From Cirrosporium novae-zelandiae (taxonomy: Eukaryota): DNA of 64,000 nt. Both the position numbers and the translations under genes were made by a program. Shown here in pieces: positions 1 through 64,000 of this stretch (within the stretch, counting starts at the first letter, position 1; each line of letters begins with the position of its first letter). The stretch covers positions 1 through 64,000 of the forward strand of contig JAPETS010000020.1 in the NCBI GenBank assembly GCA_026023565.1, written 5' to 3'. Below the pieces are notes generated by a model. The model was not told where the DNA came from, ran no database searches, and saw only the letters and a program-made list of their open reading frames with translations.

Positions 1-1727
1 ATACTTGCAGGCATTTGTAGGCATTTGTAGGCATTTACAGTCATTGACAAGCCATTTGACTCAAACTTGACCAATTGTCCTGAACACGGCCCGGGTGGCA
101 TTATTTGTGGCGGCCCCCCCCCCCCCCCCAACCTTCCTAACCTTTTGAACCGTTGGCTGGACTTGGGGACCCCATGTACCATGACCAAATCTATTATTAT
201 CGACTCGTTCGATTTCTACAGGAACCAGCTGACAGGATACTCTATATAGTACAGTGACTGTGTGCTGTAATGCTGTGTGCTGTGCATAGAGTAGTGTAGT
301 GTAGTGTGGTGTCCGATGTCCAATATGCATACTTTCCTGCTGCCAAGATTCGGATTTCTGAAAACATGATAGATGTAACCTGATGCTTAGTCAAGTACCG
401 ACTCTCTCTGACTCTGACTCTGTTATTAGGCCGTCGGTCCTCGGCTGGTAGCAGTCACGGCAGTTCCTCAATGACTCTGGGCCACTCTGAATAGCGTGGA
501 CGGATATCGGCCAATCCAAGAAATGATGACGTCGAAGCCTGAGGCAGAATACGTTTGATGAGCATTCGCAAAATTGAAAGGTACAGGCCAGTAAAAAGTG
601 GTAGGTGCATGGTCAACTGTGGCTTTATCAATTTTATTCTCCTTGTCAAGTATACGCGTCAAGACGTCAAGAAGGTTAATAACGTCAATGTCAACAGCAT
701 CAGGAATTAGCAATGTCAATAATGTTTCCGACATGGCCTATCCCCGCAAAAAAAAGGGGCAAGTTCATTTCTAAGAGTGAATAAGGCCTCACCGATGTTT
801 CTTTGGTGAAACGTGAAACATCCGCGCGTTTGGCGGTAATGAAGAAATATCCCTCACGCTATTTATACGCCTATACGCTTATAAGCTCTTAAGCGCCCGA
901 CCCCAGCTTTCTCCCTTTTTCTCTTTGAAACAACCAAAACTAGTCGATCGAGAAGAATTAAAAATCTCAAACGTCTCGTTCTCTTCTCAACTTAAGTACT
1001 TTTCAAATACGAGCTTTCCATCAACGCTTTCTTTAACTAGCTCATCGTCTTTCTTCATCTTCACACGTTACTGTCACCACTCATGCATTACACCATTTCC
1101 TAAAACAAGTAATGATCTCCACTACATAATAGATGAATTGTCCCAACAGAGAAGCTGAGAACGACATTTGGAAGACAGCTTTATTACTTTTCCATCATGA
1201 TCCCAGGAAAGTTGACCTTTACTGTGGACGTGGCTGAAAAATTCCCACACTGGACCAATGTCCAAATCATTCCATTCATTGATCCTGTGGGAAATACATT
1301 TCAGCTTCAAAAACTATTTCTCGTTGCCAAAACACCTCAAAACACCTCTAGTATTTAATGTAGTAATATCAACCAATCAAAAATGCTTCTTTTCTGCTTT
1401 AATTGATTCAAGCTTTGCTTCCAACGCTTTAATTTGATGTCTGTTTTCTTGTCGGGATGAAGAAACCAAGGATGAAACATACTGTAATTCACCAATGGTC
1501 CTTGGCTATAGACCTGACAATTCACCGCACAGTCAAGAAACGGCCCACAGTATCAGCAGCAGAGCAGCCACCGTTTTGAGCAGACAGGCATAAGAGTATA
1601 TATGACCCAACAGCTGCCATTCAAATCGTCCTTTTCTGCTCCATCCCTTCTTCTCACACACAGCTCACCTAGTATATATCTCATTGACCTAAAATCCCCC
1701 AATCAACATCCACAGGGCTCATTCACA

Positions 1728-2527
1728 ATGCCTTCCCTCCCCACCATCCTCCTAACAGCCGTTTCGATCTTCGGCGCAGGAACGTCGGCAGTAGGTCTCA
1801 TGAGGCGTGATAGCTGGGGCCCAGCAGTCAGTCTCGGCCCAACCTCGTCTTACCTGGTCAACTGCACCACTACGATCCTACCCGGCAAAATGCCCCCACA
1901 GGAAGCCGTAGACGGACAACTGTATCTCTGGCCTGGCATTTCCAACGGAACCGGTGATCTCATTCAATCCATCATTGGTTCGTATCCCACAGACAACAGC
2001 TGGTGCGGAGCCACAGGAGAACAATGGTAAGCCTCTACCCTTTATACATCTTACTCCTTCCACTCCCCCTCATAACCCACCCTCAATAAAACCCCCAACC
2101 CTAACCTTCCTACCATAGGTGCGCCTCCTCCGAACTTTTCAACGGCACCCAAACCGGCGGCACCAAACACGCCGGCGTCCTCGGCACGCACAAAATCCAA
2201 ATAAGCTACGTCCTCGAATCCGAATCCACCTGGACCTGGCACCAAAAGATGTACGACCTCACCGACGACGTGCTGCTCGCCGAATACACCACCAATGATG
2301 GTCCCATGACCGGCTGGGGTACCGCCGTCGAGTGCAATGACAACTGCACCATGCCCACGGAGCCGCACTATTATTATGACACCGTGCTTCATCTCAAGGC
2401 GGCGGATCCGGATTTCAAGGATACGTTAGGGGCCAGTAATGGGGCGACTTATGAGAGCTTTACAACTCCCGATGAGGGGAAGACGTGGTATTTGGGGACG
2501 ATTACGATTCCGGTTATGAGTTCTTGA
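1728..2527 (+). CDS. Secreted protein of unknown function (2 exons: 1728-2026, 2119-2527); possible divergent G1/eqolisin-like fold
   Basis: Signal peptide MPSLPTILLTAVSIFGAGTSA followed by a dibasic RR site. GTAAGC...CTAAC...CATAG intron (2027-2118) joins ORF 1602-2030 in frame to ORF 2249-2527. Motifs LYLWPGISNGTGDLIQS and WCGATGEQWC. Confidence 0.85.
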
Positions 2528-4055
2528 GGGATTGGGACGGTAAAAGGAATATGATACAATGACGCATGCATGAATCAATTTGGTGGAGAGGGTTTCTTGG
2601 ATTGTACCTGTACATATATATATTCACGTACATACATACATACACATACATATACACCTCTCTGAAATAATATTTAAATGAACGAACAAAACCACACTTC
2701 CCTCTCCTCTCCAACCATAAAAGCCTTCTTCAAAAAAAACCTCATTACTTTTACTTTTTTCTTTTTCTTTTAAGACTTAAGTTTAAGTTTAGATAAGTAA
2801 GTAGGTAGGTAGGTAGGAGTTAGCACGATTGATATACTATACCTATACTCTACTATATCTACCAGACTATTCTCCCTCTCTGTTCTCTGCTCCCCTCTGT
2901 TCTCTCTTTTCTAATAAATCCCCCCTCCCCCTCCCCTATCCATCCATCCAATCCTATCAATCCATCTATTCATCCCAACGAAAAATGAGGATTGATAACG
3001 GAGGAAGTATATATACATGTACAAGTACATCAATCCAATAACCCACCCCCCTCTATTCCATCCATCCCTCCATCCCATTTATTTTATTTATTCCATTTAT
3101 TTCAACTAAATATCTCTTCTCTATTCTTTTTTTTTTTTTTGTTCTCTGTTCTCTATTCTCTTTTCTAAGAAACCTAACCTGACCTAGCCCTCACTCCAAC
3201 GGGGACGGGGATGGGAGCGAAGGAGGCAAGAGGAAAAGGGGGAACCAACTCATCATTTATTCATTCATAATCTTTTATATAAATCCAATAACGCCATCCC
3301 ACCACCCTCTATTTTGTTCATTCGTTCTTACACACACACATATATATATATATATACTTTATTTTGTTTGAGCTTTGGATAGATGGACGGGTAGACTATA
3401 GATATAACGTATAAAATATAAAGCGTATGATGGTTTTATTTAGGCTCTTCTTAAGAAAAAGAAAATCTATAGACTAGAGGATATGGTTGACGGGTTAATG
3501 TATTAATGTATCGTTTTAAAGTTTTGAGAGATGGGGATATGCATGTGTATGTATGTATGTATGTATGTATGTATGTATGCTGGCTTTAACCCCTTTTTTA
3601 AGAAAAAGAAAAATATATATATATGGGACATATATTTAGCTCATAACTTGCATTGAGCATTGCATGACATTGCATAACATGGCAGGCGTGGCAGGCGTGC
3701 ATCTCTATCCCCTTATGTCCCATTCTCTCCAATCCTTTCAATTCAACCCCCACCCCTTATCCCCCTACTCCCCATCCCCTTACCTCCCTCTTCCCTCCAC
3801 CCAAAAAAAAGAAAAAAAGCAAATATTATATTATTTTATGTTATAATGTATTGTACAAGTATACCTATTAACCAAATCAACCAACTAATCAATCGGCCAA
3901 TCATCTCAATAATAGACGTTTCGTTTTTTAGAAAAAAAAAACAAGAGGAAAGAAAAAGAACATGAACATGGATAAGAAAGAATTGGTCGTTTTTGGGGTG
4001 TTTTTAGGGGGGGGGATAGGACGAGGGAATTTCTTGTTGGTTCTAGGGTTGCGTT

Positions 4056-5316
4056 TTATTGTTGGGAACATCCCGATTCGAGGTCTGCTATGGCGTCTTG
4101 CGTTACGTCCATGTTGCCGACAAGGTCGGCGGGAGGTGAGCCCGCTTTTTGCATCTATTTCGGGGCGGAGGGTGGGTTAGCTTTTTTAGGGGGGAGGGGG
4201 AGGTATGAATGGGTTAAGAGGGGTCTGCCTACCTTCTGCATCCTCTCAATAATAAACTCTCTATCCTCAACATTCTTGTCGCTGTAGCCGTCACGCTCGA
4301 ACCTCTGCACTATAGCTTTAACGAGACCCTGCTGATCCTCATAGCGGGCCCGATCTTCCTTTGAGATTTTATCCTTATTTTCCGCCATCCAGCCAGGGAA
4401 CTTGTCGTCGAATTCTTTCATCGGGTCGTACAGGAGTTCCCTGTTGGTCAGCTGCTCCATCATCCCAAGTAGTATTTTCGAAAAGTCTTCTTCTGAGCCT
4501 AGGCCCTCCATGTCGCCGTTTTCCATTTCTTTGAGCAGCTTGGAGATGATGTCGGCTTCGTTGTCGTTGGAATCGGCGGTTGCGGCCGCGGTAGCTTCGT
4601 TCGAGGACTGCTGCATTCGTTCCATAGTTGAGCGGATTTTGTCTTGGAAGGTCTCGTATGTGGTTGTTGTTTCTGTCGTTGTGGATGTAGATGTCCCTGC
4701 CTTTTTCTTTGTCGTGTCATCCGCGTTGGACTCCTGGAGGGGGTCCACAGCGGCCGCCTCTGCATCTTTTAAGAGTGCCTCCCCCAGCGCCTCCAGCTCC
4801 TTTTGCATTTCTGGCGACTTTTCTATCCCCCCAAATACTTTCGCCATGTCTTCTTCCAGCTGCTTGGCGAATTCTTCGTCTGTCATCTCGTCTGGGAAGG
4901 CGGTCGCGGAGGGGCCTGAAGCGCCCTCTGGAGGATTCGAGGATAGGGTTGTGTTAGGGGGTCGTCCGGGGCCATTGTTTGTGGGGGAAGCGGATACAGG
5001 GGCGGGGGGGATTTGGGTGGCGGAAAATTCATCTAGCATGTCTAATGGAGGAGAAGGGTTAGTGGTGGGGGTTGAGGTGATTAGGGAGGCAAGGGAGTTT
5101 AGAAGATGGAGTAGTATGAGGATTGATAGGAGAGCTATATGATATTTACTTACCATCTAGTTCATCCAGGTCTTCTTCTTCTGGATCTGGGGCTTCTTCG
5201 GATGGCATATTAACTACAGGTTTCGCAGTAGCAGCGGTGGTGGTGTGTTGGTCATTTTGCGCATCTGGTTGGCGCACAGCAACTTCTTTTTCTTTCTTTT
5301 CTTGTGGTTGTTCCAT
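4056..5316 (-). CDS. PEX19: Peroxisomal membrane protein import receptor Pex19 (3 exons: 5316-5154, 5041-4233, 4154-4056)
   Basis: N-terminal EEEDLDELDDMLDEF motif across intron 1; C-domain LLGMMEQLTNRELLYDPMKE...MQKMQKAGSPP; C-terminal CaaX box CSQQ*; canonical splice sites. Confidence 0.95.
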
Positions 5317-5922
5317 TATGAGACGTATTCATATCAGATGATAGAATAGATATGTTGTTAGCAATGTAAATATTAATCTTGGTTGTTATGGCTATTGGAG
5401 TAGCCTTGGGAATGGGATAGAGGAGGGGCTGATTTGACCCTCGGCTCGTTGGGTTCAAAGAAGGCCCAGGGCTGGGACCACTTTGGTGGGGGTTTAGGAT
5501 AGACGAGAGCTAAGGATTTGAATTGAATTAATTGAATTTATTCTGGCCTCAGGCGGATCTTCAAGGCTTCTAAGGCTTCCAACTTATTTTGGCCTTAGCC
5601 TTGTATTCAAGGCTCCCAATCCTTTTTGCCTTAGGCTTCCATTCAAGCCTTGGACTTGCAAGTCAGGCCAAAAGGACCAAAACACTTGTTTCTTCAATCT
5701 TCCAGTCATGAATCAACTATGAACTGACATCGGTTGCTTTAACTCACTTGGTCTCCTTTTATATTCCATCTGAGCTAACATCTCACACATTGTATCAAGG
5801 AGGTCTTTGATTTCTGGCTCACTTCACTTCATCTCCACAGATTCATTTTCTCTCCCTACTTTCTACACTAATTCTGACATTGCAGAAGCGTTGCGCTCAG
5901 TTTAACCGCCGCTTTTCTCGAC

Positions 5923-6585
5923 ATGACTCTGTGTCTCAACCGCCTACAAGAGGAGAGGTAGGTTCGCCGTCCTTTTACTACAATTCAACACTAAACGTCA
6001 TTCTCTATATTAAACAGAAAGCAGTGGCGTAAAGACCACCCTTTCGGTTTCTTCGCAAAACCTGTTCGCAACCCACAGGGAGTCCTGGACTTGAAACAGT
6101 GGGAGTGTGGTGTTCCAGGCAAGGAAAAAACACTATGGGAAGGTGGTTTATTCAAGCTTAATGTTTCGTTCCCTGAAGGTATGTCTGTCTGGATGAAGAT
6201 AGTTATTATTTTCTGCTACTGTGCAGGTAAAACTAACAGTGAGGGATCCAGAATATCCAACTAAGCCACCAAAATGTGAGCACCCCAACCCGCCAACCGA
6301 CCTAGGGTATTTCGGCTGATATATATCTTAGGCAAATTTGTTCCACCCCTATTTCACCCCAACGTTTATCCCTCTGGAACCGTATGCTTGTCGATCTTGA
6401 ATGAGGAGGAAGGCTGGAGACCAGCGATTACGATCAAACAAATTCTATTAGGAATTCAAGACTTACTAAACGATCCCAACCCCGACTCTCCGGCACAGGC
6501 AGACGCCTATAATCTCTTCAAGAGGGATAGGCACCAGTATGAGAAAAAAATTAAACAGATTGTCAAGGAGAACCCAGCACCTTAG
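5923..6585 (+). CDS. UBC9: SUMO-conjugating enzyme Ubc9 (4 exons)
   Basis: Spliced translation [23 protein letters not shown]...[53 protein letters not shown], with catalytic Cys in GTVCL. Confidence 0.97.
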
Positions 6586-7140
6586 CCAGAACAAGGCTGG
6601 CAGATAAGGCTGAACATGGAATCAAGATTGGAGAAAGTACCCTCGATGATGCGATATTCTTATGGCACCTTGTGCGCGTAGATACCAAACGGGTGTCGGC
6701 GTTTAGGGAGGGAATATTTGAATGGGTTAGCAAAGGCGCCTTAGGTTAGAGATTGTAGGATCGTCATGGTAGTCCTCTACTCTCTTGGCTCCTCATTAAA
6801 GACGAAAAAATGATAAGAGGTCCTAATGAGGAAATATCCCATGCAATCTTTAGAAGGCTGACCTTGAGGCTTGCGGGGTAGTTTGGCAGAAGTTTAACAA
6901 GGAGAGAAATTTCTTCCAGTCTATAATTCTAGATGACTATGATTTGGTGAAGGACAAAAATGAAGGTTTTATTTTTTTCATTCCACGTTGATTATTCCAG
7001 CCTTATCTAAAAGCTATTACTCTCGTAGTACAGTCACCACTTTGCCTTACTCGAGAATAGACTACGCCCTTCACAATGCGTTACCACAATGCATTACCAC
7101 GTGAGTACCTAGGTAGTCCAGTAGCTTGGTGGCCCCTCTT

Positions 7141-7177
7141 CTTATCTTATCGGATAGTTCCCGATTTCGGTGAGTCA
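7141..7177 (+). promoter_or_regulatory. Candidate Gcn4/CpcA element TGAGTCA (7171-7177) and tandem GATA sites (CTTATCTTATC, 7141-7151) upstream of asparagine synthetase
   Basis: Exact TGASTCA match 120 bp upstream of the ATG. Asparagine synthetase genes are established Gcn4 targets, and GATAAG is the AreA-type site. Confidence 0.55.
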
Positions 7178-7296
7178 GATCAGAAAATCCGTCCTGACTT
7201 GCGACTCAACTTGAAAGTCATTCTAGACGTCTTCAAAAATTCAATTGTTTTTCTCTTGACCTGGTAGTTACTAGACATCTTTCTTAAACTGCCAAT

Positions 7297-9441
7297 ATGT
7301 GTGGAATCTTTGCTTGTCATTGGTATGTTGCTCTCTGTTATGTCCTCTGATCCTTGTATCCCTTCCTGGAAAATTTGATGCCGCACGTCGCCAAGAGGAC
7401 AATGCTGACACCCTGCTTGCAGTCATCCTGATGTGGTTGCGTTTAAGCCCACGGCGCTGAAGATGGCGAAGGCGTATGTTTCTTCCCTTGATCAATTGGT
7501 AGCATCAGACAACTGATTTGGTGTTTCCAGCGTGCGGCATCGTGGCCCGGATTGGAGTGAGTCAATGGATAGTCTTGAAAAGTGAAAAATATTGATCGCG
7601 TGTAATGTAGGTGGAAACTACATCGGGGGCCAAACAAGTACACCACAACCATGATTGTCGCAAAGTAGACCCATACTTACATGGTGTATAGTTCTTGCTC
7701 ATGAGCGTTTGAGTATTGTCGGTGTTGGTAGGCTATTGCGACAGTCTGTTCTAAGGGGACAAATTATACTTATTGTTTGTAGACAGTGGAGCTCAACCCC
7801 TTACCAACGAAGATGACAGTCTGGCACTGGCCGTCAACGGCGAGATATACAACCACCGAGTGCTTCGAAAACACCTGAAAAACCCATACCCATTCAAGAC
7901 TCACTCCGATTGTGAAGTCATCATTCCCCTCGTGAGTATGGCATAATATATTTGGCGCCCATAGTGATTTCCTACAGTATATGGAACATGATATCGATGC
8001 TCCAAAATTCCTCGACGGCATGTTTTCATGGGTTCTGTATGATAAGAAGCAAGATCGCACAATCGCTGCAAGAGATCCAATTGGTGTTACAAGCTTTTAC
8101 CAGGGATGGTCAAGCAAGACCCCTGATGCTACCTATTTCGCCTCCGAATTAAAATCCTTACACCCTGTTTGCGACAAGATCATATCTTTCCCTCCCGGTC
8201 ACATCTATGACTCGAAAACCAAACAGACAACAAGATATTTCCAGCCAAAATGGTGGGATCCCACCAACGTTCCCAAGACGCCCGTAGACCTTAAAGCGCT
8301 GAGACATTCGTTGGAGCAGTCTGTTCGGAAGCGACTTATGGCCGAGGTTCCTTACGGTGTTCTTCTCTCAGGAGGTCTTGACTCAAGCTTGACTGCATCC
8401 ATCGCTCAACGTGAAACTCTTCGTATACAGTCATTACACAACGAAGATGCAGATGCATTAGTTGGAATCGACGACAACGGCGAACTCTCCACCGGCTCTT
8501 ACCTCCCTCAACTCCGATCGTTTTCAATTGGTCTACCTAACGCTCCAGACAGCAAAGCCGCCAAGGAAGTCGCCAAATTCCTCGGCACCAAACATTATGA
8601 TTTCACCTTTACGATCGATGAGGGACTGGATGCTCTCTCAGATGTGATTTATCATCTGGAAACTTACGATGTTACTACTATTCGCGCATCCACACCCATG
8701 TTTCTGCTTAGTCGTAAGATCAAAGCGATGGGTGTTAAGATGGTTCTCTCTGGTGAGGGTAGTGATGAAATCTTTGGTGGATATCTCTACTTCCATGCTG
8801 CTCCTTCCAAAGAGGCCTTCCACGCCGAATGTATTCGCAGAGTCAAGAACTTGCATCTTTCAGATTGCCTCCGTGCTAACAAATCCACCTGTGCATGGGG
8901 TGTTGAAGCACGTGTCCCATTCCTTGACAAGGAATTCCTGGAACTTTCCATGGGAATTGACCCTGAAGATAAGCTGATCAAACCTGGCCGCATCGAAAAG
9001 TACATACTGCGAAAAGCTTTCGACACTAGTGATGAACCTGAAACCGAGCCATACCTTCCAGACAACATCCTTTGGAGACAAAAGGAACAATTTTCTGATG
9101 GTGTAGGGTATGGATGGATCGACGCATTGAAGGATGAAGCAGAGAAAAAGGTTACTGATGAGATGATGAAAAATCCAAGAAAGGAGTGGGGTGATGATAT
9201 TCCCGATAGCAAGGAGGCATATTGGTACCGGTGTATGTTTGATGAGCTGTTCCCATCGTATTGTGCCAAGACAGTGATGCGGTGGACACCTACGTGGAGT
9301 AACCAAACGGATCCAAGTGGAAGGCAAGTACTCGATATCGGCCGAGTTTCTTCAAAGAGAGGCAGATTGCTAACCTTGAATATCTTTAGGGCTATTGCTA
9401 CACATGTTGCTACTTATGGGTCGGGTGAAGAGAAGAAGTAA
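7297..9441 (+). CDS. ASN1/ASN2: Asparagine synthetase, glutamine-hydrolysing (8 exons, five very short 5' exons, last intron GC-AG)
   Basis: N-terminal MCGIF (Ntn Cys2), [41 protein letters not shown] and [12 protein letters not shown]; the exons can be spliced in frame. Confidence 0.97.
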
Positions 9442-9619
9442 GGGAAAAAGATAGCTCGTAAGATACCATAAGGTGTGATAGATGTACCAGAAATGGTCGC
9501 ACGAAAGCAATTGCATTGAATTAATATGGTTTGTTGCCTTCTCTGGTAGGCAGATTTCACTTCCCTCTTCTCTCAATCAAAAAATAAACGAAACGAAATC
9601 TCATTGATATAAATAAAGC

Positions 9620-9626
9620 AAAAAAA
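9620..9626 (-). terminator. RNA polymerase III oligo(T) terminator of the atypical tRNA gene
   Basis: A7 on the + strand (T7 on the - strand) 10 nt after the discriminator base. Confidence 0.6.
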
Positions 9627-9635
9627 GTATATTGA

Positions 9636-9749
9636 TGCCCAAGGCTGGATTTGAACCAACATCTTCACAATTCATGCTAGCGACTCCGCCCTGTGTCAGG
9701 GTACACGCCTGCGTAGGCTTGTGACATTCTACCGTTAAACCACTTGAGC
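9636..9749 (-). tRNA. Atypical intron-containing tRNA gene (43-nt intron at 9713-9671); nominal anticodon CCT, Gly-like body, non-canonical A32/G33
   Basis: Minus strand folds as GCTCAAG/CTTGGGC acceptor stem, GTTT/GAAT D stem, TCACA/TGTGA anticodon stem and GTTGG-TTCAAAT-CCAGC T arm. T8, A14, G18, G19 and the A15:T48 Levitt pair are present, with a T7 Pol III terminator about 10 nt downstream. Confidence 0.7.
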
Positions 9750-10329
9750 TGTTGTTAAAAGGTAGGCAGTAAGTGTTTATTTAAGGATCACCGCTGATTG
9801 TGATGTTGGTCGGAGCCTTTAGGGTAAGAGGCCTTGCTGTGGCCCTTGCTCTCAACTTCTCGCCGACATATATCTCAAGATGGTACAGAGGACATTTTGA
9901 CTTAATACTTTCGCTCGGTATTACGTTTATCTCTTCCTAATGAGATAATCTCGCGTCATTAAATATCCTGAAGGTCTTGCATATGCCACCATACTTTTAT
10001 ATCATGTCATAGGAATACAACTAACGACAACCGTATTCGCATTCAATTCGAAGATCATCTTGAACCGTTTAGAATCAACACTGCAATCTGGTCCTAAATC
10101 GAACATTCTTCTGTTCTGCTAGCTTTTACCAGCCAGATAAGAGCATGAATCTCATTATTGACGTGATTTGTCATGGAGATTTGCTAAGAAATTTCTACTA
10201 CTTCCTGGCCTCTTTTGATCCTCTCCTTTGTCTCCTTGCTTTCATGCTCATAGTAATGGGAAGCTATAAAATACTGGTCCAGGAACCCAAAGCAACAAGA
10301 ACTGAAAAGACTAACCTCAACACGCAAGT

Positions 10330-11226
10330 ATGGACATGGAAATAGATACAGAAGAATCGCGGCAAGTACTCTCAAAAGTGCCACTCATATTTTCAGTTCA
10401 CATTCTCAAGCCTTTGCTCTGAAACATTTCCCAGTTGATGTGACTTTGAATTTGAGCTTATCATGACATCCTGTTTTAACTCTAAGGTTTTATCTACTAG
10501 TGACTTTTGCTAACTCGTTGTCCAAACAGTCCTAGTGAAAATGACGAAGTTCTAGTAACTGTCCATAGTAGTGGTGATAAACCGAGTGAGAGAAAATTCA
10601 TGGCATCCAGAAGGATATTATGCCAATACTTCAATGAATGGGACACACCGACCGACACTGGTTTTTCCCTAGCAATAAATCCCCCCTATGAGCCGGTTCC
10701 GGTATTCGAGATCTTTTACAAGTGGGCGTTAGCAGACAGCCGTGGCATAGATCAAGATATCTGTGATGCAGATTTGGTCGATTTAATAGACCGCGGGATC
10801 CAGGGGGACCTAGCACGCGACCCAGAACGAATCCGCGGAGTCGAAGCAGAGATTTTGGGCGACTGGCTGGGATGGTTGGCTAGTTGTTGGTTGTTCGGGC
10901 ATGAACACTATATTACCGGATTCCAAAATCATACCATGCGTGTACTGTTCAGCATAGTTACCGGAAAAGGCAGAGGTCCAACCCTATCTCCAGACTTAGT
11001 AGACAATATATTTTACGAGAGCTCGGACGACAATAGGCTTCACCTTTTCGCGATAAAGGCATTCATCCACGGAGGCTACACATACAAGCTAGAGAGGCGC
11101 TGGGCGATGATCCATCGCGATTTCCCTGAAAAAGTATTCCAGATTCTTTCCCAGGGATCGTCATGTCCATCGCTAGATATCAAGGATTTCTTGGTCTCCG
11201 ACGAAGATAATATTAGGGAAGACTAG
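10330..11226 (+). CDS. Hypothetical protein with a probable degenerate fungal BTB/POZ-like domain (5' exon uncertain)
   Basis: ORF 10507-11226 has a splice acceptor (GCTAAC...AACAG at 10529) and a BTB-like pattern VLVTV...KFMASRRILCQYF...VFEIFYKW...CWLFG...FQNHTM. A tentative first exon 10330-10361 joins in frame only through a GC donor. Confidence 0.6.
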
Positions 11227-12237
11227 TAGCACCACCATTTAGGCAGTATCACCCGCGATGCTATTCTACAGTTGTCACGTCACACCCCTCGCTCCAACAA
11301 GATACCACGAGCAGCCGTGACAGCACTCCTCCGCTTCGCCCTGGTGAAATGCTATTGGAGCTAGATATTCAGAATAATACCACCACTACTATCCTCAAAA
11401 CGTACGGCGATCAATCAATAGGTAATTTCTCGATCTATTTCACGTTGAAAGTTTTCCGAAGAGCAGCAGCAGGAATGGAAAAATAGCTTGTTAAGTTCCA
11501 TAACTTAGTCCCTAAATATTTAACTACCTATGCAAGCAATTCTACAGGTGAATTGCTATCCATCGCCTCAAAAAAAACTCTCATTAACAGCCAAAATTAC
11601 ATTCAAACCAGCAAGCAAGCCATATTCCATCTTTCCATCACTATCACCCACTACCACCACCACTACCACCACCGCCATCAGATCTGTCTGTAGACTTCCC
11701 CGCAACTCTCTCTCCCTTTCCCTCCCTTTCCCTCTCACAACCTCCTCGCAATCTCCATCCATCTTTACAACTCCTCCCCTATTTTCCCACTCCCCCAAAG
11801 AAAAAGCAGACTAAGTTATTATATATTATCTATTCCGTGCTCTACGCGCTCTCTATATTTCCATGTCCTGTGTATACCTTCTGTCCTTCTGTCCTATATA
11901 TCCTTACATATCCCACACATTCCGCGTTTTCAGGGATAATTCTAAGAAAAAAAGGGTTTTTTCAATTAATATATATGTGTGTGTGCTTCTTCATGAGTTA
12001 TTTTTTTTTGTCAATTCTTAAATCCTCCCCCCTTTTTTCTTTTTTTTTTAGGAAAATGATGATTAAAAAGAAAGACAGAAAGAAAGCTGGCATAATCAAC
12101 TACTTTTTTTGCGAGAAATTCTCTACATTTCTCTCTCTCTCTCTTTCACACACACACACTCTCTCTCTCACGCACACATTAATCTCTTCGCCTCAACCCC
12201 CCCAACTAAAAAAAAACCCCTCTGCCCCCCTCTCTCT

Positions 12238-12636
12238 CTAACACTTCCCTCCATTAGGATCATCCCTATAAAAAAACTCCCCATGATCCTGCTCACTCCC
12301 CATGTCACAAGCCTTCATCTCCTTCAACATATTCTTATGGCAATCCTGCTCCGTCAAGCTATTCCTCACCCCCTTCCGATTCTTCACCACAAAGTTCACA
12401 CGATCCCCGTTCTCGGTGTTGTAGCATTTGCGCTTGCTCTGTTTGGCGTGGAATGAACCTTTAAAGGAGTTGCAGGCTTTTTTTGCGTAAGCAGATAAGG
12501 AGTCGGAGATTCCGACATCGGACCAGGTTAGCCCGGAGGTGTAGCAGCCGTTTGCCTGGACTGAGGGGGGGAAAGTGAGGAGGATGAGAGTGAGGGTGAG
12601 GGTGAGGAGGAGGAGGTGGGAGTGGAAGGAGACCAT
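12238..12636 (-). CDS. Small secreted cysteine-rich protein (132 aa), Y3-like glycan-binding/effector candidate
   Basis: Hydrophobic signal peptide ending VQA; 6 Cys; C-terminal FFYRDDPNGGKC resembles the DPNxGxC terminus of Coprinus Y3-like proteins; intronless. Confidence 0.8.
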   Translation of the reverse strand: MVSFHSHLLLLTLTLTLILLTFPPSVQANGCYTSGLTWSDVGISDSLSAYAKKACNSFKGSFHAKQSKRKCYNTENGDRVNFVVKNRKGVRNSLTEQDCHKNMLKEMKACDMGSEQDHGEFFYRDDPNGGKC

Positions 12637-13776
12637 TTTTTTTTGAGGAGGAGGATGAAGATGAGAGGTGTGTTGAAGAGGGAGAGATTTGGGGTTTGCC
12701 GCGAGGTACTTTGGATGTTGCTGCTGCCGTCGATGCGACAATATGAGGGTATTTTGCTTGCAGAGAAGAGCTTTCCGCAATTTATATATCTAGGAACGCT
12801 GATGAATTGGAAAGTTTTGTGCAGCGGTGGGACTTTCCCGTTCGTTGCTGGTTGCTGGTTGCTTCTGGGGGGGGAGGGGTTTTTTGTTAGACCAAGCTCT
12901 CTCACTCAATATATTGGCGCAAAGAAAAAAAAAAAAGGTTAATCCCTTAGTTATAAATTCAAAACCATCAGACCAATTATAAAGATATAAAAAATTCCTC
13001 ACTAATTTTATTTTCCCCAAAACTTTTATTTCTTTATTCTCTTAATGATCAATGATGGATGGATGGATGATTAAAAAAAACGATGGTGAGATAAGTGAGA
13101 TCCACCCCCCCAAGAAAGAAAGAAAGAAAGAAAAGAACTCTCTGCTTTTTTATAAACGAACGAACCGCTTATCCACTTGCCGGGTTGCTCTTCTTTCTTT
13201 TTTTTCTCAATGGATACATACATTCCATATTCCACATCCCACACATCCCCGAGCCCATATTTTATTTTTTTTATTTTTTGCTTCTTTCACCTCGGTTTCC
13301 CCGTGACATCCCTTCCTTCACCACAAGACTCCACAAGAATCCACAATCCACAACCCCAAGGAGGGGAAAAAAAAAAAAAGGAGGGGGGGGGGGGGATAAA
13401 ACAAGTAATTACTTGTAGATCGGTAGCACAAGTACAAGTACAAGTAGGTAGATAAGTAAACCGAGATCGAAATCGAAATCGAAATCGAAATCGAAATCGT
13501 AACTCCTCAAACCCCAATTAACGAATGAACGAACGAACGAACGGGTGGGTTGGTGGTGGTGGTGGTCCCCTTTCTCCTCCCACTCCCCCTTTTTCCTCCT
13601 CCTCATTCTCATTCTCATTCTTCTTCTTCTTCTTCTTCTCATAGTACGTACCCGCAATGTAATCCCTCCTTCCCTCCCTTCCTTCCTTCCTTACCTACCT
13701 ACCCACTTTCCCCTTTTCTCATATTTCTACGGCTACCTGCATTTATATATATTATTATCATTATGTTGGGCTGTAA

Positions 13777-13807
<31 letters not shown>
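13777..13807 (+). repeat. G31 homopolymer within a microsatellite-rich intergenic region
   Basis: Uninterrupted G run; nearby (ATCGAA)n, (GAAC)n, (CTT)n, (GT)n, (GCAC)n and (GA)n tracts. Confidence 0.95.
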
Positions 13808-13810
<3 letters not shown>

Positions 13811-14745
13811 ACGGATGGGGGAGATGGAGGTATAGATGGATAGAGAGATCGTGAGAGGAAAGGAGCTGTGGGAGTTGTGGGATTAGGCGAAGCCTACAAG
13901 ATCTGATAATAATAATAATAATGGTGGTAGTGATACCCCCAACTACTTGCTTGGTTTTAGCTAATGGTGATTTTGTTTTAGTTGTTGATCTTGATGAGCA
14001 GAGAGAGTTTGTTAGAAAGGCAAGCCAAAAAAAAAAAAAAAAAAGGGACGTGGGATAATTAATTATTTGCTAATTATAGTACGTACTTGAGTGGGATACC
14101 CTAGTGTTAGGATATAGTATATATATATAACCTAGCTGCGGTGTAATGAGAGTTATTTTTTTTTTTTTTTGAATAGAGAATAGAGAATAGATAATGATAG
14201 GGACGTTGGGAGCGGTTGGGGTGTTGGAGTTTTAGTCTATAGTAAGTTCTAACTCGGGGGTCTTTGAGTCTTTACTGTAGACTAATAAGCCTTGAAACTA
14301 GAAAGCTAGAATTTGTATGTGTGTGTGTGTGTGTGTCTGTCTGTGTACTTGAGTAACTTAATTATCACAGTACCTAGGTAATTAGTTAGGCTTGAACTAC
14401 ACTTCAACCTCTTGCAATCCCGTAATCCCGCAATCAAGAACCAAGATCAAGAATCAAGAAAGGGTGGTCCCCCCGGCTTACACATACACATACACATAAA
14501 GGCAGCCACGCGAGCCAGCCAGGGAAAACCACTACTAACTAACTGGACTGGACTGGCATGCAGAACGCAGAAGCTCCCCCCCCCCCCATGGGCACAACTT
14601 GTCCGTCTGTATGCTCCCCTTACGAATTACAACCACCCGTGAGCACGCACGCACGCACGCACGCACGCATGCGATATATCACCAAATTGTTATTTATGTC
14701 TGTTTCCTATGGTCGTATGTACCTCCCTAGTTACCTCCCAGAATT

Positions 14746-14780
<35 letters not shown>

Positions 14781-15102
14781 AGTGCATAAGCAAAGTGTGT
14801 GTTAGTTGTAGGGGAATTATTATAACAACCAGTATTTTCTTCCAGTTTTGTTAGACTACTCTTTTCTTTTCTTTTCTTTTTTTTCTTAAAAGGCTTCATC
14901 TCTTGTAAAATCAGCGAAATATATGGTGTATTTTTAACTACAGTAGCTCGCTCTAGTTAACTTCCGGGATCCGTACACCCTTGCCCTTTTTTGTTTCTCT
15001 TTGGTTAATTCAGGGACTGACTGGTCCAAGTAAGTAAGTAATAATTAACAACAGCTTAACACTCACTAATACTGTCCCTTACCTTACACCGTGGCCCTCA
15101 CC

Positions 15103-18100
15103 TCACCTCAACCCCTGCATCCGAACCAACTCCCCATACACTCCGCCCCTCCTCCCAACCAATTCCTCATGCTTCCCCCACTCCACAAGCCTCCCCCTTT
15201 CCAACACACAAATAACCCCCGCCCTCCTCACCGTGCTCAACCGATGCGCAATCGCAATCGTAGTTCTATGCTGCGTGGCAGTGTCTAGGGCTGCTTGCAC
15301 CAGGGCCTCGGATTCCGTATCTAGTGCAGAGGTTGCTTCGTCTAGGAGGAGGATTCTGGGGTTGCGGAGGAGGGCGCGGGCGATGGAGAGGCGTTGCTTT
15401 TGGCCGCCGCTTAGGAGGGTGCCGCTGGAGCCGATGGGGGTTGAGAGGCCGGAACTGAGGGGTGGAAGGGGGGTTAGTTGGTTTTTTTATTAGTGCTGTT
15501 GCTGCTGCTGCTTTGTCGAGTGACGGGAGTAGTGGTTGGTGGTGCTGTGTTGAGGGGTGGGTGAATGGGTGGTAGGGAAGGAACGAAAAAAAAAGTGGGA
15601 TAGCTTACGGAAGAGAAGCAATAAAATCATAAATATTCGCCTGCTTGCAAACATCAATGATAGCATCATCGTCGACCTCCTGGCCCGCCAATCCAATAGC
15701 GATATTCTCACGAATAGTACCCGAGTACAACGTTGGCTCCTGACTAACCAGTGATATCATCCGACGGTACTGGTTGACATTGAGTTTTGAAATGTCCTGG
15801 CCGTCGACCTTGACGAGGCCGCTGGTCGGGTCGTAGAACCGCTCGATCAGCGAGACCAAAGTGCTCTTTCCGCACCCGCTCGGGCCCACCAGCGCAACGT
15901 ACTGGCCCGCCTCTATCGTGAGGTTGAAGTTGTCGAGGGCGAGTCGGTCGGGTCGTGATGGGTAGCGGAAGCTCACGTTTTGGATTTCGATTCGGCCTTT
16001 GCAGCTTGATTTTTCGATTTGGAGGTCAGTGGTGCTGTCTTTGGTGGTGCTGTCTGTGGTGGTGGTGGTAGTGGTGTTGTTGATGTGAGGTTTCCGTTTG
16101 AGAATTTCCGTTAGTTCTTGCGCGGCATGCATCGCTTTGCTCGCATCTGGCGCGTAGGAAAAGATGGATCCTGCGATTTGAGACCCCGATATCAGCGCGA
16201 CGAAGCAGATGTAGAATTGGAAGAGCGAATATTCGCCCTCTGCTATCAGCGTGCCGCCGTACCAGAACGCCAGTGCTGCGCAGAGGAATACGACCGACTG
16301 TGACGCGGCGAAGAGACTGGATGCCAGGAGGATCGACCGCAGAGACTTTACCGCTTGCTGGGCTAATATCCCATCGTACTGGACAAGGACAAACTCTTCG
16401 AGCCCGAGAGACGCCACAGTCCTCACGGATCCTACCAGCTCGCTGGCATACGCTGCCGAGTCTTGTCCGCTTTGTCTGATTTTGGAATCGAATACCGCTA
16501 GCATTTGGAGACGGACCCAGCCGCAGGCTACTACCACAGGTATGGTGGCGGTGCACACGAGGGCGAGTTTCCACCCGATAGCAATGGAGAGCACAATGCC
16601 CGTAATTATTGTCGAGATAAATGTCAGAACCCCACCGATGACGGGTCCACTTAGGTTGGTGATATCCTGCGTGCTTGTAGATAGCAGGCTGATGAGCGCT
16701 CCAGTGGAATGTGGCTTTTCATCAAAAAAGCTAATGTCTTGTGACATTATCGACCGGAAGCATAGGTCTCTAGCACGACGAGAGAGTCGCTCTGTTGAGT
16801 AAGAGAAAGACACCCCTACTCCCATCCAGAATATCAAGGCCACGCCCGCCATCATAAAGTACAAGCCAGACCAGAAATCGACCTGGCTTCTAAGCCGACC
16901 ATACTGCGAAGGAGGCAATGCTATGACTGCCAATAGTTTCGCAAATAGCAATGATTGTCTAGAGACGTATTAGCTGGTAGAAGCGAAATCATTTTGGGAG
17001 TTGATGGGGATTGACAAACACTGGAATGCCAAAACCGGCAATGATAGCACAGACAAGGCCAATAATTAATAGAGTACGCTCCTTACTGTTCAGCCGCCCG
17101 ATGAATATGAGGGTACGTGTCAGACTTAATTTGGTTTGCTTCTTGGCCTTTGTTGGTGAACTTGGTCCTGATTCAACATCATCGGCCAAAACATCTTCTG
17201 ATTTGTAAGCTCTCATCCCCTCTTTTGAAGAAGCATGAGCTACATCGCTGTCCTGGTCTTCAAACCGGAGTTCGTTCTTTTCATCTTCGTCGTCATCTTC
17301 TTTTATAGCTCGACGGGAGCCTTCGATCTGTTGTTTCTGCACCAAGCTAGCATAGAGACCATTTCGAGCGATGAGCTCATCATGCAGACCTTGCTCTACC
17401 ACTTGGCCTTTTGCCATGACGATAATATTATCAGCATTACGAATAGTGGATAAACGATGCGCAATCACAATCGTGGTTCGATGTTCTGCTGCTGTATCGA
17501 GCGCCTGCTGGATTGTGGCCTCTGACTTTGAATCCAGGGCTGAGGTTGCTTCATCCAGCAGAAGAATCGGTGGATTGTTTATCAGAGCTCGCGCTATGGC
17601 AATACGCTGCCGTTGGCCTCCAGAAAGCTGTAATCCCTTCTCACCAACTTGTGTTTGGTAGCTATCCGGCAAAGCCGCAATAAAGTCATGTGCATTTGCC
17701 TTCTGTGCGGCGACTATAACATGTCCTTCGATCTCTTTTTCCGATAGCTGGGACGGTGAATTAACAAGTCCATATCGAATATTATCAAATATTGTCGTGT
17801 TGAATAGAACAGGCTCTTGACCGACGAGGGACATTTGACGACGTAGCCAGTGAAGATTGAGCGATTGAATGTCCTGTCCGTCCAGCACTTTGAAAATTAG
17901 CTGTTTACATAGGCATTTCTCCTTGGCACGCTGAACCACTTACAAATTTGGCCTCTGTTTGGCTCATAAAACCTTTCAAGCAACCCGATGATACTGCTCT
18001 TTCCACTTCCCGAAGCCCCTACAATGGCCGTCGTCTTCATCGCTGGACACCTAAAAACAACATTATCTAGTACGACTACATCATCCCGTGATGGATATAC

Positions 18101-19273
18101 AAGACTAACGTCTCGAAGTTCAATGTCTCCCTTGACGTGATTAAGCTGCTCTCCGCTTGATGCAAATGGATCCTGTGGAGAGCGTCGAGCTATTGCTTTG
18201 AGAACAGCACCTGCGCTCGCTATGCTCGAGGTGAGGGCTTGAGCAGAAGGGGCAACTCTAACAATCGCAAAGGCCCCAATGGTCACGGCCAGTGTAGTAG
18301 TAGTAAGTTCTGAAATAGATACCTCTCCCTTCACCAGAAATTGAGAACCTGCCCAAAACGACAGAGCATATGCCAGACATGGCATAGCATTTGACCAGGC
18401 TATCATCACTGAGACGGTGTTTCGAGCTTTGATTTCTGGCCTTGCAGCATCGGTCAAGCACGAATAGTATCTTTTAGCGAGGAGCTCCTGGATACCAAAT
18501 GCAGAGACATGTCTCGCAGAAGCGAAAGCTTCTTCGGCCAGACCAGAAGCACGGCTATAAATTGCCATGGCCCTCTTGTGGTATTTGACTGTATAGGCAC
18601 CTCCAATGGCACCAGTGACAATCATGACAACGAAAGTGGGACTGAGAATTAAAGCTGTTTTCCAATACATAATGAAAGCAATAACAAAAGCTGCGCCAAA
18701 TGTCGCAACCGCATTCAACGCTATGGAAATCTTGCTCGTGATACCCTCTTGAATGAGACCCATATCAGACATGATGCGAGTGGTAATCTCGCCAGGACGA
18801 AGAAGATCGAAAAATGCAATGTTCTGCCGTAGTATTGCTTTGAGGTAAGCTCGCCGAAGGGCACGCGCCATGCGCTCTCCGACATAGTAGAACCCGACGG
18901 TTGAAAGGTAAATAAAAACGAAGATGGCGATGGCAAGGTAGATATAGTACAGACTGTAGGTTGAGATCTTGGACCGCAGCTGCGAACCAGAAACGGAACC
19001 AGCAGTGAAGCCATCAAACACACCGACCAGTTGACCATAAATGACCTGAACAGGGTATTAGGACCGCATTTGTGTTCTGAGAGGAAAAACTACCGTCAAG
19101 AGGGGATTTAGAGCACCAGCGATAACGGCGCTAAGGGCACTGATGAAGAGGATAAATTTGTCGGACAAAGTGGTATATGTAAACACAGTCCTTTTGCCCC
19201 TCTCTGGCTGACTAGGCAAGCCATTTAGCTGGCGGTCTAATATCTCCCTTTCCTGCTCGTCAAGATGCATCAT
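15103..19273 (-). CDS. Full-length ABCB/MDR-type ABC transporter (TMD-NBD-TMD-NBD, 5 exons)
   Basis: Walker A motifs GASGSGKS and GPSGCGKS, signatures [15 protein letters not shown] and [15 protein letters not shown], Walker [13 protein letters not shown] twice; four GT-AG introns keep the frame. Confidence 0.95.
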
Positions 19274-19507
19274 TGAGAGATTCTATAAACCCGAGGCAAA
19301 AGAGAAAGAAACAAAACTCGTGCAGAGAAAAAACTGCAGCATAGTTAGTAGAAAAGATTTTCTAACAAATCTCTTCATAACGTTGAACTGGTTAGTGGGA
19401 TCTACGTTAGTAAGGACTTGAGCAGCCTGCAGGTTGCCGGGATTGTAGTTGAGAGACATGAAGAATGAGGTGCTGTAACACAATGCCAAGCTGTCCTTGC
19501 ATGACAA

Positions 19508-19525
19508 TCTGACTGTCCTCTGACT
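19508..19525 (+). promoter_or_regulatory. TCTGACTG-N3-TCTGACT direct repeat in the ABC/aminotransferase divergent promoter
   Basis: TCTGACT-GTCC-TCTGACT; the same 11-bp-period architecture recurs at 22502-22519. Confidence 0.5.
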
Positions 19526-19774
19526 CTCCATCTTACTTACCCCAGTGACTTTGGAATCTCATCCATCGATATTTGCTTGTCCTGTACATGTATGTATAGT
19601 TCTTTTTGGGATATTACTATATTGCCTTATATAAGATAATAAATTATTAGAATTACAGCCAGCTTAGTGCAGGCTTAAAAATCCCTCTTTGAAATAATCA
19701 TTAATTTCAGTCTAACCATTTCACCTTCAATGCCCTTGAGAGCATTCTAATTTCGAATCTTTAGAGCTTCCAAA

Positions 19775-21285
19775 ATGAATCAATTGAACGGTACAGACGC
19801 GGAATCTCCGACAAGCAGAATCCTCCACCCGAATATTCACCATCCGAATCCAAAGGTCGTCTCGGCCAAAGGCAACTACTTGATCCTCGAGAGCGGACAA
19901 AAAGTCCTAGATGCTACTGGGGGGCCGGCAGTAGCATGCATCGGACACGGAAATGTCGAAGTCAGAGACGCGGTCGTCAGACAGATGGACCAACTCTCCT
20001 TCTGCCATGGTTTATCATTTTCAAATTCAGCCGCAGAGGAACTCGCAAGAGAAATTGTTAGTTCAACCAACGGAGTCATGGCTAGGGCAACCATAATGTG
20101 CTCAGGTGAGCAAGAAAGTAGCTCGATATATGCGAGGCTGATATATATAGTCAGGCTCGGAAGCAGTGGAGGCAGCCATGAAGCTCGCACGGCAATACGC
20201 CGTCGCTGTTGGACAGCCAAAACGGAGACGTTTCATAGCTCGAAGGGGGGCGTTCCACGGAACCACATTGGGATCTCTTGCAATGACCGCGAAAGCCGGC
20301 GTGCAAAGACCGTTCGAACCACTCCTTAACAAGGACGGTGTATCTTTCGTGTCGATGCCCAACATCTACCGCGCAATTCACGCTGGCGAGGCCATACCCG
20401 ACTACGTCTCACGACTTGCCGATGAGCTTGATGCCGAGTTTAATCGCATTGGTCCTGAGAATGTGTGCGCATTTGTTGCAGAGACGGTCAGCGGCAGTGT
20501 GAGCTAATAATTTACCCCTTCCTTTCATCTGACGATGATGGTGCAGCATCCAAGTACTAAGAGTATAGTCAACGGGCTGCCTTGCAGCCCCCCCAGGCTA
20601 TTTCCGCGCCGTTCGATCCATCTGCGACAAGTACTCCGTCCTCCTTATCCTAGATGAAGTCATATGCGGCATGGGCCGCACAGGCACCACCCACGCATGG
20701 CAGCAAGATAATGTCTCACCGGACATCCAAACTGTGGCAAAAGGTATTGCTGGGGGGTATGCTCCGATTTCGATGTTGCTGATGAACCAACGGGTCGTCG
20801 ATGGGATCGACGCTGGTGGTGGCTTTTTCAATCACGGACACACATACGGTTCGCACGCGGTATCCTGCGCCGCAGCGGTTGCAGTGCAGCGCATCGTCAA
20901 GCGCGATAACCTGCTTACGAATGTAGCGCAGATGGGAAATCGGCTGGGAGAGGGTCTACAGGCGGGGCTTGGCAGGCATCCACACGTAGGCGATATAAGA
21001 GGACGGGGACTGTTCTGGGCGGTGGAATTCGTAAGAAATAAGGAGACGAAGGAGCCGTTCGGGGCAAAGGAAGGTATTTCGAGGAAGATTAGACAAACGG
21101 GCATGAAAGAACCGTGGAATATCTCTCTCTACCCAGGCTCGGGCACAGCCGATGGAGAGTCAGGGGACCACATAATGATTTCGCCTGCATATAACATTAC
21201 AGCAGAGGAAATTGATCTGATCGTGAAGCTAGTTAAGGGGGTTGTAGAGGAGGTGTTAGGATCCCAGAAAGCAAAAATATGTTAA
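19775..21285 (+). CDS. Class III PLP-dependent aminotransferase (omega-transaminase-like, 3 exons)
   Basis: LDATGGPAVACIGHG, CSGSEAVEAAMKLARQY, AFHGTTLGSL, FVAETVSG, LILDEVICGMGRTG, PLP-lysine motif TVAKGIAGGYAP and HGHTY. Confidence 0.93.
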
Positions 21286-21317
21286 ATTATATAGATAGCA
21301 TCCTTACATAGTTTCTC

Positions 21318-22322
21318 CTACCACGCAATATCCTTGTGATCGAATGTACGGAAACCACAGTCCTTACCTTTTCCCATGCGGTCAATCTAATTTTCATGTT
21401 AGCTATAATCTCGCATCACTTAGATCTTCCACGTGCTACTCACCTCCTCAAATATTCCCTCTACCGACTCTTTCAGCGTAACCGGTGCCTCCTTCAATCC
21501 CTGTTCCACCGCCCTCGCATTCCCCATATCAGTTTGAATCCACCTAATCCACGCACGAGTGTCAACAACACCATAACCCACAGAAAAAAATGACAGCTGA
21601 CTGGATTATCAAAACCCATTCGGAAAACCTACCCTGGATGCACCACGCACACGGCCACAGCTTCTTCCATCTCCTTCCCCAACTTTCTCACCAAATAATT
21701 GCCCGCTGCCTTGCTAGTACCATAGGCAGCATCGGCCCATCCGCCCGTCTCCTCCACCCCCACTACACTTCCCACTATGCTCCCAATCGCCACAAACTTG
21801 GGATTGTCAGCCTTCTGCAAGAGCGGCCACGCCGCCTGGAACAGCAGCAAGGGAGCTAGAGAATTGACTGCCAAGGATCCCAAGAGTCTGTCGGGAGTAA
21901 CATCGAGAATTGGGACGCGAGGAGAGGAGGTACCTGCATTTGCAATGACGACGTCGATGTGAGTGACTTCGGGGTGGGTGGAGGAAAGGGCTGCAAAGGC
22001 CGAGATGGCATGGTTCACAGATAAGTCAGATCCAGCGGAGCCAGAGGGGAAGGAAAGGGGGACGTGAATCATGGTGGTCGTTGGATGGGTGGGGAGCGAG
22101 CTAAGTGACTGGGGGGTGGAAGTAAAACGGGTGGTTGCAATTACGATGTGGTGGGGGCGGAGGAGAAGGGCGGAGGTTAGGGCGTGGCCAAGACCTATAC
22201 CATATTCCGGGATGCATTAAGATGAGCCGGTTCGAGAGAGGAGTAAGGCGGATGACAAAACGGAATGGGGATACTGTACCTCGGTTGGTGCCTGTAATGA
22301 GGAATATTTTCGCTTTCGCCAT
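21318..22322 (-). CDS. Short-chain dehydrogenase/reductase (Nor-1/CsgA-like ketoreductase, 4 exons)
   Basis: Spliced TGTNRGLG cofactor motif, IDVVIANAG, catalytic YGTSK, VHPGWIQTDMG, ending HKDIAW*. Confidence 0.9.
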
Positions 22323-22480
22323 GATTCAAGGAGCTGATGAAGTGAAAATTGCGACGCTGCGGAGGGTGAGTATGACCCTTAGAATGCAATTCCTCGTCCT
22401 CTTGTAGACGATTATTCCACCCTCTCGGATTCCATCATCACTCACTTTCTCGCACGTTGAAATGGGATGGTGATGGAAAG

Positions 22481-22519
22481 TCTGACTAATTCTTATGCTT
22501 GTCTGACTGCGGTCTGACT
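22481..22519 (+). promoter_or_regulatory. Three TCTGACT copies, including TCTGACTG-N3-TCTGACT, in the SDR/P450 divergent promoter
   Basis: TCTGACT at 22481, 22502 and 22513; matches the motif in the cluster's other divergent promoter. Confidence 0.5.
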
Positions 22520-22624
22520 AGGTCGTTCAGGGACCCCAGCCACTGCTGTTCCTGCTCTTAATGATTGTAGCTCCGTGCTAGGGTTCTAGGTCCTCGGACT
22601 GTCTCTACCATCTCATGTTAAGCA

Positions 22625-24383
22625 ATGTTTCAAGCCTTATTTTCAGAGCCTTCTCAAGTTTTGCGGCGCTGCTGTGATGTCGGCAAACTCGATGTTTCAC
22701 GCCAGAATGTTTTTGTAGCCGCGATAGCCATTTCGTCCAGCTTAGTACGTTAAGATCTCACACATATCCTATTTGATTCTAATTATGCACAGTACCTCTG
22801 CTACCTGCTAGCAGTCGTGGTGTACAATGTTTACTTTCATCCTTTATCCAAGTTCCCCGGCCCCATTTGGTGGGGTGCGACTCCCATACCCTACGTATGG
22901 TATCAGATCACCGGACGGCTCCCATTTGTATATGAGCAACTCCATGAAAGATATGGGGACGTGGTTCGTGTGTTGCCTTACAAGCTCTCGTTCCGAACGC
23001 CTGCCGCCTGGAGAGACATATATCAAATCCGGCCGAAGCAAAAACTGATGACAAAAGACCCTAAGAGCCTGAAGCCAGGATCCGAGGGCGTTTACAACAT
23101 CATTACGAGCTTCAATGCAGCAGAGCATTCTCGCTATCATGGAAAGTTAAGTCCGGCCTTCTCAGCCCAGGCAGCCCAAGCGCAGGAGCCGATAGTTATG
23201 CACCACGTTGACCTGTTAATGAAAAGGCTGCACGAATGCTGTGTCAAAGGACCCCAGAACATAGTAAAATGGTCAAACATGATTTACTTTGACATCGTCG
23301 CTGATTTGACCTTTGGCGAATCTCTTCACAGTCTTGAAAAGGGGGAGCCACATTCTTGGCTCAAGGGTCTTTTTGGTAGTACGATGACTATGATCACATT
23401 TCACAGAGCGATAGGGCAGTTCCCGCATATTGCAAAGTTTTTAAAGTACTTTACTCCGCAGGTGTTGATAGACCAGCAAGTGAAACACAATGACTTTGTA
23501 CGCCAGAGCGTTGAGCACCGCATGGCATCAAAAACAGACCGTCGTGATTTTATGAGCTACATTCTCCCGTATGATGAGAATTCGGCTTCCATGAGCATGT
23601 CGGAGGTGCGAGCAACATACGGCACTCTGATGCTCGCCGGTAGCGAGAACGTGGCAACAACATTCTCGTTCACGATATACCACCTCCTCAAGAATCCAGA
23701 CGCGATGAAAAAACTCGTAAGTGAAGTCCGACACAACTTTTCCAGCGCAGATGAGATCGACTTCCGGGCGGCCAACAGTCTGAAATATATTTCGGCCGTT
23801 GTCAACGAATCTATGAGAATTCATCCGGCGGCACCGACATCTCAGCCGAGAGTTGTTCCTGAAGGTGGTGCCACTGTTGCGGGATACTGGGTTCCGGAAG
23901 AGGTAAGAATATCATTTACTTATCCTTTCGTATCCCCTCTCCAGGGGCCATTTCACATGCTAGAATTAGAAAACTTCCTGACCTCCATTTTACCTGTAGA
24001 CAAGAGTTGCAGTCCCGCCTTACTGCATGCACCACTCCCCACGATACTTCAAAGATCCCGAATCCTTCATCCCCGAGCGCTGGCTCGGCGACCCACGCTT
24101 CGACTCGGACAACCGAGGTGTATTCCATCCATTCCAATTAGGGCCCAGAGCATGTGCGGGACAAGTGTGAGTGAACTTGATGTCGACACCACCTACCAAA
24201 ACTAATCGAATTCTTAGTCTGGCGTTGGCGGAACTTCATATTGTGCTAGCAAAACTCCTGTGGAATTTTGATCTCCAGCTTGATGAGCGATGCGAAAACT
24301 GGGATGAGAATATGAAAATATTTCATCTGTGGCAATTACAACCTCTATATGTTCAGCTGCAGCCTGTACAGGAACGCATGTGA
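22625..24383 (+). CDS. Cytochrome P450 monooxygenase (secondary-metabolism type, 4 exons)
   Basis: N-terminal membrane anchor plus FHPLSKFPGP; I-helix AGSEN; ExxR (NESMR); PERW; heme-binding FQLGPRACAG. First exon 22625-22744 splices in frame. Confidence 0.94.
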
Positions 24384-25413
24384 TGGAACTGTGAGGTTAG
24401 CCTTGTGGATTGTCGTCAGGCTGATTAAAACGAATAGATATTTGCTGCAAGTCACTCTAAATCAGTTGTTGTAGCTAAAAATACCGGTTTCACTTCAAGT
24501 TCCATACCTAAAAGTCATGATAACTAGTTGATAACTAGTTAACTCGAAGTTGTATTCGTATCAGCAATATTGACTCAAGTTATTTTCTTGGCTCGGTTCG
24601 TTGGAGCTTAAGATAGCCACCCACGCCACCCCTGGCTGCTGTACGTAGGTGGTGGTTGGCCAAAGGTTCTGTCAGTTAGTTTATTTCAATCACCAACACC
24701 CTTTCTTTACCCCTTTTTCTTTTTTCTCATTACCCCTGATATCAAAGTCGATTCTTTCCCTCTTGTTCTCTCCCCCTACTTTACTTGGCTCTATACTTTT
24801 ATTTATATATCCTATATCCAAATACTAATAAATAGTAGAAAACATGGGATCAGGTTTATTAATTCATAAAATGGAATAAATCTAGTGCGCGTGGATCAAG
24901 GAGTTTATTACTTAATTAATTGATTAGCCATGTCTCTAGTCAAGATAAATCGACCACCTATTAAACATGTAGATTGATGGGACAAGCCAGTGATATCTCC
25001 TCCCTCGTAACTAATGGCCATACATAGGTATGAAAGGACATGGAAATCCTTAGTATATAATTTATATTTCCCCCGAGCTGGAGTCTTCTAGAGTTACAAT
25101 ACCAATAAGAAGTAAGTGGTATGTCCGACCTTGCTCTGTCCTTGTCCCTTCTTCATAGATACATAACATAATTAACACAACGTTTTAAGAATGCTCTTTA
25201 CAAGAATAACCAAACGCAAAAGCAATCTCATAATGCATTAAACCATTAAGCCATTAAAAGAATGCTTGGAACCAGACACATCAAATCTGGAAACCACAAA
25301 ACGTAGTGTCGGCCCGGAAAGCAATAAATCGGATTGGAGACTTGAGGGCGCTCATCTTATCCCCTCTTTACAGCTTTCCATCTCTTTCTTATCTTGTCTC
25401 TCTTAATATATAT

Positions 25414-27508
25414 CTAGGTAAAACTCCCCGGAACGTGCTGGACCTCTTCGTTCCCCTTTTCTCTTACACCGTCAAATGGATTTCCCCATACCTGCTCAAG
25501 TCCACTCCCACTTCGATCTCTACCTTCTACCCAGTACTCCTTCTCCTCATCCACGAAATGGCTCTGTTCTCTTGTCAACGACTCATCTGTCGAAGATGAA
25601 GATGATCGTCGAAATGATACCGAGGACGCCTTTGTGGTTGTGCTGCTACGGTGTTCCTCCCCAGAACTTCTCGGCTCTGCCTCATTATCTGCATCGTGGT
25701 CGCGTTCCGAGTCTTCCTGATCGGTGTCCTCATTACTGGTATCCATAATAGGCTCCGCATTCACAACTAGCTTTTTTCGACTAGGATTTCGGGGTGGGAG
25801 AGCAGGAGTAGGGCGCTTAGGGATGGTTACGAGCTTGGCCTGGAAAAGCCGTGAAGGCGACGCTTGAGCCGCTTGAATTGTTGTGGGTTCGTGGACTTCT
25901 TCGTGTTCTTTGTCAAATTCTCTACTGGGGAGAGGGGGTGTGATTGTGAGGCGTGGTTGTTGACGGCTGTTATCTTTGTTATCATCTTCGTTGTTATCAG
26001 TTTTGTTTTTGGACTTTTCTCCTTCAGCCTCGTCGGGGTGGATGCCATTGTGGTCATATTCTTCTTCCTCAGGAACTGAGGGCGTATAAGCTGAAGGGCT
26101 GTGGGTTATAGGAGAATATGACGGATTGAGATCCTTCAGACCCTGTTGCACTTCCTCATCCACTGCAGTCTGAGTCCCTCGATCCGAGTACATGCTTCGT
26201 AGGCTAGCTGTACTTTTTCTCCAACTACTTCTTCTCCTCGCATCGACATCCATACTTCGTCTCGCAAAGCTGGTTCTCCATAGTGGACTCGAAGGGGCAG
26301 GAGAAAACTGAAATACTTCAAGAGAGGGTCGTTTTTCTGTGCCTGCCTCATGGATTTCGATGCCTGCACTCTCAAGAGCGAGAACGCCGTATGGATCAGG
26401 GTCATCTTCTGCCGGAACACTGAAAGGGAGCTCTTCAGGTTCTTCTTCGATTTGGAGGTTAGCTTCGGTCTGCCAATCCACGTCCATATCTGCGGTTGAT
26501 TCACCAGCCGGGATTACGCTTTCATCGACATCGCTGTCGCCTTGTGCGGCTTTGATCGTCTGCATGAGTGTTCGAATACTGAGTGGTGGATGGTTCGCTT
26601 TCCCGGCTAGGATGTCGGCAGATGGAATGCGTTGACCATAGAATCGTTCATTCTCGTCCCCCCGTTCGATAAGGACGGTTCCGTCTATCTGAACGCCGGC
26701 ATAAAAGCCTCGACTCTTCAGATATGTCCATATTGGTGCTTGGCGCTTGTGAACTTCTGACTCCAAGATGCCCCCAATACCAACGGGGCCAGCAACAGCG
26801 CTCAACTCGCCGCCAAGAGTACAGCGCGCAGTCTTCGTAAATGCCTCAAGAGCTTTCTCGGTATTAATGACAATGACGCAATCATAAATATCGACACCAA
26901 CGAGGAACCCGATGCCTGCAGTATGTAGAAGAATACCCGATGGGGGTGACCATGAGCCGTCGGGTAGGCGGGCGACAAGGACTCCACTTCCACCAGCGCC
27001 GGAAACCCAAAGGCCGGTGCGCATGGTGGTGAAAATAGCGAGGCCTTTTGCATTTTGAATCACCTGTATAAGTTAGTATTATAAATCCATTGTAAATTCT
27101 GGGTCGCAAATATCATCTCACCTTCTGGGGAATTTTCTTGATGACCCTCTGCTTGCCTTTGGGTCCCTCGAGCTTCTCCCTAGTCCTCTCTATTTCGTCG
27201 GCTTTGCCTTGATCAACGCTTTCATAAAATCCATCTTTACAAAAACTTCTCAATATTCTGGCTGCCTTGTCGCATTCTTTGTCCATTGTCATTGGCCAAA
27301 AGGCCTCGGATCCTAGTTTGTTGGAGAGATTGTTGACGGGGGCGCCCGCTTTGTCCATGAGTTTCCATACCTTGTCAAAGGAGGCTTTGGAAGAGTGCTT
27401 CGCTTTTTGCCATTTTGAGGGTGAAGAGGACATGGCTACGGAGTAGGAGTAGGGACGAGCGATTCCGGTACGTTCAGGCAAAGTGAGGGGTTTGAGTTGC
27501 GAAGACAT
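25414..27508 (-). CDS. SYLF/Ysc84 actin-binding (DUF500) domain protein, Lsb3/Lsb4-like, with acidic/Pro-rich tail (2 exons)
   Basis: LGSEAFWPMTMDKECDKAARILRSF; AKGLAIFTTMRTGLWVSGAGGSGVLVAR; YLKSRGFYAGVQIDGTVLIER; PxLPPR motif. Confidence 0.9.
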
Positions 27509-29932
27509 CCAAAGGGTTATGTTATGAATATGGTATTATTGGATTATTGGGAGAGGCTGAGGCTGAGGCTGATGGACAGGGACGTTGTTGTGATGGGTGA
27601 CACAGGAGGGAAAAAAGCAAAGAGTATTAAAAATAAAGAAATGAAGAAAAGCAAGTTGTAATCTTGATGGTGGATCAGGTGCATCGGTTGAGAAATACTG
27701 CTTGCTGATGAAGCGGGTGTTGGATGATGGCGTTCCTTGAAAGTAGATTATCGAGCAATGAAGACAAGGCAACGCCCGTTGCAGCCGGAATTCGGGATAG
27801 CGACGTCATGACCCCCCCATGGCCCCCCCATGGCCCCCCCATGGCTCTCATAGCCCCCCCGACCACCCCGACCCCCTCGACCTTGTTCGGAAATCAATGT
27901 CAGCAAAGACCACCACCAGGGTCAAGCCCTTGTCAAGTCCTTGTCATTTACCTTTCCTTTACCTTCCTTTACCTTTTCTTTTGCTCAACATCACTCGAAT
28001 CGTACCACTTATTGGTCAACAGTCCAATCGATGTGAAATACTCAATTTCAACTTCTATATCACCAGGAACAATTCAGTCTTACACTTCTAACATTTCAAA
28101 ACTTTCATCTCTTGTCGCCATCATGGCCAAACAATACCTAGTGATATCCTGCAGCATATAACCTAGTTCATCCTACAGGCATGCAGTCCCGACAGGAGAT
28201 ATCAAATGAACTGTTTTCGAGTCATTTGCATGATTGATTGATCGATTGATGAGTTTTCATCCATCCTTCAAACTTTTATCATCCCCATCCGTGCAACTTT
28301 GGGTTATGCCGGAACTTTACTATGAACTTACCCCTGAATGATAAGGTCTTCTGCTGCAACATCTCTTTCCCGAAAGGGCACCTTGTACAAGGACAACATA
28401 CTTTCAAATTCTATTCTTGAGTGTATCTCAGATCCATATCCCATATCCATTCAAAGCTCTTCCCGTTGACATCAAGTTTTCCTTTGTATTCGTTCTTCGC
28501 CGAGAACAATGGCCGGAAATCCAACCGACCAAACCTTACATACACATTCAATGCAGCTCTATATTCTTGAAGTCTAAATGCATACCCCTAAGGGACTGAT
28601 TTTTAATGTGGTCAGCGTGTTTGTCCTGAATGACTGTCCGTTCTTCCTACGCAAATATCCCCCGTTCAATGAAATGCTACTGAGCCCCACAGGTTCTTTG
28701 GGCTTTCATGTCTCTAGATGCAGGACCTGGGGTTAATTCCATGTCTGGTGAAATTCGATGCTGCATTAAGGATGTCAACATGGAGTTCTAGCTTCTAGCC
28801 TTATGGTTGCTTCGGTTGATTTCTAATACCCATTCATAAAGTACCATGCAGATGAACTGTTGTGTATCCATGACTGCCTAGAATAATTTCCATTCCTTGG
28901 GTGCAAATACTCCAATCACCGTTTCCCTTATTCAGCACAAGTAAGTAGGATATTAACGGTACTCAAAAACAGCAGAATTAGTCAGTTCACGTCATCAAGG
29001 TCTTGGAACAAAATAAATTTCTAATCAAATCCGATTTCCGCATCAAGCCAATGGCAGGGTTTTAGGTGAAATAAAGGACATCCATATTTCTTTATATGGA
29101 ATGGGCACGAACGATCTAGGATTGTATGGTCCCTGGTCCATGTGTGTGGGGTCTTTTTCGGATCCAATCCTTTGGCACCCTAGTATGAACCGCCAGAGGT
29201 GTTGATGGCCCTTGTTAGATATTTGAAGCAGTGAGCAAGCATTTGATATTGATGTCCCTGCCACACGGATTCTTTTTGTTTTCCTTGTCTTTCCGTCTCC
29301 AATCTTTCTCTAGCCCTCCACCTTTAACCCTATACTACCTCTACTAGGATTGATGGCAGAAGACATGGAATCAAGACAGAAGGCCGATTCGTGATGCTCG
29401 CTTCCACTGGAACAAGTAGGACATGATCGCCGATGTCGACTTTTTTTTAGGTTTCTGTACATTACCGACTTCTCCTTCTCGCCTCGGATGATAGCAACAA
29501 TGAGCTCTTGGGCTGAAGAAAGATTCCAAGTCGATATTTATTCCAGGTTCAAGGCTCCACGTCTTAGAATGTCCCAGACTATTCGGCCCCTTATTCCTTA
29601 TGGAGACACATTATCGGCATGGAATTCAGTTAGCTGATATTAACAACAATTATACATCATCGCCATCCGACCCAAACACCCCCGGAATCTTAAAGGTTTC
29701 CAGGTACCATTTTATATGCAAAGAAGATTAAATTTCTAAAAGGATCAGCGGAACCGGTTCCATTATCTAAAAAAGCTTACCGAACACGAATTCTCTCGGC
29801 ATAAAACCCTAAACCCACACACCAACCAATTATCCATCCAATCAAAAACAAAAACTCTGATGACATTCTTACCCAACCACAAAAAAAAAAAGATAAATCA
29901 CTCAAGAACAAAATTTTCTTAATTTCTTTTGT

Positions 29933-30016
29933 AGGTCCTACCCGGAATCGAACCGGGGTTACCGGAAAGTTCTGGAAAATCAGAATCCGATGTGCTAACC
30001 GCTACACTATAGGACC
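29933..30016 (-). tRNA. tRNA-Gln(CTG) with 12-nt intron
   Basis: GGTCCTATAGTGTAGCGGTTAGCACATCGGATTCTGA[intron]TTCCGGTAACCCCGGTTCGATTCCGGGTAGGACCT forms a canonical cloverleaf. Confidence 0.95.
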
Positions 30017-30409
30017 GCCTTTTTTTTCGGTTGTGTTGAAAGAAGATCTGACCTTCAACTGTGTTCACCAGGTTTGGTATTTACGTTTTTATAACGATGA
30101 TTCTTTCGGCGATGTGACATGTCACTACGATTCCCGACAGAAAGAAAGAAAATGAAATTAATGAAAAAATAGGCGGGGAAAAGATACCTCAGACCTTCGG
30201 CCATCCCAAACTATTTAAACGGTCGCTCGCCGTGTACATCCTCCGCGGTATTCCACCACCCTCTCTTTTCCATTTCCATTCCCCCGTATCCACCCCATCT
30301 GAGATGGAACAAGATAAAAAAGATGATTACGACTTTTACAGCATATGATACCCGAACTTTCCTTTCTTTTTTTCTTTCTTCCCAAAAAACGTCCCTCGCT
30401 TCTTTGTAT

Positions 30410-31150
30410 GGAAACCTGATTCCCAGAACAAACAAAATCCAAGAAAGAATACAGACACCCCACCTTCGATTCATCTCAAAGAAGTCTAGATATATCTTTA
30501 TTGCATCATTATTCAACAGATACCGCAAAAAGCTGTTAATAGCCCAAGAGGAAAGTTCGCTTAATAGGGACTTGGTTACCAACACAACCAAAATTCAGAA
30601 AGCACACAAGACACCCCACCCACCTTTGACTCACTCGCTCTCAAAGAAGTCTAGATACCTCTCTACCGTATCACAATCCAACAGATATTATAAAAGAAAT
30701 ATCAATAACCCGAGAGGCAGGTTAACACAGGATGCTATTAAACGCCATACTTGATATGGGGATCTAATTCCCAAAGAAACCGACAACACCTAAGAAAGAG
30801 CTCAAGACACCCACCCAACCCACCTTTAATGCACTGACTCTTAAAGAAGTCTAGATATATCCCTACTATACCGCCACCATTTAATAGATACCGCAAAAAG
30901 ATATTAATAACCCAGGAAGCAAGTTAACAATACTATTAAACGCCACGCTTGATATAAAGATCCAATCCTCAAAACAACCAACAACATCTCAAGAAAGAAG
31001 ACAAGACATCCACCCACCTAACCCACCTTTGACTTATTCATTCTTAAAGAAGTTTAGATATATCCCTTACCGCACCACCACCATCTAACAAATACGAGAA
31101 ATATTATATAGCCCAGAAAATAAAATAATAGAATATTGCTAAACGCCACC
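30410..31150 (+). repeat. Degenerate tandem repeat, about 4 units of roughly 165-203 bp
   Basis: Core AAAGAAGT(C/T)TAGATA recurs (GAAGT at 30481, 30646, 30846, 31049), with shared flanks AGACACCC...CCACCTTT, AATAACCC/AATAGCCC and TATTAAACGCCA. Confidence 0.85.
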
Positions 31151-31204
31151 CACCCACCCAGAAACACTATTCAATAAAAATTCCACACAACTAGCCAGCC
31201 TGTA

Positions 31205-31252
31205 TACATACATACATACATACATACATACATACATACATACATACATACA

Positions 31253-31280
<28 letters not shown>
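31205..31280 (+). repeat. (TACA)19 microsatellite
   Basis: Perfect tetranucleotide tandem. Confidence 0.97.
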
Positions 31281-31286
<6 letters not shown>

Positions 31287-34200
31287 CACATTCCACCACC
31301 CCTCCTTCATGCTCCATACTCTATGCTCTATGCCCTACCTCAGTAGCCAACCCCCCTCCAAGTAAAATCACATCATCTTCAAACCCATCCACATTTTTTG
31401 ACAGACAGACGAGGGAGGAGTGCCTAGTCCCTAATTGTTCTAAGAATTATATTTTAAACCAAAAATATTTCCCCTATTTTCGTGTTGCTACAGTACTTTT
31501 TTTGTATTTTATTTTATTACTTGCCCAATGCCCGATCCTGGAAACTAGACAGCAAAGTGTGGTAGTTATGTACTATATATGCACAGTAGTACATGTACTA
31601 TGGGGTTTAAGGTGGGGAGGGTAGTGGGGTAGTGGGTAATAAGGTACACAAAGATCTTGTTGTAGATTCATAGATAAGGGTCCTGGAATTGACTAAGTGC
31701 ATATATATATAGATATATACATCTAGCTTCATACACCTACTACCACTCCTTAGTACTTTCGTACTTCATGTTCTATACCTACACCTATCCCCCATACCCA
31801 CCTCTAACTCTCAAACATCCAATCTCCAACCTCCTCACACATCACCCTCACATATCACCCCCACTGATAACCATTGCTACTAGTAGTAATCGCTACTAGT
31901 TCCTAAAGACCCTATTATCCCATATTCCATATCCCATAAAAATAGAACCCTTTCATCCTTCTAATAATAATATAGGAGTACGGGAAGATAAGGATAAGGA
32001 TAAGTAAGGAGTAAGAAGGACTACTGTACTACGGTAGAAACTAAAGAAGAAAGCTAAAAGAGAGACGGGGGGGGGGGGAGGATAAGCTATCTTATGCTTT
32101 CTTTCTTTGCTTAACGTTTCCCTAGAGGGGATAGTGAAGAGAGTAAAGGAGGTGAAAGGGAGAGAGAGAGAAAAGGGGGGGTTAAGGGGAGGGTATTATA
32201 TAAATCCCATAAATCGAATAAATTATATATCACTTGCTTTATTTGCAACGGGTTTGTTAATCTGGTTTGTTAATCTGGTTTGTTAATCAATCAATCAATC
32301 AATCAGTAGTGTTTATATATAAAAGGAGATAAAAGGAGGGATAGGAGGAGATGAATGATATATTCACATATAAATTGTACTATATTCTATATACACACTG
32401 GGTATCTAAATCAGGATATGGAATGGAAATGGAATAGAAGAGAATAATTTGTGATTTATGCATGTATATATAGGGTTTATAATTCATAATTCACATACAA
32501 CTAACTATATTTGTATCCTTTAAAGACCCATCCATCCATTCATTCATCCACACTCTCACATATATTCATATCACATACACACATCACACACACAACAAAC
32601 CTTACTCCTACCACCCACAATCAAGCCTTCAAAAAAATAAAAAAACAAAAACAACAACACCAACCCTATTCTCCATCCCCTTTATTCCCCAAGAAATCTC
32701 TCTCTCTTATTTAGGGAGGGGGAAAGAGAAGGGAAGGGATTTCATGGTGTTGTGGGAGGGGATAGGGGGGATATATATAGATGTATAGGTATATATGTAT
32801 GGCAACAAATCCCTTCAAGCCAACCAACCAATCCGTCAGCAAAAAACCAAAAACCAAAAAAAAACCAACTAAAAGAAAGAAAGAAAGAAAGAAAGAAAAA
32901 AAAAATACTAGTTTTAATTTCAAATATCTATCCACCCACCCCATCTGCCACTTTATTTTATTCCACTTTATTTCACTTTATTTCACTTCATTCCACCCCC
33001 ATCTATCCATCCAACATTCCACTTATTCCACTCCCTCCTATTTTTCTTTTTCTTTTTTTTTTTGGGGGGGGGTCCCGTGTTCGTTTTTATAACATTGGTA
33101 TTATGCATTGTTGGTATTGGTATTGGTATTAATAGGGGGGGGGGGGGTTCTGAGATGGGGGGTTTTGGTAGTGGGGGTAGGATAGTAGAGGGGATGGATA
33201 AAGGGTGATTAGTGATATATCTCCCTTTAGCCAGTATACACATACACAATCTACTTATCCACCCATGCTTCTTCAAACCATCCAAACCCACCAGTAGATA
33301 AATAGGGAAATATAAAATAACAAAAGCATACTTTAATGACTTGCTTAACTGCTCACTTGTTTGCTTTACCCCTATCTCTATCTATCTTTCTTTCTTTCTT
33401 TCCTGCTTTCTTTCATTCATTCTTTATTTATTGGTTGGTTTATTTTGATGGTTTTGGAGAGATGGGAGATGGGGATAGCGGATAGCGGATAGCGGATAGA
33501 TACTGTAGTATGAAGAGTGAGATTGTAGATTGTAGAAGGATAAGAAAAAGGGAAAGGGGTGTATAGATATAAATAGATATACACATAGAGAGAAAGAGGA
33601 AGGGGGGAGGGAGGATATGATTGTTAGATTAATTAAAACCTTGATATTTTATATTTAAAAAGTATGGTGTCATTGGTAGAATTCGTCGTCAGTACTGTAC
33701 TATTAGAAATAAATATGGTATATGTAGTGAGTGCATTTTTGATATCTCTCCTCGGGTTTCAAATATTTTTTTGGAGGGGGCGTTGTGGGGTAAGGATTGA
33801 GATTGTTATTGAGTTGTTAAGCGTTGTTGCTGTCTTATTATTATTATTATTATTATTTAGTTTTGAGTCATAGCTGTGGAGTAAGTATGATATTGGTAGT
33901 ATCCTAAATTCGGATTTTGAATTGATGGTGCTTGGGTTTGGCAGTTTGGGAGGGGGGAGGGGGTTGATTTAAATGGCGATAACGAGGGATGAAGGTAATA
34001 CGGGTGCGTTGACTTGGATGTATTGTACTGTACATAATAAACGCCTGCATAAATCCCGTAAGCATTTTATTTTCACGACTCACCCATTTACCAATTCACT
34101 CAGCCACCACTACTACCAAACGCCACAGCCGTGTTTCGTTAATCACTCCTCTCCTCCTCCTCCTACGGTTCTCTCACCAACAAGCCTACCACAATGGTAA

Positions 34201-37200
34201 ATGGGATTATATAACTCCCGGACGGGAAATAGTTCCATCACCTAAAGATAGGGAGGGGGGGTAACAATGGGGAAAGTGAGTCGAGATGGATTTACTGCTG
34301 TTGGAATGGTGCAAGGAATATGAGAAGAGGGAGGGGAGGTTGGATTAGAGATCCTAGGGTTTTGACAATTTTGATGGAGAGGTTATTATGTGAGCTTATA
34401 ATGCTTTTGGGCCTTAAATTTATCATAATCGGATTTATGGTAGTTTTTCTTTATTTGGACGTGAGGTGGCGAAGGAGATAATAAAGATGAAGAGGAGGTG
34501 GAGGTGGAGGTGATGGTGTTGTATTTAATGTGAGGGTTTTCTTCGGGGTTGTTGTGTAATTCCATTGTTGTGGTTAGTGAAGATGGGTGTTGGAGAATAA
34601 ACTGTTGAAATAATGACCACGAGGCTAAAGGGAAGAGAACGAGGTGGAGGGAGGGTTGTTGTTGTTGTTGTTGTTGTGACCAATCACCAGCGCTCTTGGG
34701 AATCGAACCCAACCTAGTATTTATGGCATCTGACAGTTTTGACATAAGGATGTCACAAATGCCATTTTAGACACCCGATGTTGTACAGGTCCTCAGTCTC
34801 ACGAGCAGAAATAGAGTTGTAATCCTATGGATACCCTGGCCAGTTTCCAAGGGCTAATAAATTTAGACGTCCAGGAAAAGCAAAGACATTTAGAAAAGAA
34901 GACATGTAGACCTATGAACAATTTGATTCATCACACTGGTGTCGGTGTTCTTCTCCAGTATCAGTAATTATTCGGTTTGAGGATATGAATTTTGATCATG
35001 ATCCTATGTTAGTAGGGTTGACCTTTGAGATAATGCATTCATGGCTGAGATCAGTGATATCGTAGGAAGATGACAAGTCAAATTGGAACCATATATAGTG
35101 AACTTGATTATAAGCACTTTCATCATCGAGCATTTGAATCTGTACCAGGGTAGGGCCTGTCAAAAAGCATTGCTTTTCTTCATCCTAGAACTCACCTTTA
35201 TTAGAGATGAATAAACAAATGAATCTCTGGGTTAAAAAGCAATAGCCTTTAAGATAAGGTCAACATCTTTCTTGACAGGCTGTCATGGACGTACAGGACA
35301 TGTACCCAAATGAATTCATTCCTTCCATACTCCAATTGCAGATTCTGTTCTTGGTCATAAGATATGTTATGCTTATTAGCTAGTAACTAGACAACAAGCC
35401 ATGTTTCATGATGATGGATATGACCAAGGTTAGGTGAAGGCGGTGGGCTTGGAATTGAGCTTGAAGAGATGCTGGGACCTGTTTACTGTGGTAGGATTTC
35501 CCCACCATACTCTTATCTTGTTCAAGTCATCAGTTGGAATCCAGTCCAAGCGTTGCATAAACAGTATCCTGGGACAGAAGCTTTTTTCCACAAGCGCCAG
35601 GAGGTGGCAAAATCTTTAAAAAAAAAAAATACAAAAAGCAGAATATTATTATTTTCAGGGCACCGCCACTAAATACCGACAGAGCAGTTTTGAAACATGA
35701 GGCTCATCAGCCCCTTTTGACTTTAACTCGAACGGTGCGACGAAGGATGACGGTGCCAAGGATCCAAGTTCAATTTCCCACCGGTTGGATTGTGGAGAAA
35801 AATATGTTGTCTCAAGTAAATAGATGGATGAGGGATGAAGGATGAAAAAGGCGAAGACAACAATATGTGAATTAATCTCATTAATCTCCCGGGGGGGTAA
35901 AGAGGAAATTAATCTCGGCCATAATTACCCTCGTATCCTACTTTTTTGTTATCAGTTGTCGGATGGAGCCGAATGGGATGATTAAAAGGCGGCCTGAGAG
36001 ATGAGCCTAAGGCCGTAAATCAAGCTTTTGACTTTTTGGTAATCCAAAGTACGGACCACCTACTGGATGCAAATTATGTATTTTTATTCTTTTTTATTCT
36101 GTTTTATCCTGCTTTATCCTGTTTTATCCTTCACTGAACACGCGTATTGTTACGTTTAGTTCATCGTCTCGTACGATATATGCAGGTCAAAGGCACATTT
36201 TGGAACTTCCCCAGTTCATCATCATTCAACTGTTGGCCATGTGTCAAATAATAGTTATTATTCCGAAGAGCCTTGCCAGATTCTCCGATATCTCCATTTC
36301 TAGTCTTAGACATTGAGTAATTAATTAATGAAGTGGCCAGCCAGCATGACAGGCGGTTATTAGACCTATTCCACCGACTCCCATCAAAATCTACCGAGGC
36401 CATTTTTGTCTCAGCCACTTTGGTTCAACCAACTCCCAACGCCTTGATCATCTTTCGCTCATCCCTCATCCCTTTGCTTACTACAATTCGTATTAACTGT
36501 TCGCTACTAAAGTAGATCAGATTTGACAGCCCTACTTATACTTTTGGGTCGTGTTGGAAGATGTGAGATTCAGATGCTGACATTTGACCGCGTGGCCAAA
36601 GATCAAGTCAAGTCTAGCATGATAGGATATAATAGGATCCGAGGCCAGCAAGAATGAGGAGAAGCCAAGAGCTATTTCAAGACGCGTGGAATATAAATAC
36701 ATCACCATTACTAAATGGAAAACCAATGTCGAATATTCTAGCTGTCAGAGCCACCTCTGGAACCACGATATACTTCAACTTTTACAAACTTCCATAGCGA
36801 AGGTTGTTGTCGTTGTACATTGATCGACAACAGTACAAAGGACCAATACTTGGGAATTAGATCCCGCATCCTGAAACATCTCCGGCTGGTCTACGGATAA
36901 CAATGACACCCACATTCCATAGAAAGAGAGAAGAAAGCCGAGACAAGCCTTCTATGATAATAAATTCCTTATAAGTTTTTGTTTTGTTTTATTTCATTTT
37001 TCTCCGGTCCTGATGTCGGATAGATGCATGACGGAAACAAAGGTCCAAAGCTTATACAAGGTCAAAGGCCCTTGTGACACTGTTGAGGGTTGAGGGAAGA
37101 AGAGTAGAAATGGGATGGATCGGATGAAGGAGCAAATTCATGATTCACAAGTAATTAGATGATCATTCGTCATTATCATGGATAGTTTTACCACAGTACG

Positions 37201-38351
37201 GTGATTGAATTGGCATGATAGACCAGTAGGCGATATTTCAGGTTCTTTGAATAGGCATTGGCCGTAGGTGAAAGGTAACCGAGAGTTATTACCCATTGAG
37301 GATTAGTGTAGGTCAAAATAGGTTAGAAAGGACTTAAATTTGGCTTAGATTGGGGTTGTCCTATTTAACCCTTAGGCTCCTTTAGCTTAGCTTTGCCGCT
37401 CATTCCAAGAAATCTGAGATCAATGCCTCCCTTAGCACTCCCTTAGCACTCCCTTAGCATTCCCTTAGTTCATCCCTCCCCCAGTGCCCCCAAATCCGGT
37501 CCTTGCCATCCCAGAACAGTTCACCAGTTCCAAAAAAAAAAAAAAAAGGTTCACAGACGTAAAGAGAGAAAGAGAAAATAGTGAGAGGGGATGCCAACAG
37601 AGTCCAGAGGTGCAATACATCAATACATCAATACACCCCAATACACCCCAATACACGAATCATACCTATGCCCATCCCCCATCACATCCCATCCCGATCA
37701 ATTAGCTTCACGCTCCACCTTGTTACTCCCTCGTTCAAATCTTCCCATTCCCTCTTTTCTCTTGTAACACTAGAAGTAACTGGCACTTCCAAAAGATAAT
37801 CTGCCTTTCCACGTCGACCCCCCCCGGCTCTTCCATTTCTAACCTACATCCTTTCTTATCTTGACTTTTTTGTTTCTTTAGTTCGTCTTCCTGTCACTGT
37901 CGTTTCAATTCATTATACGGACAATTGGTGAAGACCATGTTGTCTGCTTTCTAATCCCGCAGACCTATTGTAATTCAATGCATTATCATTACACAGGTCA
38001 TGAGGGGATAGGAGGCTGCCCGAAGTTGGCATTTAACAAAGGTATGTTATTGTCGTCGTCCCTCCGACAACAATTCTCGCAGATATCGAAGACACTTACT
38101 GATGACGACTAGCTTCCCTTGCAAAAGGGTGGCTAACGCTCATTCCAGACCCATCTCAATACAACTGCTACAATCGTACATCGATCTCTCACGCCATTTT
38201 CTCTACATTACATCAGCTTCCAGAATCATTTGGAGAAGAAACGGGGAACCTTGACAGAATCCACCAAGCTATTGGTAATTCACCCCAATAACTACAATCA
38301 CTATATCCTATACCTTATATAAGTCCCGAATCTCCGGTTCCTCCAAGAACG

Positions 38352-39882
38352 ATGAAGTCGACATTTACAACTTTCGCTTTATCAGCATGGCTACTTGCAA
38401 TCTTTGTTACCCTGGAGGGTGTAGACGCCCTGGATATGGCATACTGTTCGAGCGATAATACCGGTTCCGACAATGATGAGAGTAAGTAGTTCTCTGCTCC
38501 AAGGCTCGAAAGAAGGAAGGTTCTAACAGCTTCAAAGTGACGAGTACCTACCAGTCAAATGGCCTTTGCTATAATAATTGTATAGATGACTATGCTTTTG
38601 CTATCCTACAAGCCAAAGGTTGCTGGTGCTCAAATTATGCTCCCTCTGATACTGTCAAAACCTCCAAGTGCGACGACGCCTGTCCAGGTTATCCCTCCGA
38701 CACATGTGGCAATAGTGACGAAGGATTGTATGGCTATATTTCCTTGACCTTGAGTCCCTCAGGGACCCAAGGAGCATCGAGTTCCACTTCAACAACTACC
38801 AGCGATACGGTCAGTATTCCAATCCGCTATCTCTCCTTCCTACCCTACTTTCATTGGAGTGTTTTCTAGGGGGTTCAAGGCTTATAAGAGCACCTTTTAC
38901 TTTTTTAATTCCATAGCTTTTCATTTTTCGGTCGTAGCTATTCCTATTTCTCATTTTCAAAAATTTCCAATTTTGACAGCTCCCCTGCAGAGTTCGTCTT
39001 CCACTTCGTCTACTTCAACTTCGAGTTCTACTCCGGAGGAGATTACCGTGGTTCAAACTGTTACTGCCTCGCCCATTGGCGAGTCATCTACGGATTCTCC
39101 TGTATGATCCCTCCTTTCTTATTGTTTCTTTATGGACTCTATATTTCAACCGGAGATGAAAGTATACATTCAAGTATATAAAACTAATATGGTCCAGACC
39201 ACTACAAAAACAGCCACCACTTTAAAAACCACAACCACACATACTTCTACCTCGACTACCTCTACCGACACATCCACTGATGATAGTACTGCAACATGGA
39301 CACCTACTCCAGTAATTTCCCTTGTTACCGTGACAGGTCACGTACAAACAATGACAGTGACCCCAACCTCACCTCCAACTTCTTCCTCAACCTCTTCTGC
39401 AGACTCCAAGTCAAGTGGACATTCGTTCTGGTCCAGCCCTGGAAAGGTTGCGGGGACGTTTATCGGGATTGGTCTGGTGGTCATTGCAATAATAATCTCT
39501 GGGTTCTTATACCTTCGACGCCGTTCCCAACAATTAACCGGAAATCAAACCGTCATGTCCGACGACCCTCTAATACGCAACGGAAGCAAACATAGTAATT
39601 TCACACTATCTTCGGGTGAAAAATTGGGTGGGTTTGGTCGCGGTGATTCTGAAAATAGTGGTGAGCCGGGTAGTTCTTCCACGAACCGCCAAAGCTACCT
39701 TCGCAAATATGATCAAAGGCTAGAGCCCACGAGAGTATTCAAGGCCGAAAACACCAGTCGAATAAGTCTTCAAAGCTTTCAAGATGATCAAGACTATTCT
39801 CGACGTGTACTAACTGTGAGTTCTATAAGTCATAATATTATATTTTTACTAACAGTAATAGGTTGCAAATCCCGATGCATAA
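38352..39882 (+). CDS. WSC-domain cell wall integrity sensor (Wsc1/Slg1-like; 5 coding exons)
   Basis: Signal peptide; Cys-rich WSC domain (YCSS...YQSNGLCYNNC...CWCSNYAP...CPGYPSDTCG); Ser/Thr-rich rod; single TM (VAGTFIGIGLVVIAIIISGFLYL); cytoplasmic DQRL...DYSRRVLTVANPDA*. Confidence 0.93.
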
Positions 39883-41357
39883 GCATATCTGATATCTCTT
39901 CCGTCCAACTGAGTGCTCAGAGCGAACCGTAATATGGTCTCGGGTTTTCTGGACTTCTGCAACCCTACTTGTACTCTTATCATTTTCGGTTTTAGCGTTG
40001 GTCATACCCCAGAGGCGTTTCCTGGAACTTTACAAGGCTATGACTATTTCCAAGTCTTGCACATAAGCCGGCAAAAATGGACGGCAATTGGCGTTGTTAT
40101 TCTTTAGAATTCCCTTGTTTTGTTTTGTTTTTTTTTACATTCTAGCATATGGCCTCGGTCCAGAAACCCCACACTTTTGGGTGACCTTTTCTGTTAGGTT
40201 TTAAGATTATCCCATATTACCGCCATTAATATGTTCGGGAGTTGCTTCTGGAGAAGGGGGTGGATGATGAACCAGACACAAGCATTTGATTCTTGATCGG
40301 TTTAACGGATTGACGAAAGAGAAATCCCTCGACATTAGGAGGGACGTTCATTACGAAGAATACGAAGCGGGATAGGAATGTCTGAGAGGAAGATTCGAAA
40401 GCGAGATGGGGGAATATGTCTGTCTGAGGAAAGATGCGAAAGCAAGAATTAAAGTGGCTAGGTGATTTTTTGAGTCGAGAAGGGGGGGAACGGAACGGAA
40501 ACGGGAAGGGAAGCAAAGTAAGCGTAGATAGGAAAATGCAAACAAAACCCGGACTGACTTGACTGTGTCATATGTCCCCGATAATTTTTTTTCCCTTTGT
40601 ATTTCCCTTTGTATTTTCTTTTTTAATTTATTGGGGGGGGGGGGGGAGAGAAGAAGAAGTAAACTTACCTGTATTATTCTAATTCATTCAATATTTCAAT
40701 ATCAAAAAGAATTAGAAGAAGAAAAAAGGTCCGGTGCTTAATATCCTTGGTATTTCCGTGAGTGAGTGCAGGTGAGTGAGCAGGTTTCTTACGTGGCTTC
40801 CAAGCATCGCCCTCTCTCCTTCTCCCCATCCTCCTCGCTCTCATCTTTTTATTCATCATTTATTCCACCTAGGTGTCTATTAATTTAAGCTTGCTTTAGT
40901 TGCCTGCTTACCTGATTTTTGTTTTGTTTTGTTTTGCGTCTATGCCTGTTCCTGTTCCTTGTTTTGGTCCACATACATTACATATTGAGTAATGAATTAC
41001 ATAGCACCGTGTTTATTTTCTTATCCGTGTGGTGTGGTGTGTGGTGTGTGATATTGGTGGTGCGATATCGTAATCCCGTATTCGGATTCGGATTACTGTG
41101 GTTCCGTATCGTATCGTATTTTTTTTTTTTTTTTATCTCTGAGGGGTGAGTAAGAGGGAGGTAGTTTTGTTTGCTTTAGTAGATTCTGGTTGGTTTGGTT
41201 ATTTGGTTTTTTTATAGCATGGTGCACAGTGAGGAAGGGAGAGAGAAAAAGAGAAAAAGAGAAAAAGTGAAAAAGAGAAGAGAGAGAAAGAGAGAGAAGG
41301 GAGGAAAGAATGATATATTTTGGAGTGTCATTCATTCACCCAATTCATGCCCCTTGG

Positions 41358-41391
<34 letters not shown>

Positions 41392-44300
41392 CATAATTTT
41401 ATAATTTACAAGTTTATATAGCTTCTCTTATCTTATTGAAATTCATTATGAGTACATGAAGGGGGGGGGGGGGGGGCACGTACTCCATCCCTTCATCACT
41501 CCCCCCCCTCTATCTCGAACCTTATCAATATTAAATTATACTTTGCTACCTGATGGGGATGGGGATGGAGATGGAGATGCTATATCAGGGGAGAGTGGAG
41601 AAGGGGGGGGGGTAACAAACAACTCTACTGTGTAAATAAATAAATGATATATAATAGATATATATATGTGTACGTGGCTATATTATACCCAATGTTATAC
41701 CAATGCTATATACCGATGTTATAATATCAACGTTGTTGTCAATGCTATATATCAACCGGGGGGGGGGGCCTCGGATGGATGGAAGGGTTATTATATAACT
41801 ATACGAAAAGATAACCAATGTACCATAACTCTATAACTATACTATACTATACTAATATAGTGTTATGATATATATACATATATGTATATGCATAAAGAAT
41901 CTAAGGTGTTGTCCATGTCCATGTCCATGTCCATCCATCCATCCATCCACATCCAAGTTTCAGATATTAAAAATCCTCAACTATTATTATTTATTATTTA
42001 TTATTTATTATTTAAACCAGTTTGTTTAGATATTTTGGATGCTTTGCTTGGTTTTATTGAGATTTTGGAGTGAAAGCAACAAGCGTAAAGGAGAAAGGAA
42101 AATAAGAAGAAGAAGAAGAAGAAGAATCTATTATTTATATGTATATATATATCTATTAAGAAGAAGAAGGAGTGGTAGGAAGGAGTAGAAGGAAACATCA
42201 ACACTAGGAGGAAGGGAACAGCAACAAGTAGTAGTGAAAGGAAAAAAAGGAAAAAAAGGAAAAGATGAAACGAAAGGGGGGAAAATAAGAATAACAATAA
42301 AGTCTTTCTTATCTACTTTTTCATCCACTTTTTTATCCATCTACTTATATATATATCCAATCCCAATCCCAATCCAACACACACAAAAAAATATATATAT
42401 ATATATAACTACAAACGAAGACAAGGTTACTAGACCATAAGGTTACTAAATCATCCATCCATCTAATGTTGTGGTAATAATAATAATAATAATAATAAGA
42501 ATAATAATAATAATGTTATAACAATAACCAAACTCCCATCCCCCCTTCCTCCCTTTCTACACGTTCTACACTTGAACTCTACACACTTTCATTTATCCAC
42601 CTATCCATCCATCCATCCACATATTCTTCCACCCCATCTCCATCCCCATCCCTTCCCTTCCATCCCTCACCTCTCCCCATTCTTCTCATATTCCCCTACT
42701 TCCTTTTTTCCTTCTTTTTTTTCCCCACCCTTATAAAGGATATGGAATTTTGGTGATGTGATGTATAGAAATTAGAAATTAGAAAAGAAAGCGAAAGCGA
42801 AAGCGAAAAGGAGAGGAGAGGAGATAGGAGAGGAGGGAATATACATACATAGGTAAAGGCAAAAAAAAAGAGGGGGGGTGTTGGATCAGATCGGTACTAA
42901 ACTCATCGCTCTGGGATTCTCTGGGATTCTAGATTCCTTAAGTCCTTTCTGGGCATAGCATCCACATCTTACATTATTATTATCATTATCATTATCATAT
43001 TATAAAAAAGTAACAGTGAGTGAGTGAATAGATTAAGGATACGAAATACGAAATGCAAAGACTAGAGTGGAGTAGAGGGTTAGGAGGGTTGGGGTATTAA
43101 GGGTTGGGGCCAGAGAGTTGGAGCCAGAGAGTTGGGGATGTTGGGGATTAAGGGGTAGGGATAGGATGGGATAGGGATAGAGATAGGGAAGGTCTACAGT
43201 AGGTGTGGGTGTGAGCCTTTCGTGATTGATAGATCTGACGGATGGTAACTGTGGTAATTGGCTTTTGCGGTAATTAAAAGCGTATAGAATAGGATAGGAT
43301 AAGGAGGGTGTGGGTGTACAGTAAGGTCCTATAGTAGGTATAGGTTTAGGTCTAGGTGTGGGCTTTTCGTGGAAGATAATTACCTAGATATGACAGATGG
43401 CATCTGTGGTTTCTGTGGTAGTTGGGACGCGTAGAATAGGATAGGGGGGGGTATGGGTGTGGACTTTTCGTGGTAGAGACGGCGGATAGCTTCTATGGTA
43501 GTTAGAGGATAGGGAGGGAGGAAGAGGAAGAGGGAGAGGAAGAGGAGGGGGCGAAACATCACGTCTATGATAGAATAGATAGTGAGAATGTCATGTTTAT
43601 TCCATATCATTCCATCCATCCAACCATGTGTAGTCCCCCCCTCGTGAGATGCAACATACATCTCCATCCATATATCACTTAGGTACTCATCTATTAAAAT
43701 TCAAGTTAAAAAGAGGCATACCCTTCAGGGGCGCTGGGAGCCCGCTGTTTAGGCTACAAGCCCCCGAGCGATATCCGCAATAACCTGAAGGCAACATGCG
43801 GACAATAAAATAAAAAACATATTCATATCATGTCATTCGGAATGATTCTTTCCTTCTATTTAACATCATCCATCAACCGGATTAGGCAACACACAACATA
43901 CGCACACTTTAATAAAAAAAATAAAAAAAACCAGCCACCCTTCCAAACACACAATCAAGAAGACACACGGAAGAAAAAGACGAAGAAAAAAAAATATTGA
44001 TAGAATTTTTCACAGTGAAAAAGCAATAGCCAACCTGATCTGATCTGCCGTAAGTTACTATAAGTAATCGCATCGGTGGTATTTCGTGCTCGTTTGCTCA
44101 TTGCGCGCTCATGTGATTGTAGCTGTAGCTGGGAAAAGGAATAATAGTGGCTTAATTTGCAAAAAGATGCATTTCCTCATCGTTGCGCGTACGCAATGCC
44201 CGTGCCCACAACCTACAATCCACAAAAAAATAAAAGAGAACGAAAAGTCATAACAAGGTCATTAAGTGTGCATGGTCCATGTTTGTCATCAAACAAGTTC

Positions 44301-44393
44301 CAAGTTCCTGGCCATTTCCCAGCCGTACTCATCCATATCCATATGCATCGGAACAATTCCCTTTTCATCATCTTTAGTTCAATGCATCATCAC

Positions 44394-46125
44394 TTAACGG
44401 TATCGAGGTGCATAAACAACTTCTCGCTCCGTAATTCGCTCCTCCTCGGGCCATGGCCTTTCTCTCCGAGATCGAGGTGGATGTACATCACGCTCAAATT
44501 TGATTTCTTTGATTCGTTCACGACGATCACGACGCATGTCCTCTGAGAGTGATACAAGTTGTTCGACGTCCTCCTGTGAACCCGTATATCAGTACTAAGA
44601 ACATCGAACGGGATAGCATTCCCAGGGCAACGGGAGCGGACTTACATAGCGTAGATATTCCATAACATAGAAGAAATCCTCTGTTTCTTCATAATCGTAT
44701 CCCATAGCTTCAATGGCGTCCTTAATGACAAGATCCTTGGTGATCTCTGTCCACATGCTTTCGGTTTTCGGCTTAACGCCTACATATCGTCTTCGATCGA
44801 TGCTAATTTCCCTCTCCCTTTCTCTGGCAGGTGGTGGAGATAGTGGATACTCGACATCCGGACCAAATTCATCACCATCAGTAATAAACTTTGACCTTCG
44901 CACGCCATTGTATCGTTGCCATGTAATCTCTTCTTTGCCACCACCAACACCTTCCATCTCCACTCTTTTTGTTCCTGGTGGTACATCTACGATAGCCCAG
45001 TCTTTGGTTGCACCATTGTAACCCTCGCCCATATATGATCTTTCCCGGTTCTTTCGATCATAATACTCTGCCTCTTCGGCAATAGCTCGCTCTTCCCAAG
45101 CGGGCCTGCGGCGTGGACCAGCAGAGGCGGAACGACGACGGGGAATCATTGTCCAGTCATCTTCACGATTACGATGGCGGGAATCACGATCAATAATTAT
45201 TTCATCATCATATTCACGACCATCGGCACGGGTGCCACGGCGGCGAATCTCGATAGATTCATCCACTTCACTGCGAGGAGCTGGTGGGGGTGGAGGTGGA
45301 GGAGGGAGTGGAGCGGGGGCGGCGGACATGGGACGTGGTGGAGGAACCACTTCGAAGCCTAGAATGGTTAGTCAGATTTGAGACACCAACCAGTAGCAAG
45401 TATGACTGACCATGATCAATATGACGGTGATGTGTGATAACTTCTTGGTGGATTGGTGGAGCACGGATGATGGGAGGCTCTGGCATGGGTTCGGGTGGAG
45501 GAGAGGGGGAGGGTGAGCTTGAAGGAGATCTCTTCTTCTCTCTTCGAATAATAATTTGTTCGCTTTCCTTGGGAGGTGGTCTTTTCTCTCGTTCTCGAAT
45601 TGTGATTTCTTCTCGTTCTTCTAGTCGCTCCCGAGGCGGGGGTGGTCTGTCTCCTTGACCTCTTCGAATGACAAAGTCTCGAGGTGGTGGCCTTTCTCTT
45701 GACTTGGATCGATCTCGAATGGTGATTTCCTCTCTCTCGACTTCTCGTTCTCGAGGACGATTTCTTTCGGTTCGTTTAAAAACGATTTCATCATCGTCGG
45801 CCCTCGGTCTTGATTGCCTTCTTGCAATAATTTCTTTGCGTTCTTCGACTACCGACCGAGCTCTCGGGCGTCGATATTCAATATCTTCGGTTTCTTTTTG
45901 ACGTAAGACCAACTGTCCTGAACTTGCACGAGGATGGTCTTCACGAAGAAAGTCTAGATTTCGATCGCGTGCTGGCTCACGCTCACGCACAGGTGGGGCC
46001 GGGGCAGGACGACGATGGTATTCATACTCATCGAATTCTCTCACTTCTCCCCCTCGACGAGGATCGCGATTACTATAATAATCACGCTCCTCATAGAATT
46101 CGCTTGGAGGGCCTCGACGAGACAT
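44394..46125 (-). CDS. Conserved fungal Arg/Glu/Pro-rich protein of unknown function (3 exons)
   Basis: IIRAPPIHQEVITHHRHIDHG, WAIVDVPPGTKRV, WTEITKDLVIKDAIEAMGYDYEETEDFFYVMEYLRYEDV; two GT-AG introns maintain the frame to ...APRYR*. Confidence 0.88.
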
Positions 46126-46902
46126 GATGACGACAGTGATGAAGGGTGATAGTGAAGATGAAGATGAAAGCAGAATTTAGCTTCCAGGCAAAATGAAAAC
46201 TCTACAAGTGTTTGAAAAGTATTTCTTTTTGTTGGTTCTGAAAGGGGATGAGCGAAGATAGTATATGATGAAGAGACTCGAAAGTTTGAAGAAGATTGAA
46301 TGTCAACGAAAGTAGTGGGATAACTAAATGTTGATAATGGTTGGAAGGAAGAAGAAGTTGAGGGGGGGGTCTTTGGGGGGGGGGATAACTAATTTAGGTG
46401 GAGGGGCTGAAGTCAAGTGGGATAAGATCAGGCTGAGACGGAGCTTGGCGGTTGAGCAGTTGAGCAGTTGAGACTCAGAAGTTCCCAGTTGTGCCACTTA
46501 GTGCCAAACCTGCCAGTAAATGGGCGTACCATCTGACGCAATCGTGCATTCAAGCAACCATCCAGTCCTTTCTACCCAATCTCAACTTTTGTTCCTCAAT
46601 ACACTCATAGTGTAAGAAGAAAAAAGGTCGGGCTTCCATTATCTAATTATTCTTTTCATCAGGATTTTGTCCTGGTCGTATCATGGTAACAATGACGGGA
46701 GTTCCCGGTCTTCCCGCAAAGTCTCTGTAAATTGTAAATCCTCATTCATTCCCACCACTGCCCAAAACTCCCCCCCATACATACATGTACATACATGACA
46801 TATTAATATATCCATCTTCAGTCCAAATTCTAAATCAAATGTGGGTATCATATTTCATAGCAGCCAATCCTTTGAAGAAATCCCCGTTATTCGTGGCTTA
46901 GA

Positions 46903-48957
46903 TTAACCAAAAGCCAACCTACTTTGTCCTTTCTCGACCTTTCCTTTCGTACCATTACCTGCGGGTCTTCCCCGCTTCTTCGAAGTTGATGGAATCCTAC
47001 CGTTATTGCGCCTAGAGATAGAGGAGCCTCCGATAGGACTCGGGGAGATGCCATGGGCTGTCTCTTGGTTTTGGAGGCTCTGTGCAAAATGCCAATCTTC
47101 ATGCTCAGCCTTTTCGGTAATTGCCATTTCAATTTTACAATCCCGACAGAAATATGTGTCAATTGGCTGTTGGTGAAGCGTTGTCGCCGTATCAGCTTCA
47201 CTATTTTCTTGATGCCGGTTTGATTCCAGAAAGATCTCGAGGTTGTTGCCGGTGTCCTGGGGCTGGGGTTCCCTGGCACCAGAGCCGAGCAAGGCGCTTC
47301 CTTTGGGCATTGATAGCATCGAATTTTCCCCAAACACAGCCTCGGAGTCAACCTCTTCGTAATCTTCCGGACTTGCTTGCTTGACGAAAAATCTAGATAT
47401 GCCATCGTTTAGCTTTCTTTTTTTCTCCGGCCTATTCCCAGTAGACGGGAAGTCGTTTGTTTGGGTAGATTCTTTCATCGTTTTGGCTTCTTCTCCACGA
47501 ACAAGGAAGCTCCCAATTCCCTTATTACCACTTATTCCATCTTCAAATCCCCCCACGCTCAAGGATAAGTGGGAGCACGGCCAGGCTCTTCCATCAGCAG
47601 TCACTTGATTCAGTAAATTCTTGGCTAGAGAAAAAAGCAAGTCCTCGTCAATAGATTTTCCTAAAGGTATTGGTGCTGAACGGGATCTAGTCTGACCGCC
47701 TTGACGATGATGTAGATTTATAGTCTTGGGCCTACGTTTATTGGTCACAACTCCCTCTTCCACAAGCCGATTGAATATATCAGCAACAAATATCTTTAGC
47801 CAGCGATTCGCCTGCTCGCGATTATTGATACTTGGACGAAATGACTTGGCTGAGAGCATTGATTTGATCTGTGTTCGCGAGTTCACTTCGCTATGGTCTT
47901 CCCCTCGTATTGTTTGATAGAGCCATGTTCCAGTATCATCCCTAAGCTTTGACTTAAGTTGTTCGATGGGAATATCCAATAGTTCTTTGACAGTATCAAA
48001 GCCAAAAGCAGCTACAACCTCATCTCCTAATTTTCCACCAAGGTTTCGGATTTTTGTAAACTTAAAGTCTGAAAGAAAATGTTGAATAGCTCGGTTCCGA
48101 ATTACGGTTTGCTGATCGGGTTTCTTATGGCCACTTCCTAGCTTCGCCAACATCTTATTCTTCGCAATTCCAGCAGAACATGTATACCGTAGCTTCTCCC
48201 TTATTGCTGCTCGCACCGAGCGCACAATTTCTGACCCAATTTGACAAGCAATATCATCCCAATCTGGATCGTTCTCCTCGGTCTCCGTCGAATCCAAGTC
48301 AATCAAAGCATCGGTATCCCAATTAAGCGCCGTTGTCGGTGGTCGAGGCAAATTCTCGGTCGGATCATCATATGGGGGAGGACCGCTCAACTCGGGAAAT
48401 CTCTGCAAAAGTATGGAATGAATCTGCGCCGATAGATCGATAAAAACTTCATCAATACTCGCTTTCTCAACTATCTGTAGTGGAGGTGGAGCTAGCGCCT
48501 CTTTAATTGTAGCAAATATCTTTCTAGATTCATGGCGATAAGGATCCAAAGAAACCTTGTGCGTCGCTACAGCGGCATCTGAATGATAAGCCCATTTGTC
48601 TTCCCCTTCTTTCCAAGTTGCAACATGTTGCAATATGATATCCGGACACAATTTCTTAGCTTCGGTACTTGTGATAAGTCGACTTAGTCCGAACTTTCGG
48701 GCGGGGTAGTTGATAGCAATAAGACCTTGCCATTGTTGTACTGCTAACGGCATATCTTTCGGGGTATTTAGGCGAACCATCTCACACTGAGCGTAGAAAG
48801 CATCCAGATCGATATGAGCGATAACTCGGAGGGGACATGATGTTGATGACAGAGCAAGCTGTGAGAGATGCTTATAGGTGAAGCGTGATTTGCGACTTTG
48901 GATGCCATCACAAATGGAGAGAGAAGACGAAGGAACAAAGGGTTCTGGAGAAGACAT
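46903..48957 (-). CDS. RAD30: Y-family translesion DNA polymerase eta
   Basis: HIDLDAFYAQCE, AVQQW, IAINYPAR, EKASIDEVF, CSAGIAKNKMLAKL, LGGKLG and a C-terminal UBZ finger (C-x2-C...EHEDWHFA); intronless 684 aa. Confidence 0.95.
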   Translation of the reverse strand: MSSPEPFVPSSSLSICDGIQSRKSRFTYKHLSQLALSSTSCPLRVIAHIDLDAFYAQCEMVRLNTPKDMPLAVQQWQGLIAINYPARKFGLSRLITSTEAKKLCPDIILQHVATWKEGEDKWAYHSDAAVATHKVSLDPYRHESRKIFATIKEALAPPPLQIVEKASIDEVFIDLSAQIHSILLQRFPELSGPPPYDDPTENLPRPPTTALNWDTDALIDLDSTETEENDPDWDDIACQIGSEIVRSVRAAIREKLRYTCSAGIAKNKMLAKLGSGHKKPDQQTVIRNRAIQHFLSDFKFTKIRNLGGKLGDEVVAAFGFDTVKELLDIPIEQLKSKLRDDTGTWLYQTIRGEDHSEVNSRTQIKSMLSAKSFRPSINNREQANRWLKIFVADIFNRLVEEGVVTNKRRPKTINLHHRQGGQTRSRSAPIPLGKSIDEDLLFSLAKNLLNQVTADGRAWPCSHLSLSVGGFEDGISGNKGIGSFLVRGEEAKTMKESTQTNDFPSTGNRPEKKRKLNDGISRFFVKQASPEDYEEVDSEAVFGENSMLSMPKGSALLGSGAREPQPQDTGNNLEIFLESNRHQENSEADTATTLHQQPIDTYFCRDCKIEMAITEKAEHEDWHFAQSLQNQETAHGISPSPIGGSSISRRNNGRIPSTSKKRGRPAGNGTKGKVEKGQSRLAFG

Positions 48958-49056
48958 CCCTAGAAGCTAAGCTGTCAACTGGTGAACAAGAATGGCATAT
49001 CGAATTGACTACTGTGAATGGTATGGGTGAATGGATAATAAAGTTGGAGTAGAATG

Positions 49057-49079
49057 ACGCGAAACGCGCCTCTTCGCGG
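49057..49079. promoter_or_regulatory. Clustered CGCG (MCB/SCB-like) elements upstream of pol eta
   Basis: ACGCGAAACGCG plus TTCGCG about 100 bp upstream of the ATG. CGCG cores are bound by MBF/SBF-type factors at DNA replication and repair genes. Confidence 0.5.
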
Positions 49080-49546
49080 CTTTGCTGTTTTTGGATTTAA
49101 TTGAAGTTCTCATATGCTGACGTCATTCTACGTTGGACCTTGGGAACTTTGGCTCATGATCGATCGATTCAGCCCTCCAGGTTCAAGGATCAAGGATAAA
49201 AGGAGAAGACTTCACCAGGTCTGGGAAGGCTTATATCTATAGCGCCATAACCAGCCAGCCATTCAAGGTAGAAAAAGCAAGATTCTTGATCATTCATAAG
49301 AATACGAGCTAAGGCATATTGTGATGGACTTGCGTCTCTTACTCAGACCAGTGTCAAGTTGGGAATAAATGAACCGCTTTTCATGCAGATGCCATTTCCT
49401 AGTCTCTTCATCTGTTTTGGCCTGCAGTCAGCAGCAAGCCCATGCGGGGGGGTAGACAACCATGTTCTTCCGATAGTGAGCCGACAGGACCATTAGACCT
49501 CTCTACAATGCCAATCACATTTCGGAGAGTAGACCGAATATTATGG

Positions 49547-49610
49547 GTATCGTGAACATGTATTGTGAACATGTATTGTGAACATGTATCGTGAACATGT
49601 ATTGTAAACA
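49547..49610 (+). repeat. 13-bp minisatellite (GTGAACATGTATT/C), about 4.5 copies
   Basis: Direct tandem visible in the pol eta / RNA cyclase divergent intergenic region. Confidence 0.9.
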
Positions 49611-50306
49611 CTCACCCTGGGCTAATGACATGATGGTCCAACAAACGACTTGGAAGGGACTTGTGACTTTCTACTGACTATGTACGTTGTAGTCTAATAT
49701 TTGTAGAAAATGTCAGAAATGATATCTGGTTCGATGCCTGAGGACGTAAGGTGTCCAGAATTAAATCTTCGCTAAAACGTCGCCGTCTATTCTTTCTATC
49801 CGTACAAGTGACTCACTCAACTTGTCCCAACTTGCCCCAACTTGTCTTATCATGGTCGTTTCATACTTTTCGACTCACTGCAAAACATACAATTCTCCAG
49901 GCTGAGGTATTTGTGGCTGAGGTTTCGGTATCCGTGGCTATGTTGTGTCCGAGCCAGAGATCGAGTTTCCTTGATGCCGAGGGGGAGTCATTCTACAAGA
50001 AAAGCGTAAATCCAATATTAACATGAGAGATATAGAACTTATTCTACTTCGCTCACCGATTGAATTTGCTCCTTCCTTTCCTGTTTCGCAAATTTTGACT
50101 TTCTTTCCATCTGTTTTCTATATATTCTCAGCTTTTTCCTACTGCTAGAGCATTTCTTCACAACGTTCTTTCCAAGTGAATCACAATAGCTACATTAATA
50201 CCTAGCAGGTAAATCTGTCAAGCGCCTACTACGAAAGTCATTATACCCCGAACTACCTCACAAGCTATAATAGCTATATCTTCTAGAGTCTCCACTTATA
50301 AAAAAC

Positions 50307-51503
50307 ATGTCGACATACCAGACCACAGCTTCATCTACATCAATGGCAGAAAAAGCCCCCTCTCCCCTTTTCATCCAAGGCTCAACCCTCGAAGGAGGCG
50401 GTCAACTCGTGCGAAATGCAGTAGTCCTATCCTGTCTCACCAAAAAGCCCATCCACATCATAAACATCCGGAGCAATCGAGGCCGAGGAGGCGGGCTGAA
50501 ATCCTCTCACCTAGCAGCAGTCAATTTCCTGATGGAAGTGGCAGCCGCCAGGGTAAAAGGCAACGAGATCGGAAGCCGACAGCTCACCTTCTCACCCGGA
50601 TCAAACCAACGGCTCAAAAAAGAATACAGCATCGTCATGCAGAGCCCGGGGAGCATATGGCTGGTCTTCCAGGCCATCTATCCGTACATCCTCTTCTCCG
50701 GCATGGCCCCAGAAGGCCACACCCCCATCCGCCTACACCTCACGGGCGGAACCAACGTGTCCAAATCGCCTAGCGGCGAATACATAACCCAAGTCCTCCT
50801 ACCCACGTTCCAAAAAATGGGTCTCCCGCCAATCAGCCTGAAGATCCACAAAAGAGGATGGACGCACGGCCGACCCTCTCCTCTGGGCTCTGCCACATTC
50901 ACCATCCACCCGCTGCCCCCAACGCAATCCCACCTCCCCGCTTTCGATCTCAAATACCCCGGTGCAATAACCAAAATCGCCATCACGATCCTCGCGCCCC
51001 AAGACGTCCGCAAGAAGATCCTCATCCAAACCCAAAACGCCCTCTTCCTCGACGTCCCCACGTACGTAGAAGTAAACGAAGACTCGGGCGACCCAAAACG
51101 TCTCTACCTGCTCCTGGTGGCCCACACAGAACACGGTTACCGCCTCGGCCGGGACTGGCTCTACGACAAGAAAATCACAAACGTCGATGACGCAATTCCC
51201 GTGCTCGTGAAACAGGTTGTTTCGGATCTGACATTGGAGATTAGGAGCCTGGGGTGCGTGGATGAGTATATGGAGGATCAGGTGGTGGTGTTTCAGGCGC
51301 TGGCGCGGGGCATGTCGACTGTGGATTTGGGGAGGAAGTTTGTCGATGCGGGGGTGGTGGATGAGCATGGGAGGGAGATGGAGGAGATGGATTTGGATTG
51401 GGAACCGAGGTTGCCGAGTCTGCATACGAGGACTGCGATGTGGGTTGCGGAGAGGATTTGTGGGGCGACGTTTAAGTATGGGACTTCGTGGGGGGTTGGG
51501 TAG
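50307..51503 (+). CDS. RNA 3'-terminal phosphate cyclase (RtcA-type)
   Basis: GSTLEGGGQLVR, IRSNR...GLKSSHL, GSIWLVFQ, LTGGTNV, VDEYMEDQ and SLHTRT (His at the adenylylation-site position); ends GVG*. Confidence 0.9.
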   Translation: MSTYQTTASSTSMAEKAPSPLFIQGSTLEGGGQLVRNAVVLSCLTKKPIHIINIRSNRGRGGGLKSSHLAAVNFLMEVAAARVKGNEIGSRQLTFSPGSNQRLKKEYSIVMQSPGSIWLVFQAIYPYILFSGMAPEGHTPIRLHLTGGTNVSKSPSGEYITQVLLPTFQKMGLPPISLKIHKRGWTHGRPSPLGSATFTIHPLPPTQSHLPAFDLKYPGAITKIAITILAPQDVRKKILIQTQNALFLDVPTYVEVNEDSGDPKRLYLLLVAHTEHGYRLGRDWLYDKKITNVDDAIPVLVKQVVSDLTLEIRSLGCVDEYMEDQVVVFQALARGMSTVDLGRKFVDAGVVDEHGREMEEMDLDWEPRLPSLHTRTAMWVAERICGATFKYGTSWGVG

Positions 51504-52187
51504 GGTTTTTTTTTTGGGTTTTTTAAAGTCTGGGCGGAGGGTTCTGTTGTTGTGTTTTGTATTACAGTGTACTATACAGTTGATTGAATCAAATTACCTT
51601 GGATCGAATCATATATTAAATGAATGAATGAATAAATAAATAAATACCCTACCTACGCGGGTATTATATTATCATATTAAAAGAACCGACCTAACAACAC
51701 TCTTACCTACCTACCTAAACCAAAAAGCCAAAAAAAAAGAGGAGGGGGGACGTAGGATATATCTATATCTATTATAATCTACTTTAGCCATGCCGCCTTA
51801 ACTAGTGGAGGGTGTGAAAGACTTTTTTTTTTTTGGAGTAGTCATGTCTATATCAAAAGGTCTATTTATTTTATTGGTATTTATCTACTATAACTAGGGA
51901 AGGCAAAGTACGGTAAGGGTAAGGTACGGAATGGGAAAGGGCAAAGAAAAGGGAAGGGAAGATCAATGGGGGAAAGGAAGGCCCTTTGGAGGGATGGGTG
52001 GATGGATGGACATTATTTCAACAATGCTAATTCTGGAGTAGCTATCATATCGTATCGTATTGTGTCGTATTGTATAGCATAGCAAGAATCCATAATCCTC
52101 ATCTCAACCAACCATTCAGCCATTTGGTGAGTCAGTCAGTCAAAAGCCACACTTCCATTCACGATTCATGATTCACGATTCATGGAA

Positions 52188-54655
52188 TCAAGGCAAAAGC
52201 TCCCGAATCTCCCCCACCACCCCCTTAATCCTCGGTTCCTTTGTTTTCTGCTCCGCCAGCTTCAACACAGCCTCAATCCCATACTCCTGCTTTGCTGCGA
52301 CTTTCACATCTGGACCTATGGTTAGGAGGGTGCCAGCGGCAACGAGGGCACGGTACAGCGCCTCCGAGTCCGAAACACGGGATATAACATCCACGAGATC
52401 CTTGAGGAGTATGCGGCCTCGTTCGATGGAGGCGGGGGATCCCTTGCGGTCTGGGGTTGCTGTTGTTGTGAGGAGTACGGCGTAGTTGATGTAGAGTGTT
52501 GTGATTGAGATGGTGAGGTTTCGGTTAGTGGTGATTTTGGTGGCTTGGTTGATGAGGTTGGAGATGATGGTGTCGAATTGGGCGTCCGCGAGTTCGGCGC
52601 CCTTGTCTGTGGAAAACATGTTTGCGAAGGTGCGGATGGCGAGCATCATGTTGTTTGGTCTTTGAGTGTCGGAGAAGACGCCGCTTTCCTCGAGGATGGA
52701 GACGATGGTTTGGTCGTGCGAGTTTTTGTACGAGGCGAGGGAGGGGGTTGCGGCGGCTACGAGGCGGAGGAGGTCCAGGCCTGGGATTCGGTGCTGGGGA
52801 GGCCAGGCGGTTGTTAGCTTGATAATGAGTTCCAAGGCGTCTGGCTCGAGGGCGGTTGGCTTGGCGGATGAAGGGGGGTGGCTTTCGAGGAATTGGATTA
52901 CGGAGGCTAGGGTTTGGAGTTCGGGGGGATTCAAGGCTCCGTCTTTGTGGCCCTCCTTGATGAGTTGGGTGTTGATCTCTCCAATCTTTCGGTGTATTGT
53001 ATTGAGGCTGGCTGTCGTGATAGATAGATAGGATGTCTGGGGAAGAACTTTCGGCCTTAAAGGCGGGAGAGATGAAGCTGAAGCCGAAGTTGCTTCCCCA
53101 GGTCTGTATCTGTTTTCTTGACCCCAAGGGTCCGATGTCGAAGGTGGTTCAGGCTGTGAGCCTTGTCCAAGAGTAGCTCCTTTGGTGTTGGTGGTAATGA
53201 AATTGGCAACTTGGTCCAGATAGCCTATGGGTAGCTCGTTATCCTGAATGAATTTTGTTGCCGCCTCGTAAGGGTTTTGAGAGAGGTTGTATGGTAACTT
53301 CAATGGGGGTTTTCCGTCTTCAATATCCACATCGAAGACGTAGTCATAATCTTGTCCAAGATATTCTTGTTTCTTTCCACTGCTTCCCACGGCATCGACA
53401 ACGGTACCCACACTGATCCATTTCTGCTGTGTCATAGACCATTGATGAGCCGTCACACTTCCATTATCCTCTCGGATCATGGCTACCTGGCCTTCTTTGG
53501 TTCCAGATTTCATTTGCAAGAACTCGGGTCCTGGAAGCTTCTCCTTATTCACACCACCAACTTGTTGCTGGGGAATCGCGGAGCCTTTGACAGCGTCCTC
53601 GAATTCCTTGAGAGTTTCTTCGTTGGCATAGCGCTTAGGGTCTCTGGTAAATATACGAACGAGACGGTCACTGGCGCCGCTCACGATATCTCCATTCGCT
53701 GCGCAAACCGCGACTGACCAGACCGAGATGGCTGGATGAGTTATAGTCTGGACGCATTCACCCCCTCGCCATATTCTCACTGTACGATCTTCGCCTGAGC
53801 TGACCACTTCGCCCGTTGGAAGGACAGCGATAGAGTATATGAAGCTCTCATGGCCATTAAGCTGATTTACTTGTCTTCCATCAAGAGTCCAAAATCGGAT
53901 CACGCCATCATTACCAGCTGAAGCAAATTGTCCACCGGAAGGATGGTTTTCAGGGCATCGACACAGGGCACGGACAACATCGTTGGTTCCTCGTATGGTT
54001 CGTAGAAGCTTTCCCGATAGGTTAAAGACCCGAATCATCTGGTCGGCGCATCCTAAATGTAATCAGTACCGTAACTTGCAGTATTCTTGCTCCTTTAGAC
54101 ATGCCAGTAATAATTGTATTCCGATCATAGGCCAGCACCGCCCAAACAGAACCCTGATGCCCCTCTAGAATACCATCGCATTCCCATTTTCCTAGCCTCC
54201 ATATCCGTGCAGAGCTATCCCAGCTACCGCTCACAATCCAGCCACCCTCTTGTGAGATATCCAGAGAGCATACGTTGTGATCATGCCCCAACAGCAGTGC
54301 GTCAGCATTATCCTCGGTTGACTTTCCAGGCTGTTTAACTTCAATTATGGTATTCTTCCCGCCCGATACTATTAGACCATCAGGGTATTGCGAGGTGGGT
54401 TGAAAGTATGAGACAGCATTCACAAAGGCGTCGGTATGCGATGAGATGGTGCTGTCGTAGGAGGGCGGTTTCGGGTCGAGCAATTTCCATAGCCTAACCG
54501 TTGCGTCTCGAGAGGCGGACACGACAAAATTTGGCTCAGGATATGCCACAGACCGAACCTAAGATATCTAATTAGCAATTACTTTCTAGATTGAAGATTA
54601 TTCATACATCATCGTCATGGCCCTTCAATGAGGCTGAGAGCTTGAAATCGCTCAT
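52188..54655 (-). CDS. DOA1: Doa1/Ufd3/PLAA ubiquitin-homeostasis protein (WD40-PFU-PUL; 3 exons)
   Basis: MSDFKLSASLKGHDDDVR start, WD40 repeats (SASRDATVRLW, SGSWDSSARIW, SSGEDRTVRIW), PFU motif YDYVFDVDIEDGKPPLKLPYN, PUL motif RIPGLDLLRL. Confidence 0.95.
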
Positions 54656-56697
54656 GACAGCGATGATGCTATGACTAATTTTCAGCAAGACTTTATGAGA
54701 AGGAATGAATAAACTGGAGTGAAATATCTTAGAAGAATCGTAAAGAATTACGTCCTATTTGATCGGAAACTGGAAAATGCGTTTTCAACGTCAGGCAAAA
54801 CCACGATGATTAAGTAACCGGAATCAATAGGCAGATCGAGGAAGCTTCAAAACTTCACTTCAGGCGAATGATGATTTACAACAAACTCATGTTGCGCTAC
54901 ATAATGATAACTACAATATTGGAAATTGGAGATATTTTGATATCAGGGCTGAAAGTGTTGATATACTTATCATCTTGGAGGTTTGTTATCAGCTTCTACA
55001 ACCTCGGGTCACTGGCTTAAATGATATGCCAGAAGGTCAATTTACTAAATGACAGACTGCCTAACCAGCTTCCATATCCGCTTAAACCTCTTATGCAATG
55101 CAGAGATGTTCTTATTTCATCAAATAACCTCACTGCCCATGCATGAGAAAAATACGCAGGGCCTCATACTAAAGTACAGCGTTATGATAGCTCATGGAGT
55201 ACTCAACATTCCACGACGATACCACCGAAATTTGAGCAAAAACCATCGAAAATGACGTTGCGCCCATGAAGAATATTCCATCATCTTCCTTTCCTAAAAT
55301 CCTTATCGAAACCCTCTCTCTTCATCCTTGGTGTTCTAACTCAAGCCCACCTATACGCTATCGTTTCCAGTCCCTCATCCTTTTTATTGAGATGCGGAAA
55401 TTAAATATCTGAACAGATGTTAAACTGGCTTAGTGTTATAATACCTTGTTGGGAGCTTCAGGAGAAGAAACACTAACGGCACAGTCCCGGCAGCGTGCTC
55501 CTCGGGTGTCTACACGGCCGCGGCAGCCCCTGGGATAATTGATACAGGAGTAGATCATCTATTAATCGGAGACAACGGGGATCCGATTCCAACGATGAGG
55601 GGGGGCTGAGCAATAAAGAGGCAGAGAAATGTTGATAATTTAAAGATATTGTAATCCTTTAAGATGTTCAGTCCTTCAGAAGGATTATTAGTCAATGAAT
55701 GCGAGCAGGCGTACAAAGTAGAGATAGAATAACGATGTATTTCGGCGTCGTAAATAATGAGAAGAAGTAAAGATTGCTGGCAATATAAGCTTCTACCAGA
55801 GGCCTGTAATGCCAAAGTCTGGTGAGATTCGTTGACCCAGGCCAATTACGTGAGTATAAATGTGCCAAGCCGAGAATCTAGGCCTTGAGATCCGGTGATT
55901 TAAATGAAGAGAGCACAGTTTTAGATGCCGCGTCTTCCTGTCCACAAGACCAGGTGATATGTACTTAGTAACATTTGTTTGATGAGCGGTTAATAGAGGG
56001 AGAGTGCATGCTGCTAACCGATAGCTCGTTTGAGGGGCCTGGGGTAAAGTGACCAGTAAATTGACAGAGGAGATACTTGGTCCGTCAAACGGATCAAAGC
56101 TGACGAATGTTCTGGAACACCTTTCAATAGAAGGAGCGAAGAGCTGGTATAAGCGATAGCCCAACCGGAAAATCATTTGTGGGACAATAGATCAGGCGAC
56201 TGAAGGGGCATGGTCTTTCTCCAATCCAGGCTTACAACCTCGTCGTTTACCCTTTGAATCCAAATGAAATTCCAGAGCGTAGCTATGTAACACTCGTGCT
56301 AGAAATTACCCCAATTCTGTGCCTCCCATTGAGTGTCATATTGTTGTGCCAGGGGAATGTCTCGATTTAGCCCATGAGCTCTTTTCTTTAACCATTGACG
56401 TTCCAGATATATATAATTCTCTTGTAGGAAGCGAAAAGGACATTTAGGTAAAATGGATAGGCTACCTCTAAAGTTAGTTAAACATAGGATTCAGTGACCA
56501 ATAAGAGTGAAACTAATCGTGCAGCATATCGTGTTCAGACTGGAGGATCATCCACAGCATAAAGGTTGCCTGCGTTATTATGGGGAGCCAAGGCAGATGA
56601 CAAATATCCGGCAAACACCCAATTGCTATGGCAGTCACAAGCATCGGTTGGATTGGTCATAATATGAGTATGATTACCCCGAAATGGCATAAAGCCC

Positions 56698-58029
56698 TTA
56701 CGTCTGAGGCGGCACGGTATTCGAATCTGGATGAGTGGACATGGACTGAATGATCAACCACCCTCCAAGCGCTGCCAAGAAAGTACCCAACAATATGCCA
56801 TTACCCTCCCACGTCAAGCCCAAGTATGATAAGACACCAATAACAAACTCTCTTCTTCTGGCCGTGCACCTTGTTGAATTCCAGTTGGGGTCAATCTGAA
56901 ATGGCGGAGAGAGCCGTGGATCTGACCCGTTTGATAGATCTTCTGGGGGGGCAATGGACTTTAAGGGAAGTGAAAGAGACATTGCAACCGGTCTATGGTC
57001 CGAGGTTTTGAATTGAGGAAGTGCAATATAGTTGTGGACATCAATTCTGGCTGTTGGGTCTGTATTTTTGACCCATTCGGGTATGTCAAGAAACAGAATA
57101 CGATCACACCAGCTCGGCCATCGATGTCTTGCCCAGTCACCATTGGATTTGTACTTATAGGTAGGAGGGAAGTTGATAGGAGGTTCTATCAAACCATGGC
57201 AAGTATTTCCAGCCTTGATCTCCCGAGTTAGTTGGTCCTTTAAGAAAAGCTCAGAGTAATGCTCGGGATTCTCGGGGGCATCCAGCGGTCGGGGATATGT
57301 CAGGTGGTCTTCGGGGCTGGGTCCAAAATTTGAAGTTCGGTAGTTAAGGTCTCCTGCTAGGAAAAGGTATGAGCTAGCCCTGTAAACGCCTTTGCTTTCC
57401 TCAAATTGTTCCTGTGCATTCAGAAGAGGATGTTCTTCTTCCTGTTCATTCTCACCCCTCTCCTCGATCGATTTGTCTGCTGTGTTGTCTGTAGATGAAA
57501 ATACTAGGTTCCTGACAATATCCGCCCAATCTTGATTCCTTCCCCGAAGCCCCTCTTCCATTGGTGCAAGATGGGCTGCAACAAAAGTCAATTCAATCAC
57601 CTCCCCAGCCTCAGTCAGGTATCCCATCCTGGCCCCAACAGCCCCTTTATTTCCCATTTTCAAGAATCCAACACCGGTGCCGGCTGTCTGTAGGAACTGT
57701 AGCTGACTAGTGACATCTTCTCTTATGAAAACCATGAGAGCTGTCATCCCAATGTTGGACCAGTTAATGAGCTTGTAGTTTTGATCGCCAAGCTTTGAAG
57801 CTGCCCGACCCACCGCATCTTCGAAGCTGTCCAGGTAGGGGACTAAATAGGACCCGCCGAGGAAGGAATAGGCGATTGGGGCAATTTCCTGAAGGGCAAA
57901 TACAAGTATCTCAGGAGCGGGGGAGCCATTCTTTGGAAGTGCGTCGAAAATGTGAGCGGAGAAGGCTTGTGGATTAATCAATGTTCGGGCACAGTTGAAG
58001 GAGAGAATATAGAGATTGAGTGAATTCAT
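56698..58029 (-). CDS. Inositol polyphosphate 5-phosphatase, Inp54-like (C-terminal membrane anchor)
   Basis: LSFNCA, FALQEI, MGNKGAVG, FVAAHLAP, FLAGDLNYR, FPPTYKY, PSWCDRIL, SDHRPV; hydrophobic C-terminus. Confidence 0.92.
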   Translation of the reverse strand: MNSLNLYILSFNCARTLINPQAFSAHIFDALPKNGSPAPEILVFALQEIAPIAYSFLGGSYLVPYLDSFEDAVGRAASKLGDQNYKLINWSNIGMTALMVFIREDVTSQLQFLQTAGTGVGFLKMGNKGAVGARMGYLTEAGEVIELTFVAAHLAPMEEGLRGRNQDWADIVRNLVFSSTDNTADKSIEERGENEQEEEHPLLNAQEQFEESKGVYRASSYLFLAGDLNYRTSNFGPSPEDHLTYPRPLDAPENPEHYSELFLKDQLTREIKAGNTCHGLIEPPINFPPTYKYKSNGDWARHRWPSWCDRILFLDIPEWVKNTDPTARIDVHNYIALPQFKTSDHRPVAMSLSLPLKSIAPPEDLSNGSDPRLSPPFQIDPNWNSTRCTARRREFVIGVLSYLGLTWEGNGILLGTFLAALGGWLIIQSMSTHPDSNTVPPQT

Positions 58030-59263
58030 GTTAAATAGGGTCTTGTATCTCAGATGGAGATGCTCCTGCCAAGTGTCCCTGAGAAGTTCGACTCCACTCT
58101 GAAATGAGATGATGGTCACAGCTGTAGGGTTTTAGTTGGTATTATGCACTTGCGACACTGATAAGATCAATAAAGATTCAGGGTGGGATGCAGGTACGAA
58201 CTAATAATTATCTCGAAACTTGGACGATTGCCTTTGGTCTGATGACGTTTTCTAGCACCTTTGCCTTGTTTGCATCACTCATCACTCCTTTTATTCAAAC
58301 TTTTAGTATTGTCATATTTATTGTGTCGTCAACACTTGAGTTCATGCACAAATCGCATTAATGTTGAGAGTGACATGATTGTCTATTGCCAAATGCTCGC
58401 ACATGATTTGATCAGTTGGGAAATTTTTCTGGGTGATGTGAACTCATATCTGTAAATTGGATTCCCTTGAATGACCACCACCCTGAACATTCATTGAAGG
58501 ACTGGACTGCATGATTGTGGGTGGGTTTTAAGAAGCATGATAGAAGTAGTAACAGAAGATGGAAAAAAAAAATAATTACCAGACTAACATTAAGGAGTAT
58601 TGTTTCTAAATCGGCACAATTTTATGCAAGATCAATATTCATTGTGAACCAACTCCCCAGAATAATGAATTTTATCATAAGACTGATAGAAGATATGTTT
58701 CACAAGTGCGACCAGTTTGAAATTATTTTTTCAGCACGTTTTACTGGATACCATATCAATGAAAGTCCAAATCAATAAGTCTATCTCGACTACAATGTTT
58801 CGCCTCATATTTGTCCATGGACTTGGATGAGTTTCTTCTAAGCTGTCAGGTAAAATACCCAACTATTGGTCCATGATAAATAGTTTAATGCCACTATTAG
58901 CAATCTAGTATCACGATATCATTTCTACCCCATAAATCGTAAAGGGTATTTTGGTATCATCATAAGCAAACCCATTTTTCTATTGTACATCACTGGCTAT
59001 TTAAAACGAGTAAATGAATAGAAACTTGAAATGGGATCAAGTCTTGCCACTAAAGTAGAATATCTCAGAATGTTGACTGTCCGGAAGAACTGCTTGCTGT
59101 GGGATACCGAGGTCAGTGAAAATGAGTGAGCGCATTATTTCTTGCCCAAGTCCTGTTGAATACTGGAGACCTCTAAACAGGCTATTGGTATTGTGTTCTG
59201 CATCTGCACCATCTTCTAAGTTTGTTCTGCAGCATTGTCGTTTTTATCGCACCAATTGAAGCA

Positions 59264-60456
59264 ATGGCTTCCCATAATGATATTGTATGCTTTTATTATC
59301 CCTTCTCCATACATTCCCATAGAGTAATCCAGTAAGAACACAGGCGCATAAATCTGGAGAAAGCCAGTCAGAATAATACACGTGTATCTAGGTGTCTTGA
59401 ATTCAAAGGCATAGATCATGCTGAATGCGCAAGGACCTATATGCATATGCATCGCTGAGAGTGAAACGTGTCTAATGATCGAGAATCTAGATTCAACCCA
59501 CAACAATGCCCAGGGAGAATCTATGTTTTGGGGGTCAATTATCGAAAAATTCCGGCCATGGCAATGAGCCGAGATATTTTCTGCGATACAACGTTAATAT
59601 TCCGAAAGTTAGAAGAAAGATTTCCCGATGGTGCCCTGAGCGCAGCACGAGGCCAGGAGAGGTCCGTAGAGAAGCTGCCTGAGAGGTGGATAATGAAAGC
59701 GGAGTCCTCGCACGCGCCGTGTCATTGCTTTCTTTTACCTTGCCTATATTTAAAGATGCAAAGTTTATCATAGATCGCCAAGATATGAATGGAAGCTGGT
59801 AGCCAGAATCCTTTGAAGCGATCCGATCAGAAGCTCTGATAGAAATTCGAAAGGACTGTCAACTCCCGGGAACATTTTTGAGCGATGGACGAGATTGGAT
59901 TCTCAATATGGAAATGGAAACCTCAACTGTAGCAGATATCGAGGGTCAGTGCCCAACACAAACATGCGCATATAACGTGCTCTTTGGGTAAATTTAGCTA
60001 ACGTGGGGTACTCCATAACAATATGGTCTTTCCACTGGCTGGTAGAACTCAAAGCCCTTTCTTTCGGGGAATGTGATCTCAAAGAAGTATGATCCTAAAG
60101 TATTTGCATGGATTGAAAGACTCAATACAGTTCTCTCTGCGGCCAAGGATTCGGCGCCCAACCCAACATCGCCGAAGGGGGCGGGTGCATTCAAGCAAAT
60201 TCTTGCGGCCGGTGATGCGGAGGCCGAAGGGAACGTCGCGGATGATCCACTTGGATCAAAGAAAGGACATTATGTTTCAGGGTGGCCAATCGATACAGGC
60301 TCCAATCACCACGATCAAGGACGTTTGGTTGCACTGAAGTTAGATGAGATGGTTATTGCCTCGCCAGCAAACACGGGAGAGAAAGAGATAAGGATCCACA
60401 CTCCTAGAAGACAATTCAGGGTCAAACCGGTCTCTAATGACGAATCGAAGATGTGA
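59264..60456 (+). pseudogene. Disrupted glutathione S-transferase-like gene
   Basis: Recognisable segments (YYPFS, IQPTTMPR, LGVNYRKIP...RDIFCDT, LSDGRDWIL, ADIE, WPIDTGSNHHDQGRLV, IRIHTPR) lie in different frames. At least two frameshifts (~59520, ~59692) and an in-frame TAG at 59800-59802. Confidence 0.75.
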
Positions 60457-62807
60457 ATAATTGCTTTTGTATTAGGCAGACAGATCCATTGATGTTTTGG
60501 GCTTGAGCGACCTAGGCGGTCTGAGAGAACGTTAATCTGCACATGCTGTGATACTCGAGGAACGAAGGTTGAACGAACATAAGAAATCATGAAGCAAATG
60601 GGTACTCCATAGTGACCAAAAATGGGAATTGTAAATGAAGTTGACGATATCCATTGAAGCCATCGAGTCAGAGTAGACACTGTAACGCTGGAATAGCAAT
60701 TGTGGTGCATGACATTTTTGGCCTCAAACTACCGGAGCCCTCCTGCAGACCCGTCCTGTTGCCCACACACGCAAGATGCTTATTTATTATTGTTTTTTCA
60801 GGCAGCACCGACAGGACGGAAGCTTAAGGTACGGTAAGTTTGAATGCTAAAGTGAAAGATGGTGGATATGGTGGTTGACGATCGAGTCAGGATTAAAGAT
60901 GCAAGCCTGGGATGGCAATTTGATACTCCGTAATAGTTCACGGAGATGGCCAATATTGTGTGTTATAAGAAGATAATTGGATGGTGGGGAAGGGGGGGGG
61001 GGGTGGGTGGGAGAAGGGATTCGGAGTCGTGAGAAGGTGGTGAAGGGAGATGCTGGATGACGAAGATGCGTTGCTGCCCAACGTTGGAAGTTGGTAGTAG
61101 GTAGGGAAAGTAGTAGGTAAAGTAGGTAAAAGTAGGTAAAGTAAAGTAGGTAAGTAGGTAAAAGTAGGTACGTAGGTAAGTATGTAGTAAGGTACGACTA
61201 GAAAGTGGTGCGAACAAGGTACTAATTAATTACCTTTACCATCTTTACCATCTAGGCTTGGGCTTGGGTATGAGAAGAGAACTAAAGCTAAAGTCGACAT
61301 TTTTTTAATTATCATTAATCATTACTGTTATTGTTATTAGCCTTTCTGGACCTACCTATGAGCTACATATTAGGCTCCCTTACGCTCTTATGCTCTCTTA
61401 CTGTTGTTTTGGATCTTTTTTTGAAATTATCTGCACCTTGGCTGGTGTAACCGCACTTGTATAACCTCCCGGGATTAATTCTCCAATAAATTAAAGAAAA
61501 AAAGAAAAGAAAAAGAGGCAAAAGCGGTGGAAAAAAAGACCAGTAGTAAGAACTATGAGTCTATGACCCATTTATTGATTATCATCATTGTTGAGTGTAT
61601 TCTTTTTCTCACCTGTTCATCACCGTTGGACATGAAATGGTGCTAATTAAAGCAGCCAGGTAAAAATGCCGAAAAAGGGATTGGTTGTGAAGATGAAATG
61701 TGGAAGATCCAAGCGGCTAGACAAACTATTGGTCCGGATGACAGTGTTTATCTAATGCTCGTGGTTTGGGCAGGTTATGCAAAGCGTCTGACGAGGCTTA
61801 GTTCAAAAGAAAAGACGGGGCTTTTTTTCCCTTCAGCTCTCAGCCCATGCAAAATATACCAATTACTGTACCAACCAACCAACTATACCAACCCATCCCA
61901 CAAACCGACCACCAACCACCAACCGCTACCCACCACCACCACCACCACCACCCACCCCAGCCCAGACCCAGTAACACACATTCCAGCCAATTTAGAACCA
62001 ATGCTTTTGGGCTTTTATGTCTTGTCAAAAATCCACTCAGTCCACCCACAGTCCACTCAGATGTCGATTCAGACTATTTTGTCTCCGCCTACAGGTAGTA
62101 TCCAGTCTTTTCAGTTGCCTCCATCAAACCTTTTGGACCAAACAGAAGTTACAGGCCATCAGCAGAAATCCGCCGCCCGCAATCATTTTCTCGCTAAAAG
62201 GGCTCTTCTTCCTGTCGGGATGAGCCACGTTCCTAGGCTCCCCCGAAACAAACTCCTTGAACTTCCCTGACTATTTCTCACACTACTCACTGCCTGCGTT
62301 CTCTCAATACCGTCTTTCTGTCAGGTCTAATCCTGCTTCCTCTAACCCTCGAGCCTCTCCAATCTTTCCATTTTACATCTCTCTTTTCCATCCCCCAAAA
62401 TATTTCCCTCATCCACCAATATCCGCAACCACAGACACCCCTATCCTCTACTTTCTATCTCCCTTCTATCCTCGATCAAAAGTTATATTCCAACCTTAGA
62501 AGGACCATCGGACTTATTCTGTGCTTTGCAAAATACTGTACAGCTATTTGGCTTCCACAGCCTTCTGGATTTGCTCTTTTACTCTGAGCTTTTTCTCACA
62601 TCCACAGCATTGTCCTTGCCATTCATCTCGGATACCCCTTGTTGCAAAACCCCTTTTTTTCAGCGGCCATCTAATATCCTAAAAATCCCGGTGTTGTGCT
62701 TTGAGTCAAATATCACTCGACATTTCTCCCGTGGACATTACAGTACACATTACCCAAAAAAAGAGCAAAAGGAATCTAGATCACTCTAGTATTTTAGGCA
62801 TTCAAAG

Positions 62808-64000
62808 ATGGCTAGTCGTCCTCCTAAGTACAATGATCGCAGAGAGGAGCCTCCCCGTCCAAGGGAACGACAGAATGAATATTATCTACCCATAGAAGGA
62901 ATAAGTCGCGAAGTCATCCAAGCTGACATATGTCGGTATCTTGGAAATGATGCGCTTGTTCGAGTTGGAGATTATAATGTTGGTGATGCCTGGATCCGCC
63001 GTTAACCGATAAAGCTGATGGTTCAAAAAGGGACGAAGAGGTTATATAATACGAGCTTATCGCAATTTAACAACGGTATGATTCAGCAACTTTTGCTGGT
63101 CAAAGAAACACTGCTGATGAAAAATACCAACGATAGGAAATGATTGCGGATCTGAAAGCTGATTCTGCTCGCTGGGAAAAAGAACGCTACGTGAACGAGC
63201 AGCAAGGCTACGCTTCAGGTAGCCCTGTGCCAGTTCGAGATCCAGATATGGATCGTAGTCCTGACGTTGTCACAGTGCCTTATGGTAATTCTCAAACGCA
63301 TTCCGATCGACAAACTGCAGGTCCTTCAAATTCGCCAATGCCACAGGCGCCCATGCCTACGAGGGACATGCGGGACCCACGGGACATATCTATGAGAGAT
63401 GTACCGATGAGGGATCCCCGCGATATCCGAGATCAGAGTCTTCCGTCTTATGCCCAAGGATACCAGCCACATAATCCAGCTAGTATGGATGCCGCTTATG
63501 GAGCAGTACCACCTAATTATCCCGGAGCACAGGGTCAATTTCCCGTTAGTCAAGGATACCCACCACAGCAAAGCCAGTATGGATATTCTCAACCGCCAGC
63601 AGGGTATGGTCAGGTAGCACCATCCCGTGGTCCCACAGATAGTCCAACACAACAAGAGTCGATGCAGATGTATACCACATCTACCATGGCTCCTAGACAG
63701 GAAGGGTACATGAACCCTCAAACTCATGCAGGTTTACAACCTCGCTACACACCAAATATGGATAGCAATTCACCGCAACAGGCATTTACAGAAACACCAG
63801 ATCAGCAGATGTATTTTGCCACTAGTGCATCATCAGGTGTACAATCATATCCAGTTATGGCGCCTGCCTATGGTGCATCACCCTCATCATTTGATCCAAG
63901 AGGAGAACCAAGGTACGTTGAAAATGGTGGCTTTGCCGCTGAACCCCCAAACCGCGTCCGCCATTCGGAGTCCAGAGAAGGCCCTCCCAGGAGAGATGAT
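62808..64000 (+). CDS. rfeG: RfeG-like putative transcriptional regulator (3' end beyond window)
   Basis: NEYYLPIEGISREVIQADICRYLGNDALVR / GYIIRAYRNLTT / EMIADLKADSARWE spliced across two introns, followed by a Pro/Gln/Tyr-rich tail. Confidence 0.85.

Follow-up and report, generated by a model that had tools for sequence, protein, structure and literature searches.

Few departures from U33 in the anticodon loop of tRNAs have been described, and those treated in PMC5041475 are eukaryotic initiators with C33 and the tRNA-Ser(CAG) of Candida (CUG-Ser1 clade) with G33. Like the gene described here, the latter is a fungal nuclear tRNA of elongator type whose body and anticodon belong to different isotypes, and its G33 has been proposed to make decoding less efficient (PMC5041475, PMC11415595). 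The initial annotation of our locus had pointed to the rarity of G33 and to this exception, and both are documented in these sources. There are also differences: the Candida tRNA serves a reassigned codon, is conserved throughout its clade and is charged by a SerRS that ignores the anticodon, whereas at our locus AGG still means arginine and base 32 is abnormal as well. A GlyRS, in contrast to the Candida SerRS, reads C35 and C36 (PMC9976931).

Natural mistranslating tRNAs more generally tend to carry G33 or A33. Among them, the tRNA-ProX family, with A33 and a dual identity, resembles our gene in combining a natural non-U33 loop with a mismatch of body and anticodon (PMC11415595). ProX genes, however, are bacterial and adjoin a dedicated synthetase gene, while Pfam scans of 18 open reading frames showed no synthetase gene in the window, that is, the whole stretch of 64,000 nucleotides analysed here. 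A pair between A32 and U38 is described as a tuning device that damps strong anticodons in bacterial tRNA-Ala(GGC) and tRNA-Pro(GGG) (PMC5041475). Finally, our gene shares with tRNA genes of undetermined specificity, pseudogenes and anticodon-shifted genes a good cloverleaf with a loop that ill fits its body. Shifts of the anticodon from one isotype to another have been reported for eukaryotes, with none in the yeast set of the study concerned (PMC3923123); compared with such genes, the defect in ours involves positions 32 and 33 and not the anticodon only. In the literature outside subscription journals we found no description of a fungal glycine-like tRNA with anticodon CCU and G33.

The splicing of eukaryotic pre-tRNAs provides a further point of reference. 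As set out in PMC10275265, these precursors form a bulge-helix-loop, in which intron bases pair with nucleotides 33-35 and the 3' cut falls within a small bulge. The helix is extended by the A-I pair, formed by C32 or U32 with an antepenultimate intron A or G, which is among the features recognised by SEN (PMC10275265). The Sen complex also measures distance from the tRNA body (PMC4090602).

The gene under study lies at 9636-9749 on the minus strand and is a genuine tRNA gene. With 47.4 bits it exceeds the gathering score (29) of the Rfam family RF00005, and the alignment runs end to end (model 1-71), with E = 5.2e-07 for the whole 64-kb window and 6.5e-09 for a local stretch of 801 nt, in which no other Rfam family matched at E up to 1. 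Its parts and surroundings are as follows.

9714..9749, minus strand: 5' exon with the acceptor 5' strand, D arm, G26, anticodon-stem 5' strand and loop bases A32 to A37 (RF00005 alignment, sequence)
9671..9713, minus strand: GC-rich 43-nt insert at 37/38 with a CCCTG-ACA-CAGGG hairpin and antepenultimate base G (RF00005 alignment, folds)
9636..9670, minus strand: 3' exon with U38, anticodon-stem 3' strand, AGAU, T arm (GTTGG TTCAAAT CCAGC), acceptor 3' strand and A73 (sequence, RF00005 alignment)
9718..9719, minus strand: non-canonical loop bases A32 (9719) and G33 (9718) (sequence; identical in the X1 contig, which is not independent)
9620..9626, minus strand: T7 run about 9-10 nt after A73, the expected Pol III terminator (sequence; putative role)
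9776..9784, minus strand: TTAAATAAA, a weak TATA-like element 27-35 nt upstream of G1 (sequence; optional, putative role)
Acceptor stem: GCTCAAG/CTTGGGC, seven pairs including U3.G70
D stem: GTTT/GAAT, four pairs including two G.U
Anticodon stem: TCACA/TGTGA, five pairs
T stem: GTTGG/CCAGC, five pairs including one G.U

The body of the tRNA is intact. All 21 possible pairs of the 7/4/5/5 stems are present in the sequence, 17 of them Watson-Crick and four G.U (U3.G70, G10.U25, U13.G22 and U50.G64), and none of the 42 stem bases is unpaired. Present, too, are all the core bases, namely U8, A14, A15:U48, G18, G19, A21, G26 with A44, G45, T54-T55-C56, A58 and G53:C61. The D loop counts 7 nt, the variable loop 4 nt (AGAU), and A73 serves as discriminator. 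The four stems, the invariant residues, the A15:T48 pair, the 43-nt intron at 37/38 and the T7 run that the initial annotation had listed are all found in the sequence and the RF00005 alignment.

The signals for transcription appear to be in equally good order. Judged against the A/B box consensus, both the A box candidate TGGTTTAACGG at tRNA positions 8-19 and the B box candidate GGTTCAAATCC at positions 52-62 are normal. A T run downstream of the gene is the established terminator of Pol III, and that of the CCU gene is better than the one of the tRNA-Gln gene in the same window, which also has no TATA-like element upstream. From their sequence, the internal boxes and T7 would thus make up working-looking Pol III signals. 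Default ARAGORN nevertheless misses the gene, which it finds once introns are allowed. It then places the insert at 31/32 and calls 'Ser-tga' with the loop CATGAAT and A33, a placement that we rejected: it is still without U33, and position 31/32 is not known as a site of tRNA introns in fungi.

What sets the gene apart is its anticodon loop. With the stems assigned by RF00005, the 50 nt between the arms of the anticodon stem consist of a 7-nt loop and the 43-nt insert. The insert at 37/38 leaves the loop A32-G33-C34-C35-U36-A37-U38, with A37 at 9714 and U38 at 9670 on the minus strand, and the anticodon CCU for the codon AGG. A37 satisfies the expectation of a purine at 37, but Y32 and U33 are both missing. 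Enumeration by hand showed that none of the eight placements of the 43-nt insert restores U33, the second loop base being always A or G, so the loop is non-canonical, as first annotated. Three of its positions set it off from every canonical Gly or Arg loop, and A32-G33 occurs in neither the tRNA-Gly(GCC/CCC) nor the tRNA-Arg(CCU/UCU) family. A32 can pair with U38, closing the loop to 5 nt.

Further ways to arrive at this loop were considered by hand on the sequence and rejected. Moving the anticodon-stem register by +1 or -1 produces a mismatch or a wrong loop size. A class II reading with a long variable arm and a NUMT or organellar origin were discarded as well, and RIP was discarded as the cause since each of the two loop changes would have to be a transversion. 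Nor can a canonical loop that simply received an insertion give this sequence, so that at least two events are needed. The triplet GCC at 33-35, seen earlier as a glycine anticodon one base out of register, is at least three changes away from any canonical Gly loop and therefore probably a coincidence.

Can the insert be removed in the usual way? A yardstick is provided by the only other tRNA gene in the window, the tRNA-Gln(CUG) gene at 29933-30016 on the minus strand, about 20 kb away. The CCU gene resembles such ordinary fungal intron-containing pre-tRNAs in being a Pol III gene with a cloverleaf and an insert at 37/38. In the tRNA-Gln precursor, the 12-nt intron contains CAGAA, which pairs with U32-U33-C-U-G, next to a 3-nt CUU bulge and with U32:A as A-I pair; the fold has z = -2.13, with 8 of 200 shuffles as stable. 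Such a textbook structure indicates that the organism uses the normal splicing rule. The tRNA-Gln gene itself has only four T in its first downstream T run and a T11 run about 50 nt after the gene. To our knowledge, Gln tRNA genes of budding yeast are without intron.

The CCU precursor, in contrast, with A32-G33 and an intron of 43 nt, has neither A-I pair nor 3-nt bulge. Although its antepenultimate intron base is G, base 32 is A, and pairing by hand gives the oppositions A.G, G.U, C.A, C.C and U.G from 32:(-3) to 36:(-7). There is no bulge-helix-loop and no helix beside the 3' splice site. In the minimum-energy fold, A32-U38 extends the stem to six pairs and the intron pairs internally. The CCCTG-ACA-CAGGG hairpin and the AGGC complementary to G33-U36, both singled out by the initial annotation, do exist at the 5' end of the intron, but the best fold leaves the AGGC:GCCU pairing unused and the stability is ordinary: 56 of 200 shuffles are at least as stable as the intron (z = -0.46), and 52 of 200 as arm plus intron (z = -0.56). 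Neither the hairpin nor the AGGC match exceeds what chance would give. A second intron segment, GCU at -11 to -9, is also complementary to G33; together the two weakly suggest that G33 is not brand new, though such short matches are expected by chance.

The second question concerns the amino acid that the tRNA would carry. The body recalls eukaryotic tRNA-Gly(GCC), which has the same 4-nt variable loop, and such a variable loop with a Gly-type acceptor and D arm is not typical of Arg tRNAs. GlyRS, unlike SerRS and AlaRS, reads the anticodon. Five of seven glycine features are found in the CCU gene, namely G1-C72, C2-G71, A73, C35 and G10-U25 with G45; the departures are U36 and U3.G70. They are counted against the set G1-C72, C2-G71, C35, C36, (G10-Y25):G45 and A73 given for eukaryotes in PMC9976931, which for yeast adds weight to the second and third acceptor pairs, the third being G3-C70. 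The gene is thus like eukaryotic tRNA-Gly(GCC/CCC) in both outer acceptor pairs, the discriminator, G10-U25:G45 and the variable loop, and unlike it at 36 and 3:70. The glycine-like body that had been claimed holds for most identity features, though not for these two, and judged by its sequence the body may be called glycine-like.

The anticodon leans the other way. C35-U36-A37 is shared with tRNA-Arg(CCU/UCU), from which the gene differs at base 38 and probably in the length of the variable loop. For yeast, C35 followed by U36 or G36 is described as prominent for Arg identity, with base 73 dispensable and position 20 marginal (PMC9976931), and the CCU gene has this C35-U36 determinant. Of the features in the eukaryote Arg row of Table 1 in the same source (20/20a, A38), it has U20, the position that is marginal in yeast, but no 20a in its 7-nt D loop and U at base 38. 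Since GlyRS depends on C36 whereas ArgRS recognises C35-U36, a mature product, if made, would more likely be charged with Arg.

The exact 19-nt D arm was also found at 14 loci in metagenome contigs, a small, prokaryotic set biased by the seed that gives only a hint of glycine-likeness: five loci are tRNA-Gly(UCC), two of them with inserts, and none is an Arg tRNA. The remaining ones are three tRNA-Pro(GGG), one tRNA-Trp, two copies of an unclassified tRNA-like sequence and three without a tRNA. No fungal orthologue of the gene was among these 14 loci, and a search of prokaryote genome contigs with the 22-nt T arm plus acceptor end returned no match. Two of the loci (L003, at about 981-1110, and L006) are archaeal-type tRNA-Gly(UCC) genes with the same D arm, in which the anticodon region is followed by a long insert; both are skipped by default ARAGORN, which does call the intron-less versions L010, L012 and L014. 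The unclassified sequence (L004, L011) has a proper T arm and an odd middle part; the tRNA genes clustered around it are ordinary, but it receives no ARAGORN call itself.

How is AGG itself used? Codon counts from 13 long, Pfam-supported ORFs (5652 codons from stop to stop, some non-coding ends among them) gave 44 AGG, 67 AGA and 201 CGN, so that AGG makes up 44 of 312 Arg codons and about 0.8% of all codons. Four proteins with 27 AGG codons were compared with solved structures (PDB); 12 of these codons fell inside the displayed alignments and 15 outside. The top-hit residue facing the 12 was R three times, K four times and S, E, T, I and N once each, but never G. Those facing R are phosphatase residues 168 and 198, both R in synaptojanin too, and residue 362 in the ERFY motif of the ABC transporter. 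With none of 12 aligned codons at Gly and seven at R or K, AGG serves as an ordinary Arg codon in this window and its reassignment to Gly is excluded, in a check to which low-level ambiguity is invisible.

The genes around the locus are eukaryotic, in what looks like fungal DNA, and the G+C content is 44.6%. The neighbours have spliceosomal introns and include Pex19, asparagine synthase, an ABC-B transporter, a P450, DNA polymerase eta and others; the tRNA gene sits downstream of the asparagine synthase gene. The nearest protein-atlas clusters are mostly ascomycete, which we take as a lead only. Some further features of the window may be recorded. An RtcA-type gene for an RNA 3'-terminal phosphate cyclase lies at 50274-51500 on the plus strand; among solved structures it is closest to RtcA of archaea and bacteria (E = 4.7e-29, compared with 6.3e-05 for an Rcl1-like protein), and six of the seven AGG codons of this ORF fall within its last 90 codons. 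At 15600-24200, an ABC-B (MDR-type) transporter spread by introns over three frames adjoins a class-III aminotransferase and a cytochrome P450, and the three may form a small cluster of metabolic genes. Long ORFs without a Pfam match, 240 to 288 codons in length, are located at 10504-11223 (+), the nearest upstream neighbour of the CCU gene, and at 39108-39929 (+), 44598-45371 (-) and 63137-64000 (+).

We consider it most plausible, with a probability of roughly 0.55, that this is a CCU tRNA gene which can be transcribed but is impaired in decoding and in splicing, and is disabled or nearly so. Its transcript would be a cloverleaf pre-tRNA with the 43-nt insert at 37/38, from which canonical excision would yield a 71-nt tRNA with the anticodon CCU. 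A loop without U33, and hence without a U-turn, and without a pyrimidine at 32 would decode poorly. The absence of the A-I pair and the 3-nt bulge that the splicing endonuclease reads would make splicing poor as well, and the mature decoder would be made little or not at all. Any mature product would probably be charged by ArgRS via C35/U36 and be harmless, because Arg is cognate for AGG, and AGG would mainly be read by other Arg tRNAs, presumably encoded elsewhere in the genome.

Several observations favour a disabled gene. The lack of U33, Y32 and the A-I pair, together with an intron that folds no better than shuffles, provides two independent signs of impaired function, and the normal use of AGG and the small number of published U33 exceptions point in the same direction. 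Given two wrong loop bases and an insert without the usual splicing signal, a recently disabled copy is more likely than a new kind of decoder. In Saccharomyces cerevisiae, one or two tRNA-like genes that fold well but lack a determined specificity are retained, and the yeast can do without its only tRNA-Arg(CCU) gene. A CCU gene that has been crippled can thus survive in a genome.

On the other side stands, above all, the flawless body, which decay by three independent hits to the loop should have damaged. The loss would thus have to be very recent, or 32 and 33 were changed in one event, which their adjacency could allow, and U38 is a normal base. It also has to be considered that the gene was noticed because of its loop, which is a selection bias. 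The initial annotation had taken the intact stems as an argument for selection; intact they are, but a very recent loss would look alike. Intact promoter boxes and a good terminator also speak against a disabled gene, as do the working natural tRNAs with G33 or A33 reported in PMC11415595 and the role of A32-U38 as a tuning device in the bacterial tRNAs of PMC5041475.

These last points lead to the alternative that survives best, although we regard it as doubtful: a working but deliberately weak tRNA-Arg(CCU), spliced by the ruler of the endonuclease, charged by ArgRS via C35/U36 and decoding AGG at low efficiency, with A32-U38 and G33 as a throttle. It would account for the intact body, promoter boxes and terminator and for a codon in normal Arg use, whereas neither a variable loop of 4 nt nor an acceptor and D arm of Gly type is known to be typical of Arg tRNAs. 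In its favour, C35 and U36 are prominent yeast determinants that do not need base 73 (PMC9976931), the Sen complex gauges distance from the tRNA body (PMC4090602), and A32-U38 tunes down strong anticodons in known tRNAs (PMC5041475). However, the exceptions treated in PMC5041475 offer no precedent for G33 in an ordinary cognate elongator, and the A-I pair, described as a SEN recognition feature (PMC10275265), is absent.

A role outside translation seems unlikely. The gene might act as a Pol III/TFIIIC chromatin element, as a source of tRNA fragments or of a free intron, or as a non-ribosomal Arg carrier, which would suit a gene that has kept its body and Pol III signals but not its decoding loop; such roles have been raised for unused yeast tRNAs (PMC11415595). 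No positive sign of them was seen: the structure of the intron is within chance and no other Rfam family matches.

The boldest proposal is a long shot. It would make the gene a second independent fungal elongator with G33, in which a Gly-type body has captured the Arg anticodon CCU, is held down by A32-U38 and G33, and is under selection as an ambiguous decoder of AGG or as a non-ribosomal carrier. If true, the earliest stage in the capture of a sense codon could be watched here in a living organism, outside the CUG clades.

Improbable, too, is a mistranslating hybrid from a time when the ambiguity of the codon is only beginning, whose Gly-type body and CCU anticodon would bring some Gly to AGG while G33 limits the damage, as has been suggested for the tRNA-Ser(CAG) of Candida. 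The five of seven published Gly identity features would fit, as would the 19-nt D arm, which where it lies in a recognisable tRNA is mostly found in tRNA-Gly(UCC) (five of the 14 loci) and never in an Arg tRNA, and natural mistranslating tRNAs often carry G33 or A33 (PMC11415595). GlyRS, however, needs C36 and, in yeast, the third acceptor pair (PMC9976931), where this gene has U36 and U3.G70. The reading of the anticodon by this enzyme, the lack of AGG codons at aligned glycines, the poor splicing signals and the abnormal base 32 all count against it, and the mistranslating tRNA considered in the initial annotation is weakened by the same codon alignment, by C35 and U36 pointing to ArgRS and by the missing A-I pair.

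A sequencing or assembly error in the anticodon loop is very improbable. The locus was found in one public run alone, X1, which is not an RNA run; the Logan contig of this run (word depth 349), built independently, agrees with the assembly at 1201 of 1201 bases including A32 and G33, although X1 is possibly the source of the assembly and the agreement is then not an independent confirmation. It argues against an assembly or polishing slip, and two adjacent bases would need to be wrong. In the runs X2 and X3 of the same study, a search with 9000-10200 at 80% likeness recovered only short pieces of asparagine synthase (9019-9215), leaving the tRNA uncovered. A frameshift-suppressor tRNA, for which only the displaced GCC could be cited, is hardly credible, as the spliced loop has the normal 7 nt while known frameshift suppressors have 8-nt loops.

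Taken as a whole, the interpretation given in the initial annotation, which had proposed a tRNA that is non-translational or of low efficiency, one that shifts frame or mistranslates, or a gene in recent decay, is partly supported. If the gene is a recent casualty, this is an ordinary caveat for annotation, which should mark it as a probable pseudogene rather than count it as the AGG decoder of the genome. If, however, A32 and G33 prove conserved and the RNA spliced and charged, this would be only the second type of elongator with G33 known in eukaryotic nuclei. It would then provide a substrate to ask whether the fungal splicing endonuclease can work in the absence of the A-I pair, and possibly a way to study how a sense codon starts to pass from one amino acid to another.

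Follow-up and report, generated by a model that had tools for sequence, protein, structure and literature searches.

The 64-kb stretch of Cirrosporium novae-zelandiae DNA analysed here (the window) holds, at 15103-24383, four genes in the order ABC(-), AT(+), SDR(-), P450(+), which form two divergent pairs. In our hand-built exon models all four are intact and intron-containing, at the coordinates given in the initial annotation, and every intron is of the GT-AG type (48-154 nt). The ABCB exporter gene (15103-19273, minus strand; 1283 aa from 5 exons at 19273-19094, 19045-17944, 17887-17020, 16958-15609 and 15454-15103), which judging by the numbering corresponds to NCBI M1834_003131, is separated by a divergent promoter region of 501 bp (19274-19774) from the gene for a PLP aminotransferase of the class-III omega-transaminase type (AT; 19775-21285, plus strand; 463 aa from 3 exons at 19775-20105, 20155-20498 and 20569-21285; NCBI M1834_003132). 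The AT stop codon ends at 21285 and that of the convergent SDR gene lies at 21318-21320, leaving the 32-bp spacer (21286-21317) that had been noted initially. The latter gene encodes a classical SDR of the nor-1/sniffer-like carbonyl reductase type (21318-22322, minus strand; 257 aa from 4 exons at 22322-22280, 22194-21633, 21543-21444 and 21386-21318) and shares a divergent promoter region of 302 bp (22323-22624) with the gene for a membrane-anchored cytochrome P450 (22625-24383, plus strand; 520 aa from 4 exons at 22625-22744, 22793-23902, 24000-24166 and 24218-24383; NCBI M1834_003134). Our AT and P450 models are letter-for-letter identical to M1834_003132 and M1834_003134 (P0001 and P0121, from the Cirrosporium novae-zelandiae MAG), and the NCBI model of the SDR, M1834_003133 (202 aa), corresponds to ours with part of the N-terminus missing. 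A comparison of the two promoter regions found no common motif beyond chance.

The exporter has the architecture TMD-NBD-TMD-NBD, with two ABC_membrane and two ABC_tran domains in Pfam, and both of its nucleotide-binding sites are complete (Walker A at 403 and 1075, LSGGQ at 515 and 1181, Walker B at 535 and 1201), placing it among the full-size ABCB (MDR/P-glycoprotein/Ste6) exporters; its best solved matches are yeast Ste6 (E 7.7e-149) and then ABCB1/ABCB4 (E ~1e-130). The P450 (Pfam p450, E 4.8e-38) carries the motifs AGSEN (322), ESMR (379) and PERW (435) and the heme loop FQLGPRACAG (455) behind a hydrophobic N-terminus followed by PGP; heme loop, ExxR, I-helix and membrane anchor together are those of a predicted class II microsomal enzyme. 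In the SDR (Pfam adh_short), the 257-aa model contains the classical TGxxxGxG, NAG and YxxxK signatures as TGTNRGLG (10), NAG (100) and YGTSK (172), along with HPGWIQTDMG (200); the 202-aa NCBI model lacks TGTNRGLG, and relatives carry the same N-terminal motif. Its best solved relative is the carbonyl reductase 7ypd (E 6.5e-12), and relatives are annotated as norsolorinic-acid ketoreductase. An Arg within the glycine motif and another after strand 2, the latter present in 9 of 9 aligned rows, are the signature of NADP(H)-type reductases, which suggests NADP(H) as the cofactor. Because of this pattern and the ketoreductase-named relatives, the alcohol-oxidising role that the initial annotation had assigned to the SDR appears doubtful; the signature fits carbonyl reduction, as in deamination or detoxification, better.

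In the aminotransferase, Pfam Aminotran_3 (PF00202) extends over all three exons and covers profile positions 12-397 of 403, and the protein matches 147 solved class-III sequences at E <= 1e-20, the best of them being 3i4j together with omega-transaminases of Streptomyces and Pseudomonas. In alignments with 3i4j, 9qgh and 9qc2, K283 (vaKGiagg) and D254 (lilDEv) fall on identical residues; we take them to be the catalytic Schiff-base PLP lysine and the aspartate that contacts the PLP pyridine, and with the full-length domain they mark the protein as a predicted class-III (fold-type I) enzyme. The Tyr of the conserved YHG motif is replaced by Phe (F144) in all ten aminotransferases of the cassette clade, while 33 of the 34 rows from the general family or from bacteria, and all three best solved relatives, have Tyr there. 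As judged from the alignment, F144 is a variant inside the class-III family and no ground for exclusion from it. In a tree built from 45 of 121 rows, the cassette enzymes form a separate paralogue clade of 10 rows (99% SH-aLRT), nested within a general fungal class-III family that is present as one copy in most Pezizomycotina and is often annotated beside, or fused with, exo70. The cassette AT shares 50-58% identity over exon 3 and the same fold-type-I motifs with this family, but differs from it by its own clade, six fixed substitutions (YHG to FHG among them) and another gene neighbourhood. Bogoriella and Colletotrichum possess both paralogues, and the distribution of the cassette clade among fungi is patchy. 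Most likely, the cassette AT is a paralogue that took on a new function, its parent enzyme being widespread in fungi. The Cirrosporium AT (0.22) and P450 (0.24-0.27) do not sit on long end branches, which argues against decay of either gene.

The same four genes recur elsewhere. On a Helotiales-like metagenome contig (L001), all of them are found in the order and orientation seen in Cirrosporium: ABC(-) at 2-1828 (60-73% identity, for the N-terminal half of our exporter), AT(+) at 3209-4679 (59-68%), SDR(-) at 4971-5800 (44-53%) and P450(+) at 6608-8408 (53-56%). The outer flank is unlike that in the window: at the place of Ysc84 in Cirrosporium, L001 carries a PKS and a deaminase-like gene. 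As L001 and a second contig, L002, represent one organism, conservation of the ABC gene counts as one independent locus. The P450 clade comprises 15-16 rows and includes enzymes of Glarea, Trichoderma, Stachybotrys and Pyrenula. In five of the seven named non-Cirrosporium genomes with a member of this clade, AT and P450 orthologues lie two to three genes apart according to accession numbering: Glarea (EPE26985/EPE26987), T. asperellum (TrAFT101_004844/004846), T. evansii (KAL6901275/277), Stachybotrys elegans (KAH7309186/183) and Pyrenula (Q9160_001298/001301), a set spanning Leotiomycetes, Sordariomycetes and Eurotiomycetes. In three assemblies, SDR relatives agree with P450 relatives in the length of the longest contig (67391, 154141 and 24274). 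Partners are missing in places: among the 120 matches listed, Bogoriella, the Colletotrichum acutatum complex and T. chlorosporum, all in the AT clade, have no orthologous P450, Cudoniella and A. versicolor, in the P450 clade, have no clade AT, and at L003, the locus of a related P450, no cassette partner lies within 10 kb. The initial annotation had regarded the four genes as a unit, a view that would fall if their orthologues never lay together; all four do so on L001, as do AT and P450, by accession, in the five genomes, and the shared patchy distribution to be expected in gene trees is seen in the AT and P450 clades, which match in trees that are broadly congruent. As other fungi show this arrangement too, the grouping, as judged by sequence comparison, is more than chance, and its recurrence in distant fungi makes one shared pathway very likely.

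What, then, could such a pathway accomplish? The best reading of the locus would be a co-inherited four-gene metabolic cassette of Pezizomycotina, devoted to oxidation, transamination and efflux of a lipophilic substrate; the substrate, the order of the steps and their direction are what we infer. That the four genes constitute one functional unit we hold to be probable, whereas the further proposal that this unit makes and exports an amine is a tentative one, which we rate a little below even. In this proposal, the ER-anchored P450 would oxidise an unactivated carbon of the substrate, and P450s of this kind can oxidise all the way to the carbonyl. The class-III omega-type transaminase would then turn this carbonyl into a primary amine, and the NADP(H)-type SDR would adjust a carbonyl or alcohol on the same molecule. 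Finally, the P-glycoprotein-type pump would export the resulting amphipathic cation and thereby protect the producer; ABCB1-type pumps prefer hydrophobic cations.

Similar sets of enzymes are found in known systems. Clusters of the fumonisin/AAL-toxin type draw on similar families, namely an aminotransferase-superfamily enzyme, an SDR ketoreductase, P450s and an ABC protein (FUM8, FUM13, the FUM P450s and FUM19). However, FUM8 belongs to the class-II oxoamine synthases rather than the omega-transaminases and catalyses the condensation of a PKS-bound chain with an amino acid, and these clusters, unlike the cassette window, are built around a PKS. Alike in description, rather than in sequence, is the Bmt branch of the cyclosporin cluster of Tolypocladium inflatum, where the HR-PKS SimG is accompanied by the P450 SimI, which carries the oxidation of a lipophilic acyl chain as far as the carbonyl, the aminotransferase SimJ, which installs the amine, and SimD, a clustered ABC pump for product export and self-tolerance (PMC6168864). 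As described there, the Sim genes share their cluster with an NRPS, a PKS and a bZIP regulator, none of which occurs in the Cirrosporium window, include no functional SDR, and yield an alpha-amino acid that is used by the NRPS and is not necessarily an exported amine. The plant precedent for pairing a P450 with a class-III transaminase, invoked initially, is real: in Solanum steroidal alkaloid synthesis, GAME4 makes an aldehyde on a lipid derived from primary metabolism, and its neighbour GAME12, a class-III GABA transaminase neofunctionalised from core metabolism, adds the nitrogen (PMC11666457). As with GAME12, the cassette AT is a paralogue that has diverged from a more general family, and the plant GABA transaminase POP2 is among its solved relatives (E 6.3e-65). 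Nevertheless, GAME4 and GAME12 represent an independent recruitment in another kingdom and come without an SDR or ABC partner.

Does the cassette need a backbone enzyme? When stop-to-stop ORFs of at least 90 aa over the whole window were scanned against Pfam, a search that shorter exons escape, no PKS, NRPS, terpene synthase, DMATS or transcription-factor domain turned up elsewhere in the 64 kb, and tblastn with the HR-PKS of L001 gave no match (best E 0.85), in agreement with the initial annotation; the canonical fungal cluster with an internal backbone gene is thus not what the window holds. The other domains are of housekeeping type (Pex19, UQ_con, Asn synthase, GBD_Y3, Ysc84, WSC, Pol eta, RTC, PLAA/Doa1 and 5-phosphatase), and the cassette has housekeeping genes to either side. 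L001/L002, however, the one relative in which the flanks can be read, has an HR-PKS (KS-AT-DH-MT-ER-KR-ACP) 3.2 kb beyond the P450, and an adenosine-deaminase-like gene separates the two. This calls into question the claim that the module is self-contained and makes a reduced polyketide a plausible substrate in this relative. The four genes could accordingly be a tailoring-and-export sub-cluster that modifies a reduced polyketide chain, its ancestral HR-PKS having been lost or residing elsewhere in Cirrosporium, as a remnant or split cluster; we regard this as the less likely course, though one to be reckoned with. Cirrosporium does keep an HR-PKS, P0277, that is 49% identical to that of L001, on a different contig (174843 vs 599686), and the Sim genes provide a precedent joining HR-PKS, P450, aminotransferase and ABC pump (PMC6168864). 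Against this stand the absence of any PKS trace from the window, between its housekeeping flanks, and the intact, not fast-evolving state of the four genes. Moreover, none of the best 120 relatives of the L001 PKS is on a contig that matches in length one with an AT, P450 or SDR orthologue, a weak negative from a word-based search; this holds for Glarea as well, the named genome with the P450 most similar to that of L001 (69%). The PKS on L001 bears on the alternative, named initially, that homologous clusters always include a backbone gene, but among these 120 relatives it is not seen to be conserved with the cassette. For Cirrosporium, the substrate would thus not come from a neighbouring synthase, but presumably be a lipid of primary metabolism or else be made by a pathway whose genes lie elsewhere.

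The same enzymes could also run in reverse, as a detoxification cassette in which the AT deaminates a toxic lipophilic amine (an alkaloid, an analogue of a sphingoid base or the like), the SDR reduces the carbonyl, the P450 hydroxylates and the ABCB pump removes the toxin together with its products. Such a role would be in keeping with the NADP(H)/ketoreductase signature and nor-1-type relatives of the SDR, with the MDR-type pump and with a window devoid of pathway regulator or synthase, as well as with the occurrence in Trichoderma and Stachybotrys elegans, mycoparasites that meet the toxins of other fungi; the bacterial class-III transaminase FumI, alike in description only, deaminates hydrolysed fumonisin. 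Yet the cassette contains no importer or hydrolase gene and the association with an HR-PKS on L001 fits biosynthesis better, so that we consider detoxification rather unlikely. Still more improbable, and already disfavoured, is adjacency without shared function, in which a Ste6/MDR-type pump of the ordinary kind, a surplus transaminase, an SDR and a P450 would just happen to be neighbours. In fungi each of the four families has very many members, the pump resembles the a-factor exporter Ste6 most closely among solved proteins, the promoters share no motif, and some clade members lack partners, among the matches listed and at L003. However, such a coincidence would hardly yield the same four genes in identical order and orientation between different outer flanks on L001, nor AT-P450 spacing kept in five named genomes of three classes, nor broadly congruent trees.

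The reading we prefer therefore remains that of a co-inherited cassette acting on a lipophilic substrate. We found no publication on this four-gene cassette in the literature; if it is indeed one unit, it would represent an uncharacterised pathway.

Are the four neighbouring genes at window 15103-24383 a functional unit? Hand-built gene models that follow reading frames and GT-AG junctions, with families assigned by Pfam, describe an ABCB transporter (19273-15103, minus strand; five exons, 1283 aa), a class-III aminotransferase (AT; 19775-21285, plus strand; three exons, 463 aa), an SDR (22322-21318, minus strand; four exons, 257 aa) and a P450 (22625-24383, plus strand; four exons, 520 aa). 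These models bear out the coordinates and orientations of the initial annotation, as well as the 32-bp gap it had reported between the AT and SDR stop codons. The reading frames of all four genes are open and their catalytic motifs are in place: two copies each of Walker A, signature and Walker B in the pump, K283 and D254 in the AT, TGTNRGLG, NAG and YGTSK in the SDR, and ExxR with the heme loop FQLGPRACAG in the P450. The AT and P450 translations are exactly those of M1834_003132 and M1834_003134 in the metagenome-assembled genome of Cirrosporium novae-zelandiae, a member of the Xylobotryomycetes (PMC6712537). The SDR model deposited at NCBI, M1834_003133 (202 aa), begins only at an internal Met and is missing the first exon, of 43 nt, along with the cofactor motif TGxxxGxG; we favour the 257-aa model because relatives carry the missing N-terminus. 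In exon 4 of the ABC gene, a Thr-rich low-complexity linker (window 15990-16080) lies ahead of the second nucleotide-binding domain.

The surroundings of the cassette were assessed by Pfam on stop-to-stop ORFs of at least 90 aa over the whole 64 kb, a scan in which short exons fall below detection. Only housekeeping-type domains were recognised in such ORFs outside the cassette: Pex19, an E2 enzyme, asparagine synthase, a GBD_Y3 protein, Ysc84, WSC, DNA polymerase eta, RNA cyclase-like, Doa1/PLAA and inositol 5-phosphatase. PKS, NRPS, terpene synthase, DMATS and transcription-factor domains were not found in these ORFs of the window, nor was a PKS remnant detected there, and no recognisable gene lies in the 2.3 kb before the 3' end of the pump gene or in the 1 kb after the P450. 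Matches to terminal repeats or mobile-element signatures around the cassette consist of homopolymer and low-complexity sequence only, and the dinucleotide indices for RIP are unremarkable (TA/AT 0.59-0.94); by neither sign does the cassette look recently inserted. Long homopolymers (poly-A, poly-T, and poly-G at about 13775-13797) fill window 12900-14200, a gap free of genes that lies upstream of the 3' end of the pump gene. Further away, window 28000-44000 is AT-rich (GC 0.36-0.44), holds few long ORFs and shows a large, alternating GC skew (-0.32 to +0.20); its only recognised ORF carries a WSC domain (38486-38866), and its dinucleotide indices are not RIP-like.

A search of JGI metagenome contigs, based on an aligned set of 18 close P450s, yielded 33 pattern matches, of which four were confirmed loci; two of these, L001 and L002, belong to one organism (99.93% over 6799 nt). 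In L001 all four cassette genes are ordered and oriented as in the window: ABC (2-1828, minus strand, truncated by the contig end; 60-73% identical to the window gene), AT (3209-4679, plus strand; 59-68%), SDR (4971-5800, minus strand; 44-53%) and P450 (6608-8408, plus strand; 53-56%). The outer flank of L001 is unlike that of the window. Because its P450 falls in one group with the Glarea enzyme (69% identity), the organism is probably Helotiales-like and far from Cirrosporium. The two divergent promoters of the cassette have two 9-mers in common, against an estimated one or so expected by chance, and the four promoters of window and L001 taken together share no k-mer of at least 8 nt; this comparison is evidence in neither direction.

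Judging from accession numbers, AT and P450 orthologues lie two to three genes apart in five named genomes: Glarea lozoyensis (AT/P450 EPE26985/26987), Trichoderma asperellum (TrAFT101_004844/004846), T. evansii (KAL6901275/277), Stachybotrys elegans (KAH7309186/183) and Pyrenula sp. (Q9160_001298/001301). Close spacing is thereby seen in five of the seven named genomes with a P450-clade member, Cirrosporium excluded; from Cudoniella and A. versicolor, which also have such a P450, no clade AT is among the 120 best AT matches listed. In three assemblies, SDR and P450 relatives agree in the length of the longest contig and so appear to be on the same contigs, which does not by itself prove adjacency. 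There are exceptions. At L003, another related P450 locus, the cassette partners are absent within 10 kb of the P450, which belongs to a sister, Xylaria-like clade. For the AT subclade of Bogoriella, the Colletotrichum acutatum complex and T. chlorosporum, no orthologous P450 is among the 120 listed; in Colletotrichum abscissum, the annotation of the cassette-clade AT describes a fusion of 830 aa with an MFS transporter domain (database match P0247), and this subclade may have an MFS transporter as partner instead of the P450/ABC set. The L001 arrangement, the AT-P450 spacing and the apparent contig sharing of SDR and P450 put the grouping beyond chance, and we consider it very probable that the four genes are a real unit.

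An AT tree was built from 45 of 121 sequences, hand-picked for best matches and taxon spread, with two bacterial sequences as the root. In it, the ATs of the cassette make up a 10-row clade (99% SH-aLRT) nested inside the general fungal family, with both paralogues present in Bogoriella and Colletotrichum. Two P450 trees, of 34 and 24 rows, yield a clade of 15-16 rows whose main groupings are those of the AT tree: Trichoderma groups with Stachybotrys, Cirrosporium and Glarea are close by, and Pyrenula branches more deeply. The AT and P450 histories are therefore broadly congruent and patchy. Six fixed differences set the cassette AT clade apart from the general family, one of them a Y to F exchange in a conserved YHG motif whose Y is found in the three best solved relatives; the exchange would fit a change of substrate. 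The general paralogue bears the name 'exocyst complex protein exo70' in the annotation of several genomes of Xylariales and Hypocreales (P0019, P0079, P0081, P0084, P0090, P0095), and five of these six proteins are fusions of about 1050-1080 aa; names and fusions suggest that exo70 and the general paralogue are conserved neighbours whose gene models are often merged.

Does the unit work without a backbone gene? The initial annotation had proposed a core-less module, for which the lack of a PKS trace in the window speaks, and against which stands a highly reducing PKS (HR-PKS) near the P450 in L001. There, a gene with an adenosine/AMP-deaminase-like domain (9066-10525, plus strand) begins 660 bp past the P450, and beyond it lies the HR-PKS (11653-18192, minus strand; KS-AT-DH-MT-ER-KR-ACP); the window has a counterpart of neither. 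As L001 is the sole relative with readable flanks, homologous clusters may yet prove always to include a backbone gene, which the initial annotation itself named as refuting its proposal. By the names of its relatives (ZEA2/Hpm8/'PKS01'), the PKS is of the zearalenone/hypothemycin HR-PKS type. When the 8000 candidates sharing most words with it were scored, the best match was a Cudoniella protein (59%) on a contig other than that of the Cudoniella P450; Cirrosporium's own relative (49%) is on another contig, and none of the best 120, Glarea included, is on a contig whose length equals that of an AT, P450 or SDR orthologue's contig. Together with the type of the PKS, these contig positions argue against a conserved association with the cassette; given the scope of the search, the absence of matching contigs is weak evidence. 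On balance, true backbone independence seems rather unlikely.

What could the cassette do? Solved relatives of the AT are omega-type transaminases, GABA-T POP2 and BioA-like enzymes, those of the pump are Ste6 and ABCB1/ABCB4, and the best one of the SDR is a carbonyl reductase, its database relatives being named norsolorinic-acid ketoreductase. The SDR also has arginines in a pattern pointing to NADP(H), a cofactor preference that usually means reduction; the alcohol oxidation that the initial annotation had assigned to this enzyme is therefore doubtful, and the SDR might instead reduce another carbonyl. Conversion to a carbonyl by a P450 followed by transamination is an established route for bringing nitrogen onto a lipid, exemplified by GAME4 and GAME12 of Solanum, the latter a neofunctionalised GABA transaminase (PMC11666457), and the cyclosporin cluster has a route that passes from SimG through SimI to SimJ, where SimD, an ABC exporter, confers tolerance (PMC6168864). 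Aspercryptin was dropped as a close analogue, its aminotransferases being branched-chain enzymes (BAT) of another class (PMC8262921). On the strength of the solved relatives and the GAME and Sim precedents, we favour a scheme in which a lipophilic substrate would be oxidised and transaminated and the resulting amine pumped out. In our estimate, the cassette has a little under an even chance of making and exporting an amine; the whole of it may also work the other way, deaminating and detoxifying, as the initial annotation had envisaged too. The observation of the initial annotation is confirmed and its interpretation supported in part. Improbable, in our estimate, is a portable 'C-H amination and efflux' cassette that would need no backbone: with a P450, a neofunctionalised omega-transaminase, an SDR and an MDR pump alone, and in the absence of PKS, NRPS or terpene synthase, diverse ascomycetes would make a secreted cationic amine from a primary lipid (sterol, fatty acid or sphingoid-type). 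If true, it would be a fungal 'pseudo-alkaloid' pathway class invisible to backbone-centred genome miners, and a fungal counterpart of the plant GAME4/GAME12 invention.

Searches by family terms, and by accession and locus tag for the genes of Glarea, Trichoderma and Cirrosporium, supplements lying outside their reach, found no publication on these genes or the four-gene set; the family terms led only to reviews, one on fumonisin/AAL and others general, and to a Fusarium HGT locus that is unrelated. In the Glarea genome paper, the only aminotransferase mentioned is that of the pneumocandin cluster, and Protein Atlas matches for the P450 are generic ascomycete P450 clusters only. The logic of P450, transaminase and pump is already known; what would be new is a cassette that is conserved, stands alone, includes an SDR and, in at least one genome, lacks a synthase. 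It offers a concrete case in which to ask how many conserved metabolic clusters of fungi escape notice for want of a recognised backbone gene, and its variable neighbours, housekeeping genes in the window and an HR-PKS in one relative, make it a good system for the shuffling of tailoring and export modules between pathways. If the cassette does act as a unit, it would offer a compact four-gene target for heterologous expression, and possibly an unknown fungal amine family or a new mechanism of amine-toxin resistance, in hosts that include biocontrol Trichoderma, the pneumocandin producer Glarea and lichen-associated fungi.
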